From the NCBI RefSeq assembly GCF_004010195.1, contig NC_057726.1, positions 70,009,468 to 70,073,467 of the forward strand: a stretch of DNA of 64,000 bases, in the 5' to 3' direction. Below are positions 1 to 64,000 of this stretch, piece after piece. The notes under the pieces are model-generated. The model saw only the letters and a program-made list of their open reading frames with translations, was not told the origin of the DNA and made no database searches. The translations under genes were made by a program, and so were the position numbers. Origin of the DNA: Chiloscyllium plagiosum (lineage: Eukaryota). Position 1 is the first letter of the stretch. Each line of letters opens with the position of its first letter.

Positions 1-240
1 ATGTGGTATTATCACTTGACTTTTAAGCCAGAAACGCAGAATAATATTCTGGGCACCTCGGATCGAATCCCACCACAGCAGATGGTGGAATTTGAATTCA
101 ATAAGAAAAGTGCCTGGAATTAAGAGTCGACTGATGACTGTGAAACCATTGTCAGGAAAAAAAAACATTTGATTCACTAATGTTCTTTAGGGAAGGAAAT
201 GTGCCATCAACAACTGGTCTGGCCTGTATGTGGCTTTGAC
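1..240 (+). mobile_element. tRNA-derived SINE fragment (SacSINE1-like shark SINE)
   Basis: Box-B-like GGATCGAATCCC followed by GCAGATGGTGGAATTTGAATTC...TTCACTAATGTTCTTTAGGGAAGGAAAT...CTGGTCTGGCCT; same family recurs at 61250-61615. Family name is from recall. Confidence 0.6.
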
Positions 241-1446
241 CTTTTACAGCAAATTCTTTGTACTATGAAACACCAGCACCTCCATATCATTGCTCCTCAA
301 GATCAAGTATTCAAACATTTTTTTTCTGTTCATTGCTGCACTGTCTTTAATGTTAACATTTAATTTAAATTCTATTTTTAAAAACCTACGAATTTGTGAT
401 AACTTTAATAAAATTGCAAATTTAATGACCTGTATTAAAATAAATAATCATTAAGGCTTATTGCAAAGTCCTCCTTACCAATATCTGGTACCCCGTGCTG
501 AAATTTGGAGAGCTGTCTCACTGACTAGTCAACCAAGAGTCTGACATAGTCATACTCATGGAATCATACCCTACAGATAACACCCCAGATACCACCATTA
601 TCATCGCTAACTATGTCCTGTCCTACAGACCCAGCAGAGGTGTTGGAATACTATTCGTAGGGAGTTTTCCTGGGAATCCTTGACTCAAGACCCCATTCAG
701 TTTCATGGCTTCAGGTTAAACATGGGCGGGGAAACCTCTTACTGGTTACCACGTATGGTCCTCCTTTGGCTGACGAATCAGTACTCCTCCATATTGAACA
801 ACACTTGGGGGAAGCACTGAGGGTGGCAAGGGCGCAAAATGTACTCTGGGTGGGGGAAGTCAATGTCCACCACAAAGAGTGGTATGGCAGCAGCATTACT
901 GATCAAGCTGGTCGGGCTCTAAAGGATATAATGCCGAGACTGGTTCTGCAACATTGGTGAAGGTACCAACAAGAGGAAAAAAACACACTTGTCCTCATCC
1001 TTACTGACCTGCCAGCTGCAGAATGATCTGTCCATGACAGTATAGGTAAAATTGACCAACGTACTGTCCTTGTGAAGATGAAGTCCCACCTTCACATTGA
1101 GAATAACCTCCATCATGTTACGTGACACTATCACCATGCTAAATGTGACACACTCTGAACCAATCTAGCAGCTCAAGACTGGGCATCCATGAGGCACTGT
1201 GGGCCATCAACAGCAGTGGAACTGTACTCCAGCACAATCTGCAATCTCATGGCCAGGTATATGCCTCACTCAACCATTACCATCAAGCCAGGGGATCATC
1301 CCTGGTTCAATGGATTGTACAGTAGGGCATTCCAGGAGAAGCATCATGCATACCTGAAAATGAGGTGTCAACCTGGTGAAGTTACTAAACTGAAACTTTA
1401 TTGCTGGAACAGCACAGCAGGTCAGGCAGCATCTAGGGAACAGAAG

Positions 1447-1482
1447 ATTCGACGTTTCGGGCACATGCCCTTCTTCAGGAAT
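1447..1482 (-). ncRNA. Minimal type-I hammerhead ribozyme motif (PLE type)
   Basis: Exact reverse complement of the motif at 2400-2435. Confidence 0.65.
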
Positions 1483-1495
1483 GAGCAGAGAGTGT

Positions 1496-2050
1496 TCAGC
1501 AGGAGAAGATAAAAGGTAGGGAGGAGGGACTTGGAGGAGGGGCGTTGGAAATGTGATAGGTGGAAAGAGGTAAAGGTGAAGGTGATAGGTCGGAGTAGGG
1601 TGGAGGCGGAGAGGGCAAGAAGAAGACTGCAGGCCAGGAAGGCGGTGCCGGGCTGGAGGGATCCGGCTGAGACAAGGTGGGGGGAGGGGGGATGAAGAAA
1701 CTGGTGAAGTCCAAGTTCATCCCCTGCGGTTGGAGGGTCCCCAGTCGGAAGATAAGACGCTCCTCCTCCGACCATCGGGTTGTTGTGGTTTGGCGGTGGA
1801 TGAGTCCAATGACCTGCATATCCTCGGTGGAGTGGGAGGGGGAGTTGAAATGCTGTGCTACAGGGTGGTTGGGTTGGTTCGTCCGAGTGGCCCAGAGGTG
1901 CTCTCTGAATCGCTCCGCAAGTAGGCGGCCTGTCCCCCCAATATAGAGGAGGCCACACCGGCTGCAGCGGATGCAGTAGATGATGTGGGTGGAGGTGCAG
2001 GTGAATCTGTGGCGGATATGGAAGTTTCCCTTGGGGAATATCGCTTGCAC
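1496..2050 (-). pseudogene. Penelope-like GIY-YIG endonuclease C-terminal fragment
   Basis: FTCTSTHIIYCIRCSRCGLLYIGGTGRLLAERFREHL...HPVAQHFN...EERLIFRLGTLQPQGMN is the PLE GIY-YIG domain with its cysteine-containing insertion; 5' truncated. Confidence 0.9.
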
Positions 2051-2147
2051 AAAGCCATGTTAACTATCCCTAATCAGTCATTACCTTTCAAAATGCAAGC
2101 CGAACATGTGCCTCATAAACCCCTGCAACAACTTACCAACCACTGAC

Positions 2148-2190
2148 NNNNNNNNNNNNNNNNNNNNNNNNNNNNNNNNNNNNNNNNNNN
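2148..2190. other. Assembly gap (43 N)
   Basis: Run of N. Confidence 1.
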
Positions 2191-2282
2191 ATAGTTAGGT
2201 CAGGATCACGGTGAAGCAGACTGGGATCACATTTAATTAGGTCAGGATCACAGTGAACCAGACTGGGATCACGGATAGTTAG
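2191..2282. repeat. About 42-bp minisatellite, 2 visible units abutting the gap
   Basis: TTAGGTCAGGATCACRGTGAASCAGACTGGGATCAC repeated twice. Confidence 0.8.
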
Positions 2283-2399
2283 TCTCCTCCGACCTATCAC
2301 CCTCACCTTGATCTCTTTCCACCTATCACATTTCCAACGCCCCTCCTCCAAGTCCCTCCTCCCTACCTTTTATCTTCTCCTGCTGAACACTCTCTGCTC

Positions 2400-2435
2400 A
2401 TTCCTGAAGAAGGGCATGTGCCCGAAACGTCGAAT
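2400..2435 (+). ncRNA. Minimal type-I hammerhead ribozyme motif (PLE type)
   Basis: AUUC-CUGAAGA-A-GGGC-augu-GCCC-GAAA-CG-UC-GAAU: stem I AUUC/GAAU, core CUGANGA, stem II GGGC/GCCC, GAAA, palindromic ACGU at stem III, GUC cleavage triplet. Confidence 0.7.
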
Positions 2436-3894
2436 CTTCTGTTCCCTAGATGCTGCCTGACCTGCTGTGCTGTTCCAGCAATAAAGTTTCAGCTTTGATC
2501 TCCAGCGTCTGCAGACCTCACTTTCTCCTCGAAGTTACTAAACTGGACTAGTTGCATGCCAAACTGCATAAACAGCATGTGATAGACAGAGCTAAACAAG
2601 CCCATAATCAACAGATCAAATCTAAGCTCTGCAGTCCTTCGACATCCAATGGTGGATGTGGTGGATGAATAGTGGTGGATAATTAAACAACTCACTGCAG
2701 GAGGAGTCTGCACATATAGTCCCATCCTCAATGATGGAGGAGCTCAGCACATCTGTGCAAAAGGTAAGACTGATGCATTTGTAACAATCTTCAGTCAGAA
2801 ATGCCAAGTGGTTGATCCATCTCGGACTTGTCCAGTGGTCCCCAGCATCTCAGATATCAATCTCCAGCCAATTCGATTCACTCAATGTGCTATCAAGAAA
2901 TGGCTGGAGGTAATGCATACTTCAAAGGCAAGGAGACTTGATATCACCCGGCAACAATACTGAAGACATGTACTCCAGAACTTGCCACTTCCCTAGCCAA
3001 GCTCTTCCAGTACAGTTACAACACTGGCATCTACCCGACAATGTGAAAAATTGCCACGTATGCCCTGTACACAAAAAGCAGGACAAATCCAACCTGGCCA
3101 ATTACCACCCAGTCTATTCTCCATCACCAGTAAAGTGATGGAAGGGGTCATCAACAATACTATCAAACAACACCTACTCAGCAATAACCTGCTCAGGTAC
3201 GCCCAGGTTGTGTTTCACCAGGGTCACTCAGCTCCTGATTTTATCACAGCCTTGGTTTAAACATAGGCAAAAGAGCTGAATTCCAGAGGTGAGATGAGAG
3301 TGCCAGCCCTTGACATCAAGCCCGCATTTGACCGTGTATGGCATCAAGGAGCCCTGGCGAAACTGGAAACAATGGCTATTGGGGGCAAACACTCCACTGG
3401 TTAGAGTCACACCTGGCACAAAGGAAGATGGTGGTGGTTTGGACAGTCAGTCATCTCAGCTCTAGGACATCTCTGCAGGAGACCGTCAGGGTAGTGTCCT
3501 AGGCCCAACAATTTACAACTGCTTCATCAATGACCTTCCCTCTGTCATAACCTCAGAAGTGGGGATTTTTGCTGATGATTGCACAAAAAAAATTACTGCA
3601 TTATGAACAAAATAGCTAAAAAGTGAAAGCTGTGAAACAGCTGTACGATGTTACAAGAAGTGGAAGCAAGTTGTTCATTCCAATAGTCAGTCCAGACAAT
3701 GGCAGCAATGGTCTCCTTCTATACTGTACCAATGCATTGATCCTGGTGCACTTTGGACGCTTTCTATAAATATACAAACCAGAAATCCAAGGATAGTTCT
3801 TTTACTTACCTTTGTGCACAACCTCCAATGTAACTTGGAAATGCTTGTCCATCGATATACAGTATGCATAATGTGCACAGATATCCGAAAGGCA

Positions 3895-5362
3895 TTTTAC
3901 ATTACCCGATTTGAGATTAAATCCAAAACCTGTAAGCATTAGCTGAAGTTAATATTTTTGTTAGCGCAACCCGGACAGGGAAGAATATTGCAAACACAGA
4001 AAATTAAAACAAACTAATCCGCGGAAATGTAAATTGAAAACAAGCAACGACATTGCGGCACCAAATGGCAAAATGTGGGCGTATAGACAAAAAAAAACCT
4101 CTCACCTGGTCAAAAAAATGAAATGTAGGAGTGTGAAATAATTTAAAAATATACAAGCTTTTTAAAAGGCTCCAATCAGATTTTTCGTTTGTTGCTTCAA
4201 ATTTTGCTGTGAATAAATGAAATTTTTCATGACGGATTTTCATAAAGCTTGTAGCTGCGATTTCCGACTGAGAACAAATTCTAAGAATAACGTACAACTT
4301 ATCTGAAAGTCGATTCTACTTAAGTTACAATAGTGTATGTTGTTAGATAAAAGAAAAGACACAGCAGTTGTATTTCCCCATCTGAAATCCATTTATTTTA
4401 TGGAAAAAGAACCCAATCTTCTTATGACACTGAAGGTATGTGCAGTAGGTATGACCCTGAAGAAAAGGCTGCTGTATAAAACTAGCGTTTCATTCGGACA
4501 GTATTCTGGCACAATATTTTCTATTTTATCTTTTTCTAGTCTCGTTTTTAAAATTATGTCTTTGTAACCTTACACTTATGTTGTTCTGTATGTGCATAAA
4601 GTAAAGATTCACCTGTTTTATTATTTATCTACTTTAGTGTGTTGTGGTATGGTTATTCTCTGTGGAAAATAATTAAAGAAGGGCCTGTGCCCGAAACGTC
4701 GAATCTCCTGTTCCCTGGATGCTGCCCGACCTGCTGTGCTGTTCCAGCAATAAAGTTTCAACGGAAAATAATTAATGTATAGCTGTTCTCATCATAGTGA
4801 TGGTATTCTTCAAATGCTATTTTCATGTCATAACTTTGTTAAATTGGGATTTTTGAAAGCATTTAATAATTTCTAACAAATTACATTACTATAATTTTAC
4901 AGCTTTAAAACGTTTTCATTTCAATATTCCCCTGTCGAGAATCATGGTTTGTTACACTAGGAGTTGTTTGAGTTGTGCTTCTTACATTAACATTAAAAAG
5001 GTGATTTTTTTGTGGCCAATGCTCCGCTCTGCAAAATGTGATTCATTGTCAACGTGATCAACTATATTCTCGAAGCTTTATCTGATAGAGTAAATGATTT
5101 AGGGGTGAAAAAAAAGCGAATGCGACGTTTCAACTCCAATGATTTAATTGTCCATGGGTACTCAAAGGTTTTGCGTTATTCTTGTAAAAAAAAGCAAATC
5201 GAGATTTGGTAATTATAGATAAAGTCTATCAACTTGATTAATCCATTTTAGCCTTAATAATTACTTGAAGTCAGAAAGTCACAACATTGTCCACCATGGT
5301 GTTGGGGCTGTTGTCACATGTCCTGAGAATTCATGGCTCATTTTTCGTTGCACATTCTGTAA
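3895..5362. repeat. Local direct duplication, copy 1
   Basis: Colinear with 5600-6977 from TTTTACATTACCCGATTTGAG to CACATTCTGTAA. Confidence 0.95.
4677..4762 (+). mobile_element. 86-bp Penelope terminal fragment with 13-bp TSD
   Basis: GGAAAATAATTAA duplicated at 4664-4676 and 4763-4775; empty site present in copy 2 at about 6377-6389. Confidence 0.9.
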
Positions 5363-5599
5363 GTGCAAAAAAGATTAACTTACCCGCACTGTCATGGAAT
5401 GAGGCAATAACATTTTGAATTTTTACTCAAAATTTGCTTTCTTTTCTTGTCCCATTAGTCGCACTTTTTGACTGTAAATAATCACTCTAAACTTTCATCT
5501 TAGCCACGTTCGATAGGTCTGTGAGGAGAGAGAGATTGGTGACGACAAATGTCGGTCTCCTTCATACAGAAACGGGGAATGTATAATAGGGGACAACGT

Positions 5600-6977
5600 T
5601 TTTACATTACCCGATTTGAGATTAAATCCAAAACCTGTAAACATTAACTGAAATATTTTTATTTTTGTTAGCGCAACCCTACAGGGAAGAATATTGCAAA
5701 CACAGAAAATTAAAACAAACTAATCCGCGGAAATGTAAATTGAAAACAAGCAACGACATTGCAGCACCAAATGGCAAAATGTGGGTGTATAGACAAAAAA
5801 AATCTCTCACCTGGTCAAAAAAAAATGAAATGTAGGAGTGTGAAATAATTTAAAAATATACAAGCTTTTTAAAAGGCTCCAATCAGATTTTTCGTTTGTT
5901 GCTTCAAATTTTGCTGTAAATAAGTGAGATTTTTCGTGACTGAATTTCGCAAAGCTTGTAGCTGCGTCTTCCGACTAAGACTAAATTCTAAGATTAACAT
6001 GCAACTAATCTGAAAGTTGATTCTACTTAAGGTACAGTAGTCTTTGTTGTTAGATAAAAAGAGTGACTCAGTAGTTTGTATTTCCCCATCTGAGATCCAT
6101 TTATTTTATTTTATGGAAAAAGAACCCGACTTTCTTATGACACAGAAGGTATGTGCAGTAGGTATGACCCTGAAGAAAAGGCTGCTGTATAAAACTAGCG
6201 TTTCATTCGGACAGTATTCTGGCACAATATTTTCTATTTTACCTTTTTCTAGTCTCGTTTTTAAAATTATGTCTTTGTAACCTTACACTTATGTTGTTCT
6301 GTATGTGCATAAAGTAAAGATTCACCTGTTTTATTATTTATCTACTTTAGTGTGTTGTGGTATGGTTATTCTCTGTGGAAAATAATTAATGTATAGCTGT
6401 TCTCATCATAGTGATGGTATTCTTCAAATGCTATTTTCATGTCATAACTTTGTTAAATTGGGATTTTTGAAAGCATTTAATAATTTCTAACAAATTACAT
6501 TACTATAATTTTACAGCTTTAAAATGTTTTCATTTCAATATTCCCCTGTCGAGAATCATGGTTTGTTACACTAGGAGTTGTTTGAGTTGTGCTTCTTACA
6601 TTAACATTAAAAAGGTGATTTTTTTGTGGCCAATGCTCCGCTCTGCAAAATGTGATTCATTGTCAACATGATCAACTATATTCTCGAAGCTTTATCTGAT
6701 AGAGTAAATGATTTAGGGGTGAAAAAAAAGCGAATGCGACGTTTCAACTCCAATGATTTAATTGTCCATGGGTACTCAAAGGTTTTGCGTTATTCTTGTA
6801 AAAAAAAAGCAAATCGAGATTTGGTAATTATAGATAAAGTCTATCAACTTGATTAATCCATTTTAGCCTTTATAATTACTTGAAGTCAGAAAGTCACAAC
6901 ATTGTCCACCATGGTGTTGGGGCTGTTGTCACATGTCCTGAGAATTCATGGCTCATTTTTCGTTGCACATTCTGTAA
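5600..6977. repeat. Local direct duplication, copy 2
   Basis: Colinear with 3895-5362 but lacks the PLE insertion. Confidence 0.95.
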
Positions 6978-7330
6978 CTAACAGAGATTTGTAAAATTCT
7001 AACAGGAATACATAGGGTAGATGCAGGGAGGATGTTCCCAATGATCAGTGCATCCACCAACAGTCACAGTCTGAGGATTCGGAGTGGAAAATTTATGATG
7101 GAGATGAGAAGCCATTTCTTCACCAAAGAGTGGTGAGCCTGTGGGATTCATTACCACAGGAAGTAGTTGATGACAAAACATTGAAGACACTCAAGGAGCA
7201 GCTATATATAGCACTTGAGACAAAGATTTGGGGAGAAAGCAGGATCAGGCTATTGAGTTGGATGATGAATAGTGGAGTAGGCTCGGTGGGCTGAATGGCC
7301 TCTTCCTGCTCCTATCTTCTATGTTTCTGT
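6978..7330 (+). mobile_element. CR1 LINE 3' end
   Basis: Degenerate ORF2 C-terminus and 3' UTR ending GGGCTGAATGGCCTCTTCCTGCTCCTATCTTCTATGTTTCT. Confidence 0.8.
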
Positions 7331-7663
7331 GGTTCATATTGCAATGCAACTAACATTTTTAAATTCCTATTCTCCACAGATACCTATTGCCATCACTCCT
7401 CATGTCACTTCACCCGCCCCAAATCCCCTCCCTACACACCACCTCACTCTTCCCCTTCCTGGATTTTGTTTAAGAACATATTATATCGCAAAGACCTTCT
7501 CGGTTCTGATAACAATAAATAGATTTAAAGTACTCCTACAGCTCCTCTCTCCGGTGACTCTTCTGATTTGTAAATATTTCCAACATTCTTGTGCACTTTC
7601 CTTTTAATTACAATTGGTAATGTGTCAGGTTAATTGTAATTGATGACAAACAGTGACAATTTA

Positions 7664-7962
7664 TGGGCGGCACGGTGGCACTGCTGCCTCACAGCGCCAG
7701 AGACCCGGGTTCAATTCCTGCCTCAGGCGACTGACTGTGTGGAGTTTTCACATTCTCCCCGGGTCTGCGTGGGTTTCCTCCGGGTGCTCCGGTTTCCTCC
7801 CACAGTCCAAAGATGCGCAGGTCAGGTGAATTGGCCATGCTAAATTGCCCGTAGTATTAGGTAAGGGGTAAATGTAGAGGAATGGGTGGGTTGCGCTTCG
7901 GTGGGGCGGTATGGACTTGTTGGGCCGAAGGGCCTGTTTCCACACTGTAATTAATCTAATCT
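7664..7962 (+). mobile_element. HE1-type V-SINE
   Basis: GGGCGGCACGGTGGC head, box B GGGTTCAATTCC, V domain GGGTTTCCTCCGGGTGCTCCGGTTTCCTCCCACAGTCCAAAGATG, CR1-like tail GGGCCGAAGGGCCTGTTTCC and (TAATC)n. Confidence 0.9.
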
Positions 7963-8771
7963 CTATGACAATTTGTAAAGCTGTTTGAATGGTACTAGAC
8001 TATAAATGCATAGAAATCCAATGAAGGAAATAGAAATTGTGCCATCCTAATTATAACTATTTTCTCCACTCATATATGATAGAATAATGAAACAACAATA
8101 ATAAGGCCAGGACAATTTTATTTGTTAAGGATTATTGTGAATAATGTGGTTCAACAAGGGGCCTTTCATAAATGGTACAATTCACAGTCACTCCTGTGGT
8201 TTTATGATGACATAAAAATAATTTCTGTAATGGTGTCTTTCATGGACTCAGCCTTTTTTATTTGAAAGATGGAGCCTTGGTGGTTTATTGTTGGATGAAG
8301 ATCAAATTTGGTTTCCCGAAAGGCAAAATCTTGGATAAGGAGAAGAGATCAAACTCTTCACCATTACTTCTTAATCTGGGACATGAGCTACCAGTGGTAC
8401 GGAATGAAATGCCACCAGACAATGAAAGCTGTGTACGTGCAAATTTGGACAAATATAACTAGTAACTATGTCCGAGGGTAAGGCAGAAGAGCGACTGATG
8501 TTGGGAAATAAGGGAGAAAGATCAACAGAATATAATCCATGATCCCCAGGAGTAATTGAACAAAGTTGGAAAAAAATCAATTCTTCTGTGGGCACAGGAG
8601 AGAAGCTGGAGGACTGAAGACAAAAAATGTGGGACCATTATTCCATCCCATTCTCCCAGTCCCTTTGCCTATGTCATATCTGTTCAGACGATGCTACCTT
8701 GCAAAATAATGCTGTTGACATGGCTTCCTTCTTCCATAACCATGGGTTCCCACCCACTGTGTTTGACTGGT

Positions 8772-10110
8772 TGAGAAAGGTGGTAAGGACAAGCCAGGAA
8801 ACTACAGACCAGTGATCCTGACCTCAGTAGTGGGCAAGGGGTTTGAGGGAATCCTGAGGGACAGGATGTACATGTATTTTGATAGGCTAGGACTGATTAG
8901 GGATAGTCAATATGGCTTTGTGCGTGGGAAATCATGTCTCACAAACTTGATTGAGTGTTTTGAAGAAGTAACAAAGACGATTGATGAGGGCAGAGCAGTA
9001 GAGGTGATCTATATGGACTTCAGTAAGGCGTTCGACAAGATTCCCCACGGGAGACTGATTAGCAAGGTTAGATCTCAAGAAATACAGGGAGAACTAGACA
9101 TTTGGATACAGAACTGGCTCAACGGTAGAAGACAGAGGGTGGTGGTGGAGGGTTGTTTCTCAGACTGGAGGCCTGTGACCAGTGCATAAATGTCATTTAC
9201 ATAAATGTTTTGGATGCGAACATAAGAGGTAGAGTCAGTAAGTTTTCTGATGACACCAAAATTGGAGGTCTAGTGGACAGCGACGAGGGTTACCTCAGAT
9301 TACAACAGGAACTGTACCAGATGAGCCAATGGGCTGAGAAGTGGCAGATGGAGTTGAATTCAGATAAATGCAATGCGAGGTGCTGCTATTTGGGAAAGCA
9401 AATCTTAGCAGGACTTATACACTTAATGGTAAGGCCCTAGAGAGTGTTGCTGAACAAAGAAACCTTGGAGTGCAGGTTCATAGCTCCTTGAAGAAGGCAT
9501 TTGGTATGCTTTCCTTTTTTGGTCAGCATATTGAGTACAGGAGTTGGGAGGTGATGTTGCGGCTGTACAGGACATTGGTTCGGCCACTGATGGAATATTG
9601 CGTGCAATTCTGCTCTCCTTCCTATCGGAATGATGTGGTGAAAGTTGAAAGGGTTCAGAAAAGATTTACAAGGATGTTGCCAGGGTTAGAGGATTTGAGA
9701 TACAGGGATAGGCTGAACAGGCTGTTTTCCCTGGAGTGCTGCAGGCTGAGGGGCGACTTTATAGAGGTTTACAAAATTATGAGGGGCATAGAGTGGGTAA
9801 ATAGACAGTCTTTCCCTGGGGTGGGGGAATCCAGAACTAGAGGGCATAGGTAGACCTAAGGGGCAACTTTTTCACACAGAGGGTAGTACGTGTATGGAAT
9901 TAGCTGCCAAAGGAAGTGGTGGAGACTGGTACAACAGCAACATTTAAGAGGCATTTGGATGGGTATATGAATAGGTAGGGTTTGGAGGGATATGGGCCGG
10001 GTGCTGGCAGGTGGGACTAGATTGGGTTGGGATATCTGGTTGGCATGGACAGGTTGGACAAAAGGTTCTGTTTCCATGCTGTACTTCTCTGTGACTCTAT
10101 GACTCTGTGA
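8772..10110 (+). mobile_element. 5'-truncated CR1 LINE (RT to 3' UTR)
   Basis: ORFs 8812-9189 (QYGFVRGKSCLTNL, IYMDFSKAFDKIPH), 9153-9440 (KFSDDTKIGG), 9368-9853; tail CTCTGTGACTCTATGACTCT. Confidence 0.95.
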
Positions 10111-10291
10111 CAGAGCACGTAGCCACATCTGCCATATCATAATTGCTTCCAACCTTGCCCCTTTCTATCGTTCAGAACAATGTGATTGCCCCGCCGCCCC
10201 CGTTCTCACTTTTCATCCTACCAGACTCCATGTTTGAAGGATCATCGTCTGCAATTTCAGACAACTCCAGCAGAATGCCACCACCCATCAT

Positions 10292-10470
10292 AGGGTGTAG
10301 GTTTGCTCGCTGAGCTGTAGGTTTGAGATCCAGACGTTTCATTACCTGGCTAGGTAACATCATCAGTGTCGACCTCCAAGCTTCACTTGGAGGTTTGGAT
10401 ATCAAACCTACAGCTCAGCGAGCAAACCTACACCCTAAACCTCAACCTGAGCTACAAACCTTCACAAACC
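10292..10470. mobile_element. Short fold-back element (probable PLE terminal derivative)
   Basis: Perfect 35-bp inverted repeat 10292-10326 / 10402-10436. Confidence 0.7.
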
Positions 10471-11157
10471 TTGCGAATATCTTCCCCTCATTCCCCCATG
10501 TGCATTTCACAGCGAAAATTTCTTCCAGGACACCTTCGCCCATCCCTCTACCAACAACAATACCACCCCCTTCCCACAGCACCTTCCCGTGTAATCTGAT
10601 GAAGGGTTTTTGCCTAAAACATCGATGTTCCTGCTCGTCGTATGCTGCTGGAACCGCATTGCTTTTCCTACACCACTCTAATCTCGAATCTGGTTTCCAG
10701 CATCTGCAGTCATTGTTTTTACCTTCCCATGTAATCACCAAACATGCAACAGCTGTCCCTTTACCTCCTCCCTGGTTAGGCTCATCATTCAAGTGCCTAA
10801 CCAGTCTTTCCAGGTGAAGCAGCATTTCAACTATAGCTCCTGCAATCTGATCTATTGCATTCACTGTACCCAATATGGCGTACACTACATTGGGCAAACT
10901 AAAAGCAGACTGGGTGACAGCTTTGAAGTACATCTCTGGATCATGTGCAAGTATGACCTTGGCCATCCTGTAGCACTCCCCTTGCATGCTTACTTTTTTG
11001 TCGTTGGCAGACTACAATGCTCCATCAACTCACAATGCAAACTGAAGGAACAACATCTCATCTTCAGACGAGGCACTTTACAGCCTTCTGGACTTAGTAT
11101 TGAATTTAACACCTACTGATCATGAACCCACTCACAATCTTTCCCTTTCCTTTAACT

Positions 11158-11480
11158 GGGGTGGTACAGTGGTCCAGTAGTTAGCACTGCTGCCTCACAG
11201 CACCAGGGTCCCAGGTTTGATTCCAGCCTCGAGTTTGTACATTCGCCCCATGTCTGCGTGTGTTTCCTCCGGGTGCTTCTGTTTCCTCCCAAAACCCAAA
11301 GATGTGCAGGTTAGGTGAATTGGCTGTGCTAAATTGCCCATCGTGTTCAGGGATATTTAGGCTTGGTACATTAGTCAGAGATAAATGCAGAGTAATACGG
11401 GAATGGGTCTGTGTGGGTTACTCTTTGGGGGCTTGTTGGGCCAAATGGGGTGCTTCCACACTGTAGGGATTCTATGATTC
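11158..11480 (+). mobile_element. Diverged HE1-type V-SINE
   Basis: GGTACAGTGGTCCAGTAGTTAGCACTGCTGCCTCACAGC head, V domain, tail CACACTGTAGGGATTCTATGATTCT. Confidence 0.85.
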
Positions 11481-11834
11481 TTTCCTTGCTGCATTGTCAG
11501 TTGCCATTGCCTCTCTTCATTCCCCCCCCACTCCAAAGAGATTGTCGGTTCTTTCCAGTTTGGAAGTTAAATACGCCATTGTTCTGACATTCCTAACACT
11601 TAATCTGCACTATCAATATTCTTTCTCCCCCAGCACTCTATCCTCTCTCTCCCCCCAATATTGGACAAATGCTGTCCCCTCCACACTTCACACCAGCTCT
11701 GATGAAGAGTCATCAAAACTCGAAATGTTAGCTGCTCTCTCTCCATGGATGCATCCTGAGCCGCTGTGATTGCCAGCAATTTTTGTTTTCAGTACAAACT
11801 CCAGCATCTGCAGTAAATTACTCCACCATTACTC

Positions 11835-13420
11835 AAGAAAGGAGGAAACAGTGAAACTACAGACCTGTCAGTCAACCTTTGCGTGGGAAAACTAATGGAA
11901 GCCATTCTCAGTGAAAGGATTAATCTCAACTGGAGAGATAGCGATTAATGAAGAACAACCTGCTTGGTTTTGTGAAGGGGAGGTCATGTCTTACCAATTT
12001 GATTGAAATTTTCAAAGAGGTGTCCATGTCCATAGATCCCTGAACGTTTCCACCCAAGTTGATAGGGTTTATAATAAGGCATACGGTGTGTCAGCTTTTA
12101 TTGATAGAGGGGTTGAGTTTCGAAGCCATGAGGTCACGTTGCAGCTGCACAAAACTCTGGTGCGGCTGCACTTGGAGCATTGCATACAGTTCTAGTCGCC
12201 ACATTATGGGAAGAATGTGGAAGCATTGAAAAGGGTGCAGAGGGGTTTTACCAGGATGTTGCCTGGAATGGAGGGAGGGTCCAATGATGAAAGTCTGATG
12301 GAATTGACGCTGTTTTTGTTAAAGACAAGAAGATTGAGTGGCGACATAATCTCGGCATACGGGATGATCAGAGGATTCGGGAGGGTGAACAGTGAAAGTG
12401 TTTTCCTTGGATGGTGTTGGCAAGCACAAGGGGGGCATAGTTTTAAGTTGAGGGGTGATAGTTATAGGGCAGATGTCAGAGTTAGGTTCTTTACTCAGAG
12501 AATAGTAAAGGCATGGAATGCCCTGCCTGCAACAGGTCATTGGATAAACATATGGATGATAATGGAATAGTGTCGGTTACATGGGCTTTAGATTGGTTTC
12601 ACAGGTTGGCACAAAATCAAGGGCCGAAGGGTCTTTATTATGTTGTAATGTTCTATGTTCTATGTTCCATGTTCTTTGTTCTATGGAGGTGACCAGGTTT
12701 GGTGCTGAGGGCAAGACTTTTAATGTATTATACGTGGTACTTGATAAAGTCCCACATGGGAGATTGATAGCAAAGGTAAGAGCTCATGGGATCCAACAAA
12801 GTTTGCAAATTGGAACAACTTTTGTCTGTGTTATAGGGAGCAGAGGGTGTTTTTTCTAATTGGGAGACTGTGCCCTGTCATTGATGGGGCCCTTGCTCTT
12901 TGTTGATATAGATTATTTAGACTTGAATTAGGAGAGTTGATCAGACAGTTCGCACACGATATGAGAATTGGTAGAGTGATAAATATTGAGGAGGATGGCT
13001 TTAAATTAGAGACGGATACAGATGATCATGTCAGATGGGCAAATCAGTGGTAAATGCAATTCCAAGATGGGTAAATGCAGTTGGGTAGGACAAATGAAGC
13101 AATAAAATACATGATGAAAAATAGGACCCAAGGACATTTATATACATGCCCACTCGTCATTTAAGGTATCAGGACAGGTGGGTAAAATGATTAAGAAGGC
13201 ATATGCTTTCCTTGCCTTTATCAGTCAAGGCAATAGTTTAAGAGCAAGAGGGTTAAGCTGCAACTGCATAAAAGTTTGGATAAGAAACAGCTCGAATACT
13301 GCGTGCAGGTCTGAAATCAACCTTTCAGCATGCTTATCAGAAGCCTATGCATTAGCACCAGATAGGGTGCAAAGGAGATTTGTCAGCATGTTGCTTGTAC
13401 TGGAAGTTTCAGTTATGAAT
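11835..13420 (+). mobile_element. Nested degenerate CR1 LINE fragments
   Basis: RT-region remnants (LKRVQRGFTRMLPGM; DKVPHGRLI) with an internal (GTTCTAT)n tail at about 12648-12685. Confidence 0.85.
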
Positions 13421-13623
13421 ACATTTTCAGAAATGTTAATGGTTTCATTAGTTCCTTCATCATTTGTGGGGAAATTGAGTGGATAAGCACTATGGTTCAA
13501 TCACTTCATTGGCACTAGATATAAACCAAACCTTTAAATAGTGAGAAGAAAGGGAAATTCATAGATATTTAACCACTTGACACAAAAGAAACAAACACAA
13601 CAAGACTACTAATTATAAATTAA

Positions 13624-16600
13624 GAGAACATAGAACATAGAACATTACAGCGCAGTACAGGCCCTTTGACTCTCGATGTTGCGCTGACCTGTCAGACCAA
13701 TCTGAAGCCCATCTAACCTACACTATTCCATGTACGTCCATTTGCTTGTCTAATGACGACTTAAATGTATTTAAAGTTGGCGAATCTACTACCGTTGCAC
13801 GCAAAGCATTCCAAACCCTTATTACTCTTTGAGTAAAGAAACTACCTCTGACATCTGTCCTCCATCTAACACCCATCAATTTAAAGCTATTCACCCTCGT
13901 GCTCACCGTCACGATACTTGGAAAAAAGGCTCTCCCTGTCAACCCTCTCTAACCCTTTGATTATCTTATATGTCTCTATTAAGTCACCTCTCAATCTCCT
14001 TCTCTCCAACGAAAACAGCCTCAAGTCCCTCAGCCTTTCTTCATAAGACCTTCCCTCCAGGCAACATCCTAATAAATCTCCTTTGCACTCTTTCCAAAGC
14101 TTTACATCCTATTTATAATGCGGTAACCATAACTGTACACAATACTCCAAGTGCGGCCGCACCAGAGTTTTGTACAGCTGTAGCACTGTCTCATGCATTG
14201 GAACTCGATCCCTCTGTTAATAAAAGTTAAAGCTCTGTATGCCTTCTTAACAACCCTGTCAACCGGGGTGGCAACTTTCAAGGATCTATGTACCTGGACA
14301 CCGAGATCTCTCTGCTCATCTACACTACCAAGAATCTTACCATTAGCCCAGTACTTTGCATTCCGGTTACTCCGACCAAAGTGAATCACCTCACACTTAT
14401 CCACATACAACTCTATTTGCCACCTCTCAGCCCAGCTCTGCAGCTTATCTATGTCTTTCTGTAACCTACAACATCTTTCGTCACTGTGCACAACTCCACC
14501 GATCTTAGTGTCATCTGCAAATTTACTAACCCGCCCTTCTACGCCCTCATCCAGGTCGTTTATAAAGATGGCAAACAGCAGTGAACCCAACACCAACCCT
14601 TGCGGTACACCACTAGTAATAGACTCCAGCGTGAATACTTCCCATCAAACACCACCCTCTGTCTTCTTTCAGCAAGCCAATTACTGATCCAAACTGCTAT
14701 ATCTCCCACAATCCCATTCCTCTGCATTTTGTACAATAGCCTACTGTGGCGAACCTTATCGAACGTCTTGCTGAAATCCATATACACCAGATCAACCGGT
14801 TTACTCTCATTTACCTGTTTGGTCACCTCTCAAAGAACTCAATAAGGTTTTTGAGGCACGAGCTACCCTTCACAAAACCATGCTGACTATCCCTAATCAA
14901 ATTATTCTTTTCTACATGATTATCCTATCTCTTATCACCTTTTCCAACACTTTACCAACAACTGAAGAAAGGCTCACTGGTCTATAATTACCTGGGTTGT
15001 CTCTACTCCCCTTCTTGAACAGGGGAAACACATTTCCTATCCTCCAGTCTTCTGGCACTATTCCTGTAGACAATGAAGATTTAAAAATCAATGCCTAAGG
15101 CTCGGCAACCTCCTCCTTGGCTGCCCAGAAGATCCTAGGATAAATCCTATCCGGCCCAGGGGATGTATCTATTCTCACACTCTGCAGGGTTTCTAATATC
15201 TCTTCCTTGGGAACCTCAATCTTACCTAGTCTAGTAGCCTAAATCTCAGTATTCTCCTCGACAACATTGTCCTTTTCTAGAGTGAATACTGTTGAAAAAT
15301 ATTCATTAAGTGCTTCCCCTAGCTCCTCTGACTCCACTTACAACTTCCCACTACTATCCTTGATTGGCCCTAATCTTACTCTCATTATTCTCTTATTCCT
15401 TAAATACCTATAGAAAGCCTTGGGGTTTACCCTGATCCTATACGCCAAAAAATTCTCATGTCTTCTCCTGGCTCTTCTGAGCTCTCTCTTGAGGTCTTTC
15501 CTGGCTACCTTGTAACCCTCAAACGCCCTAACTGAGCCTTCACATCTCATCCTAACATAAGCCTTCTTCTTCCTCTTGACCAGAGATTCCACTTGCTTCG
15601 TAAACCATGGCTCCAGCGGTCTACAACTTCCTCCCTGCCTGACAGGTACATACTTATCTAGGGCACACAGGAGCTTTTCCTTGAATAAGCTCCACATTTC
15701 TAATATGCCCATCCCTGCAGCTTCTTTCCCCATCCGATGCTTCCTAAATCTTGCCTAATCGCATCATAACTGCCTTTCCCCCAGCTGTAATTCTTGCCCA
15801 GTGGTATACACCTATCCCTTTCTATCACTAAAGTAAACATAATAGAATTGTGATCGCTATCACCAAAGTGCTCACCCACTTCCAAGTCTAACACCTGGCC
15901 AGACTCATTACCCAGTACCAAATTTAATGCGGCTTCATCCCTTGTTGGTCTGTCTACATACTGTGTCAGGAAGCCCTCCTGCACACACTGGACAAAATCT
16001 GACCCATCTATAGTACTCATACTATAGTGTTCCCCGTCAATATTTGGAAAGTTGAATTCCCCCATGACAACTACCCTGTCTCTCTCATTCCTATTGAGAA
16101 TCATCTATGCTATCCTTTCCACTACATCTCTGGAACCAATCGGAAGATTGTAGAAAACTCCCAACAGGGTGACCTCTCCTTTCCTGTTTCTAACCTCAGC
16201 CCATACTACCTCAGTTGACGAGTCCCCAAACATCCTTTCTGCAACTGTAATACTGTCCTTGACCAACAATGCCACACCTCCCCCGCTTTTATCATCTTCT
16301 CTGTTCTTACTGAAATATCTAAATCCTGGAACTTGCAACAACCATTCCTGTCCCTGCTCTATCCATGTCTCTGAAATGGCCACAACATCGAACTCCCAGG
16401 TACCAACCCATGTTGCAAGTTCACCCATCTTATTCCATATGCTCCTGGCATTGAAGTAGACACACTTCAAACCAACTTCTTGCTTGCTGGTGCCATGTTG
16501 TGTCTCTAAAACTTGATTTCAGAGCTCCCTACTCTCAACCTTTTCTATACTTTAACTACAATATTGGTTCCCATCCACCAGCTGGATTAGTTTAAACTCA

Positions 16601-17230
16601 CCCCAATAGCCTTAGCGAATTTCCCACCCCAGGGTATTGGTACCCCTTTGGTTCAGATGAAGACCATCCTGCTTGTAGAGGTCCCACCTAACCCAGAAAG
16701 AGCCCCAATTATCCAAGAATCCAAAACCCTCCCTCCTGCACCATCCCTGTAGCCACGTGTTCAAATTCTTTCTCTCCCTATTCTCCGCCTCACCAGCACG
16801 TGGCACGGGCAACAAACCAGAACAACAACTCTGTTTGCCCTAGCTCTTAGCGTCGATCCTAGCTCCCTGAATTTCTGCCTTAAATTCCCATCTCTCTTCC
16901 TACCTATATCGTCGGTGCCTATGTGGACCATGATTTGGGGTTGCTCCCCCTCCCCATTAAGGATCCCAAAAACACGATCAGGGACATCACGAACCCTGGC
17001 ACCTAGGAGGTAGCACACCAACCACGAGTCTCTCTCGTTCCCACAGAACCTCCTATCTGTCCCTCTAACTATGGAGTTCCCAAACGACGACTGCTCTGCT
17101 CCTCTTCCCCCTTCCCTTCTGAACAGCAGAGTCAGACTACGTGCCAGACCCCTGTGTCCAACTGCTTTCCCCTGGTAAGTCCCCCCCCCCCCAACAGTAT
17201 TCAAAACGGTGACTTATTGTTGAGGGGAAT
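13624..17230 (-). mobile_element. Near full-length degenerate CR1 LINE (ORF1 esterase domain + ORF2 APE-RT)
   Basis: ORF1 SGNH/GDSL-like motifs (GNSIVRGTDRRFCG, GARVRDV, MVHIGTDDIG, DGLHLN) 16612-17204; APE (YFNARSI, AISETW, GDSDHN) 15700-16470; RT (YMDFSKTFDKV, KFADDTKIGG) 14102-14826; (GTTCTAT)n tail at about 13626-13645. Multiple frameshifts. Confidence 0.95.
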
Positions 17231-20184
17231 GGCCAGTTTTTTTCTTGGTCGGTCGGTCGTCCTTGGAATGTTGTGCCCACCATTGATCTCATCAAATGCT
17301 AGATGATGTTAAGGCTTTGGTATGCATACAGCTGAGGTCACTACATCTAAATGAAATCAATGTTATCAAGATAGGCAATTATCAATAGCAAATTAGACTC
17401 AGCACTGATCTGATTAAGTTTCGAAGATACTAAGTAGAATACAATGTACTGCATTTGACAGTCGGATTAAATTCAATGGCATAGAAGGATGAGTAGTCAT
17501 TATTGTACAGCAACACACTGATCAAGTTAGAATTAACTCTAAGAGAATATTCACTGCAATAGAACAGCTACTCTGTTTAGATGATGATTGAAGATCTGTG
17601 CCTGTGAGGATTTGATGTTATTATCTCTAATCTTCCAGTAGTGACATTTTCTGCTGTCGCTTGTAAGTCAGCAATCTAAGGGAACTAATGTATAAATTAA
17701 ATCAAATAAAATAGTGATGACAGGATGGTTGATGTGTTGCTACTGCAAACTGTTGAAGCTGCTGAGCACGAATATAGTCTATAGCAAACACAACTGTAGA
17801 AAGTGCTTCCAACTCAAAGAACTTTGCATCTGAGCTGGATTCTGAGTTAAAGTCATTGCATCACACTAGGGAAGGGGAAAGTTACCTTGACACATTTTTC
17901 CATTGGGTTGTCACACTACTCAGAACAGCCCATTCAAAATTGATTTGTTAGCGGCGACAGGAGTGTGCAACTTCAGGTAAGGTAGTTAAGGGATTTTTCA
18001 GTGAAGGACCCTCAGCCCTAGCAACAGTTATGAGGTTCTTGGAAGCTGTGAGGGTAAAAAAGAACAAGGTGGTGGAAACAGAAGGATTAGGAAACTGACC
18101 ACAGTACCTGCAAACACAGAACATTCATGTTGGGAGACGAAATAGATAGGAAGTTGTAGTAGAGAGCATTTCAATTATGGCTCTGTCAAAGGGCTCTCTG
18201 GACTCAAAAGGTTAACTGTGTTTTGTCTCCACATATGCAACCAGATTTGTTGAGTTTCTCCCAGAACTTCCATTTTTTTTATTTCAAATATGTAGCATCA
18301 ACAGTTCGTTCATCGGTATTTTAATACAATTAGCGGAATGTATATTGTTCTGTGCATCAGTGAACGAGTGGTCCAAAGACTGCATTTTCTGTATAGTGTC
18401 AGGTTCAAGGATATCTGCTCGGGTTGGTCAGGAACTTGAAGATGGAAGAGAGGAATCCAGATGTCTTCACCCACGTTGGGAAGAATGACATTGATAGGAC
18501 TGGACTGGTGATTGTGCTGAAAGATTTGAAGAGTTGCAAACTAAATTAGAAAAGTGTAACCTCCAAAGTAATAATCTAGGGATTAGGACCTGACCCATAG
18601 GCAAACTGATCCCTGAAAAATAAGTCAATGAGTAAAATACATAGTTCATTATATGTTGCGAATTGCTTTCAGGTTGTGGGAGCAATGGCACCAGAACTGG
18701 GCAGTAGAGATTTGATCCAATGGGACAGACTTCGTTTGAATGGCACTGGGTCTAGTGTGTAGGGGATTTGAATAACTGAAGCTGTTGGATAATGTGTTAA
18801 TCTAATTTATGTGTGTGTTCATTTGTGTGTGGGTGTGTGCGCACGCGCATGTGGTGGGTGGGTCTGGAGGAGTAGTGCTGGAGGAGGATTTGGATGAGGG
18901 TAAATGTAGACTTAACAAAGTCACAAGATATGGAAGCATTACATAACAATATCTAAAGAGGGAACTGGAGGGAAAAATGGATAAACATAGATAACAACTA
19001 TAAATAGGGTCAGAGTGGAGGGATAATGGTAAAATCATTCTTCATATGAATGTGCACGGAATTTGGTGCAAAAATTAATTTCTGTCACAAATTGTTTTAT
19101 AAATAATAAAAGAAATTATCTCAAAATATTTGGAAAGAATTGGCAGGATTAAGCAAAGCTGGCAGAGGTTTATGAAATGCAAATCATTCTCAACAAATCC
19201 ACTGGAGCTTTTTAAAGGTTCACTACTATAATAGATGAGGGAGAATTGGTTGATGGGGTGTAGCTGGATTTTCACAAGCCTTTGGTAAGTTTACTTGTAA
19301 GAGGATGTGGATAAATTATGCTAAAGTACGGAGGATATATTATAATATATGGTCATTGATTGAAAATTGCTTGACACACACAAATTCGGTGTTGGTTTTG
19401 AGTAGTGAGGAGGACACATAGAGGATAGGATCAGGAATCTGTCATTCTATTCCTTAAACATGCTCCACCATTCAATAAAATGATGGCTGATCATTGACCT
19501 AAATACTCTAATCCCACCTTCTATGTCCTTTGAGCTATATCCACCTCCTTCTTGAAAACACAATGGTTTGGCCTCAACAACTTGCTGAAGGAGTGAATTC
19601 TGCAGGCTCACTGCTCCCTGGGTCACAAAACTTCAAGGAAGCTTCAAGGCTAGAGAGATAGTTCAGTCAGTGGGAAAACATATCACACACTCAGTAAAGT
19701 GTAGCCAACTGTGATGTTGTATAGTACGATGTTCCTTGTGATTTGATGTCAAGTAAAATTCGTTCTGTGCTAGAAATATGAACTCAAAGCAAAAATGCTG
19801 TAGAAAGTCAAAATGCCTGGAAATTGAAGTTGAAACTCGAATATCTGTGGAGGGGGAAACGGATATTACTTTTATTCAGGATGAATGGAGTCTTAAAGTG
19901 GTGTTTAGTATGGTCGTGACAGAGAGGGAGAAGGAGCAAGGGAAACTGATTGTGAGCGTTACCAGAGCGTTACCAGCAGTTATAGTTGAGTGATAGAGCT
20001 GTGCATGGTATGTGTTCGCTGTGTGGAAATAATGGTTCTGCCTTTCTGAGAATAAAGCCAGAAAGACCTGACAGGGACATTGTTAGTGGATGATACAATG
20101 AAAATAGAGTTCAAAGGTCGTAGTCTGAAGTGGTGCAGCTCAGCACTGACTCCTACAGGCTGTAAAGTACCGAGCAGAAAATGA

Positions 20185-20873
20185 TTTGGAGACACCGGTG
20201 TTGGACTGGGGTGTACAAAGTCAAAAATCACACAACACCAGGTTATACTCCAACGTGTTTATTATTTGGAAGCATTAGCTTTCAGAGCGCTATTCCTTTA
20301 TCAGGTGGTTGTGGAGAATAAGATTGTAAGACAAAGAAATTATAATAAAAGTTTACTGTGTGATGTAACTGAAATTATATATTGAAAAAGACCTGGATTG
20401 TTTGTTAAGTCTCTCCTCTTTGAGAATGACCATGTTGGTTTCAGTTCGTTCATATGTAAAATGCAAAACTATTTTTGAAAGTTACATTCTCAAGTCAACT
20501 TTAACAATCGGTGTCATGTTGGCCCAGATAATGCATTGAAGGTTTGAGTTACCCTGTCAGGCTGTCTGTGCCGCAATGGTCTGACTGATTCTAGTCTTAA
20601 AAATGGATTTAGAGAAGCTTACATGGATTCTATCAGTTTTTGAGGAAAGTAAAATGTAATTCTGCAAGTATCTAAAAGATATGAGACTTAACAAACAATC
20701 CAGGTCTTTTTCAATACTTAATTTCAATTACATCACTGGAACCTTTTACTATAAATTCTGTGTCTTACAATCTTATTCTCCACAACCATCTGATGAAGGA
20801 ACAGCGCTTTGAAAGCTAGTGCTTCTAAATAAACTGGTCTGACTATAACCTGGTGTTGTGTGATTTTTAACTT
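20185..20873. mobile_element. Penelope-derived fold-back insertion
   Basis: About 200-bp inverted arms (about 20218-20424 / 20672-20873); 12-bp TSD AGCASAAAATGA (20173-20184, 20874-20885); inserted in an older minus-strand PLE (LGTLQPVG). Confidence 0.85.
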
Positions 20874-23179
20874 AGCACAAAATGAATTGTTCCTCCAGTT
20901 TGTGTTAATCTTCATTGCAACACTGGAGCAAGCCAAAAAGAAATATTAGCCTGGGAATAAGGCTGTTCATTGAAATGACAAGTTAGATCGGGGTCATTCC
21001 CACAGGCACAGCAGAGGTTTCGATGTTTTCTTTTTACACATTCAGAGGATGTGCGTTTTACTGGTGAGTCCAGTGTTTATTGTCCATTCCAAATTTCCCT
21101 GGGGGACAATGAACAGTCCACCACATTGCTGTAGGAGCAAATTACTGCAGATGCTGGAAAAGAGCCATTCCAGGCACAAAATGTGAACTCGGTTTCTGTC
21201 TCCACAGATACTGACAGAGCTGTTCAGTCTCTCCAGCAATTTTTGTTGTTATTTTTCTGAGTAAATTGTGCAGCTTAACGCAGTTATTTAAATATGTAGG
21301 TATTCTCTACAGTCATTGTTTTCAAAGCATTGTCCCAATCTGGAGTGATGCAGTCACACAACTCAGCAACTAATTACTCTAAAGCTCATGAAATGAATGG
21401 TTTTGTCAACCAAGAGCTGCAAGGAGACTGGAGCAAACATAGAAGAAACAAGACTTCTATGACTTTTTGTACAGGTATATTCAAAATCAGAATGTGATTT
21501 TTACTCCAAATTATTGTTCGGCAAAAGCTGACAAGTGTGTTCCAACCCGCTTTAAATTCCTAAATCCGCAACCCACCTGGAAGCACTCCACCCCGAGATT
21601 GTTCCCTGCTCCTAAACTCTGAGCCGCGGCAAAATCTTGTAAAGAAGGATGGCCTCAAGCATCCAAGTCACAACTGCTATGTCAGCCTTCAGCAACAGCA
21701 AAGAGCAGGTTTTCAGGCAAGCCCTTTCCCTCGAGTTTTCATTAATTGCTACGCCCTGGAATCTTCTGTTAAGTTGACTTTTTGACTAACCTGCAGGTTT
21801 AAAGTCTGAGTGCTCCTCCATAACGTGTGGGGAGGAACAGAGATATCCGTACTCGATGAAAATTTTCAGTTTTCACTGATATAGCTAAGCACTCTGCCCT
21901 TAGCATTCAATTTAACGAATGCCATAAGACACTAGATACAAAACGAGAGCACGGGATAATGTTAGGTCGAAATTATGGCATGACAATACAGACATAGCGA
22001 CTTGAAGTGATACAGCAATAAAGGAATCACATCTCGACGAAATATTCAAAAGCATAACCTTCTTCTTGATTAAAACTTCCACCACAGCCTCATCAATCAG
22101 TTGGGTGCTTTGTTATTTGACTTTATTTGGCAAGGCAGTTTGATTCACATCCATGGGGTAATAACAATTATCTGATCCGAAAATATGACACACATACATA
22201 CACACACATACACACACATACAAAGTCATAATTATTTCACTGATGATTATTAGGAGGGTCATGCGCGGAAAGAACAATCATTCTGCATTACTTTGATCCC
22301 ATTTTCGTACAGACTGCAATTTATGGAGGGAAAGACCTTAGCTCGCTGTTCAAACAAAATGAGCTTGCCTTACATTTACAAACAAGTCATCAAAGAAGCT
22401 GAAGATTTTGAAGCATGGGCGCTGACAAACCCAAACATTGACACAGATTGGTCCACATCAGTTTTCAACAGAAAAGACTCAGGGCTTGCAATGTATCTGG
22501 TGCTTCAGAGATGATAAATGCTGACCACACAATTAATTTGGCAATTGGATAATGTCCTTGAAAATAATAGTTGAAGAACTGCATCATTGTGTCAAGGCAT
22601 CATGGAAAATTTACAAGCATGTCTTGGGATGAAACTGGAACTGGAAGAAAAGGGAGAAAAATAGAAAATCCTAGAACTTGCTGGTATGCTGAAAATTACA
22701 TACCTATTCAAGACTCGGAATGCCATATACATCAGGTATCTGGGTCCCTTGGATTTCTCTGAAAGAAACACAAAAATGGATTTGACATGAATAGCCATCA
22801 ACAAGCATAAGATTTTTAGTATGATGCTCTGTCTACCTTATTGAGACAAATAAATAAGTAAGGTACCATTCAGAAAAGAGCCCTCATGCCTGATGAAGGG
22901 TTCCAGCCCGAAAAGTCGATTTTCCTGCTCCTCGGATGCTGCCTGGCCTACTGTGTTTTTCCAGCAACACACTCTCAAGTCTGATCTCCAGCATATGCAG
23001 ACCTCACTGTCTCCTACCATTCAGAAAGCCCAGAGTACATCCGACATAAAGACTATTCTCTTTCATCTAAATGAAATGAATGAACAATGAATGATGAGGC
23101 AATATGGCTTTGGAGATTCAGCAGGTTTTCTATCAACATGACCTGAAGGCTTTTGGGGCCTGAAATAGAAGTTCATTGA

Positions 23180-23567
23180 ATCCTGACAGTCCAGAAACAG
23201 GCTATTCAGCCCAACAATCCACATTGACCCACTGGAAGAGTCACCCACCCAGACGCATTTCCCTGATCTGTTACTTTACATTTCCCTTCACAAATGCACC
23301 AAACCTACACATCCCTGAACACTTTGGGCATTCCTGAAGAAGGGCTTATGCCTGAAACGTCGATTCTCCTTTTCTCTGGATGCTGCCTGACCTGCGCTTT
23401 TCCAGCAAAACTTTTTCAATTTTAGCATGGCCAATTCTGTGGGAGGAAACCCATCAGACAAGGAGAGGATGTGCAACTCCACACAGACAGTTGCCCGAGG
23501 CTGGAATCGAACGCAGGTCCCCAGCGCTGTGAGGCAGCAGTGTTAATCATGGAGTCACAGTGCCGCC
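23180..23567 (-). mobile_element. HE1-type V-SINE with nested PLE terminal fragment (about 23330-23420)
   Basis: Reverse-complement SINE head CAGCGCTGTGAGGCAGCAGTG; nested ATTCCTGAAGAAGGGCTTATGCCTGAAACGTCGATT. Confidence 0.8.
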
Positions 23568-24199
23568 TTCAAAGGCCATATTGAGCTAATAACAGAGGAT
23601 GGCTCCATGAACCATCTGGGATGGAGCCTCACACAAGGTGGGAACCAGATCCCAATAATTGGGTGCGACACTTTCTTAACAATGTGCCAAATCAAAGACA
23701 TACAAAGCGTGACAACAGACTGAATAAATCCCACAATTTCGAAGTCTGTATGAGATTGAGATTGATCCATGTGAAAAATCCAAAGGACACAAAAGCAAAT
23801 ATATGCCTGTACCTAGCAAAAGACGGTATTTTACTGGAAGTATTGAAGTATGGTGAACTTAGGTATTTAGGCAACACATTAGCCTCATGTGCTTAATTTG
23901 GAAATAATACATATGGTGGACCTTGCAGATGACTATGACATCTAACAAGCAACTCGTGGAATGGAAATCTCTGTGTGAACCCCCATTGAAAATGCAGCAA
24001 TCGAAATTTTGCAGTTTGAAATTTTCCTAGTTTTCGGGAGACTGCGCAGGTTTCTGCTCAATAAAAACTATCAAATAGACAAGTAAGTTTTAAAACAAAA
24101 CCTGGAATAACTGAAGGACTGCAAGCCGGTGCATGTAATTTAGGAATAAGAAAAATAAATTATCATCGTCAACCCAGAGTTGGAACGAGTATTCAGTAA

Positions 24200-24835
24200 A
24201 GAACAAAAAACAAAGAACATTTACAGCCCAGGAGCAGGCCCTTCGGCCCTTCAAGCCTGAGCCGATAAAAATCTATTGTCTAAACGTATCGCCCAATTCC
24301 TAAGCATCTTTATCCCTCTGCTCCCGCCTCCTCATGCATCTGTCCAGCCTAACCTTAAATGAATCTACCGTGTCTGTCTCTACTAACTCTGCTGGCAATG
24401 CTTTCCAGGCACGCACCACCCTCTGTGTGGAGCACTTTCCGCGTGAATCCCTCTTAAATTTTTCACCACTCACGATGAACGTGTGACCTATTGTTATTGA
24501 GTCGCTCACCCTGGGTAAAAGCTTGTCTCTATCTATCCTGTGTATACCCTTCGTGATTTTGTACACCTCAATCAGATCCCTCCTCAATCTTCTTTTTTTC
24601 TAATGAAAACAATCCTAACCTACACAACCTCTCTTCATAGGTAGCACCTTCCATACCAGGCAGCATCCTTGTAAACCTTCTTTGCACCCTCTCCAAAGCA
24701 TCTACATCCTTTTGGTAACGTGGTGATCAGAACTCTACACAGCATTCTAAATGCGGCTAAACCAAAGTCTTGTACAATTTTAACATGACCTGCCAGCTAT
24801 TACACTCAATACCCCATCGCAAAAAGGCAAGCATT
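24200..24835 (-). mobile_element. CR1 LINE 3' end
   Basis: MRRDLIEVYKITKG...TQRVVRAWKALP; tail CAGGCCCTTCGGCCC on +. Confidence 0.9.
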
Positions 24836-27389
24836 GGTGATTGTGATCGTGATGATAGTGGATTATCACCTCCAAGAGTGATGGATATCATTTGAGGTAT
24901 TCAAGGATGTTCTTCCCTTCGTATTAACAAGTGAGATTCATTGCTGGTGACTTTGTTCCCAATGGAAAACTATTTGCGGACATTTTCTACACTATGAATT
25001 GAGAAATACTAGTTATTGATCATGACTGATAATTTAATTTGTCCTTCAGATAATTTGATGGAACAAAATAGAATGAAGGCCGTTTTCAGGGGAGGTAAGA
25101 ATCTGTTCTCTATAAATTAAAACCTAGAAGCTTGACTTGATCAACAGTTGTCACTGTGCAAGATTGCTCTTAGTTTTCAAACTGAATGTTGTCGATAATG
25201 ATCCTGTTTGTGTGGGTGCGGTAATGTCTGAAATGAATTTGAGAGCGAAAGATGGAAAAAAAAACAAAAGTTTAATCTTAAAATGGACAGGGCCCCCTAG
25301 TTTGCTTCCAGAATGTGTGAAACTAGGCACCGGGCGCATAGGGAGAGGCGGGGAGAAATTTGTTCAATCAAGAGAAGGATATTTCAGGTACTCGATAAAA
25401 TAACACAAATCATTTGTGTAATTTGACGAAGGTTAAAGACTTGAGATTGGCAAGATTAAATTATTCAGACAAGGTTCCTTGTTGAAACTGAACTGAAATG
25501 TCTTTGACTGAGAGGAAGTTTGAAATTTAAAAGATCTGCCTATAAATTAAACTAGCATTTTGCTAAGGTAGTGGAGACCTCCCAGGAGCCAATGGATGAT
25601 AAGTAGATTGTGATCAAATTAATTGTTCCTGGATTTACATATTTGAGATGACACATGAGATTCTGATGGTGACGCATTTCAGTTTAAGAATGTGTCAGAG
25701 TCAGATAATGAAGCCCCTTCAATAGCAGAAACAATAGAAATTGCTGGAAAAGCTCAGCAGATCTGGCGGCACCTGTGGAAAGAATTCAGAGTTACTGTTT
25801 TGGTTCAAAGTTCTGAGGAAGAATCACTTGACCCGAAACATTAACTCCTATTTCTTTTCACAGATGCCGTCAAAGCTGTTGAACGTTCCTGCAATTTCTA
25901 TTTTTATTTCTGATTCATATCAGCTGCCGTTCTTTCGGTCACCTTCAATGGCAGGATTGAATGACATTTATTTGTTTTTTGCAAATGATATCATGCTTGT
26001 CAATTGTTTGTGAAGATCCAGGTGTAGGTCTAACAAGTTCCATTCGTCCAATACCAACTTTTCATCAACCAATTACTAAAGATTTAGTACAATATGTGAG
26101 GTCTCTAGCCAAAACCCATATTGGATGTCAATACCTTCCAACATTCATGGGTATGCTGGCTGACTTCCAAACATAATCCCCTTAATATGATTAATGCTAA
26201 CATTGTAATATAGGGGGAAAAACTCAATACATGGAGTAGGTCTGGCAGCATCTGTGCAAAGAGAAAGAAAGGAAATCCTTCAATGCAAATATGACATTTC
26301 ATTCCTTAGAACAGTTATATCAGGTGTAAAATGTTAACTGTCCTTGTTGTCTCACAAATGCTACTGAACCTATTGTGTTCTTCCTGAAATGTATTTTCTT
26401 TTATGTCAGATTGTGAGCATCCACAGTATTTTGATTTCATTCTGTATTTTGATTTCTTTACACAGTGATTGACACTGCCACTTTTTTCGTCTGTAGGCCC
26501 ACCTTGAAACAGTTGTGCTCCACGATATAACAGGAGTTCAGTTGGAATTCTTCAATCTATTCAAATTTATTACTCTCTGTTTCCCTCCTAGTGTTTGATA
26601 TTTGATTTGCCAACAGTCACTTTCAGAGTGACTTCTTCCTCAGTGATGATCCAGCATTGTTTTACTTCAACTGAAGTTCCATTCTTCATATTTTTAATCC
26701 ACAGGTATCTCAGAGGCATACAGCATCCCACAGACTGCTGCTTCCCACTGTAATTTGAGATCCACACTCTGTGCTATGTGTAGCCAAATGCATGCTCTCG
26801 ACCTCACTCTTCCTTATTATGCTTCATATTATCTCAAAGTTGTACTGGTCCAAATTTCATTTTTTATTTGTCTCATTTAATTCTGTTTCACTCTGTTGAG
26901 GACCACAAATTCCAGAAACCTTGAATTCTTCCTCCATTTCTCTCTAACTCCAAGAACCTCCTATTATAACCTTATGTCCACTCCACACTCTAACCTCTCC
27001 ATTTTTGATACTGAATGATCTGTTCTCAGCAAAGACGTATGTTTGTGCATTTGCTCTTCAGTTTCAATGAATTGCGAGCACAAATTATGTTGTTTTTATC
27101 ATGAGAAAAGTGATATTGAACTTCAAATTTTGCTTCTCCCTTCAAGTATCCTGCCAAACGTGTGTTTCTCCAGCACGTTCTGTGCTAATGTCAAATACCC
27201 AGTATACATGGTAAGTTGCTTGTGACAACCATTATTTGAAATGTTTCCAGAAATGTCGAAAGTGGACAACAACGGAAAATCTATAGGTATTGTTTCTTTA
27301 AGCTTCAAACGGGAATTTTATAAAATCCCAAAAATCAGACTGATAATTACAGTATTGGCACATAGAACTGTGAGAAAGTGACTGATAAA

Positions 27390-30300
27390 GCTGGGAAATT
27401 GGTTAAGTGGTAGGCGACAGAAAGTTGGGATATGGATAGGTACTTATTATGGCAGGATGTGACCTGTGATGTCCCACAAGGATCTGTATTAGGGCTTCAA
27501 ATTTTCTATGACGTATGAACAATTTGGATAAGGGTATAAAAATCATGTAGCCAAATTTGCTGGTGATACAAAGTTAGACAGAATTGAAGGTGATAGAATA
27601 TATACACAAAGAGACTAAGTGAATGGGAGATTTAAAAGAGTGACAGATCAAGTTCAATGTAAGCAAGTGTAATGTTCGACAGCATGAACCAGGCTGATAT
27701 GCTTGAACAGGTTGATGTTACGGAAGAGGATATGCTGAAAATGGTGGAAAATGTAAGGGCAGGTAAGTCCCCAAGGCCAGGCACGATATACTCAAGTTTA
27801 CTACAGGAAGTGTAGGAAGAGATTGCTGTGCCTTTAGCAATGATGTCACTGTCCAGTGATGATTGGAGGGTGCAAATGGTATTCTCATGTTCAAGAAATG
27901 GAATAGGGATATACCTGGGAATTAAAGACCAGTTAACCTGAGCATCAATGGTGAGCAAGTTATTGGAGAGTATTCTGAGAGATAGGATTGATGATTACTT
28001 GGAAAACCATAGTTAGATTGGAGATAGTCAGCTTGGTTTTGTGAGGATTTGGAGATGCCGGTTTTGGACTGGTGTGTACAAATTTAAAAATCACACAACA
28101 CCAGGTTATAGTCCAACAGGTTTAATTGGAAGTGCACTAGCTTTCGGAGCATCGCTCATTCATCGTGTGGTTTTGGAGGACTCAATTGCAAGACACAGAA
28201 CTTATAACAAAAGTTTACAGTGTGATTTAACTGAGTCTTTCATCTGTTGAGTCTTTCATCTTTTCGAATACCATGATAGTTTCACTTATTTCATGTGTAA
28301 ATCACAAAACGTTTCTTAAAAAGTTGCATTCTCAGGTTAACTGTTCCAATTGGTGTTAGCTAGACAATACGTTGAAGGTGTTAGCCCCCTGTGTTCTCTG
28401 TCTGTGCCATAATGTTTAGACTAATTCTAATCTAAAAAGTGAGATAGTAGAGTCTTACATGGAATTCATGCAGGCTTTGAGCAAAGTACAATGTAACTCT
28501 GCAAGTATAAATTCACCCCACAAACGTATATGTATATGTGTGCATGTGGGTCTTTGTGTGTGTGTGTGTGTGTGTGTGTCTGTCTGTCTGTCTGGGTTGC
28601 GGGTTGTGAGTGTGGTAGTGTGTGTGTCTGTAAGGGTGTGTGCAAGTGTCTGTATATATGTGTGTCCATATGTTTGTGAGTATATAGGAGTACCTGGGAG
28701 TGTGTGTGCGTGTATGTGTAGGAGTGTCTGTGTGTGTGTATAGTGTAATGGTGTTCACCTGCAGTGTGACATGAACACAAAGTTGAGGCCCTCCCTATGG
28801 GTACGGAACTTAGCTATCAGCCTCTGTTCAGCCACTTTTCATTGCTGCCTGTCCCGAAGTGCGCCTTGGAGGATGGTCACCCGAAGGTCCAAGTTCGAAT
28901 GTCCTGGACCACTGAAGTGTTCCCCAACTAGAAGGGAACACTCCTGTCTGTTGATTGTTGTCGCCTTTGCTCAGTTTCCCCAATGTACCGTGCCTCAGGG
29001 CATCCTTGCCTGCAACATATAAGATAGACAACGTTGGCTGAGTAACATGAGTGCCTCCCACGTACATGGTGAGGGGTGTCCCCACGTGCAATGGTGGCAT
29101 CCATGTCCACACTCCTACACGTCTTGCAGCACCTACCGTCACAGGCTTGTACGTAGTTGTCTTGAAAGCTGTGCAGTTTGCTACGAACAATGGTCTGTTT
29201 GAGGTTTGGTGATTCTTTAAAGGCCAGCAGTGGAGATGTGGGGAAGGTCTTGGCAAAGTGCTCACCCTTATTGATGAAGTGTTGCAGGTCACGGAGAACA
29301 TGGCGTAGATTTTCAGCTCCAGGGAAGTACTGAACAACAAAGGGTATCCTGCCGGTTGCAGAACGTATCTGTCTCCTGAGGCGGTCATTAAGGTTCTTTG
29401 CTGTGCCACATCAGAACTGGCGGTCGAAGAGCGTTGTACCTCGTTCTTATGAGGGCATCCCTGAGTACTTCTAGGTGCCTGTCACGTTCCTCCTCATCTG
29501 AACAGATCCAATGTAGGCGCAGGGCTTGTCCATAGGGGATGGCTGTTTTAATATGTTTTGAGTGGAGCTGGTGAGGGACATGTCTTGCTTCACAAATGTT
29601 ATCGAATTCTTTGAGGTCATGAGAAAACACATGAAAGAAAGTAGAGCAGTGGATGTTGTGCACATTGATTTTAGTCAGGCATTTGATAAGGTTCCTCATG
29701 GTCGGCTCATTCAGAAACTAAGGAGGCATGGGATACAGTACATTTGACTGTCTACAGAATTGGCTGGCCCATAGAAGACAGAGGATGGTACTAGATGGAA
29801 AATATTCAGCATGGCACTGTGGTATTCCCCAGGGATCTGATCTAGGACCTCTGCTCTTTGTGAATTTTATAAATGACTTGGATGAGGAAGTGGAAGGTTG
29901 GGCTAATAAGTTTCCTGATGACACAAAGGTTGGTGGATTAGTGGACAGTGTGGAGGGCTGTTGTAGGTTGCATTGGGAATAGACAGGATGCAAAACTGGG
30001 CTGATAAGCGGCAGATGGAGTTCAATCTGGAAAGGTGTGAAGTGATTCACTTTGCAAGGTTGAATTTGAATGCAATATACAGGGTTAGAGGCAGGATTCT
30101 TGGCCGTGTGGAGTATCAGAGATATCTTGGGTTTCATGTCCACAGTGGTGTGTTGGCTTTCATTAGCAGGGGGATTGAGTTAAAGATCCACAAGGTAATT
30201 CTGCATTTCTGTAGAGCCCTGGTTCGAACACACTTGGAATATTGTGTTCAGTTCTGATTGTCTCATTATACGAAGGATGTGGAAGTTTTAGAGAATATGC

Positions 30301-30690
30301 AGAGGAGATTTACAGGGATGCTGCCTGGATTGGACGGCATGTCTTATGAAGAAAGGTTGAGGGAGCTTAGGTTTTTCTCACTAGCACTAAGAAGGATGAG
30401 AGGCAACTTGATAGAGGTGAGAAGCATCAATATAGTGAATAATCAGAGACTTTTTTCCCAGGGCAGAAATGGCTATCACAAGGAGGCACAATTTTAATGT
30501 GATTGGGGGAAGGTTGAGGGTAGATATCAGAGGTCGGTTCTTTGCACAGGGTGTGGTGGCTTCGTGGAATGGATGATATTAAAATGAAGGGCACATAGGA
30601 TAGTTTGATCCTAGAGTACGATAAAAACTTGGCAAAACATCATGGGCTAAAGAGCCTGTACTGTTCTGCACTGTTTTATGTTCTATGTGA
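27390..30690 (+). mobile_element. Degenerate CR1 LINE fragments (interrupted by PLE 28047-29570)
   Basis: DVVHIDFSQAFDKVPHG, GIPQGSDLGPLLF, KFPDDTKVGG, RTHLEYCVQF; tail GTTTTATGTTCTATG. Confidence 0.9.
28047..29570 (-). mobile_element. 5'-truncated Penelope-like element
   Basis: HIKTAIPYGQALRLHWICSDEEERD (RT C-terminus) and HSCYSANVVYLICCRQGCPEARYIGETEQ (GIY-YIG); internal (TG)n; short GTGAGG duplication at 28041-28046 / 29571-29576; same terminus as 20185 and 40540. Confidence 0.9.
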
Positions 30691-31059
30691 TCCATTTGGG
30701 ATCAAGAAAAGGATAAATCAGGGTACTTACTAACTGGTATGAATTCAAATAAAGTGAATGTCCAAATAGACTTGGTGGTTCATCTGGAAAGGTCTTTAAA
30801 ATGCCATGAGAGGTTCAGAAAGTAATCAAAAAAGCTAAAGAAATGCTGGCCTTGATACATCGATGATTGGAATACAACGGGTCGCAAATGTTCCAAACTC
30901 CATTCCACCTCTGGCAATGAATTCAAAACAGTTAGTGATTTTAAATCTGAGATAGATTTTGTTTTATGAATAGTCAGTGACACACATTGCATGATTTTTT
31001 TCATTGGAACGTAGATGATGGTGATTTTCATGAAGCAGATGGGGACTTCAGATTTGAGT

Positions 31060-31710
31060 AAGAGAGGTTAAACATTTCTGTGTATACTCTTGCCTGCTGG
31101 TCTGCACTGGATCTGAATGTATGGCCAGGGACTCCGACAGGAGGTGGAGAAGTCAACTTTTCCAGTATAACCCTCTCTCAGGAATGGAGGTGGTGTTAGG
31201 GAGAGCTGCAGATAAAGAAGATGGGATAAGGGTTATGGATGGAGAGAGGGGTGGAGGGATGAGGTAGTGATAGGTGAATACAGGTGGTGGATATGACGTG
31301 GTTGGTTAATGGGACGAGTGGACCAATTTAACATCTGCTGCAGTGACTGTGGGAACAGGTGCATCTGCGACTGTTGTGATAGGTGACATGGTTTCAGTAA
31401 CCTTCTGTTCAAAGTGACCACAGAATGCATTGAGATCATTCAATAGGAACGTCGTGTTGCCTGCAATTCCATTTGCCTTTCCTTTGGAAGCTGGTGTAAG
31501 CCTTGCCACAAATGATGGGTGTCCGTGTGGTTGGTCTGGGTGTCAAGCTTAGACTTGTATTGCCTCTTGCAGCTCTGATGGTCTTCTGAAGGTCATAGTT
31601 GGATTTTCCCAATTGCTCAGGGCTTCCCGACTTGCACTGCGCTGACCTGGACTTCAGTATGGAGTGGTTCTCCCGGTTCATCCATGATTTCCGGTTGGGA
31701 GACCCTCCCA
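31060..31710 (-). mobile_element. Rex1/Babar-like LINE fragment
   Basis: PNRKSWMNRENHSILKSR...SNYDLQKTIRAAR and LLNDLNAFCGHFE...VPTVTAADV resemble the linker region of Rex/Babar ORF2 (family assignment from recall). Confidence 0.6.
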
Positions 31711-31733
31711 CTCATGAAAAACAGAAAAGTAGG

Positions 31734-31755
31734 AAGGTTATATTTCGTACATATG
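31734..31755 (+). pseudogene. Possible leader exon of gene 1 with ATG lost (AAG)
   Basis: AAG GTT ATA TTT CGT ACA TAT G|GT is 22 nt, phase 1, same length as the gene 2 leader, and preceded by a similar GAAAAACAG; joined reading xVIFRTYVCLQLALSVSSG looks like a signal peptide. Confidence 0.35.
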
Positions 31756-32754
31756 GTATTAGTAAGGTAATATCTGGCATCATGTGTACAATAGTGCTCT
31801 TGTCATTTAAGGAAAGATGTAAAGGCTTTGAGAGCAGGCCAGAGATGATTTACCAGAATAATATTTCGAAGAGACCCATTGATTTATGAGGATTAGTTGG
31901 AACGTCCAAGCTAAGCTTTTAGAAGAATAAGTCCAATTGACTGAAACATATCGAATCCAAGGTGGGTCTTGGCAGGGTTCATGTTATCAGAATGTTTACA
32001 ACTGAGGGAGGTTGGAGAATTAATGGCAGTTGCATAAATGCGAAGACTCCTCCATGTAACACATCGCTGAGGAGAGCATCTTATTCTAAAACCGAAAGAC
32101 TTATTTCTTTACATCGCATCACACTTCCTCGAAAGGTGGGGAAGCAGAGTATTTGATTTTTTTTTAAAAATCAACCTATATAGATGTTTGTTCATCGCAG
32201 TGGGGGGTGGGAATGGTGGTCTGACGGTCTTAAAATTCATCGTTGCTTGACTCAGTTAGGAATATTAAATGTGATTATTTGAAAGAACACACTGATGTTT
32301 GTTCTGCTCATGTAGTCCACACATCCCCTACAGAGGGAATGACTGGCTTGAATGATCAGCTCGAGCCGTAGACAGCGAGTGGCCAACTGTTGCACTGAAC
32401 TTCAGCAAAAGGAACAAAAAAGAGTCACGTTCCTGATCAATGAACCGGATGTTAAGCTGAACTCTGACACTGTCTGTCCAACGCACTTTCAAGTTATTGC
32501 AAACTATCAGGCAGTTCACGCCCTGTCTCTCCAGCAAATAGATCAACATGTTCCTGAGTATTGCACTTTTCTGTAGATTTATTCAGGCATCAATTTTCCC
32601 AGGTATTCTCTCCTTTTCTACAGTATATTGTCTTTCCGTAAAGTCGATCTGTTATTTAATCTTTTTTTTAATATATCGTGTACTGTTCTCCTTTGGACAG
32701 TTTAAATCAATTACTGAACTCCACTCTTTTAACTCTTTTATTTAATCCTGTTAG

Positions 32755-33098
32755 TTTGTTTGCAACTGGCTCTTTCTGTAAGTTCTGGGGTAATCTCGGA
32801 TAAAGTGACCCAGTTACCAGGGAACATGACTAAAAGTGTCGGTGCAAATATGTCATTCGATTGCTCGCTTCGTTTATTTTCAAGTCGGCCACGCTGTTAA
32901 GGTAACTTGGTGGAAGCAAGGTGATTCTTATTATCTACACGCGGAACAAGATGGCCGAAAAGTAACTGGCCACAAAAATTAGGTGGTTTTCTTCAGATAA
33001 TCCATGTCTGTGTACAGGACAGAGGAATGTACTATTGCACAATCGTCCATCAAGCCAAATTGATTGGAAACAGAACAGGGTACAATTAAAAGTGTGTG
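32755..33098 (+). pseudogene. Ig V-set (VJ-type) exon, frameshifted
   Basis: ttag| CLQLALSVSSGVISDKVTQLPGNMTKSVGANMSFDCSLRLF /fs/ QVGHAVKVTWWKQGDSYYLHAEQDGRKVTGHK /fs/ LGGFLQIIHVCVQDRGMYYCTIVHQAKLIGNRT /fs/ VQLKVC g|gt; canonical C, W and DxGxYxC; aligns with 54028-54360. Confidence 0.9.
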
Positions 33099-33937
33099 GT
33101 ATATATGAAAGCAAGAAGGGAAGCGATTCTCGGGTGTGCTTGGAAAAGTTCACATTACAGGATTTATTAAACATGTATTTGATGTTGCATGTTCTTCAAT
33201 GGCAAGTTGACGTTTTTGTCCAACCGTAATTATCCTTGAACTGAGTGGTTTCCTTGGTCAACTGGGAGAGTTGTTGAGAGGCAGCAACGTTGCTGTATGT
33301 TTTGAGTGACATAGTGTCCAAGCAGGTCCGAATGGCAGGCGGTGTGCGTACGCTCCTTCGAGACATCTCCACAGTTCCTGATACATGCCTACATTTTAAT
33401 TGCATCGCTGACTGCTGTACTTCATGTTCAGAGTTTCACTAGCTTAGAATGATGTCTCAGCAGTTTTACCTGAATTATACTGCCGTGGGACATAAACAGG
33501 AATCTCAAGTACTATTGCAATATGATGAAAAGATACCTGCCCTGATCAAGGGTCATCCAAACGTTAACTTGCTCTCTCTCCGTGGGTGCTACCTGACCCG
33601 CTGTGATCGCCAGCATTTGTTGCTTTCAGTACAGATTCCAGTATCTGGAGTAATTTGCTGCGACATTTCAACGATCTTGGTTAAGTGCAATAGCCTGTCG
33701 CGGGCGACACAGATTTGATCATATTTGATGATTTATTTTTAACATCCTCTTTGCTCAAAGTCGACAGTTGAGAAGAAGGTTCCCTGGTGCCCAAGTTTTC
33801 ACCCTGTCTTTTTCACAGATGCTGCCAGACTTGTTAAGGTTCTTCAGCAATTTCTGTTTATTTTTGTTGATGACGTTTCTTGGCGGGTTTATTTTAAAGC
33901 GAAAGTGACGATTGCAGATGCTGGAGGGTAGGATCAA

Positions 33938-34064
33938 GAGTGTGGTGCTGGAAAAGCACAGCAGATCAGGCAGCATTCCTGATGAAGGGCTTTTTGCCTG
34001 AAACGTCGATTTTTCTGCTCCTCTGATGCTGCCTGACCTGCTCTGCTTTTCCAGCACCACACTC
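33938..34064. mobile_element. PLE terminal fold-back fragment with a hammerhead core in the loop
   Basis: 39-bp inverted arms 33938-33976 / 34026-34064 enclosing CTGATGAAGGGCTTTTTGCCTGAAACGTCG. Confidence 0.75.
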
Positions 34065-34604
34065 CATGCTCATTTTTTTTGACGGTGTAATTTTAATGGG
34101 TAAATATTAAAATTTTGAAAGCTGATATTTCTAAAATATAAAAAACTGCTGGAGCCACCGTCCTGTACATTCCACATGCTTTTGCCTTGCAATAAGTAAG
34201 TGACTACGTTGGCTTCCGTGTCAGTTATGGATCAGTTATTTTTCCCCTCTGTTGTTATGTCGTTTCCACCGCTGCATTATTGCACCACCAGCGATAGCAA
34301 ATCATGAATCCAATTCCAGAGCCTCTCGACAGTTATTTCCAACAGAAAAACTGAGATCTGTAACAACAGCGGTCCACGTTTTCTTGCCCGTGCTTTGTCC
34401 GGGGATGAGTTAATATTCCCGTTGATACTGTACTATGTTCGAGTCCTAGCACCAACAGCGCGCGTTGTCCAACCCACACCACCATGAGCACCTTCCCCCA
34501 CAACTGGACAGTAACTGTCCAGCAATGGGCAGAAACAAAAGATTGGGTTGTAATCCTCTTCTGATGTCGAGGTAATTTCTTTTTCTTCCTGTTCACTTTC
34601 CTCG

Positions 34605-34914
34605 TTCCACCGACTCCACTGAATATTCTCTCAGCAGCCTGGAAAAGAGCCATCTGTGACCCTTGCTGTTTTATGCTCCACAGCTCCCTTTTACCCGAGG
34701 GATACCAGTTTTACTTGGTACAAAGATGGCAGTAAAACTACAACAGGAATCAGTACAGTCATTTGAGCAACAGACAACAGATGATACGAAGCATCCAGCT
34801 GGTTGGAAGAAACACAGGCAATCCGATCCAGAACTGTTTATACCTGCATGGTATCCCACAGCACCGTCCAAAGTTCAGCTGCAGTCAGTCACATCATAAT
34901 GAAGGACAACCCGG
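34605..34914 (+). pseudogene. Ig C1-set exon, inactivated
   Basis: PPTPLNIL /fs/ PGKEPSVTLAVLCSTAPFYPRDTSFTWYKDGSKTTTGISTVI*ATDNR*YEASSWLEETQAIRSRTVYTCMVSHSTVQSSAAVSHIIMKDNP; C1 motifs CxxxxFYP, W, YxCxVxH; TGA at 34764 and 34782; acceptor reads CG and donor reads AA. Confidence 0.9.
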
Positions 34915-34969
34915 AAAAGAATTCTACTGGAACCGTATCATTAATAACGCACATCAAATGTGTAATACA

Positions 34970-35300
34970 TAGAATCATACTGCACGGAAACAGACCCTCA
35001 GGTCCAACCAGTCCATGCCGAACCTCATCCAAACTAAACTAGTCCCATCCGCCTGCATTTGTCCATAATCCGGCCAAAACTTTCCCATTTATGTACTTAT
35101 CCAAATGTGTTTTAAACGTTGTAATTGTCCCCACATCCATTACTTCTTCAGGAAGTTCATTCCACATGTGACCCAAATTCTGTGTAAAAACATTGCCCCC
35201 ATACATTTTTAAAATCTCTCTCCTCTCACTTAAAAATGTGCCCCTTGTCTTGTAATCCCCCTTTTCTAGAGAAAAGACAACTACCCTTCACCGTATCTGT
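34970..35300 (-). mobile_element. CR1 LINE 3' end
   Basis: CATAGAATCATACTGCACGGAAACAGACCCT tail followed by degenerate ORF2 end on minus strand. Confidence 0.8.
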
Positions 35301-35891
35301 ACGGAAACTTTTGAGAGTAACATGCCCATCTCTTAACGAGAAATATGCACTATCTTGAGTGAGAGTGCACCAATGGTGGGCAAGCGAGGACCGATGAAGC
35401 AGTGGAGAGGGTTTTGAGTTAGTTATCCAAGTGGACACCCATCAGGATCTGAATGAGATACATTTGAGGTTTGGTCTTAACTCTGGTGTTTGGCAGGGAA
35501 TGTCTCACTAACAGATGGTTCCAAGAGGCATTTGTACTGCCATTGGTTTTCCTCAAAACAGTCCAGTAGCCTTTCTACAGTAAAATCATGGACGATTTAT
35601 CTGCCACTCCAGTTTAATGAGCTCCTGGAGACTGAGAAAACATTCGCCACGATTTATATTCTCTGCAAGTTCCCTTCAGAAAATGGAGATTTCAGACAAA
35701 TATGTAAAGATTGTTATCTCAGTCTGAAAATCCAAAGGGAAGTGGAAAACTTAAGTTCAGTTCTGTAATTGAATATGCATCCCATTAAGACATAACCAAA
35801 ATAATTTAATGTACCATAACTTTCCACTCACATGTTAACTGATACGAACAGTAAGCAATGTTAATTGATGGTTGTGATTTGGTTGTTTTAG

Positions 35892-35996
35892 ACTGTGTGT
35901 TCACAAAGTACTTGATGATTTCTGCAACTGTATCAGGTGGATTATTGGTGGTCAGCCTCATCATGATGAAGCGATATGCAGCCATGAAAAACATGG
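35892..35996 (+). pseudogene. Transmembrane exon of gene 1
   Basis: ttttag|AC...ATG G|gtagg, 105 nt, phase 1-1, open: CVFTKYLMISATVSGGLLVVSLIMMKRYAAMKNM; about 20 uncharged residues then KR stop-transfer, no charged residue within the span. Confidence 0.8.
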
Positions 35997-37289
35997 GTAG
36001 GAAGTTATTTAATCTTTTCAAATACACAACGCCCAAATGGAATGTCAATTTTAACTTTGCACCATATGTCCAACTTTTCTATGTGGAACTGAATAGGTTA
36101 AACAATACTTAGCTTGTCTGACATGGCCAGTGCAATATAAGGTCAATGGTGTACAATATTCAAATTTCATCCAACCTCCCATTGATACGGGCATGCCAAA
36201 GGTGCTTTATTACAAAAGGAAGATTATTTCATTATCTGGGATTATTGATTTTGGGGAATTACTCTGCAGGTTTCCCAGCATGCATTCATTTTTGAACAAT
36301 CAATTTCTGAATATCAAAATATGTTAGTAATCAAATATTGGGCTGCATTTTTCTGAGGAATGGCAATCTCACACAGATTGGCATCCTGACCCTTCTATTA
36401 CAGATGTAAAGGGCTCCATATTTTTGAAAGGAGCTTTTGATCAAGTATCCATCAGAAACACAGAGTTCTGCTTCCATTGTAATAGTTCTCTGGTAACACA
36501 GACCAGTCAGGGAAAAGCAAATTAAGTCTCCTTTTCACAGCAGTCACTTGCCCCTTTCTGAAGTTTCGCTGTCCAGAACTGACAGCCACTTTTGCACCAG
36601 CTGTCAAGTGGTAGGTACCAAATGTAAGTATGAGGTTAGGGTGCTGCGAGGGCATGCTGCCATCTGGATGAGGTTCATCCAAGTGGGATGAAGTAGCAAG
36701 CTGATATGAATTAGGGTGGCAGGTGGGAATTATGCCAAATGTGCAGGTGGCCAATTGGGTGCCGGGTATTCTGCTATGGTGTAGGATTTCAGGTGGGTAG
36801 AATGCCAAATTGGGAGGGAACACTTTGACAGGAAATAGGATGCCAGGTGAATAGGATAGTGGTATGGCACATGAGTAACTTCATTATGACAGGGCCAAGA
36901 TAGCTAATAAGCCAGTTTAGTGATACAGTGCTTAAAGTGCATCAGGACAGTTGAAAAATTGGGGCCAGCACAAGGGAGTGATTATCTTATCCGAAAGAAG
37001 TCAGGTCTCCCCATGGGAAGGGCATGGATTGGTCCTAGGAGGGGCAGTGACTGACCATACTGGAAATTCGGCAAGAGGGATATCATGTCCCAAACGAGGA
37101 AGTGGGCAACTTGTCCCAGGAATGTGGAGTCAGATTGGGTTTGAAGTGAGGGAAGGAAAGAGCTTCTCCAGGGCAGGTAATGGTATTGGTGCCAAGTCTG
37201 AAGTGAGGAAAGTGGATTGCTGTTTCCTGTGTCGGGGAAGATGATCCTGAACCAAATGGGTCACAGGTAGATTTTATTTATGGACCATA

Positions 37290-37650
37290 TAAGGTTGAGG
37301 GGTGACCTTACCAAGGTTTATAAAATCATGAGACGTGTAGCTAAGGTGAACAGAAAATGTCCTTTCCCTGGGGTGGGGAAGATCACCGGAGGAGAAAGAT
37401 TTAACAGGGACCTGACGGACATCTTTTTCACACTGAGGGTGGTTTGTGTGTGGAATGATCTGCCAGAGGAAGTGATAGATGCAAGTACAGTTACATCATT
37501 TAAAATATGTTTGGATAGACAAATGGATAGGAAAGCTTTAGAGGGATTTGGACCAAATGCAGGCTGTGGGATTAGTTTAGTTTGGGAAACTTGTTTGGCA
37601 TGGACTGGTTGGGCTGCAGTGTCTGTTATCATGCTGTATGACTCAACGAC
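37290..37650 (+). mobile_element. CR1 LINE 3' end
   Basis: RLRGDLTKVYKIMR...FFTLRVVCVWNDLP. Confidence 0.9.
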
Positions 37651-38739
37651 TCTGTCCAGAGACGGGGAAGTGGAGCTATGTCTGCAGTAGGGAAAAAATG
37701 GTGATGTATCTAGCTTTGGGGGATGGGAATGCGTGAGGTTTAATCTGGGGAAAGGGGAGACTCTGTTTTAAAGGTGTGGAGGCAGATCAGCTTCAGAGAT
37801 GGTAAGAATGGGCAGCATCCTGCGGGAGAGTCCCATCAGACCCATTGTGGGGAAAGGGTGGTTGCTGGAACCAAGAAAAACAAAGCAGTGAAGGAGGAGC
37901 TGGTCCAGAAAACATCAGGGTTTTGTCATTTCCACAGGCCAGCATGGTGTCAGGTACCAGGCAGAGGAAGGTGATTTCTGGTCAGGATGTCTGAGCAAAT
38001 GTTGCCTGTCAGTCATATTGTTATTCAGGAGTTGGACTACATCTTCAATAGTATAAGGTTTGATGTGATTGTCTGTATTTAATTTAATCAGGGACCTCCA
38101 AATTCTATTTACGTGGATGCTTTCAGAGGGTTCTAAGTGTAGAGAAATTGCCCAGTGGAACCTTCAATTTCCTGGCAATTCTTTTGGAGTCTTCTATATT
38201 GAGCAGTCCACGATTGTCTTCATGTTCAGCTCCCATCCATGATGAAAGGTAATTTGTCTGGCACTGGACAATGTGGGCCAATATCTTTTTAAAATTGTGG
38301 TACGTGGATTATGTTATGACTTGCGTTAAGTTTTGCAGAAATGCATTTCCTGGATTGCTATTCATTTTAAAATTTATTTCATACCACAGTAGTGAAAACC
38401 ATTGATGACAAATCGAATAATGATGAACACAAGGCAAGTTTTTTTTTACACAAAATATAACTTGTACGTAACTAATTAGCATTTAGTGCAATAGCTATAT
38501 TTTATTTTGCTGCTGTAATTATTTATGCAAAACAGCACAGATTGTATTCAATGATACAGGATTAAAACAATAACATCAATAGGTCAGATGGTGTCTAATG
38601 TAGCTGTAATATTTTGATTGTGGATATGCTAATTAAGAGTGTGTACAGAACAGAATGTTCACTTTTGCCTCTTAGGAAAAGAAACCACTGTAATGTGCTT
38701 AGTTTGTATGTAGCCTAGTCCAAAATATAGACATTGACT

Positions 38740-38960
38740 TTTTTCCTCCAACTGACATTAACTTACAAGCCCAACTTTACCAGTCAAGCAGGAGTTGACA
38801 ATGATATTTGCCATTATCAGTGATGTCTCCAGATGCAGAATTAATAGCACGTTTTTCTGAATGTTGAATTTTGGCGACGGCAGTTTTGTGATTTTTTGAT
38901 GCACTCTGTGCCAGACTGAAAAAGTGATTCGTGATGTCAAGAACAGCAGGAAACATCAAA
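38740..38960 (-). pseudogene. Antisense fossil Ig-domain fragment
   Basis: *CFLLFLTSRITFSVWHRVHQKITKLPSPKFNIQKNVLLILHL /fs/ DITDNGKYHCQLLLD /fs/ GKVGL: C-x13-W and DxGxYxC at Ig-like spacing; needs two frameshifts. Confidence 0.45.
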
Positions 38961-39259
38961 TATAAGATTGTTCTTGCTTTCATTTCTCTTCAAATCAGAT
39001 CATGTGAGACACTTGTGAATTTAGAAAAAATCAAAAATTTCAGCCTCCAACTCTTTGGATTGAATTGACTAATTCCTTCCATTTACTACAATGTTAAAAA
39101 GGTATGAAGAAGCTTCCTCTAAACTTGAGGCTTATTTGTCCATTATTTCCCATCTCGTGAAATCAACTCATAGAAAATTGTTGGCATGAAATCGCAGTTT
39201 TCCAATAACATCAGGTTACGATTCTGACAGTGCCACTGACAGACTAAGCACATTAAAGC

Positions 39260-39296
39260 AGTTTCCTTTTCATAAGCGGCAATAGCGAACTTCCTG
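39260..39296. promoter_or_regulatory. ISRE consensus plus ETS-type site
   Basis: AGTTTCCTTTTC (39260-39271) fits AGTTTCNNTTTC; ACTTCCTG (39289-39296) is CAGGAAGT on minus. Motif match only. Confidence 0.3.
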
Positions 39297-40182
39297 TTCT
39301 GTACAAACTCTTAATTAGTGTGTTCACGACCAAAAGAAGAACATTTCCAGCTCAAAGAATGTTCTTCTCATCATAGCTCAACTACAAGACATTCTCATGC
39401 ATTTTTAGCAATCAGTCACAGGGGAGAATAGAATATTACCTTGCAAATAACGGTCTTGTAGAAGATCATCAAAGATGTCTTCGCAAAACTGACAATTGGG
39501 TATGGCATTGATAAGACCATGTTTGTGATAGAATTGAGGTTTTACTGCCCTGCCTAAGGGAGGACATGCTTAACACTGGTGGAATGCAACTCATGTAAAG
39601 TAGGCCGGTTCCTGCAGTAAATGGATAGTTTTATTATGGAAGATTGTGTCGAGTGGGCCAACATTTCTTAGTGATTTGATGAATAACACATGATCGAGTT
39701 GAAAAATGTTTGGTTTGTAAGGAATTTGACAGACTTGATGCAAGTACGTTTTTTCCTTGGATGGGTTTGATTCATGGATTTATACTGAATAGAAGAAACA
39801 TATCTTTGTTCAAAAAGTCTAGAATGATAGGGATTTTGTACCACATAGAACTTTGGACGTTCACTCGTTAACTAGACTCAAGAAATGTATCCAAGGTTTA
39901 GGACACTTGAGTAATTAAAGCTATTGTTTGGAAAATCACTAGGGATTAATCAAGAACAGAACTGACTGCAAGGCAAATAAAAGTGTTTTGTTTATCACTG
40001 ACACTTAGTAAACATGCTTCCAGGAGACTTTGTAGATTTTGTATTTATTTTATTGGTATCCATAATTAGAATTCCTCATCCTGTTTACCCCATCAGTTTT
40101 AAACTTAAAGTGGTAAAAAGAGAGACAGGCATGGATATAGGTATAAACTTACATTTATCTAGATTTTTTTCAACTCATACAG

Positions 40183-40279
40183 GGAACAACTGATGCGATG
40201 ACACCTTATGCTGCACTAAATCTGAACAATTTGCAGAAGGCACCAAGACCAAGGCATCAAGAAATGGCAATATGCCTAG
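40183..40279 (+). pseudogene. Cytoplasmic exon A of gene 1 (ITIM-like motifs)
   Basis: atacag|GTTDAMTPYAALNLNNLQKAPRPRHQEMA /fs/ YA*|gt; the donor position is inferred. Confidence 0.75.
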
Positions 40280-40343
40280 GTCGGGGAAAGACACAGATCA
40301 CAATGACACCATATAACAGTAATTGAGAATCTATTAGAGCTCA

Positions 40344-40540
40344 AAGTTAAAAATCACACAACACCAGGCTATAGTCCAACAGGTTCAGAGCGACGGCCCT
40401 TCATCAGGTGATCACCTGATGAAGGGCCGTCGCTCTGAAAGCTAGTGTGCTTCCAATTAAACCTGTTGGACTATAACCTGGTGTTGTGTGATTTTTAACT
40501 TTTTACACCCCAGTCCAACACTGGCATCTCCGAATCATGA
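40344..40540. mobile_element. Palindromic PLE-derived insertion with 13-bp TSD
   Basis: CTATTAGAGCTCA at 40331-40343 and 40541-40553; perfect 56-bp palindrome 40384-40439 plus outer inverted arms. Confidence 0.9.
40413..40447 (+). ncRNA. Minimal hammerhead ribozyme motif (second PLE family)
   Basis: CAC-CUGAUGA-AGGGC-cguc-GCUCU-GAAA-GC-UA-GUG: stem I CAC/GUG, palindromic AGCU at stem III, CUA triplet. Confidence 0.6.
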
Positions 40541-40703
40541 CTATTAGAGCTCAGTGTATAAAATATTTACAAATTTACATTTTAAAATCTGTTGCATTTA
40601 CACTAATTAATTGAGACACTGTCTATTTTAATTGCTTTGCCTAACAGCTGAATCCAAGTGACCGAAAATTGAACGAACGATATTCTGAAAATTGTTTTCA
40701 TAG

Positions 40704-40850
40704 ACCAGGACAAGACCTCAGGATCATAAAATGACCTAAGCTGCTTTAGACTTGCCAGCCCCCAGGAAAACAGAGAAAACAAATTACAAGGAAAAGAATA
40801 CAGAGTATGCTCAGGTTCACTTGGAAAAACAAAGACAAGCTTTGCGATAA
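40704..40850 (+). pseudogene. Terminal cytoplasmic exon B of gene 1 (ITIM + ITSM-like)
   Basis: ttcatag|TRTRPQDHKMT*AALDLPAPRKTEKTNYKEKNTEYAQVHLEKQRQALR*; TAA at 40737 occupies the expected Tyr position; TEYAQV matches TxYxxV. Confidence 0.85.
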
Positions 40851-40920
40851 ATACAATGTAAAGTCTGTTAATGCCAAGGCAATTTTAATTTTTGTGTATA
40901 TTAACCAAAATGTCCATTAG

Positions 40921-42800
40921 AATACAGAACACAGAACACGGAATACAGAACACGGAATATGGAACACGGAACAGTACAACGCAGTACAAGTCCTTCAGCT
41001 CTCGATACTGTGCTGGCCTTTTATCTTACTCGAAGATCAGACTAAACAGAATACCCTTCATGATATGATCTTCCATATGTCCACCTAAGAGTCACTTAAA
41101 TACCCTAATGTATCTGACTCTACTACCACTGCTGGTAGTACTTTCCACACACACACCCATCTCTCTGTGTAAGAACTTACCTCTGACATCACTTCTTTAC
41201 TTTCCTCCAATTACCTTAAAATTCTGCCTCCTGGTCTATGATAGACGTTTCTGCCATGGGAAGAGGACTCTGGCTATCCTTTCTATTTGTGCCTGTCAAC
41301 ATCTTATACACCTCTATCTAGTCAAGTCTCATCCTTCTTCAGTCTAATAAGAAAAGCCCTCGCTCCCTCAACTTTCTCTGTAAGACATCCCCCCCCCCCC
41401 CCCCCCAGTCTATGCAGCATTCTGGTAAATCTCCTCTGCACCCTCTCTAAAACTTCCACATCTTCCACATCTTTCCTATAATGAGGCAATCAGAACTGAA
41501 CACAATATTCCAACGGTGGTCTCAGCAGTACTGTATAGAGCTGCAGCAAATCCTTATGGTTCTTCATCTCAATCCACCTGTTAATGAAAGCCAACACACT
41601 ATATGCCTTCTCAACTACCCTATCAACTCGGGTGGCAACTTTGAAGGATCTACGGACATGGACCCCAAGATTCCTCTACTCCTCCGCACTGCCATGAACC
41701 CTATCTTTAATCCTGTATTCTGCATTCAGATTCCACCTTGCAAAGTGAATGACTTCACACTTTTCTAGGTGAACTACATCTGCCACTTATTAGCCCATAT
41801 CTGCATCCTGCCACTGTCTTGTTGCAACCTACAACAGCCCTCGACACCATCCACAACTCCACTAACCCTTGTGTCATCGATAAACATACTAACCCACCCT
41901 TCCACTTTCTTATCCAAGTCATTTATAAAAATTACAAAGAACAGACGCCCCAGAACTAATCCCTGCAGAGTACCACTGGTCACCAAGCTCCAGCCTGATT
42001 ACTTTTCATCTAAAACCATCCTCTGCCTTCTCTGGGCCAGCCAATTCTGTATCCAGACTGCCAGATTTCCCTGTATCCCATGCCTCCTTACTTTCTGAAT
42101 GCCCCTACAATGGGGATCGTTCTCAAATGCCTTGCTCAAATCTATGTATACCACATCCACTGCTCTACCTTCAAAGATGTGTTTTGTCACATCTTCAAAG
42201 AATTACATAAGATTTGTGAGGCATGAAATGCTCTTCACAAAGCCATGCTGACTATCTCTAATCAAACTGTGGTTTTCCAAGTCATCTTAAATCCTGTCTC
42301 TCAGAATCCTCTCCAATGCTTTGCCCACCACAGATATAAGACTGACAGGTTTGTAATTCCTCAGATTATCCCTAATCCCTTTCTTCAACAAGGGAATAAC
42401 ATTTGTTACCCTCCAATCATCTGGCACTACTTCGGTGGACAGTGAGGAAGCAAAGATCATCAGCAAACATGCAGTAATCTCTTCCCTCGCTTCCTGTAGT
42501 AACCAAGGGTATATCATGTAAGGCCAAGGGGATTTATCTATCCTTACGTTTTTCAAAATGTTCAGCAGATTCTCCTTCCTATCATACCATATTATATCAA
42601 TCTGTTTCATGCTGTCCTCAGAAATATCAATGTCCCTCTCAGTAGTGAATACTGATGCAAAGTACTAATCAAGGACCTCCCCTACCTCCTCTGATGCCAG
42701 CGCATGTTCCCCTTACTATCCATGATTGGCCTACCCTCACTCTGGTCATCCTCTTGCTCCTCACATAAGCATAGATTGCCTTAGGGTTTTCCTTAGTCCT
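40921..42800 (-). mobile_element. 5'-truncated CR1 LINE
   Basis: NYKPVSLISVVGKALERILRDRI, VYIDLSKAFE, FIDDTRVSG; degenerate tandem tail at 40921-40975; poly-C at 41388-41406. Confidence 0.92.
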
Positions 42801-45369
42801 ACACACAAAACGGCTGCAACAAAAATAATTGAAGCAGATCATAATGACGCCACAGGGTTCCAAATACTAAAGGTAAAGGTCTGACCAGATAACTTTCTGC
42901 GAATTCAGGAAACCTGAAAATTAATGCCTACTTTAAATTAGGGAAGATGTTGACCTTCCGTAACCCACAGTGTTCTACCAAGATGGCAACCTCAATTATA
43001 AAGCCAAGCTTTTGAGTGGTCATGGAAATTTGAAGCTTATGACCTATTGAGGTAAGAGGGATGCAGGGGATCGATGTAAAATACGTTTCTTTGGAGAGAA
43101 AGCAGGTATGCTTGGACCAGAAGCGCACAGAATTTAGGAATATTAATCATCCTTTTGCTGTTTGAGATTGATCCACTCTTTGAGAAGATCATGCTGATTT
43201 GGTTATGGCCTCAACTTCACTTTCCCATCTGCCCTCGCATAATACAATGAAACAACATGTTCACACATGATCTCCACGTCTCTTAATTCTTTTAGCTCCA
43301 CAACATCCTTTGATATTTGCCTTGTATACAGTCACCCACTAATAGTTTGGGAATGTAATTTCATTTAAAATCATAATGTAGTGTACTTTACAGACCTGCA
43401 GAATGTAAAGTCAATTCAGGAAATAGTCTCAGGTTGCAATTATGTTTTTACCTCATTACTTTGAATGCGTCTTCTCCCTTTAACTGCAGGATTCAATGTC
43501 AGATTATACATTCATTGTAACTGCCATTGTTATTATTTCTTTTGAAAGTTGAATGTGGAATTTAAAAGTGAACCAAACAAGCATTATAGGCCAAAATATA
43601 ACGAATTGACCAAAAAATACTTCCCTTGAATTATCCATATTTAGAAATCTTGTTTACTCATTGGCTGGGACATTACTTCTGGAGGGGCTATGAACTCAAA
43701 ACTGGCAGGTGCATTGCAAATGGTTCAACCAATCATAGAGAGAAGTTAAAGAATTGAAGAGATGCAACTTAAGTGGGCTAATTTTTATTTTGCTGACCAC
43801 GATTTTGCGTTATGTTTTTGTTATCTACTTACCAACGATCAACAATATAGTTCTGGGCTGTCTTTGGATTATTATTTTCCAGACAAGTATTAGTATGATT
43901 GAATAAATAAATAGCCCATTTTTAATCATTAAATTTTTGCATTTTTCATAAATAAATCTATAGTATTTAATTGTTATGTAAATAAAATTAGATTGCTCCA
44001 TCTAGTTGTTCACACTGTAAATATTGTATGTTGAGATTTATGCATTTTACAAGGTAAAAAGGTACACAAGATGCATTTATAGTCAGTTAGTTGTACAAAC
44101 AGGAAATCAACTTTACATCAGATAATTAATAGATAAAACATATATATTGTAAAAGAAAATAATTTGGTTCATTTCTTCTTCAGAATGAAAAAGAGAAAAA
44201 CTCCTGTTTACACAGGACAGCAATCTGCCAATGCAGACTGCAGATCCTGACCCGGTGTCTTTATTGTTAAATCATGAGACAAATTTATCTCCTTTCTTAA
44301 CATAAATTTTAAATTATATCAATTGAAATGCAGAACACTGCAGATGTTTAAAAACTTAAATTAGAGCAAAAAATGATAAAGTGATTGTGGGAGGGTATCT
44401 TTCAGAGTTATGTAGCACCTTTGCAAAGACAAATAGTATAAATGTTTAATGCATCTGACCTATCATCAGAAAAGTAAAATATATGGGGAGATAGTAGTCA
44501 TGTCTCTTTTAATCAAGAAAACCAAATTCATGTGAGTGAGCATGGATTCATATCCCATCATCGGCAACTTATGGAAACTAAATTTAATTGATAAGATCTA
44601 CAACTGAAAGTTAATCTCAATAAGGATGGGCATTAAGGCATCATTGATTGTTGTAATGATTGTTCTGTGTCATATGTTCCAACCTAGTCTGCTACGTGTG
44701 ACTCCAGATTTACAACAATGGGTTGGGCTAAAAAAATCCAATTAAGTGATTGAATTAGTGATACACAAAAAAACTTCAGCTTTTGCCAGAAACACCTGTA
44801 TCATTATGAATAAAACAAAATGTAGGTTTTGAGCTAGGAGTGTATGGAATAAATACAAATTAAAGTCCTTAATATGTTAAGAACAGGGCATATTGGATTC
44901 TGATTATTGAATCATTTCAGTTGGTCTGTAGAAAGATATTACTTTGTAGGAATGTAATTTGCTTGTAGTTTGCAGTGGATTTGCAGTTTAGATTTTGCTT
45001 TCTCCGCCCTAAATAACGCTCAGGAACAAGGAAAATGGGGAAGTGGTGCTCCTGTTCTTTTGCATTTAATGACAAATTTTCAGCCTTCAGGAATTGAGGC
45101 CCATTCTGCTGAAGGAAAAAATGTTAATTATTTGTTGAAAGCAAAAGAAAAACAGAAATTACTCAGAGAATTGCAGAAGATCTGGCAGCATGTGTGGACA
45201 GAAATTATTTGATGAGCAGCTGTGAAGGAATTTCAAAATTTCATCATAGTTTTAGTAACTTAAGAAGAAGAAATGTAAGAAAATAAACAAATGTAATTTT
45301 ATAAAATTTATAACATTTAATTTATTAAGAAACATAACAATGTCAGAACATAATGTGATATATCCTACT

Positions 45370-45910
45370 CATGGAAATATCTTCTCCATGTTCACTCTAT
45401 CCTGGCCTCACAGTGTGCCGTATTAGATCCTCACTCATCCTTTTGAACTCCATCGAAAACCGACCCAGAATCCTCGACTGCTCCTCATTTCGCAAGCATC
45501 ATTCTTGCAATCCTCTTCTGGACTCCCTCCAATGCCAGCACATTCTTCCTTAGATATGCAGCCCAAACTGCTCACAATATTCCGTATGCAGTCTGACCAA
45601 AGCCTTAAGCAACCTTAATAGTACATGACTGCTTTTGTATTCTAGCTTTTTTGAAATGAGTGCTAACATTGCATTTGTCTTCCAACTGCCTGAATCCACA
45701 TGTTAACATTAAGAGAACCTTGAATGAGAACTTCCAAGAACCTTGATGCTTCAGAATTCCAGGACCTTTACCCGTTTGTAAAGTAACCTAAGCCTCTATT
45801 CCTCCTGCCAAAGTGCACAACCTCACACTTTCCCACATTGTATTCCATCTGCCATTGCATTGCCCACTCTCCTAGCCTATCCAAGTCCTTCTGCATCCTC
45901 CTCATTTCTT
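45370..45910 (-). mobile_element. Degenerate CR1 LINE fragment
   Basis: CACACTTTCCCACATTGTATTCCATCTGCCA and GCCCAAACTGCTCACAATATTCC are reverse complements of CR1 ORF2 motifs (WQMEYNVGKC, EYCEQFW). Confidence 0.8.
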
Positions 45911-46614
45911 CAACGTGTCATGTCCCTTTTGCAACAATCTTCAGCCAGAAGTGTTGACAGGATGAGACATCTCAACCAGAATTCCCCATCACAGGTACAA
46001 TTCTTCAGCCAATTCCTTCACTACACATGATATGAACAAACTTAGAAAAGGAACCAAGACAGAGAGAATTCAGCCATAGTGTGTGTGTGTATAATTTCCA
46101 GATCCCAGTCGAGGGGGATCATGATGTGATTGTCTGAGTGTGGGGGAATGATATTTACAGAGTCCAGCACGGGGAGATTGCTGTTGCTGGTGTTTGTGCA
46201 GCAACTGAAACAACCCTGAGTTTAAACGTCTTTAACACAATTTGTATCAAGCAGCTACTTCTCAGAATTGAGAGATGAACTTTTGATGAAAAAGTGGAAT
46301 AGCCTTGAAATATGTCTTGATATATTGCTAGGAATGAAGTACATTTAGTTTCATAATCTTCTGTTCAATTCTACCATATGCTTCTGTTCAATTTTGTGGT
46401 AAACTTACGTTCATTTGTATAAGAATCTTGTGTTAAATTGTAAATGCAGTTTTTTCAACTGTTTAATGCATTTATCATCATTTGTATAAATCTTATACTC
46501 ATTAAGTTTGCTCACTTTCTGTATTTGCTTTAGATTCATTAAATTTGTGCAAAAATCAGTTGTGTACTAATTTTGTGTTCATTTATGCAAACATTTTGCA
46601 TTCACTTGTTCAAA

Positions 46615-47100
46615 GATATTCGTACCCCTCTGGTTCAGGTGAAGACCATCCTTTGTAGAGGTTCCACCTACCCCAGAGAGAACTACAATTATTCAAGAAT
46701 CCAAAACCCTCCCTCCTGCACCCTCCCTGCAGCCACATGTTCAGCTCTGCGCTCTCCTTATTCCTCCCTTCACTAGCACATGGCACGGGCAACAAACCAG
46801 GGATAATAACTCTGTCTGTTCTAGCTCTAAGCTTCCAACCTCGCTCCCTGAATTTCTGCCTTAGATCCCCACCTTTCTTCCTACCTATGTCATCGATGTC
46901 ATTCCCCCACACTCAGAAAATCACAGCATGAGCCCCGTCGACTGGGATCTGTAAATTATACACACATACACACACTATCGTTGAATTCTCTCTGTCTTGG
47001 TTCCATTTCTTCCTACCTATGTCATCGATGCCTATGTGGACCAATACTTAGGGCTGCTCCCCTTCCCCCTCACGGATCCAAAAACACGATCAGAGGTATC
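46615..47100 (-). mobile_element. CR1 ORF1 (esterase) fragment with a short insertion at 46899-47005
   Basis: DDIGRKKGGDLRQKFRERGWKLRARTDRVIIPGLLPVP; homologous to 16640-16990. Confidence 0.9.
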
Positions 47101-47408
47101 AGATCAAATCCAAGCTCTCTAGTTATGCCTCAACTATCTTGTGATAACTAATTAAACAATTAACTCCAGAAGAGAACAGGCCACCGATTTTGCCATTTCC
47201 AACAACTAGGGAAGGCTGCATGCTTCAGTACAACTATAACACAGAGACTCTCTCTCCTTCGCTGTCTCTCTCTCTCTCTTTCTCTCTCATGCACACGCCC
47301 ATGCACACACGCAAGCAAACCTTTATTATTTTTGATCATCAGTAAACCGAGAGAAACTATTTTGGATGTGCTCACAAACTGCACGTGCACAGATTTAAAT
47401 CATTGACT

Positions 47409-47596
47409 TAAAGATTCGTGCACTTTGTGTCTTTCACTGTGTCTCATACCTGCACACACACACCATGGGTGCTGGGGAAAAAAATAAACACTACCGCAGT
47501 TAGGCGGTAGTGTGGGAGTTAAATATAAGAAAAAATATATAAACAGGAGATTCACTTTGTGTCTTTCACTGGAGTAGCGGCTAAAGACAAAAAAAA
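47409..47596 (+). mobile_element. Unclassified short retroposed element with 14-bp TSD and A-tail
   Basis: TTAAATCATTGACT at 47395-47408 and 47597-47610; A-run at the 3' end; internal hairpin and direct repeat. Confidence 0.75.
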
Positions 47597-47809
47597 TTAA
47601 ATCATTGACTGATGGTTCAAGTTGGTTTCAATCATGCCCAATCACTTCAATTATCCTCCAAATGAGTACAAAACATTTAACCCCATGAGGTGAGGTGCAA
47701 GTGACTTCCCTGCGATATGCAGTACTTGACAACGTATGGCATCAAGGAACCCTGGAAGAAAAATCAATGAAGATCCAGAGGAAAGTCACCTTGAAATGAG
47801 TTTAGAAGT

Positions 47810-49275
47810 TGAGAGGTCATGTTGTGGCTGAACAGGACATTAGTTAGGCCATATTGCATGCAATTCTTGTCTCCCAGCTCTGGGAAAGATATTGTGAAAC
47901 TTGAAATGGTTCAGAAAAGATCTATAATGATGTTGCCAGAGTTGGAGGGTTTGACCGATAGGGAGAGGCTGAATAAACTGGGGCTAATTTCCCTAGAGTG
48001 TAGGAAGTTGAGGGGTGACATTGTAGAGTTTTATAAAATCATGAGGGGCATGGAAAGGGTAAATAGACAAGGTCTTTTCTCTGGAGTGGGGGTGTCCAAG
48101 ACTCGAGGATTAGGGTGAAGGGGAAAGATTTAAAAGGAACCTAAGGGGCAACTTTTCACACAGAGGGTGGTGCATGTGTGCAATGAGCTGACAGAGAAAG
48201 TGTTGGAGGCTAGTACAATTACAACATTTACAAGGCATCCAGGTGGGTATATCCAAATTTACAGTTCACACAAAGGTGTGTGGCTGTGTGAGCTGTGAGG
48301 AGATGCTAAGAGGTGGCAGGGTGAATTGGATAGACTGGCTGAGTGGGCAAATGCTTGGCAAATGCAATATAATGTGGATAAATGTCAGGTTATCCATTTT
48401 AGTCCCAAACCAGGAAGACAGATTATTACCTGAATATTAGCAGTTTAGGAGAATGTGAGGTGCCACGGCACCGGGGCGTCATGGTGGAACAGGTGCTGAA
48501 GGTTGGCATACAGGTGCAGCAGGCAGTACGGAAAGCTAATGTCATGTTGGCCTTCATAGTGACAGGATTTGAGTATCGGGTTAAGGATGTCTTGCTGCAG
48601 TTGTACCTGGCCTTGGTGAGGCCACACCTTGAGTACTGTGTGCAGCTTTAGCCTCCTAGTCTGAGGAAGGTCATTCTTGTCATTGAGGAAGTCCAACGAA
48701 GGTTCAACAGACTGATTCCCGGAATGGCAGGACTGACATAGGAGAAAAAATTGCATTGACTGGGCTTGTATTCACTGAATTTAGAAGAATGATAGGGATC
48801 TCATAGAGACATATAAAGTCCTGATGGGACTAGACAGGCTCCATGCGGGAAGAATGTTCCCAATGTTGGTGATGTCCAGAACAAGGGATCGCAGTCGAAG
48901 AATATGGTGCGAACGATTTAGGACAGAGAAGACTGATGAACCTGTGGAATTCTCTCCTGCAATAAGCTGCTGAGGCCAGCCCATTAGATCTATTCAAGTG
49001 GGAGCTGGACTTGACCTTTTGGTGAAAAGGATCAAGGGATATGGGGAGAGAGTGGGAATGGGATACTGAGATTGCATGATCAGTCATGATTATTTTGAAT
49101 GATGGTGCAGGCTCAAAGGGCTGAATGGTCTACTGCTGCATCCATTTCCTATATTTTTGTGAGTATGAAGGGTTTGGAAGGATATGGGCCAAATGCGGAG
49201 AAATGGCACAAGATTTAATTAGGATTTCATGCTGGCATGGACAGATTGGATCTCTCGGATGCTATAACTCTATAA
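47810..49275 (+). mobile_element. Nested CR1 3' fragments
   Basis: LRGDIVEFYKIMRG; LYLALVRPHLEYCVQ; two 3' tails (about 49150 and 49270). Confidence 0.88.
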
Positions 49276-50599
49276 CAGTGTCAAAACCTAGCATGATATA
49301 ATGGTTGTGATTCCTGGTGGCTAAACATAACAAAACCAAAACATTTCTGCATGTGTTCCATGGGATCGTGTCGATACCTAATTGTATTCAATTTCTTCAT
49401 GAATTAATTCTCTTTCTCCTAAATTCAGAAGTGGAGATGTTCGCTATTCGAACCATAGAGACATACAGCACGGAAACAGACCCTTCGGTTCAACCTGTCT
49501 ATGCCTACAAGATATCCTAACTTAATCTCACCCATTTGCCAGCACGTGGCCCATATCCCTCTAAACACTTCCAAGACAAATACCCATGCAGATGTCTTTT
49601 AAATATTGTTATTGTACCAGCCTCCACCATTTCCTCTGGCAACTTATTCTATACATGCACCATCCTTTGCGTGAAAAGGTTGCCCCGAAGGTCCATGTTA
49701 ATTTTTTCCACTCTCTCCCTAAACCTACGCCCTCTAGTTCTGGATTGCCGCAACCGTGGCAAAAGATGTTGTCTATTTACCCTATCCATGTTCCTCATGG
49801 TTTTATAAACCTCTATCAGATCACCCCCCAGCCTTCGATGTTCCAGGAAAACAGACCCAGCCTATTCAACCTTGTCCTTATAAATCTTTTCTGAATCCTT
49901 TCAAGTTTCACAACATTCTTCCGATAGTAGGGAGACCAGAATTGCACACAATATTTCAAAAGTGGCCTTACCAATGTCCTGTAGAGCTGCAACATGACAT
50001 TCCAACTCCTATACTCAATGCTCTGACCAATAAAGGAAAGCATACCAAACACCTTCTTCATTATCCCATCTACCTGCAACTCTATTTTCAAGGAAGCATG
50101 AACCTGCACTCCAAGGTCAGTTTCTTCAGCAACACTCCCCAGGACCTTACCATTAAGTGTATATGTCCTGCCCTGGTTTCCCTTTTCAAAATGCAGCACC
50201 TCACATTTATCTAAATCAATGTTTCTCAACGGGGGCGGAAGCACCCCTGAGGGGCGTTTGCCTTCTTTCGGTGGGCATTTAGATCAAAGGGGGCAACAAG
50301 GGTGCACTGAACGACTTTGCAGAGAGCTTACCAATCATTTGGAAGACTGCCGTGTCCTTGAAGGACGTTGCTGTGTGCAGATGTAGAGTCTCATAACACA
50401 AGTCTGCTATTTTCCCTGCACCCATGGAGGCATGCAATCTGATTGATTGCTCCGCTATTATTGATAGTCTTCTCTGAGATTGGTAAACCATTTGAACTCG
50501 TTTGCAGTTGGCACTGATTCTACTGCTGAGATCAATATCACCTAACTCGTGTCGCTTCTAGGAAGATGAAACGTAGCTTTTTAACTGTACTAACACGCT

Positions 50600-52374
50600 T
50601 GCTCTGTGAACAAAGTTTTTTCAACGAGGCCATGAAGCCTTCCCATCTTATTAAACATTTGGAAAAGAAACACAGTGACAAAAAAGGACAAAGGTTTGGC
50701 ATATTTGCAAACATTAAAGAATAAATTCAATCAGCGACCAACGATTTCCACTGCTTTTTCAAAGATGGGAGCCACAAATGTGCATGGCCTTGTGGCATCA
50801 TACAACAGAGCGAAGTTAATTGCAAAATGTGGTAAACCTCATTCCGTGGGTGAATCGTTGATGCTTCCAGCTATTGCTTAAGTATGATCAACCATGCTGC
50901 CTCAGGAACCATCAAGCGTATTCTTCTTAGCAACGATTCCGTGAGAAGGTGCATTGATGAAATAGCCTCAAATGTTGAGGATAAATTATGTTCCCTTTTG
51001 ATATCGAAAGAAATCGCCTTACAAATTGATGAAAGTACTATATGCAGAAATCATCCTTCACTTTAGGGGTACATACGTTACATCGACAAAAATGAAATAT
51101 GAGAAGAACTACTTTTTGCTCTGGATCTACCGACAGATACCAAAGGTAAGACTATCTTCGACTGCGTCAAGGATTATTTTGATAAAAAATCTGTTCCCCT
51201 CAAAAACATTGTTGCTTGTGCTACGGATGGCGCATGCGCTATGACTGGCCAACATCAGGGATTTGTCGCATTATTAACGAGAGAAATGACACATGTTTTC
51301 ACGCATTATACATCGGCAGCATCTGGCTGCAAAGAAATTTAATTAATCCCTCAACCATTCTCTACAAGTGGTGATAGATGTGATAAATTATATAAAGAGA
51401 CATGCTCTGAATGAATGACTTCTCCGTCAACTCTGTAAAGATAATGAAGATGAATTTCTACAATTGCTGTTACACACACAAGCGAGATGGCTCTCAAAAG
51501 GAAAATGCCTCAATCGTTTTCATGAGCTGTTCGTTTCTATCATTGAATTCCTACACAGAAATAATGAAAAGCTTTGTATAAAATCCGAAACCATAAAACA
51601 TGACTGTGCATATTTTGCAGATATATTCGATAAGTGCAATTCGTTGATCATGCAGATACAAGGAGAGAATGTGAGTTTCATAAAAGCAAGGAATGCTGTT
51701 ACATCTTTTATTGTGAAACTTGATCTCTTTCATCGAAATATCAGTCGTTGTGTGTTTTAACAGTTCCCAAGATTAAACAACATCAGGGAGGATGTTACTG
51801 ATGATCAATTACTTATCTACTCAGCTCACATTCGTGCACTGCAAGATGATATGAAAATATTACAGGATAGTGGGCTAGTGTAGGTTAGGTGGGCTTGGAT
51901 CGGCACAACATCGAGGGCCGAAGGGCCTGTACTGCGCTGTATTCTTCTATGTTCTATGTTCTATGTTCTATTATTTGCTGATCTTATCAAGATGGAGATC
52001 GCGACATGGCTGACTGACCCCTTTATCTCATTCGCAGAAGAAATGGACATTCGCCTTCAGGAAGAAATGAAAGAGCTCCAAAATGACACCGCAATGAAAA
52101 TTCGGTTTTCACAATGAGTGAGCCCCTTTTTTGGATCCAAGATGCCACCTGATGTCGTTTCTGGCTATTACATGAAGAGGCAAAGTGGTTTGCACTACCA
52201 TTTTCTATCTCTTATTTGGTTGAGAAAGGATTCAGTGCCATCGCTAGAATACAAGATCAGACCCGCAATCGCATGGATGTTGTTCAGCATGGTGACCTGA
52301 GATTGCTTTTGACAAAAATTGAACCAGATGTATATGATTTAGCAAGACAACATGAACCACAAGGATCGCATTGA
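50600..52374 (+). pseudogene. hAT transposase remnant (ZBED5/SCAND3-like family)
   Basis: BED-finger end (NEAMKPSHLIKHLEKKH), IAKCGKPHSVGESLMLPA, LSNDSVRRCIDE, ALQIDEST, ATDGACAM, LLHTQARWLSKG, C-terminal QGSH*; many stops and frameshifts; CR1 tail inserted at about 51864-51970. Confidence 0.92.
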
Positions 52375-52541
52375 GTATTTTGCTATCACAGACTAAATTT
52401 TATACAAAGTGAGCCAAAAGTAGGTAGACAGTAAGAACAGTAATAAATGATAACATTTATTTTTTGTTGTATATGAAACATATTTCACAAAAGTTTTCCG
52501 TTTTCAGCGCTGCAGTCTATTGCAGTTATATGTGCAAAAAC

Positions 52542-52858
52542 AGATTACATTAGATTAGATTACATTACAGTGTGGAAACAGGCCCTTCGGCCCAACAAGT
52601 CCACACCGACCCGCCGAAGCGCAACCCACCCATATCCCTACATTTACCCATTACCTAACACTACGAGCAATTTAGCATGGTCAATTCACCTGACCTGCAC
52701 ATCTTTGGATTGTGGGAGGAAACCGGAGTATCCAGAGAAAACCCACGCAGACACAGGGAGAATGTGCAAACTCCACACAGTCGCCTGAGGTGGGATATGA
52801 ACCCGGGTCTCAAGCGCTGTGAGGCAGCAGTGTTAACCACTGCGCCACCGTGCCGCCC
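52542..52858 (-). mobile_element. HE1-type V-SINE nested in the hAT element
   Basis: Reverse complement of the 56091-56414 family; ends CACCGTGCCGCCC. Confidence 0.92.
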
Positions 52859-53439
52859 ACAAACTTTTGTGATTTGGGGGCGTTGCGTGATTTGAAGGAT
52901 AAGAAGGGGGCGTTGATAACGGAAAGGTTGAGAAACACTGATCTAAATTAAATACCATTTGCTACTCTTCGGCCATTGCCCCATCTGATCAAAATCCCAT
53001 TTTCCTTCTTTTCCCTGTCCACTACACCTTCAATTTTGGTGTCACCTCCAAACTTATTAAGTATGCCTCCTACGTTCACATTCAAAAGCATTTAAATAAT
53101 GATGAAAAGCAGCAGACCAGCACCGAAACTTGTGGCACACCACAGGTCACAGGCCTCCATTCTGAAAGGCAACGACTCCACCAACACCCTCTATCTTCTA
53201 TCTTTGAGCCAGTTATGTATCGAAATGGTTGTAATCTAAACTTGCTAAGCAGTCTTCCATAAAGAGCCTTGTTGAACGCCTTATGGGGATACACTTAATC
53301 AACTCTTCCTCAAGGACACCCTGACTGGGTTGGTTCGAACAATCGACATGTCGATTAAAATCTCATGCCATTTGCTATACCATTTTTACAGGCATTAGTT
53401 ATTTCTATGTTTATAGGTGAAGAAAACAGTTAAATTATC

Positions 53440-53461
53440 ATGGCTTATGTTACCTTTCATG
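53440..53461 (+). CDS. Probable leader (signal peptide) exon of gene 2
   Basis: ATCATGG Kozak context; ATG GCT TAT GTT ACC TTT CAT G|GTAAAG, phase 1; splicing to 54028 gives MAYVTFHVLDILLSVSVCSSG; a possible upstream acceptor lies at 53415-53416. Confidence 0.55.
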
Positions 53462-54027
53462 GTAAAGGCAACACTTTTGTTTCTCCTTCACAGCTCCCCG
53501 TCCAGATTTACAGCAAGAGATTCTCCACTTGCCAGCAGAAGCTGTGTGACATCACGGACAGTTCCGAAACGATATTGCAGACACAGGGGCACCTTTGCTC
53601 TCATTGTCTCGACAGTATTTCCATTTCCAACTCTGTGAGTTAGCCATTCACGCTGGCGGATATGTTGGAGACTCCATCATTTAGCGACATATCTTTCCTG
53701 GGAATTTTGTATGTAGGTGGGCATTTAGATTTCATGTTAATTATTAAACTTCCCTGAGCAAGAACTTGTGTCCGATATCCTACACAAGCTAGCTTTCTGC
53801 TACTTGAACTTCATTAAATATTTTCATATTGAGTGTTCTTTGCAGAAAAGAATGATGTGAATGTGAAAAGCAATATTGGTTATGGTAATTTAATTAGGAA
53901 ATGCATTCGTTAGCAGGATAGATAGTTAAACTTAGATGGTTAAGCAGCATTACTAATGTAACAAAAGACGGGATGCACAATATTAGTTTTAGCAGTGTTT
54001 TTGTTTCCCTCTGTGGCTATGATTTAG

Positions 54028-54360
54028 TTTTGGATATTTTGTTGTCAGTTTCTGTCTGCAGCTCTGGCGACCATGGCTGGAATCTGGCACAAACACCGGC
54101 GCGCCAGGGTGGGAATGTTCTCTTCCGGTGTCCTTTCCCTTTCCATGTTAATCACTCGGCGGTAACTGCTTACTGGTGGAGAGACGGGAACAAGAGCTTC
54201 CTGCAAGCAAACGGCAGGAAAAGGTTCACTGTGAGGAGAGGCGGCGCGTACCTTCATGTTCTGAATGTGACTGTTGCGGATGCCGGTGTGTATCACTGTG
54301 CCGTCAAATATCAGCATCGAACAGTTGGGAAAGGAACCGAGATGCAAATCCTCGTGTCTG
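54028..54360 (+). CDS. Intact Ig V-set (VJ-type) exon of SIRP-like receptor, gene 2
   Basis: tttag|...TCT G|gtaagc, 333 nt, phase 1-1, open: LDILLSVSVCSSGDHGWNLAQTPARQGGNVLFRCPFPFHVNHSAVTAYWWRDGNKSFLQANGRKRFTVRRGGAYLHVLNVTVADAGVYHCAVKYQHRTVGKGTEMQILVS; C, W, DAGVYHC and J-like GKGT. Confidence 0.9.
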
Positions 54361-55261
54361 GTAAGCGTTGCTAAAAATTATAAACGGGAACATTTTCGGA
54401 GATATTGGGATTAGGCCATTCAGCCCCTCGAGCCTGTTCCCCCATTCAATGAAATTATGGCTGAACTTCAGCCTAACTCCACTTATCTATGTTTGGACTA
54501 TATCCCTTAATATCTTTTGCTTAAAAAAAATTAATAAAATCTCAGTTTAATATTAACGACAATCATCCACTACTGTGTGTAGAAGAGTTCAAACCTCTAC
54601 CACCTTTTGTGTGTAGCAGCGCTTCCAAACATCTCTCCTGAAAGGTTTCACTCTCATTTTTAAACATTCCAATGTTGTTTGTTCAATATATAACAGTCCT
54701 GAGTATAAAACAGTACATTTCTCTAATGCAGTAACTGGAGCAACATGCATTCAACAATGGTTAGGTTTCTAGGGACAGGACCAGAATCCCTGATAATAGA
54801 AACAACAAAAAGAAAATCAAAGTTGGGAATAAAGACCTTTTTTAAAATGTGAGTATTCTATGTTTGGGATGGATAATTGCAGGATTATTCACAATTTTAG
54901 AAATATAACATGAGCTGTTTTAACACATCATTTAAGCAAGTCAAAAAAAAACTTCATTTAGGTTTGCTTGGTTACTAGAAATTTATAGATTTTTAAAGCT
55001 TGTTTAACTTATTGGGTATAAAAACACTTACTCAGAATTGGAATGCTGAGACAAGGGGAGAGGTGTTGGTTTTTTGAGATCCGAACAAAATCCTTCATTC
55101 GCAATCAATTGCAACCGAGAAGCCGCTTGAGATTACACCAGTATAGGGTCATAATCTCTGCCACCTCAGTTCGGCTCAGAGCTTGACTCTGGACGAAGGT
55201 CGCAAACAAAACCTGCTGCATGTGAAAATAACAGTGCTCGTACAAATACTGATAAATGGAA

Positions 55262-55770
55262 AATGTTGTGAAACTTCAAAGGTTCAGAAAAGATTTACAA
55301 GGATGCTGCCAGGGTTGGAGGATCTGAGTGACAGGGAGAGCATGAACAGGCTAGGGCTGTTTTCCCTGGAGCATCGGTGGCTGAGGGGTGACCTTATAGA
55401 GATTTACAAAATTAGGAGGGGCATGGATAGGAAAAATAGACAAAGCCTTTTCCCTGGGGTCGGGGAATCCAGAACGAGAGGACATAGGTTTAGAGCGAGA
55501 GGAGAAAAAATATAAGAGGTCTAAGGGGCAACTTTTTCACGCAGAAGGTGGTACGTGAATGGAATGAACTGCCAGAGGATGTGGTGGAGGCTGGTACAAT
55601 TGCAACATTTAAGAGGCATTTGGATGGGTGTGTGAATAGGAAGGGTTTGGAGGGATAAGGGCCTGGTGCTGGAAGGTGGGACTAGATTGGGTTGGAATAT
55701 CTGGTCGTCATGGACGGGTTGGACCGAAGGGGCTGTTTCCATGCTGTACATCTCTATCACTCTATAATTG
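55262..55770 (+). mobile_element. CR1 LINE 3' end
   Basis: KVQKRFTRMLPGLEDL...LRGDLIEIYKI; same subfamily as 9640-10110. Confidence 0.92.
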
Positions 55771-56090
55771 TGGAACAGATACAAGTGATAACACATGTGG
55801 TAATATGCTATAAAATGAAACTTTAAGATGAAAACTTTGTTGGGAAGAAGTGCAACTGTTTTCCAATACAACGACCGCCCCCACCCCCCCCCCCCCCCCA
55901 ACCATGATATAGTCATGAAACAAATCTGTTAATGACTCTAACATGCTCCAACAGCCCTCTGCACACACACACGACAAATAGCTCCACACAGGTGGGAGCA
56001 CTTCAGTCAGTCACTCTATCCATATCCCTTCCCACCATAGTGCCCAATGGTTGACTATTTACTAATGGGCAGCTGTAGCAATGCATTAGT

Positions 56091-56414
56091 GGGCGGCACG
56101 GTGGCACAGTGGTTAGCACTGCTGCCTCACAGCGCCAGAGACCCGGGTTCAATTCCCCCCTCAGGCGACTGACTGTGTAGAGTTTGCACGTTCTCTCCGT
56201 GTCTGCGTGGGTTTCCTCCGGGTGTTCCGGTTTCCTCCCACAGTCCAAAGATGTGCACGTCAGGTGAGTTGGCCCCGCTAAATTGCCCGTAGTGTTAGGT
56301 AAGGGGTAAATAGAGGTGTATGGGTGGGTTGCGCTTCGGCGGGGCGGTGTGGACTTGTTGGGCCGAAGGGCCTGTTTCCACACTGTAAGTAATCTAATCT
56401 AAAAATCTAATCTA
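56091..56414 (+). mobile_element. Full-length HE1-type V-SINE
   Basis: Box A TGGCACAGTGG, box B GGTTCAATTCC, V domain, CR1-like tail and (TAATC)n. Confidence 0.93.
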
Positions 56415-57389
56415 AATTTTGGAATCAATGTCCCTTTAAGCCAAAGTTTTATATCTATTCCAGCATCTCGAGATTTCCATTAAGATTTTCTCAAAACGAA
56501 GCATGTGTCTTATCTCTCACAGACTTGGAAAAACCTGCTTGCTTTGTCGAACTCAGGGTTGCTGAATATTCTTAGTGCTATCCCTCACATGCGCACCATG
56601 AATCTATTGAACCCCACCATACTGAACACCTTATGTAAGGCTAATTACCATTTCAGGGTATTCAAGTGTCCCCTGGGTCAACACAGGGTCAGTGCCAATG
56701 TCTAAACAATGAAAAATAACAACTTTATTTAAAGCATGCAGTGGAACAATAACACACAGTCAAAATAAGTGTAGTTATGATATCATTGGGGATACGGCCA
56801 ATAGCTATCTGAAAATATTGATATTGATTACATTTTTTTAAAAAAGAAGCAAAATTACTCTTAGACTTAAATGAATATTATACACATTAAAAATTGACTT
56901 CAGATTTGCTGAAATATGTATCGAAAGAAAAGCAAAAATGAGCTATGAAGTCGAAACTTCAAAAAGAAATCTGAGTTCTGATTGTCGGCATATAATACAG
57001 ATAGCAAATGGGATGCTCGCCATTCCGATCAGAAGAAGGATTTGTTCTGATTGTTGAAACAAAATGTGACCTGTACTGGTGGAAGGCGAGGTTAGGGGCG
57101 GGATCGAGAGGGTGAGTCAAAAAAGAAGGAATTATGATGGGCAGCTGCTATTTCCTTTCCACAGAAAAGATGGTAAAATGTTTGAAGTAAAAGACCTTGA
57201 GCCTGCTTTTGATATTCAGCCACATGTGACACCAAAACTTTAATGTTTTCTTTGTGCTTGACAATGCTTAGCTCAGGCACATTTTGAAGGAATTCAAATT
57301 CACACCTGAAAATTTCTTCATAGCTCCAGCTCAGGCCTTTGATGGTCACTTTGTAAAATTACAATATGCTGGTTTCACAAAATCACAAA

Positions 57390-59990
57390 ATGAGACCATG
57401 AGTTGAAAAAGTAGATGTATGGCATTCATTGAATGAGATCATAGTTGATTTGATAATCTTTAAATTCATTTTCCTGCCTTATCTCACTAATCATTGATTA
57501 AAAGTCTCTCTGTCAGTTCTAAACGACCTTCTGCCCTAAAGAACTCCATGGATTGACCATCCTCTGATACAGGAAATTCTTCCTTGTCTGTCTTAAATGA
57601 GTGACCCCTTGCTCTGACACTATGCCCTCTGATTCCTACATTCTTCCACAAGGAAAAATAATCTCCCAGCACATATTCTGGTGAGCCTATAAATCTCTGA
57701 GCCTCTATGAATCTGACATGTTTCAACTAGGTCTTCTAAAGTCAAATGAGTAAAAAACCTAGAAGACTCTGCCTCTCCCCTTACTAAAATTGCCCCAGAA
57801 CCGGAAACATCTCAGTGGATCTTTTCTGAACTGTCTTCGATGCCAATCTATCTTTCATTAGGTAAGGGAAAATCTACTTTTCCAGATGGGTCTCATTTGT
57901 ATAGTTTTAGCAAAACTTCCCTGTTTTTGTGCTCCATTCTTTTGGAAATAAGATCAGGCAATTTTCCCTTCCTATCGCTGACTGAACATGGTTGTTAGCT
58001 CCTTGTGATGCATGTGCTAGGACATCCAGATCACTCTGTGTTAAAGCTTTCTGTAATATTTCCTTATTCAAATAATATTCAGCTCTTCTATTTTTCCCGC
58101 TGACGTGCATGACCTCACATTTTCCACATTATATTCCATCTGATAAGTTTTTGACCATTCACTTAACCTGTCCATATCTCTCTCAATACTTATTGTGTCA
58201 TCCTCACGACTTGCCTACCCATTTTTTTTTGTATGGTATCAGCGAACTTGGTAATAGAATATACAATTCTATCATCCAAGTCATGAGTATATTTTATAAA
58301 TGACAGCGGCCCCAGCAACCTGTGGCTCTCCACTAGTTACAGGTTGCCATCCTGAAAACCCAACTTATTTCAGTGGTGTCTTCTATTAGCTACTCAGTCC
58401 CTATCCAAGCTAACATGCTACTTACATGATCTTATTGAATGCCTCTTCAAAGGCAATGCTGTTTTGGTTTGATTTTTTAAAAAAGATGCTTGTCTAAATG
58501 CTGTGTTATTTATGACAGACTCTAACATTTCACATTAACAACTGTCAAATTAACCAGCCTGACATAGAGTCACAAAACATGGAAACAAACCTTTTGGTCC
58601 AACCAGCCCTTGCCAACCACAATTCCAAACTAAAGCAGTCCCACCTGCTGACACTTGGCCCATTCCCTCCAAACATCTGTTGTTCATGTTCTTATCAAAA
58701 TGTTTTTTAAGCAATTTACCACTTCCACCTTTTCCTCTGGAAGTTCATTCTACACAGGAGCCACTGTCCGTGTAAAAAAAAAAATACCCACATGTATTTT
58801 TAAGATCTCCTTCCTCTCCCTTAAAAATATGCCCGCTACTCTTGAAATCCCCCACCCTTAGGGTGCCATTCACCCTGCCATTCACCTTGTCTATATCCTC
58901 ATTATTATTTTAAATTTCTCTATGATCACTTTAAATGTACTACGCTCCTGTAACAGGGTGACCAGAACTGGACACAGTACTGCAGAAGAGGCCTTACCAA
59001 CATCCTGTATAACTTCATCATAATGTCCCAAATCCTATACTCAAAGGTCTCAGCAATGAAGAAAATCAAGCTAAATGCCTTCTCAACCGCCCGATCCATA
59101 TGTGATCCAAATTTCAAAGAATTATAGACCTGAACCCTAGGTCTGTCAGTTCTACAACAGTACCCAAGGCCCTACTTATACTTGGATAAGTCCTGTCCTT
59201 GGAATGTGGGGTTGGAAAAGGAAACAGGTCTGATGGCATCTGAGGAGCAGGAAAGTCAATGTTTTGAGCCGAAACCTTTCGGACATTCCTACACTTATTT
59301 GTTTTACCAAATTCACGCTTATCTCACGCTTATCCGAAAGAAACTGCATCTGTCACTCTTCAGCCCATTAACCCAATTGATCAAGCTCACTTTATAATCT
59401 AAGATACTCTTCTTCACTGTCCACTATACCACCAATCTTTGTGTTATCCTCAAAGTGACTAATCATACCTCCTATATTCTCATCTAAATTATTTATCTAA
59501 ATGACAAACAAAGTTAGACCCAGCACCAATACCCGTGGAACACCTGACCTGCTGTGCTGTTCCAGCAATAAAGTTTCAACTTTGATCTCCAGCATCTGCA
59601 GACCTCACTTTCTCCTCGAAGATTTATACTTGTGTAAGTCCTGTCCTTGGAATGTGGAGTTGGAAAAGGAAACCGGTCAGACGGCATCTGAGGAACAGGA
59701 AAGTCAATGTTTTGAGCTAAAACCTTTCGGACATTCCTACCTTTATTTGTTTTATCAAATTCACGCTTATCCGAAAGAAACTGCATCTGTCACTCTTCAG
59801 CCCATTAACCCAATTGATCAAGCTCACTTTATAATCTAAGATAATCTTCTTCACTGTCCACTATACCACCAATCTTTGTGTTATCCGCAAACTCACGAAT
59901 CGTACCTCCTATATTCTCATCTAAATCATTTATCTAAATGACAAACAAAATTAGACCCAGCACCAATACCTGTGGAACACCGTTGGTCAC
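57390..59990 (-). mobile_element. Degenerate CR1 LINE fragments
   Basis: LYRMLVRPLLQYCVQFWSP (58926-59117) and other ORF2 remnants; 3' tails near 57400 and 58565. Confidence 0.85.
59176..59981. repeat. About 365-bp direct duplication flanking an about 80-bp PLE terminal fragment
   Basis: 59176-59544 and 59624-59981 are colinear; spacer 59545-59623 matches the PLE end at 2458-2534. Confidence 0.9.
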
Positions 59991-60779
59991 ATAACTGTTT
60001 GTTTTGTCCCTTTTTGAATAAGAAAGTTACATTGGCAGTTTTCCAAATGTTTGCCACTCTACCAGAAAATAAGGACTCAAGGATTTCTATCAATTCTTTT
60101 ATTTCTATTACAGTCCATTGTTGGACCCCATCAACCTTCAAACTCATTTGGTTCCACAGTACACTCATGATAATTATTATGTTTATTTCCACCACCCCCA
60201 CATATCCTATGCTGTGAAGATTAATACAGAGTATTTATTCAATTCTTTTGCCATTTGCTCTTTCCTCATTATTATTTTCTCAGCCCTGCCTCATTGTGTG
60301 AAGGACCAGTGTTCATGTTGGACTTCCTTGTCCTTTTTTATATATTTAATGTCTACTTGCTAATTTGTCCTCATAGTTTATTTAATCACACTTAATTTTA
60401 TTTTTGTCATCTTTTGTCAGCTTTGAAATCATTCCTAATGCCCTGGTTTACCAGTCAGATTTGCCAATTTGTGTTAAATTTCTTTGAATTTAATGATATC
60501 CTTTACTTCCTTGGATAATCATGCTTGTCTTATCTCCTTCTGAGAATCCTTTTTCCTTAATGGGAGATATCTTTGTCATGAGTCATGGATTTTTTTCTTA
60601 AATGTTTGTTGTTGCTCCTCAACCCTCTTTTCTGTTATTTATTTTCCCAGTCTACACTCAGCCCTCATTCCTATTTATCTTTTATTTAAGTTTGGCACAA
60701 TTGTTCCAATCCAATTTATGTAATCTCAAGCTGAATGCTAAGATAGACTATGTAATGATCTCTGTTCCTGAGCAGATCT

Positions 60780-61240
60780 CCTACTTTGAGATCATTTAGG
60801 TTCTGCAAAACTGTCTCAGAAAAGATGATGTTGAAATTGTACATGACACTTATTAGACCACCTCTGGAGTATTGTGTACAGTTGTGATCCACATTATCAG
60901 AAAAATGTGAATACATTGGTGAGAGTGCAGAAGTAACTTATTAGAATGATCTCAGTGATGAGAAACTTCAGCTATGAGGGTAGATTGAAGAAGTTGGGAT
61001 TGTTCTTCCTGGAGAGAAGTACTTCGAAAAGAGATTTGATTGAGATTTTCAAAATCCTGAGGGGGCTAGGCAGAGAAGATCAGGAAAAGTTGTTCCTACT
61101 GGTAAAAGAAACAAGACTGAGAGGGCGTCCAAATGAAGCAAGGATTATGTGAGAAAAAAAATAATCCACATAGGGTAAGGGTTTGGAATGCACTGCCTGG
61201 AAATGTGGTGGAGGCAGGTTCAGTTGAGGTATTCAAGAGG
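60780..61240 (+). mobile_element. CR1 LINE 3' fragment
   Basis: SYEGRLKKLGLFFLE...RDLIEIFKILRG. Confidence 0.85.
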
Positions 61241-61249
61241 TGTGGGGAA

Positions 61250-61615
61250 GTGACAGTCCAGTGGTATTATAGATAGATAGATTATTAATCTAGAAGTTCA
61301 GCTAACATTCTGAGGACTGGGTTCAAGTCTCACTATGGCAGATGGTGGAATTTGAATTCGACTTAAAACAACTTTGGAATTAAGACACTACTGCTGACAG
61401 TGAAACCAATTGTTGGAAAAGACCACCTGGTTCATTAATGAAGGAAATCTGCCATCCTCATCTGGTCTGGCCTACATGTGACTCCAGACCCACAGCAATG
61501 TTGTTGACTCTTAACTGCTCTCTGAAATGGCCTAGCAAGTTCAAAGGTAACGAGGGATGGCAATCAAGTTATTGCCAGCCAGTGACGTCCACATCCCATG
61601 AGTGGGGAAAAAAAA
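61250..61615 (+). mobile_element. SacSINE1-like SINE
   Basis: GGGTTCAAGTC box B; GAAGGAAATCTGCCATCCTCATCTGGTCTGGCCTACATGTGACTCCAGACCCACAGCAATG core; A-rich end; same family as 1-240. Confidence 0.7.
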
Positions 61616-62336
61616 CTGTTTGAATATTTTTACATAATTAGAATCTACAAGGATATGAGGAAAGGGCACAAAATTGGTACTAGATCATAGAGCCTGTGCA
61701 AACGTGATGGGCTAAAAGGCCTCCTTCTGTATTATGATAAATTCTATGACTCTGTCAGATGAAAAGTTCACCATATGTTCTGTAGACACTCATTATTGAA
61801 CAACCTAGAACAATGAAACTTCAATAACATAGAGCAATGTAAGAAAGATGTTACTCATCACAAACTAAGGGAGCTTTTGATAATGTTGGTGTATCTACAA
61901 ATGATCAACTGGGCATGCTGGAAAACAGAGAGCATTCAATGTGTGGTTGTGGGAAAATGGTTGACTATAAGGTCAACATTTCCACTTATGAAACAGCATA
62001 TGGAAGACCCATTTATAATCAATTAACTTTTAAATATCTAATTTATATGCTCCAAAATAAAATATTTAATATGTGGGGATTTGTGCTATAGCACCTAAGA
62101 AAAAGGAAAACAAACAGGTAAATATGTATAATTCAGTACAAATACTCAGGGCTGTGTTATTTCATGACAGCAGCATACAATAAAGGAGTGGTGGAGAATG
62201 AGAAAGAAGTCCCTGAAAATCAAAAGAAACCTCGAAATTCAAAATGAAATCCTCACGGAAGCCTCTCAAAGTGTGTCCTCAAAGGAAAATTGATTTAATT
62301 CCTGAGTTGCTGACCAAGCAGGCAATTTTAGATGAC

Positions 62337-62568
62337 TTTAGATTACAGACAGTGTGGAAACAGGCCCTTCGGCCCAACAAGTCCACACCGACCCACCGAA
62401 GCGCACCCACCCAGACCCATTCCCCTATATTTACCCCTGCACCTAACACTACGGGCAATTTAGCATGGCTAATTCACCTAACCTGAAAATTTTTGGACAG
62501 TGGGAGGAAACCGGGGCACCCGGAGGAAATCCACGCAGACATGGGTAGAATGTGCAAACTCCACACAA
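62337..62568 (-). mobile_element. 5'-truncated HE1-type V-SINE
   Basis: CAGTGTGGAAACAGGCCCTTCGGCCCAACAAGTCC tail and V domain. Confidence 0.9.
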
Positions 62569-63387
62569 TCAGTTTTGTCCTGGATGCTGTCAAGTTTCCT
62601 GAACGTTCCTGAAGATTCACTCATCCAGGAACATGGAGGGTATTCCATAACACTCCAGACTTGTGTCTTGCAGTTTTTGTAAAGGTTTGGGATTTCAGAA
62701 GGTGAGATACTTGACCCAGACTAGCCAGCCCGTGAGCCCGTTTGCAGTTAAAGTGTTTATATGGTTAAGTCCAGATCTCCCTCAGGATGTAAACAGTGGG
62801 ACATTCTGTGAGTGTAATGCCAACAATGCCAAAGGAGAGTCTGGGTACTCGTTGCATGCACAGATATTCTTTTCTGAGAAGTTGTTTTTTGAACTGAACA
62901 TTATACAGTCATTAGCAAACATTCCCACTTGAGACGTTATATTGGAGGTAAATTATTGATGAAGCAACTGAAGAATGGGTATAGACCTGACAAACTGCTG
63001 AAATGATGTCCCAGAGCTGAGTAGATTGACCTCCAAAATCCACAACCATCTTTCTCTGCGCTAGGCACGTGGAATACTAAGCAGTAGAATAAAGACCCCC
63101 CTTTTCCCCAACCACCACCATCCACCCAATTTATTCTGGTTTACTCAGGTTTTGATTTGGCACACACAGTAAAATGTTTCCACGATGTGAAGATCAATCA
63201 TTTTCAGTTCGGTGCTGGAGAGTAAAGGATGAATTATCTTTGCAGTTCATTCACAAAATAACATTTAACTAAGATCCAACGAAGATGCCTTGATGTGGTT
63301 ACTAAACACTGTACATGAAGGTAAAACAGTTAAAGATATTCATTTGTTTTTTTTTTCTAATCTTTTTTTCTTTTTCTTTCAATTTAC

Positions 63388-63692
63388 CTGCTCCTGTACC
63401 CCTGAAGATTGTCTCCACATCATTCCACAAGGCTTCATCTACCTTTATGAGACTCCACTGTCAAACGGCTGAGTTTCATCCGAAGGAATTCAACCTTACC
63501 TGGCATAAAAATGGCACCAGAATTCTGACAGGAATTTCAACTTACAACAGGAAACAACAGACAGACTGTGTGAAGTGATCAGTTCCTTAGAAGAGACACG
63601 GCCAATTGAGCAAGGTACGGTTTACACCTGTCAAGTCTATCATGTTTCTATCACTGGTCCAGCAAATTGCAGCTGCATTGTCGACAACGTAG
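63388..63692 (+). pseudogene. Ig C1-set exon of gene 2, frameshifted and acceptor lost
   Basis: APVPLKIVSTSFHKASSTFMRLHCQTAEFHPKEFNLTWHKNGTRILTGISTYNRKQ /fs/ DRLCEVISSLEETRPIEQGTVYTCQVYHVSITGPANCSCIVDNV g|gtaaa; strong pyrimidine tract but TAC instead of TAG at 63385-63387; aligns with 34605-34914. Confidence 0.88.
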
Positions 63693-64000
63693 GTAAAATT
63701 ACAACAAACACGATGCATGTATATGTTCCATCAGCAGTAGTTGAACGGTTGTTGCAGATATTGTGTCACTTGTAAAATATAAAGAGTACTCTGTATTTAA
63801 TTCAATACCACTATGGAATCTTCAAATCCGCTAGTAATTCAGAATTTTATGCAGGTTCAACATAAATTTGAGTAGTGTGGCAGGATGCATTCATCTATCT
63901 AATTTCAGGCAACGTATCCAGTACTATATTAAGCACAGACATAATGTTGCACTCCACAGAATGATGAAAGCAGTAGAGGAATCTCAAGGAGAAGAAAACT

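What the first reader, a model, noticed from the sequence alone, without database searches (positions are those of the whole stretch)
31734..40850. Hidden SIRP-alpha-like V-C1-TM-4xTyr inhibitory receptor in a shark, reconstructable from a pseudogene
Seen: five colinear exons largely invisible to the ORF track give V, C1, uncharged TM and a tail reading TPYAALNL...YA*...MT*AALDL...TEYAQVHL. Established: mammalian SIRP-alpha has V plus C1 domains and the alternating motifs xYADL / EYASI / xYADL / EYASV that recruit SHP-1/2. Inference: this is a cartilaginous-fish SIRP-like family with a single C1 domain and the same tandem ITIM/ITSM arrangement. A phase 1-0 exon between the TM and exon A is required but not confidently located.
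Basis: partly seen in the sequence, partly recalled or inferred. Interest (0 to 1): 0.8.

Follow-up and report, generated by a model that had tools for sequence, protein, structure and literature searches.

The report
Dead copy of shark inhibitory receptor
This stretch is a broken, non-functional copy of a shark immune-receptor gene whose many intact relatives are already listed in public databases, so it is an ordinary pseudogene rather than a hidden new receptor.

Summary
Each best matches one intact horn-shark protein, P0208 (XP_067905935.1): C1 E 6e-26, exon B E 1e-8, exon A E 1.6e-7, TM E 1e-3.

The locus is dead. It has at least five frame changes, four substitution stops (one at an ITIM tyrosine) and no AG before the C1 exon. 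The phase 1-0 mini-exon could not be found.

It is a decayed member of a large cartilaginous-fish family of V(J)-C1-TM receptors. Some members have ITIM-type tails; others have short tails and an Arg in the TM. The family is in RefSeq for 15 species. In one search, 20 of 46 hits carry SIRP-type names; the rest carry tapasin, Ig-lambda, B7-H6, CD276 or MHC-II names.

Kinship to SIRP is unresolved. There is one C1 domain, not two. The C1 scores higher with UrIg2 and IgM than with SIRP-alpha, and the V domain has no SIRP among its top 60 PDB hits.

First readers noted the same gene type at eight other places in this genome (unchecked).

The parts
32548..32602 (+). Leader exon candidate: an ATG, 18 codons plus 1 base, then donor CAG|GTATTC (phase 1).
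   Evidence: It is the best of all ATG-to-phase-1-GT candidates in 30501-32700 by similarity to family leaders (score 32-33; next locus 25). By my reading, 7 of 18 residues match the P0208 N-terminus without gaps. DNA seen. It is phase-compatible with the AG at 32753-54, but not with the AG at 32781-82, which fits relatives better in length.
32755..33095 (+). Germline-joined V(J) exon, decayed. The Cys, WW-K and YYC landmarks are kept. The J-like motif reads GNRTG where the family has GNGTG. The frame changes three times.
   Evidence: Frame-aware alignment to P0208, P0105 and P0178 scores 223-255, with frame changes near 32877-32895 and 32971-72. The third change lies between IGNRTG (stop at 33087-89) and QLKV in another frame. 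tblastn with P0208: 60 bits, E 3e-13. Pfam V-set is only weak on the third piece (E 0.16).
34602..34959 (+). C1-set exon, decayed. No AG acceptor lies before VPPTPL, there is one frame change near 34626-34637, and there are in-frame TGA stops at 34764-66 and 34782-84. The donor is uncertain: GT at 34935 is phase 0, GT at 34960 is phase 1.
   Evidence: Pfam C1-set E 6.5e-5 and 0.081 on the two halves. P0208: 99 bits, 54% identity, E 6e-26. Lesions, DNA (nearest upstream AG at 34570-71). High-depth DNA contigs of close copies carry two extra bases after 34626 and a non-stop codon at 34782-84.
35892..35996 (+). Connecting-peptide and transmembrane exon. It is open, 105 bases, phase 1-1, with an uncharged hydrophobic run followed by KR..K.
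   Evidence: Hydrophobicity scan. Splice sites ttgttttag| and G|GTAGGA. P0208: 47% identity over 34 residues, E 1e-3. Alignment score 62 against shuffles at 23.8 +/- 5.2.
40183..40279 (+). Cytoplasmic exon A. It holds the first ITIM-like motif (TPYAAL). After ..RHQE the frame changes, and the relic of the family's TVYAQ reads QYA followed by TAG as the last codon, just before the donor. The exon is 97 bases, not a multiple of three.
   Evidence: DNA. P0208: 58% identity, E 1.6e-7. Alignment score 97 against shuffles at 21.7 +/- 3.3. Contigs of runs X3 and X4 span 40269 by at least 32 bases on each side, and only 40269 A>C is listed there, so the TAG and the frame change stand in two other samples.
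40704..40850 (+). Cytoplasmic exon B. The second ITIM has TAA (40737-39) in place of its tyrosine codon. The intact TEYAQV lies 23 residues further on. The natural stop is at 40848-50.
   Evidence: DNA. P0208: 45% identity, E 1e-8. The stop aligns to Y of LTYAAV, and the alignment score is 105 against shuffles at 26.4 +/- 3.6. This exon was outside the stretch given to read laying.

Best explanation
Window 32548-40850 (+) is an unprocessed, intron-bearing pseudogene. It is a dead member of a large multigene family, specific to cartilaginous fish, of type I membrane receptors.

The family's architecture is: split leader, one germline-joined V(J) exon, one C1-set exon, a TM exon, a short linker exon and two cytoplasmic exons. 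In intact inhibitory members the tail is two tandem units. Each unit is an ITIM (consensus LTYAxL) followed exactly 23 residues later by a second tyrosine (TVYAQT or TEYAx[ILV]). Sister genes in the family have short tails and an Arg in the TM.

Shown: the exons, their homology, the lesions, the family and its taxonomic range.

Inferred from motifs and established ITIM biology: intact members bind an unknown ligand through V. They are then phosphorylated on the paired tyrosines and recruit tandem-SH2 phosphatases (SHP-1/2). The Arg-TM members signal through an ITAM adaptor, making a paired inhibitory/activating system that turns over by gene birth and death.

This copy cannot make a receptor. 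Whether the family is a true relative of SIRPs or an independent antigen-receptor-like lineage is open.
For: - Colinear exon matches to one protein, P0208 from Heterodontus francisci: V E 3e-13, C1 E 6e-26, TM E 1e-3, exon A E 1.6e-7, exon B E 1e-8. Shuffle controls.
- Lesions: three frame changes in V, one in C1 and one in exon A. Substitution stops at 34764-66, 34782-84, 40277-79 and 40737-39. No AG before the C1 exon.
- The linker exon was not found in 35997-40182: best HMM score 2.6 bits, nothing.
- Family extent: 46 of 46 hits and 54 of 56 hits are cartilaginous fish. In one search the score then drops from 209 to 59 bits.
- Pfam finds V-set plus one C1-set stretch in 9 of 10 members scanned; the tenth, P0023, has no C1.
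- Of 85 distinct members, 47 have long tails; 38 of those carry an ITIM and 10 a strict ITSM. 24 have short tails, many with Arg in the TM.
- The Tyr-Tyr spacing is 23 in 47 of 93 qualifying pairs.
- In the C1 tree our exon sits with P0105 and P0150, then with P0178 and P0129 (SH-aLRT 88 and 90). Its end branch is 0.53 against a median of 0.17.
- No other family exon lies between these exons.
Against: - The DNA runs do not confirm the window's own letters at the C1 lesions. Where contigs cover 34646-34705 (X1, X4) and 34776-34795 (X3), only variant contigs are seen, and these lack the frame change and the second stop. Their depth is 25-320 against roughly 5-20 in the unique flanks. I therefore read them as paralogous copies, but an intact allele at this locus is not excluded by these data.
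- Expression was barely tested. Only about 2 in 100 of one single-cell RNA run was read, and no read lay on an exon.
- The tree support is not starred, and only 98 columns were used.
- SHP recruitment and ligand binding are inferred from motifs only.
Confidence: 0.88

Rival explanations
1. The gene is functional. On this reading the frame changes and stops are assembly errors, or a null allele private to the assembled animal.
For: At 34646-34705 and 34776-34795, the only contigs of three other DNA runs that lie there differ from the window. They carry two extra bases after 34626 and a sense codon at 34782-84. The first V frame change lies in a run of T.
Against: There are four stops by substitution in three exons, at least five frame changes in three exons, no AG acceptor for C1 and no linker exon. 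Exon A's TAG and frame change lie inside contigs of two other samples (X3, X4), with only 40269 A>C listed. The variant C1 contigs have depth 25-320 against about 5-20 in the unique flanks, as expected for multi-copy paralogues. The long end branch in the C1 tree fits relaxed constraint.
Confidence: 0.05
2. The tyrosine-motif exons belong to another gene, or are chance motifs, and are not part of the V/C1 gene.
For: No RNA joint was seen, the linker exon is missing, and 4.2 kb with repeat insertions separates the TM exon from exon A.
Against: All exons are on one strand, in the family's order, with matching phases (TM 1-1, A 0-, B 0). Each matches the same protein, P0208, best or nearly best. 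No other family exon lies in 33.1-53.6 kb. The next gene begins with its own leader at 53662.
Confidence: 0.02
3. The family is a true SIRP lineage: the cartilaginous-fish co-orthologues of tetrapod SIRPs, with one C1 domain as the older or a reduced state.
For: - 20 of 46 members carry SIRP-type names from the sources.
- SIRP-alpha (2wng) ranks fifth of 177,635 PDB sequences for the family profile. One stretch covers V plus d2 (61.3 bits), and d3 scores 47.3 bits from a shared VPPT.. start.
- The tail logic is the same. Mammalian SIRP-alpha has ITYADL, TEYASI and LTYADL (PMC5413580, passage). By my count of the peptide quoted in PMC5589908, an ITIM-to-TEY spacing of 24 residues, against 23 here.
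- The family has paired inhibitory members and Arg-TM members, like SIRP-alpha and SIRP-beta (PMC12975943, passages).
Against: - One C1 domain, not two.
- The C1 of P0178 scores UrIg2 (59.7 bits) and IgM (59-50) above SIRP-alpha d3 (44.2).
- No SIRP appears among the 60 shown hits of either V domain searched.
- A light-chain V-C scores above SIRP d1-d2 (68.2 against 61.3 bits).
- Source names are inconsistent.
- No tetrapod SIRP appeared, though the word filter may explain that.
- No tree with SIRPs and no synteny could be made here.
Confidence: 0.25
4. The family is an independent antigen-receptor-like V(J)-C1 lineage of cartilaginous fish, nearer to Ig, TCR and UrIg constant domains. On this reading it acquired a generic ITIM tail by convergence or exon shuffling.
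For: The top PDB matches are UrIg2 and Ig heavy-chain constant domains. The range is cartilaginous fish only at the sensitivity used. ITIM-plus-ITSM tails occur in many unrelated receptor families (established knowledge, recalled).
Against: The score differences are small and are not a phylogeny. SIRP-alpha is the best non-Ig, non-UrIg match. The fixed di-tyrosine spacing resembles that of SIRP-alpha (PMC5589908).
Confidence: 0.5

Closest known systems
RefSeq 'tyrosine-protein phosphatase non-receptor type substrate 1-like' proteins of cartilaginous fish. The nearest are Heterodontus francisci XP_067905935.1/XP_067905936.1 (P0208/P0150). Also close: Scyliorhinus canicula XP_038663089.1 (P0105), Mobula hypostoma XP_062923427.1 (P0178, named tapasin-related) and Hemitrygon akajei XP_072926686.1 (P0129, named Ig lambda-like).
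   Same: Same exon order and domain set: leader, V(J), one C1, TM, two tyrosine-motif exons. Identity to P0208 is 54% in C1, 58% in exon A, 45% in exon B and 47% in TM. They fall in the same sub-branch of the C1 tree.
   Different: The window's copy is broken in every large exon and lacks a recognisable linker exon. The relatives are predicted models, and I found no paper that describes them.
Mammalian SIRP-alpha/beta/gamma (PDB 2wng, 4i2x)
   Same: N-terminal V with a J-like G-x-G motif followed by C1-set. An inhibitory tail with alternating ITIM and TEY-type tyrosines about 23-24 residues apart. Activating partners with a basic TM residue (PMC12975943, PMC2785349, PMC5413580 and PMC5589908, passages).
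   Different: SIRPs have two C1 domains; this family has one. There is no specific sequence affinity of V, and only middling affinity of C1. CD47 binding and synteny were not tested.
UrIg / UrIg2, the non-rearranging shark Ig-like genes (PDB 9dmx; PMC12227049)
   Same: Germline-joined VJ exon with a split leader, followed by C1-type domains. It is the highest-scoring solved structure for both the family profile and the C1 domain.
   Different: UrIg has three C1 domains and is secreted. UrIg2 has nine C1 domains (PMC12227049, passages). That paper contains no ITIM, SIRP or tyrosine wording. The present family has one C1 and a signalling tail.
[quoted passage not shown] 2019) and teleost NITRs
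   Same: Non-rearranging VJ-type IgSF receptors, listed together with SIRP, CD8, CD79 and NKp30 (PMC11599192 passage; PMC10751288 passage and reference list).
   Different: Not compared. The PRARP paper is not held and no PRARP or NITR sequence was in hand. Anything beyond the two passages is recall.

Membership tests
Cartilaginous-fish V(J)-C1 ITIM/Arg-TM receptor family (RefSeq 'SHPS-1-like' and other names) | A V exon with family landmarks (C .. WWK .. DxGxYYC) and a joined J-like GNGTG..L.V | tested here: met
   All landmarks are present across three frames. The J motif is altered to GNRTG.
Cartilaginous-fish V(J)-C1 ITIM/Arg-TM receptor family (RefSeq 'SHPS-1-like' and other names) | A single C1-set exon starting VPPTPL.., with FYP..W.K.G and YTC.VSH | tested here: met
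   Pfam C1-set E 6.5e-5. 54% identity to P0208, E 6e-26. It is the only C1-like exon between V and TM.
Cartilaginous-fish V(J)-C1 ITIM/Arg-TM receptor family (RefSeq 'SHPS-1-like' and other names) | A TM exon of the family type, and a tail of two units each with 23 residues between tyrosines | tested here: met
   TM 47% identical to P0208. Exons A and B are homologous. The site of the lost Tyr codon to the Y of TEY is 23 residues, the family mode (47 of 93 pairs).
Cartilaginous-fish V(J)-C1 ITIM/Arg-TM receptor family (RefSeq 'SHPS-1-like' and other names) | The short linker exon between TM and exon A (phase 1-0) | tested here: not met
   Best HMM score in 35997-40182 is 2.6 bits, and no tblastn match. 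I read this as loss or decay in a pseudogene.
Functional protein-coding gene | An open frame through all exons and usable splice sites | tested here: not met
   At least five frame changes, four stops and no AG before C1.
SIRP family (SIRP-alpha/beta/gamma) | One V-set domain followed by two C1-set domains | tested here: not met
   One C1 exon at the locus. One C1-set stretch in 9 of 10 members scanned, none in P0023. The SIRP definition comes from PMC12975943 and PMC2785349 (passages).
SIRP family (SIRP-alpha/beta/gamma) | A cytoplasmic tail with ITIMs that recruit SHP-1/2 (alpha), and a partner with a basic TM residue (beta) | tested here: inconclusive
   Motifs and spacing are present in relatives, and as relics here. 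Arg-TM members exist. Binding was not tested, and such tails are not unique to SIRPs.
SIRP family (SIRP-alpha/beta/gamma) | Closest sequence relatives are SIRPs (orthology) | tested here: inconclusive
   For the family profile SIRP-alpha ranks fifth, behind UrIg2, IgA1 heavy chain and two antibody constructs. The C1 ranks UrIg2 and IgM first. No SIRP appears among the 60 shown V hits. No tree with SIRP sequences was possible.
SIRP family (SIRP-alpha/beta/gamma) | Conserved synteny with tetrapod SIRP loci; CD47 as ligand | not testable with these tools
The window holds only two family genes and repeats. Scan notes hold none of the seven neighbour gene names I recalled.
UrIg/UrIg2 | VJ followed by three or more C1-type domains; secreted, or with a long C-domain array | tested here: not met
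   One C1 domain plus a TM and a signalling tail. UrIg features are from PMC12227049 (passages).

The most novel reading that the evidence does not exclude
The family to which this dead copy belongs may be the surviving single-C1 form of the V-C1 inhibitory receptor that Hatherley et al. (PMC2785349) postulated as close to the antigen-receptor precursor. On this reading it is the sister lineage of SIRPs, and the VPPT-initiated C1 and the di-tyrosine unit of fixed spacing are shared ancestral traits. Tetrapod SIRPs would then have gained their second C1 by exon duplication. If so, cartilaginous fish would offer dozens of natural variants, both inhibitory and Arg-TM, for testing how such a receptor worked before or beside RAG-based rearrangement.
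Probability: 0.2. Interest if true: 0.6.

Novelty: new member of a known kind. Interest (0 to 1): 0.3.

Why it matters
The locus itself matters little. It is one more dead copy in a gene family that evolves by birth and death, and no reconstruction is needed because intact relatives are public.

The family is of moderate interest. It is a large set of non-rearranging V(J)-C1 receptors found only in cartilaginous fish, with members bearing ITIM-type tails and members with a short tail and an Arg in the TM. Automatic pipelines label it inconsistently: SIRP-alpha-like, tapasin-related, Ig lambda-like, B7-H6-like, CD276 and MHC II beta.

None of my nine answered paper searches brought up a description of it. 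Searches were poorly aimed, only listings were seen, and most subscription journals are not held. Supplements of the shark genome and MHC papers, which I could not open, may list such genes.

A proper phylogeny and synteny analysis could show whether SIRPs date back to the first jawed vertebrates. It would also give annotators one consistent name.

Tried and rejected
No family similarity there. A better candidate lies at 32548.
- **A second TM candidate at about 38473**. Rejected: it has no homology, while the candidate at 35.9 kb matches P0208.
- **Linker mini-exon.** Neither an HMM of 23 family segments run against all open segments of 35997-40182 nor a sensitive tblastn found anything credible. 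The weak match at 37383-37412 lies inside a high-copy repeat.
- **Family tail against the large protein set** (P0091 residues 262-368). Only 4 of 42 candidates passed, all cartilaginous fish. This says nothing about SIRP tails, because of the word filter.
- **Synteny words in the scan's notes.** None of seven neighbour gene names was met. MHC, TCR and Ig notes are on other pieces.
- **RNA support.** No listed run holds the stretch as RNA. In the one RNA run laid, reads lay only on repeats.
- **Paper searches.** brought up no description of the family. Searches (an acronym shared with other fields; threshold too loose) were wasted.

Full report
**What is there**

On the + strand between 32.5 and 40.9 kb lie six coding pieces in the order of an Ig-superfamily receptor gene.

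- **V(J) exon, 32755-33095.** It can only be read by changing frame three times. It then gives the landmarks of a V domain with a joined J-like end..FDCSL....VTWWKQGD....LQIIHVCVQDRGMYYC....IGNRTG....QLKV.
- **C1 exon, about 34602-34959.** Pfam C1-set scores E 6.5e-5 on its first half and 0.081 on its second, at colinear profile positions 5-47 and 58-85 of 86.
- **TM exon, 35892-35996.** It is 105 bases in phase 1-1, with good splice sites and an uncharged hydrophobic run followed by basic residues.
- **Exons A (40183-40279) and B (40704-40850).**

**Leader**

I add a leader candidate at 32548-32602: an ATG, 18 codons plus one base, then the donor CAG|GTATTC. It is the best of all ATG-to-phase-1-donor candidates upstream. 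By my reading, it matches the N-terminus of the nearest intact relative at 7 of 18 positions without gaps.

The leader/V junction is not clean. The phase-compatible AG at 32753-54 adds about ten residues compared with relatives. The AG at 32781-82 fits them in length but is out of phase, which suggests one more small indel.

**More than chance**

Searching exon by exon, every piece matches one protein, P0208 (Heterodontus francisci XP_067905935.1), colinearly:

| Exon | Bits | Identity | E-value |
|---|---|---|---|
| V | 60 | – | 3e-13 |
| C1 | 99 | 54% | 6e-26 |
| TM | 29.6 | 47% | 1e-3 |
| A | 42 | 58% | 1.6e-7 |
| B | 45.8 | 45% | 1e-8 |

These values are for the 9.5-kb locus as the database. 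With my own frame-aware aligner, the three short exons score far above 60 shuffles of the query:

| Exon | Observed | Shuffles (mean +/- sd) | Shuffle max |
|---|---|---|---|
| TM | 62 | 23.8 +/- 5.2 | 42 |
| A | 97 | 21.7 +/- 3.3 | 31 |
| B | 105 | 26.4 +/- 3.6 | 36 |

Across the whole window, family exons occur only here and at a second gene (53662 leader, 53961-54368 V, 63384-63802 C1). All other hits are repeat-derived.

**It is dead**

Lesions:

- V exon: frame changes near 32877-32895, near 32971-72, and at the J end (stop at 33087-89).
- J motif: GNRTG in place of the family's GNGTG.
- C1 exon: no AG in the 30 bases before it (nearest at 34570-71), a frame change near 34626-34637, and TGA stops at 34764-66 and 34782-84.
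- Exon A: 97 bases long, with a frame change after ..RHQE and TAG as its last codon where the family has Gln.
- Exon B: TAA at 40737-39 in place of the tyrosine codon of the second ITIM.

The family's 13-18-residue linker exon, needed to bridge the phase-1 TM donor and the phase-0 exon A acceptor, could not be found in the 4.2-kb intron. The best HMM score was 2.6 bits, and one search found nothing.

**Reads**

One call laid 34560-40559 on three DNA runs from three samples and one single-cell RNA run.

- **Exon A.** Contigs of X3 and X4 span 40269 by at least 32 bases on each side, and only 40269 A>C is listed. So the TAG and the frame change stand in two other samples.
- **C1 exon.** The evidence here is against me in part. 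The only contigs laid over 34646-34705 (X1, X4) and 34776-34795 (X3) differ from the window. They have two extra bases after 34626 and a sense codon at 34782-84. Their depth (25-320) is well above that of the unique flanks (about 5-20). I therefore take them for close paralogous copies, about 96% alike over 164 bases, and not for an intact allele. The window's own letters at the C1 lesions remain unconfirmed.
- **Not laid.** The V exon and exon B.
- **RNA.** Reads lay only on repeats, and only about 2 in 100 of that run was read. This says little.

**The family**

A whole-library search with the neighbour gene's intact V exon led to intact proteins with leader, V(J), one C1, TM and tail.

- A full-length member found 46 relatives at E <= 1e-5, all from cartilaginous fish.
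- A 24-sequence profile found 56 relatives at E <= 1e-8. Of these, 54 are cartilaginous fish. The score then falls from 209 to 59 bits (a catfish CD22-like and a sole MUC18).
- Fifteen species are represented, from the chimaera Callorhinchus to sharks and rays.

Names given by the sources:

| Name | Hits (of 46) |
|---|---|
| 'tyrosine-protein phosphatase non-receptor type substrate 1-like' | 18 |
| SIRP-beta-like | 2 |
| tapasin-related | 9 |
| Ig lambda-like | 4 |
| NCR3LG1-like | 3 |
| CD276 | 3 |
| MHC II beta-like | 1 |
| No informative name | 6 |

So public annotation already calls much of this family SIRP-alpha-like, but not consistently.

**How intact members are built**

Of the 85 distinct members in hand, 47 have a TM and a tail of 50 or more residues. 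Of those, 38 carry at least one canonical ITIM and 10 a strict ITSM. Another 24 have short tails, many with an Arg early in the TM and an acidic residue or His at its end. For 14, no TM was detected.

The tail is two tandem units. In each, an ITIM-type tyrosine is followed by the next tyrosine exactly 23 residues later; this holds for 47 of 93 qualifying pairs, in 53 of 85 proteins. In the window's exon B, the lost tyrosine codon and the Y of TEYAQV are also 23 apart.

From established ITIM biology I infer that intact long-tailed members recruit tandem-SH2 phosphatases, and that Arg-TM members pair with an ITAM adaptor. Nothing here tests that.

**Place of this copy in the family**

In a C1-domain tree, our exon (two stops as X) groups with P0105 (Scyliorhinus) and P0150 (Heterodontus), and then with P0178 (Mobula) and P0129 (Hemitrygon). 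SH-aLRT support is 88 and 90, neither starred. Its end branch is 0.53 against a median of 0.17, as expected for a decaying copy of a sub-lineage shared by sharks and rays.

The tree has 73 rows: 72 distinct domains plus our exon. They come from 82 proteins with a C1 hit of at least 60 bits and at least 75 profile positions; identical domains went in once. It used the quick method on 98 columns.

The neighbour gene belongs to another branch, with P0001 of Chiloscyllium punctatum (91-93% identical). So the genome is from a close relative of that shark. I did not determine the species.

**Is it SIRP?**

For:
- V with a J-like motif followed by C1.
- Paired inhibitory and basic-TM members.
- Alternating ITIM and TEY motifs, as in mammalian SIRP-alpha: ITYADL, TEYASI and LTYADL (PMC5413580, passage).
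- An ITIM-to-TEY spacing of 24 residues, by my count of the SIRP-alpha-derived peptide quoted in PMC5589908 (passage).
- SIRP-alpha (2wng) is the fifth-best of 177,635 PDB sequences for the family profile. One stretch covers V plus d2 (61.3 bits), and d3 scores 47.3 bits.

Against:
- SIRPs have two C1 domains (PMC12975943 and PMC2785349, passages). This family has one.
- UrIg2 (124 bits), IgA1 heavy chain (122 bits) and two antibody constructs rank above SIRP-alpha. A light-chain V-C scores 68.2 bits.
- The C1 of P0178 scores UrIg2 at 59.7 and IgM at 59-50 bits, above SIRP-alpha d3 at 44.2.
- Neither V domain searched has a SIRP among the 60 hits shown, of 642 and 259.

I could not make a tree with SIRP sequences, having none from a tool.

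UrIg and UrIg2 differ clearly: three or nine C1 domains, and no ITIM wording in that paper. PRARP, another non-rearranging VJ family named in PMC11599192 and PMC10751288, could not be read or compared.

**Verdict**

It overstates both novelty and the SIRP link.

The locus is an ordinary pseudogene, a new member of a kind already present in public databases. First readers of this scan noted the same gene type at eight other places in this genome, an activating-type TM exon just upstream of the window, and the neighbour gene in it. These notes are unchecked, apart from the neighbour's intact V and broken C1, which I saw myself.

Supplements of the papers were not opened and may list such genes.

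Noticed in passing
window 53662-63802 (+): A second family gene. It has a leader at 53662-53712 and an intact V(J) exon at 54063-54359. Its C1 exon (about 63387-63694) has a frame change and no AG acceptor in front. It is 91-93% identical to Chiloscyllium punctatum XP_072403667.1 (P0001), whose TM carries an Arg and whose tail is short. Its TM and tail exons would lie beyond the window's end.
   Followed up: partly
window 34600-34800: DNA contigs of three samples that lie on the C1 exon are variants of it: 6 substitutions and a 2-base insertion over 164 bases. Their depth is 25-320 against about 5-20 in the unique flanks. This points to several near-identical C1 exons elsewhere in the genome that keep the frame and lack the second stop.
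   Followed up: partly
window 34960-35360, 37160-37760, 40345-40560: High-copy repeats lie inside the introns. Two are LINE 3' tails, with open frames of the ..RGDL..VYK.. / ..WN.LP.. type on the - and + strands and depth up to about 29,000. The third is a SINE-like element with depth up to about 2 million. RNA reads on it run into poly(A) after 40473-76.
   Followed up: partly
family proteins: The distance between the ITIM tyrosine and the next tyrosine is exactly 23 residues in 47 of 93 qualifying pairs across chimaera, sharks and rays. The tail is two such units in tandem. Such a fixed spacing suggests binding by a tandem-SH2 partner.
   Followed up: partly
P0023: This family protein has V, TM and tail but no C1 domain, and its tail unit is duplicated. 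It is a natural C1-less form. Its source was not looked up.
   Followed up: no
P0064, P0005, P0105 against window 9228-9455, 14384-14536, 41771-41899, 7753-7812, 52607-52777, 56176-56346: Some public gene models of the family carry N-termini or C-termini that match reverse-transcriptase fragments or a dispersed repeat in this window. These are probably mis-predicted or exonised repeat sequence.
   Followed up: no
window 40269: A>C in the contigs of two other samples (X3, X4), inside exon A. This is either a polymorphism or a difference between animals in the dead exon.
   Followed up: no

What the first reader, a model, noticed from the sequence alone, without database searches (positions are those of the whole stretch)
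53440..63692. Paralogue with pristine V exon but dead C1 exon: possible domain loss by exon skipping
Seen: leader and 333-nt V exon are open with canonical splice sites, while the C1 exon 9 kb downstream has lost its AG and carries a frameshift. V, C1 and (in gene 1) TM exons are all phase 1. Inference: skipping C1 would keep frame and give a V-only receptor, after which C1 could decay. Read-through of the V donor would instead give a secreted V domain ending VSGKRC* at 54374. A young pseudogene whose V exon has not yet been hit is the null explanation.
Basis: partly seen in the sequence, partly recalled or inferred. Interest (0 to 1): 0.7.

Follow-up and report, generated by a model that had tools for sequence, protein, structure and literature searches.

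The report
Dying duplicate of shark immune receptor
This is a recent copy of a shark antibody-like cell-surface receptor gene that is broken in several places and is likely dying, while its near-identical sister copy is intact and transcribed, so its clean-looking first domain likely reflects youth and sequence exchange with the sister, not a new one-domain receptor.

Summary
Lesions confirmed; the mechanism is mostly not. The gene is a leader-V(J)-C1-TM(Arg)-tail member of a roughly 40-gene shark receptor cluster. It is one of two copies in a collinear duplicate of at least 56 kb (5.7% non-coding divergence). The sister, 467 kb upstream, has an intact C1. The window copy has C1 acceptor TAG>TAC and a 1-nt deletion. 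Beyond the window its TM donor reads GC and its tail donor AT, so damage is not confined to C1. The V looks pristine because 294 bp are identical to the sister, synonymous sites included, as gene conversion would give. All 3 differing V bases change amino acids in the window copy. Spliced contigs from 3 of 3 RNA-type runs carry sister letters only. One-exon-only damage is common in the cluster (6 of 11 damaged genes). Best reading: young pseudogene (0.75). One twist: a sister-type contig splices V to a cryptic exon in the V-C1 intron that ends in a stop. That exon is intact in the window copy, so a secreted V-only product is not excluded (about 0.1).

The parts
53281..64000 (+). 5' part of a collinear segmental duplicate (at least 56 kb, runs beyond the window) shared with the sister locus at C17:69.595-69.645 Mb; homology starts in a repeat 381 bp upstream of the ATG. 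The gene's TM exon (L001 4302-4413: open, Arg near the outer end, acceptor intact, donor GC vs sister GT) and cytoplasmic exon (L001 5382-5467: open, donor AT vs sister GT) lie 3.8-5.0 kb beyond the window end
53662..53716 (+). true leader exon MLETPSFSDISFLGILYV, phase-1 donor GTGGGC (sister GTAGGC)
   Evidence: tblastn of orthologue P0001; spliced joint in 3 runs
54049..54360 (+). V(J)-type Ig exon, 312 nt, open, both Cys and Trp present, J-like GKGT; 3 window-derived amino-acid changes at the 3' end (54340, 54348, 54358)
54046..54339 (.). 294-bp tract identical to the sister (a further 162-bp identical run at 53809-53970); likely gene conversion
   Evidence: 0 of 2000 simulations reach 294
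54732..54833 (+). cryptic exon in the V-C1 intron: AG acceptor, tail VTGATCIQQWLGF then stop, AATAAA at 54828; used by a sister-type spliced contig in run X12; intact in the window copy; that it is a terminal exon is inferred
61280..61532 (.). 253-bp purely intronic tract identical to the sister, next to an assembly gap in the sister's scaffold
63388..63692 (+). dead C1 exon: acceptor TAG>TAC at 63387, 1-nt deletion at 63542/63543, Q>H and two Y>C changes; the next AG (63406-63407) would enter out of frame and stop at 63470-63472

Best explanation
This is a recently duplicated copy of a shark V-C1-transmembrane receptor gene that carries a lost C1 splice acceptor, a C1 frameshift and two altered downstream splice donors, and it is likely a young pseudogene whose V exon stays clean because few mutations have accumulated and because the V was likely overwritten by gene conversion with the intact, transcribed sister. 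Shown: the duplication, the lesions, the 294-bp identity tract and sister-type spliced contigs. Inferred: a segmental duplication carried the gene with only about 380 bp of its own upstream DNA into a new context. Selection then relaxed and lesions fell at the neutral rate along the gene. Any residual transcript would most simply use the next AG in C1 and hit a stop after 21 codons, a likely decay target.
For: 3 of 9 located splice sites have a changed invariant base in the window copy against 0 of 9 in the sister; 0.5 hits are expected at the neutral per-lineage rate (P(>=3)=0.014; the 3/9 vs 0/9 contrast alone is not significant, Fisher p=0.21). Polarised on P0001, the window copy has 8 derived amino-acid changes spread over V (3), C1 (3), TM (1) and tail (1), with 6 synonymous differences in both lineages together. 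The V has 0 synonymous differences where 4.2 are expected (P=0.016), which selection on protein does not explain; identity also covers intron 53809-53970 and an intronic 253 bp. All spliced leader-V contigs in X9, X12 and X14 carry the 5 sister substitutions and the 3-bp deletion. Of 39 cluster genes with V and C1 both located, 28 show no lesion, 5 are broken in both, 4 in V only and 2 in C1 only. Homology to the sister stops at 53281. The sister's upstream matches a related paralogue's upstream (83% over 2.1 kb); the window's does not. Full-length V-C1-TM(Arg) relatives exist in Chiloscyllium, Scyliorhinus and Heptranchias.
Against: V, TM and tail exons of the window copy have no stop or frameshift, and leader and V splice sites are canonical. 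A GC donor can work (recalled), and tail read-through would still give a protein. Contigs drop minor variants, and the three RNA donors may not carry this copy, so lack of window-type RNA is not proof of silence. The sister itself has 5 derived amino-acid changes in these exons plus 3-nt and 9-nt in-frame deletions, so both copies may be relaxed. Conversion confined to a ligand-binding exon can be adaptive in paired receptors (PMC3210942, passages). The V-end changes look harmless: GTE also occurs in open paralogues L065 and L078. The direction of the donor changes is assumed from the GT rule; no outgroup DNA was available.
Confidence: 0.75

Rival explanations
1. The window copy has specialised as a gene for a secreted V-only protein: V would splice to the cryptic exon at 54732, end in a 13-residue tail with a free Cys and use AATAAA at 54828. 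C1, TM and tail exons would then all be free to decay.
For: This exact splice exists in a sister-type contig (X12, depth 12.7). Acceptor, frame, stop and AATAAA are intact in the window copy. The four clear lesions all lie downstream of this exon.
Against: The X12 contig has the 5 sister letters in that exon and sister letters in the leader. It is seen in 1 of 3 RNA-type runs. The exon differs between copies at 5 of 72 bases, the neutral level. No 57-182 aa relative was found in the protein collection (a weak word-based search). The upstream region is truncated at 53281.
Confidence: 0.1
2. One reading: C1 is skipped and the gene makes a membrane V-TM(Arg)-tail receptor.
For: The V donor and TM acceptor are both phase 1 and intact and the TM exon is open. 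A C1-less isoform is modelled for a Heterodontus family member (P0086 vs P0172).
Against: The TM donor is GC and the tail donor AT. The latter would remove the C-terminal VGYDAL motif of the P0001 model, though model P0003 reads through there. A nearer AG 20 nt into C1 would compete and give a stop.
Confidence: 0.07
3. The lesions or the clean V are assembly products, or the two copies are divergent haplotypes of one locus, which would make the window copy a null allele and not a paralogue.
For: The sister is in three pieces around gaps, and one break falls inside the V identity tract. The intronic identity tract abuts an N gap. DNA run X4 shows no window-type leader contig and a third sequence type at 53852-53964.
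Against: X4 holds window-type intron contigs (54422-54657 and 54628-54758, 1 difference each) beside a sister-type one. The lesions are single-base events whose neighbours keep the outgroup state. The copies differ by 5.7% plus many insertions over at least 56 kb.
Confidence: 0.08

Closest known systems
Chondrichthyan V-C1-TM gene models auto-named 'tyrosine-protein phosphatase non-receptor type substrate 1-like', 'tapasin-related protein-like' or 'NCR3 ligand 1-like' (e.g. XP_072403667.1, Chiloscyllium punctatum)
   Same: V 93% identical to P0001; same leader-V-C1-TM-tail order; Arg-bearing TM conserved in P0001, P0002, P0170 and P0171
   Different: The window copy has a dead C1 and changed downstream donors. 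The names are automatic best-hit labels; 7 literature searches listed no paper devoted to this family.
SIRP paired receptors (SIRP-alpha 2wng, SIRP-gamma 4i2x)
   Same: Non-rearranging joined VJ plus C1 domains (PMC11599192 passage); SIRP-alpha is the best non-antibody PDB hit (E 7.5e-13); the family has ITIM-tailed and charged-TM members
   Different: One C1, not two (SIRP layout recalled); TM Arg, not Lys (recalled); antibody chains score as well; ligand unknown
CD300C / KLRC / PIR paired receptors: repeated pseudogenisation of activating members and conversion of ligand-binding exons (PMC12447643 abstract; PMC3210942 passages)
   Same: Short conversion-like tracts over the ligand-binding exon and flanking intron; loss of an Arg-TM, likely activating-type copy
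   Different: Unrelated protein families; there the exchange is between opposing receptors, here between two same-type twins
UrIg / UrIg2, NKp30, PRARP non-rearranging VJ(-C1) genes (PMC12227049 abstract and Introduction; PMC10751288 passages)
   Same: Unsplit VJ exon; C1-set constant domain
   Different: UrIg is secreted with three C1 domains; this family is multi-copy, single-C1 and membrane-bound; synteny not tested

Membership tests
Chondrichthyan V-C1-TM receptor cluster family | Single-exon VJ domain followed by one C1-set exon and a TM exon, all phase 1 | tested here: met
Chondrichthyan V-C1-TM receptor cluster family | Location in the multi-copy cluster; close full-length homologues | tested here: met
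   49 V and 29 C1 matches, mostly at C17 61.5-62.3 and 68.9-70.7 Mb; P0001 93%
Unprocessed pseudogene | Introns kept, disabling lesions relative to an intact homologue | tested here: met
Unprocessed pseudogene | No productive transcript or protein | tested here: inconclusive
   3 of 3 RNA-type runs show sister letters only, but contigs cannot show absence
Unprocessed pseudogene | Neutral coding evolution | tested here: inconclusive
   8 window-derived amino-acid changes vs 6 synonymous in both lineages; numbers small; V distorted by the identity tract
V-only receptor by C1 skipping | In-frame V-to-TM junction possible | tested here: met
V-only receptor by C1 skipping | V-to-TM junction with window letters in RNA | tested here: inconclusive
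V-only receptor by C1 skipping | Downstream exons and splice sites preserved | tested here: not met
   TM donor GC, tail donor AT
SIRP | V-C1-C1 ectodomain (recalled) | tested here: not met
   one C1 in P0001 and relatives
SIRP | Tandem ITIM tail or TM lysine (recalled) | tested here: not met
   TM Arg, 41-aa tail with one ITIM-like motif in P0001
SIRP | Conserved synteny / phylogenetic grouping | not tested
   no tree or synteny analysis run
SIRP | CD47 binding | not testable with these tools
   needs binding assay

The most novel reading that the evidence does not exclude
A receptor duplicate caught in the act of turning into a secreted decoy. The parent gene already makes a V-only transcript through a cryptic exon with a stop and polyA signal. 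The window copy has fixed that output by losing C1 and membrane-exon splicing, while gene conversion keeps its ligand-binding V identical to the membrane-bound sister's.
Probability: 0.1. Interest if true: 0.65.

Novelty: new member of a known kind. Interest (0 to 1): 0.27.

Why it matters
As a pseudogene it is an ordinary birth-and-death casualty. It does warn that a clean exon next to a dead one can come from conversion with a twin and not from selection. The more useful by-product concerns the living sister: it is transcribed, has an Arg-bearing membrane segment conserved to Heptranchias, and in one RNA-type run splices V to a cryptic stop-containing exon that would give a soluble V domain. 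If the window copy did the same, it would be a datable example of a membrane receptor becoming a secreted decoy in a little-studied shark immune family.

Tried and rejected
Leader at 53440 and the 333-nt V: rejected. My own first guess of a leader at 53366-53417 was also wrong; it lies in a repeat. Read-through VSGKRC*: no contig supports it. Long V-C1 intron as a sign of decay: rejected, since the sister shares it where sequenced, and V and C1 matches 9.8 kb apart occur at 62.05 Mb, assumed one gene. Purifying selection on V as the cause of its cleanliness: rejected because synonymous and intronic sites are also identical. The run search listed no holder on record as RNA; X9, X12 and X14 were judged RNA-type only from their spliced contigs. 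What follows V in the X9 (1385 nt) and X14 (166 nt) contigs was not shown; it lies outside 53300-55100. A pattern search for the last exon ('AL' + stop) found nothing in the sister, so that exon is unlocated. A search for short V-only proteins found none. Dropped from the 39-gene count: 10 V hits with no C1 located (L024, L026, L045, L049, L051, L053, L070, L075, L076, L078) and 6 C1 hits with no V paired; paralogue V splice sites were not checked. PMC6761025 and PMC4594805 were not held. The main text of PMC7677710 has no hit for SIRP, tapasin or NCR3; no supplements were read for any paper. No structure prediction or tree was run.
Full report
Setting. The window is G000:C17:70009468-70073467 of a 3.56-Gb genome. 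The V peptide finds 49 matches and the C1 peptide 29, mostly in two clusters on C17. The closest named protein is a 292-aa leader-V-C1-TM-tail model from Chiloscyllium punctatum, 93% identical over V (P0001), so the organism is a bamboo shark or close relative. Relatives occur in sharks, rays and a chimaera under automatic names. Of 53 relatives screened, 15 have two or more ITIM-like motifs and 9 have an Arg in the membrane window with a tail under 50 aa, P0001 among them; 9 had no membrane segment called. This looks like a paired-receptor family, and this gene likely belongs to the activating type. That reading is inferred: a TM Arg marks an activating receptor in PMC3210942 (passage on KLRI2).

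Gene model. P0001 matches 53662-53716, three runs splice 53716 to 54049 with GT..AG ends, and the ATG at 53440 is CTG in the sister. V is 54049-54360 (312 nt) and C1 is 63388-63692. TM and tail exons lie just beyond the window, at L001 4302-4413 and 5382-5467.

The sister. A second copy lies 467 kb upstream on the same strand. It is split into C17:69595561-69596553, scaffold C83659, scaffold C95215 and the sequence after the gap; the first two abut to the base at 54285/54286 and the last two at 63945/63946. Collinear homology runs from window 53281 to at least 46 kb past the start of L001. Non-coding divergence is 619 of 10824 aligned bases, 5.7%. The sister's C1 is open with a TAG acceptor. 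The window lesions are therefore younger than the duplication: TAG>TAC at 63387 and one base lost at 63542/63543, each flanked by the outgroup state. They were not checked in reads. Window-type intron sequence next to V is present in a DNA run of another study (X4).

Damage is not limited to C1. The window copy's TM donor is GC and its tail donor AT, against GT in the sister; its leader donor is GTGGGC against GTAGGC. That is 3 of 9 sites with an invariant base changed, against 0 of 9; 0.5 are expected neutrally (P=0.014; Fisher on the contrast p=0.21). Against P0001, amino-acid changes derived in the window copy number 3 in V, 3 in C1, 1 in TM and 1 in the tail. The sister has 5 in these exons, 1 site is unpolarised and 6 differences are synonymous (leader and split codons not counted). 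The sister also has in-frame deletions of 3 and 9 nt, so it is not a model of strict conservation. With the C1 acceptor gone, the next AG is 20 nt into the exon and would give a stop at 63470-63472.

Why V looks clean. V differs from the sister at 3 of 312 bases (P=1.4e-5 at the background rate), with 54046-54339 identical; 0 of 2000 simulations gave such a run. Synonymous sites show 0 differences where 4.2 are expected, and identity extends into the intron (53809-53970); a 253-bp intronic run exists too. Selection on the protein does not give this. Gene conversion does, and short patches over ligand-binding exons are described for other paired receptors (PMC3210942 passages; PMC12447643 abstract). 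Assembly cross-talk between the copies is not excluded. Outside the tract, all 3 V differences are amino-acid changes in the window copy, though they look harmless.

RNA. Four runs were laid on 53300-55100. X9, X12 and X14 each give one spliced leader-V path with all 5 sister substitutions and the 3-bp deletion, and V ends as the sister's would. No window-type spliced contig appears. Contigs show presence only, and X4, the DNA run, also lacks a window-type leader contig, so silence is suggested, not shown. In X12 the contig runs from V into 54732-54802 with the 5 sister letters there. This cryptic exon gives a 13-residue tail and a stop, with AATAAA at 54828, and all of these are intact in the window copy too. 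In X9 and X14 the contigs continue outside the laid stretch.

Base rates. Of 39 cluster genes with both exons located, 28 show no lesion, 5 are broken in both (window gene 1 among them), 4 in V only and 2 in C1 only (this gene, and L064 with acceptor CG). One-exon damage is thus the commonest damaged state (6 of 11), as expected of young pseudogenes. The duplicate also carries only 381 bp upstream of the ATG, about 135 bp of it a repeat. The sister's upstream resembles a related paralogue's, and the window's does not, which suggests the window copy is the displaced daughter (inference).

Comparison. C1 skipping is not new to the family: a Heterodontus model, isoform X4, lacks exactly the C1 exon of isoform X2; its RNA support was not seen. 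The family works like a paired Ig-type receptor system but fails two SIRP features tested here, and antibody chains score as well as SIRP-alpha in PDB. UrIg differs in layout (PMC12227049 abstract and Introduction; PMC10751288 passages). Seven searches listed no paper on this cluster; two likely relevant papers were not held. Earlier scan notes describe the same cluster as a paired family with decaying copies; they are unchecked notes and were not used as support.

Verdict. Young pseudogene with a converted V, 0.75; secreted V-only specialist, 0.10; artefact or allele, 0.08; C1-skipping membrane receptor, 0.07. Interest 0.27.

Noticed in passing
sister locus, L012 about 453-520 (window-equivalent 54732-54802), run X12: The transcribed sister splices V to a cryptic intronic exon ending VTGATCVQQLSGF*, upstream of AATAAA: a likely soluble V-only isoform, the only path in that run's contig.
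   Followed up: partly
window 32823-33086 and 34623-34910: Gene 1 of the window is broken in both V and C1 (stops and frameshifts); it is 80-89% identical to blocks in L019/L020 and L036.
   Followed up: partly
L064 3260-3330, minus strand (C17 about 69.156 Mb): A second cluster gene with open V and open C1 whose C1 acceptor reads CG, not AG.
   Followed up: partly
L050 3410-3718 and 8229-8537, minus strand: Two C1 exons with identical translations 4.8 kb apart; a very recent duplication or an assembly duplicate.
   Followed up: no
window 53852-53964, run X4: A third sequence type (7 differences in 113 nt) beside one identical to both copies; may be an unconverted allele or a third copy.
   Followed up: no
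P0086 vs P0172 (Heterodontus); P0159 vs P0158 (Scyliorhinus): Database isoform models lack the whole C1 exon, or most of V through an internal splice, so domain-dropping isoforms are already modelled in this family.
   Followed up: partly
window 50636-52114: Fragments in several frames that look like a hAT-type (ZBED/SCAN-like) transposase; label recalled, not tested.
   Followed up: no
window 3895-5362 / 5600-6977; 59176-59544 / 59624-59981; 1387-1598 / 2284-2495: Local duplications: tandem at 93-99%, direct 369 bp at 91%, and an inverted 212 bp at 98% around the 43-N gap.
   Followed up: no
P0001 C-terminus; L001 5467/5468: The only ITIM-like motif of the orthologue model (VGYDAL) spans the donor that is dead in the window copy.
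   Followed up: partly
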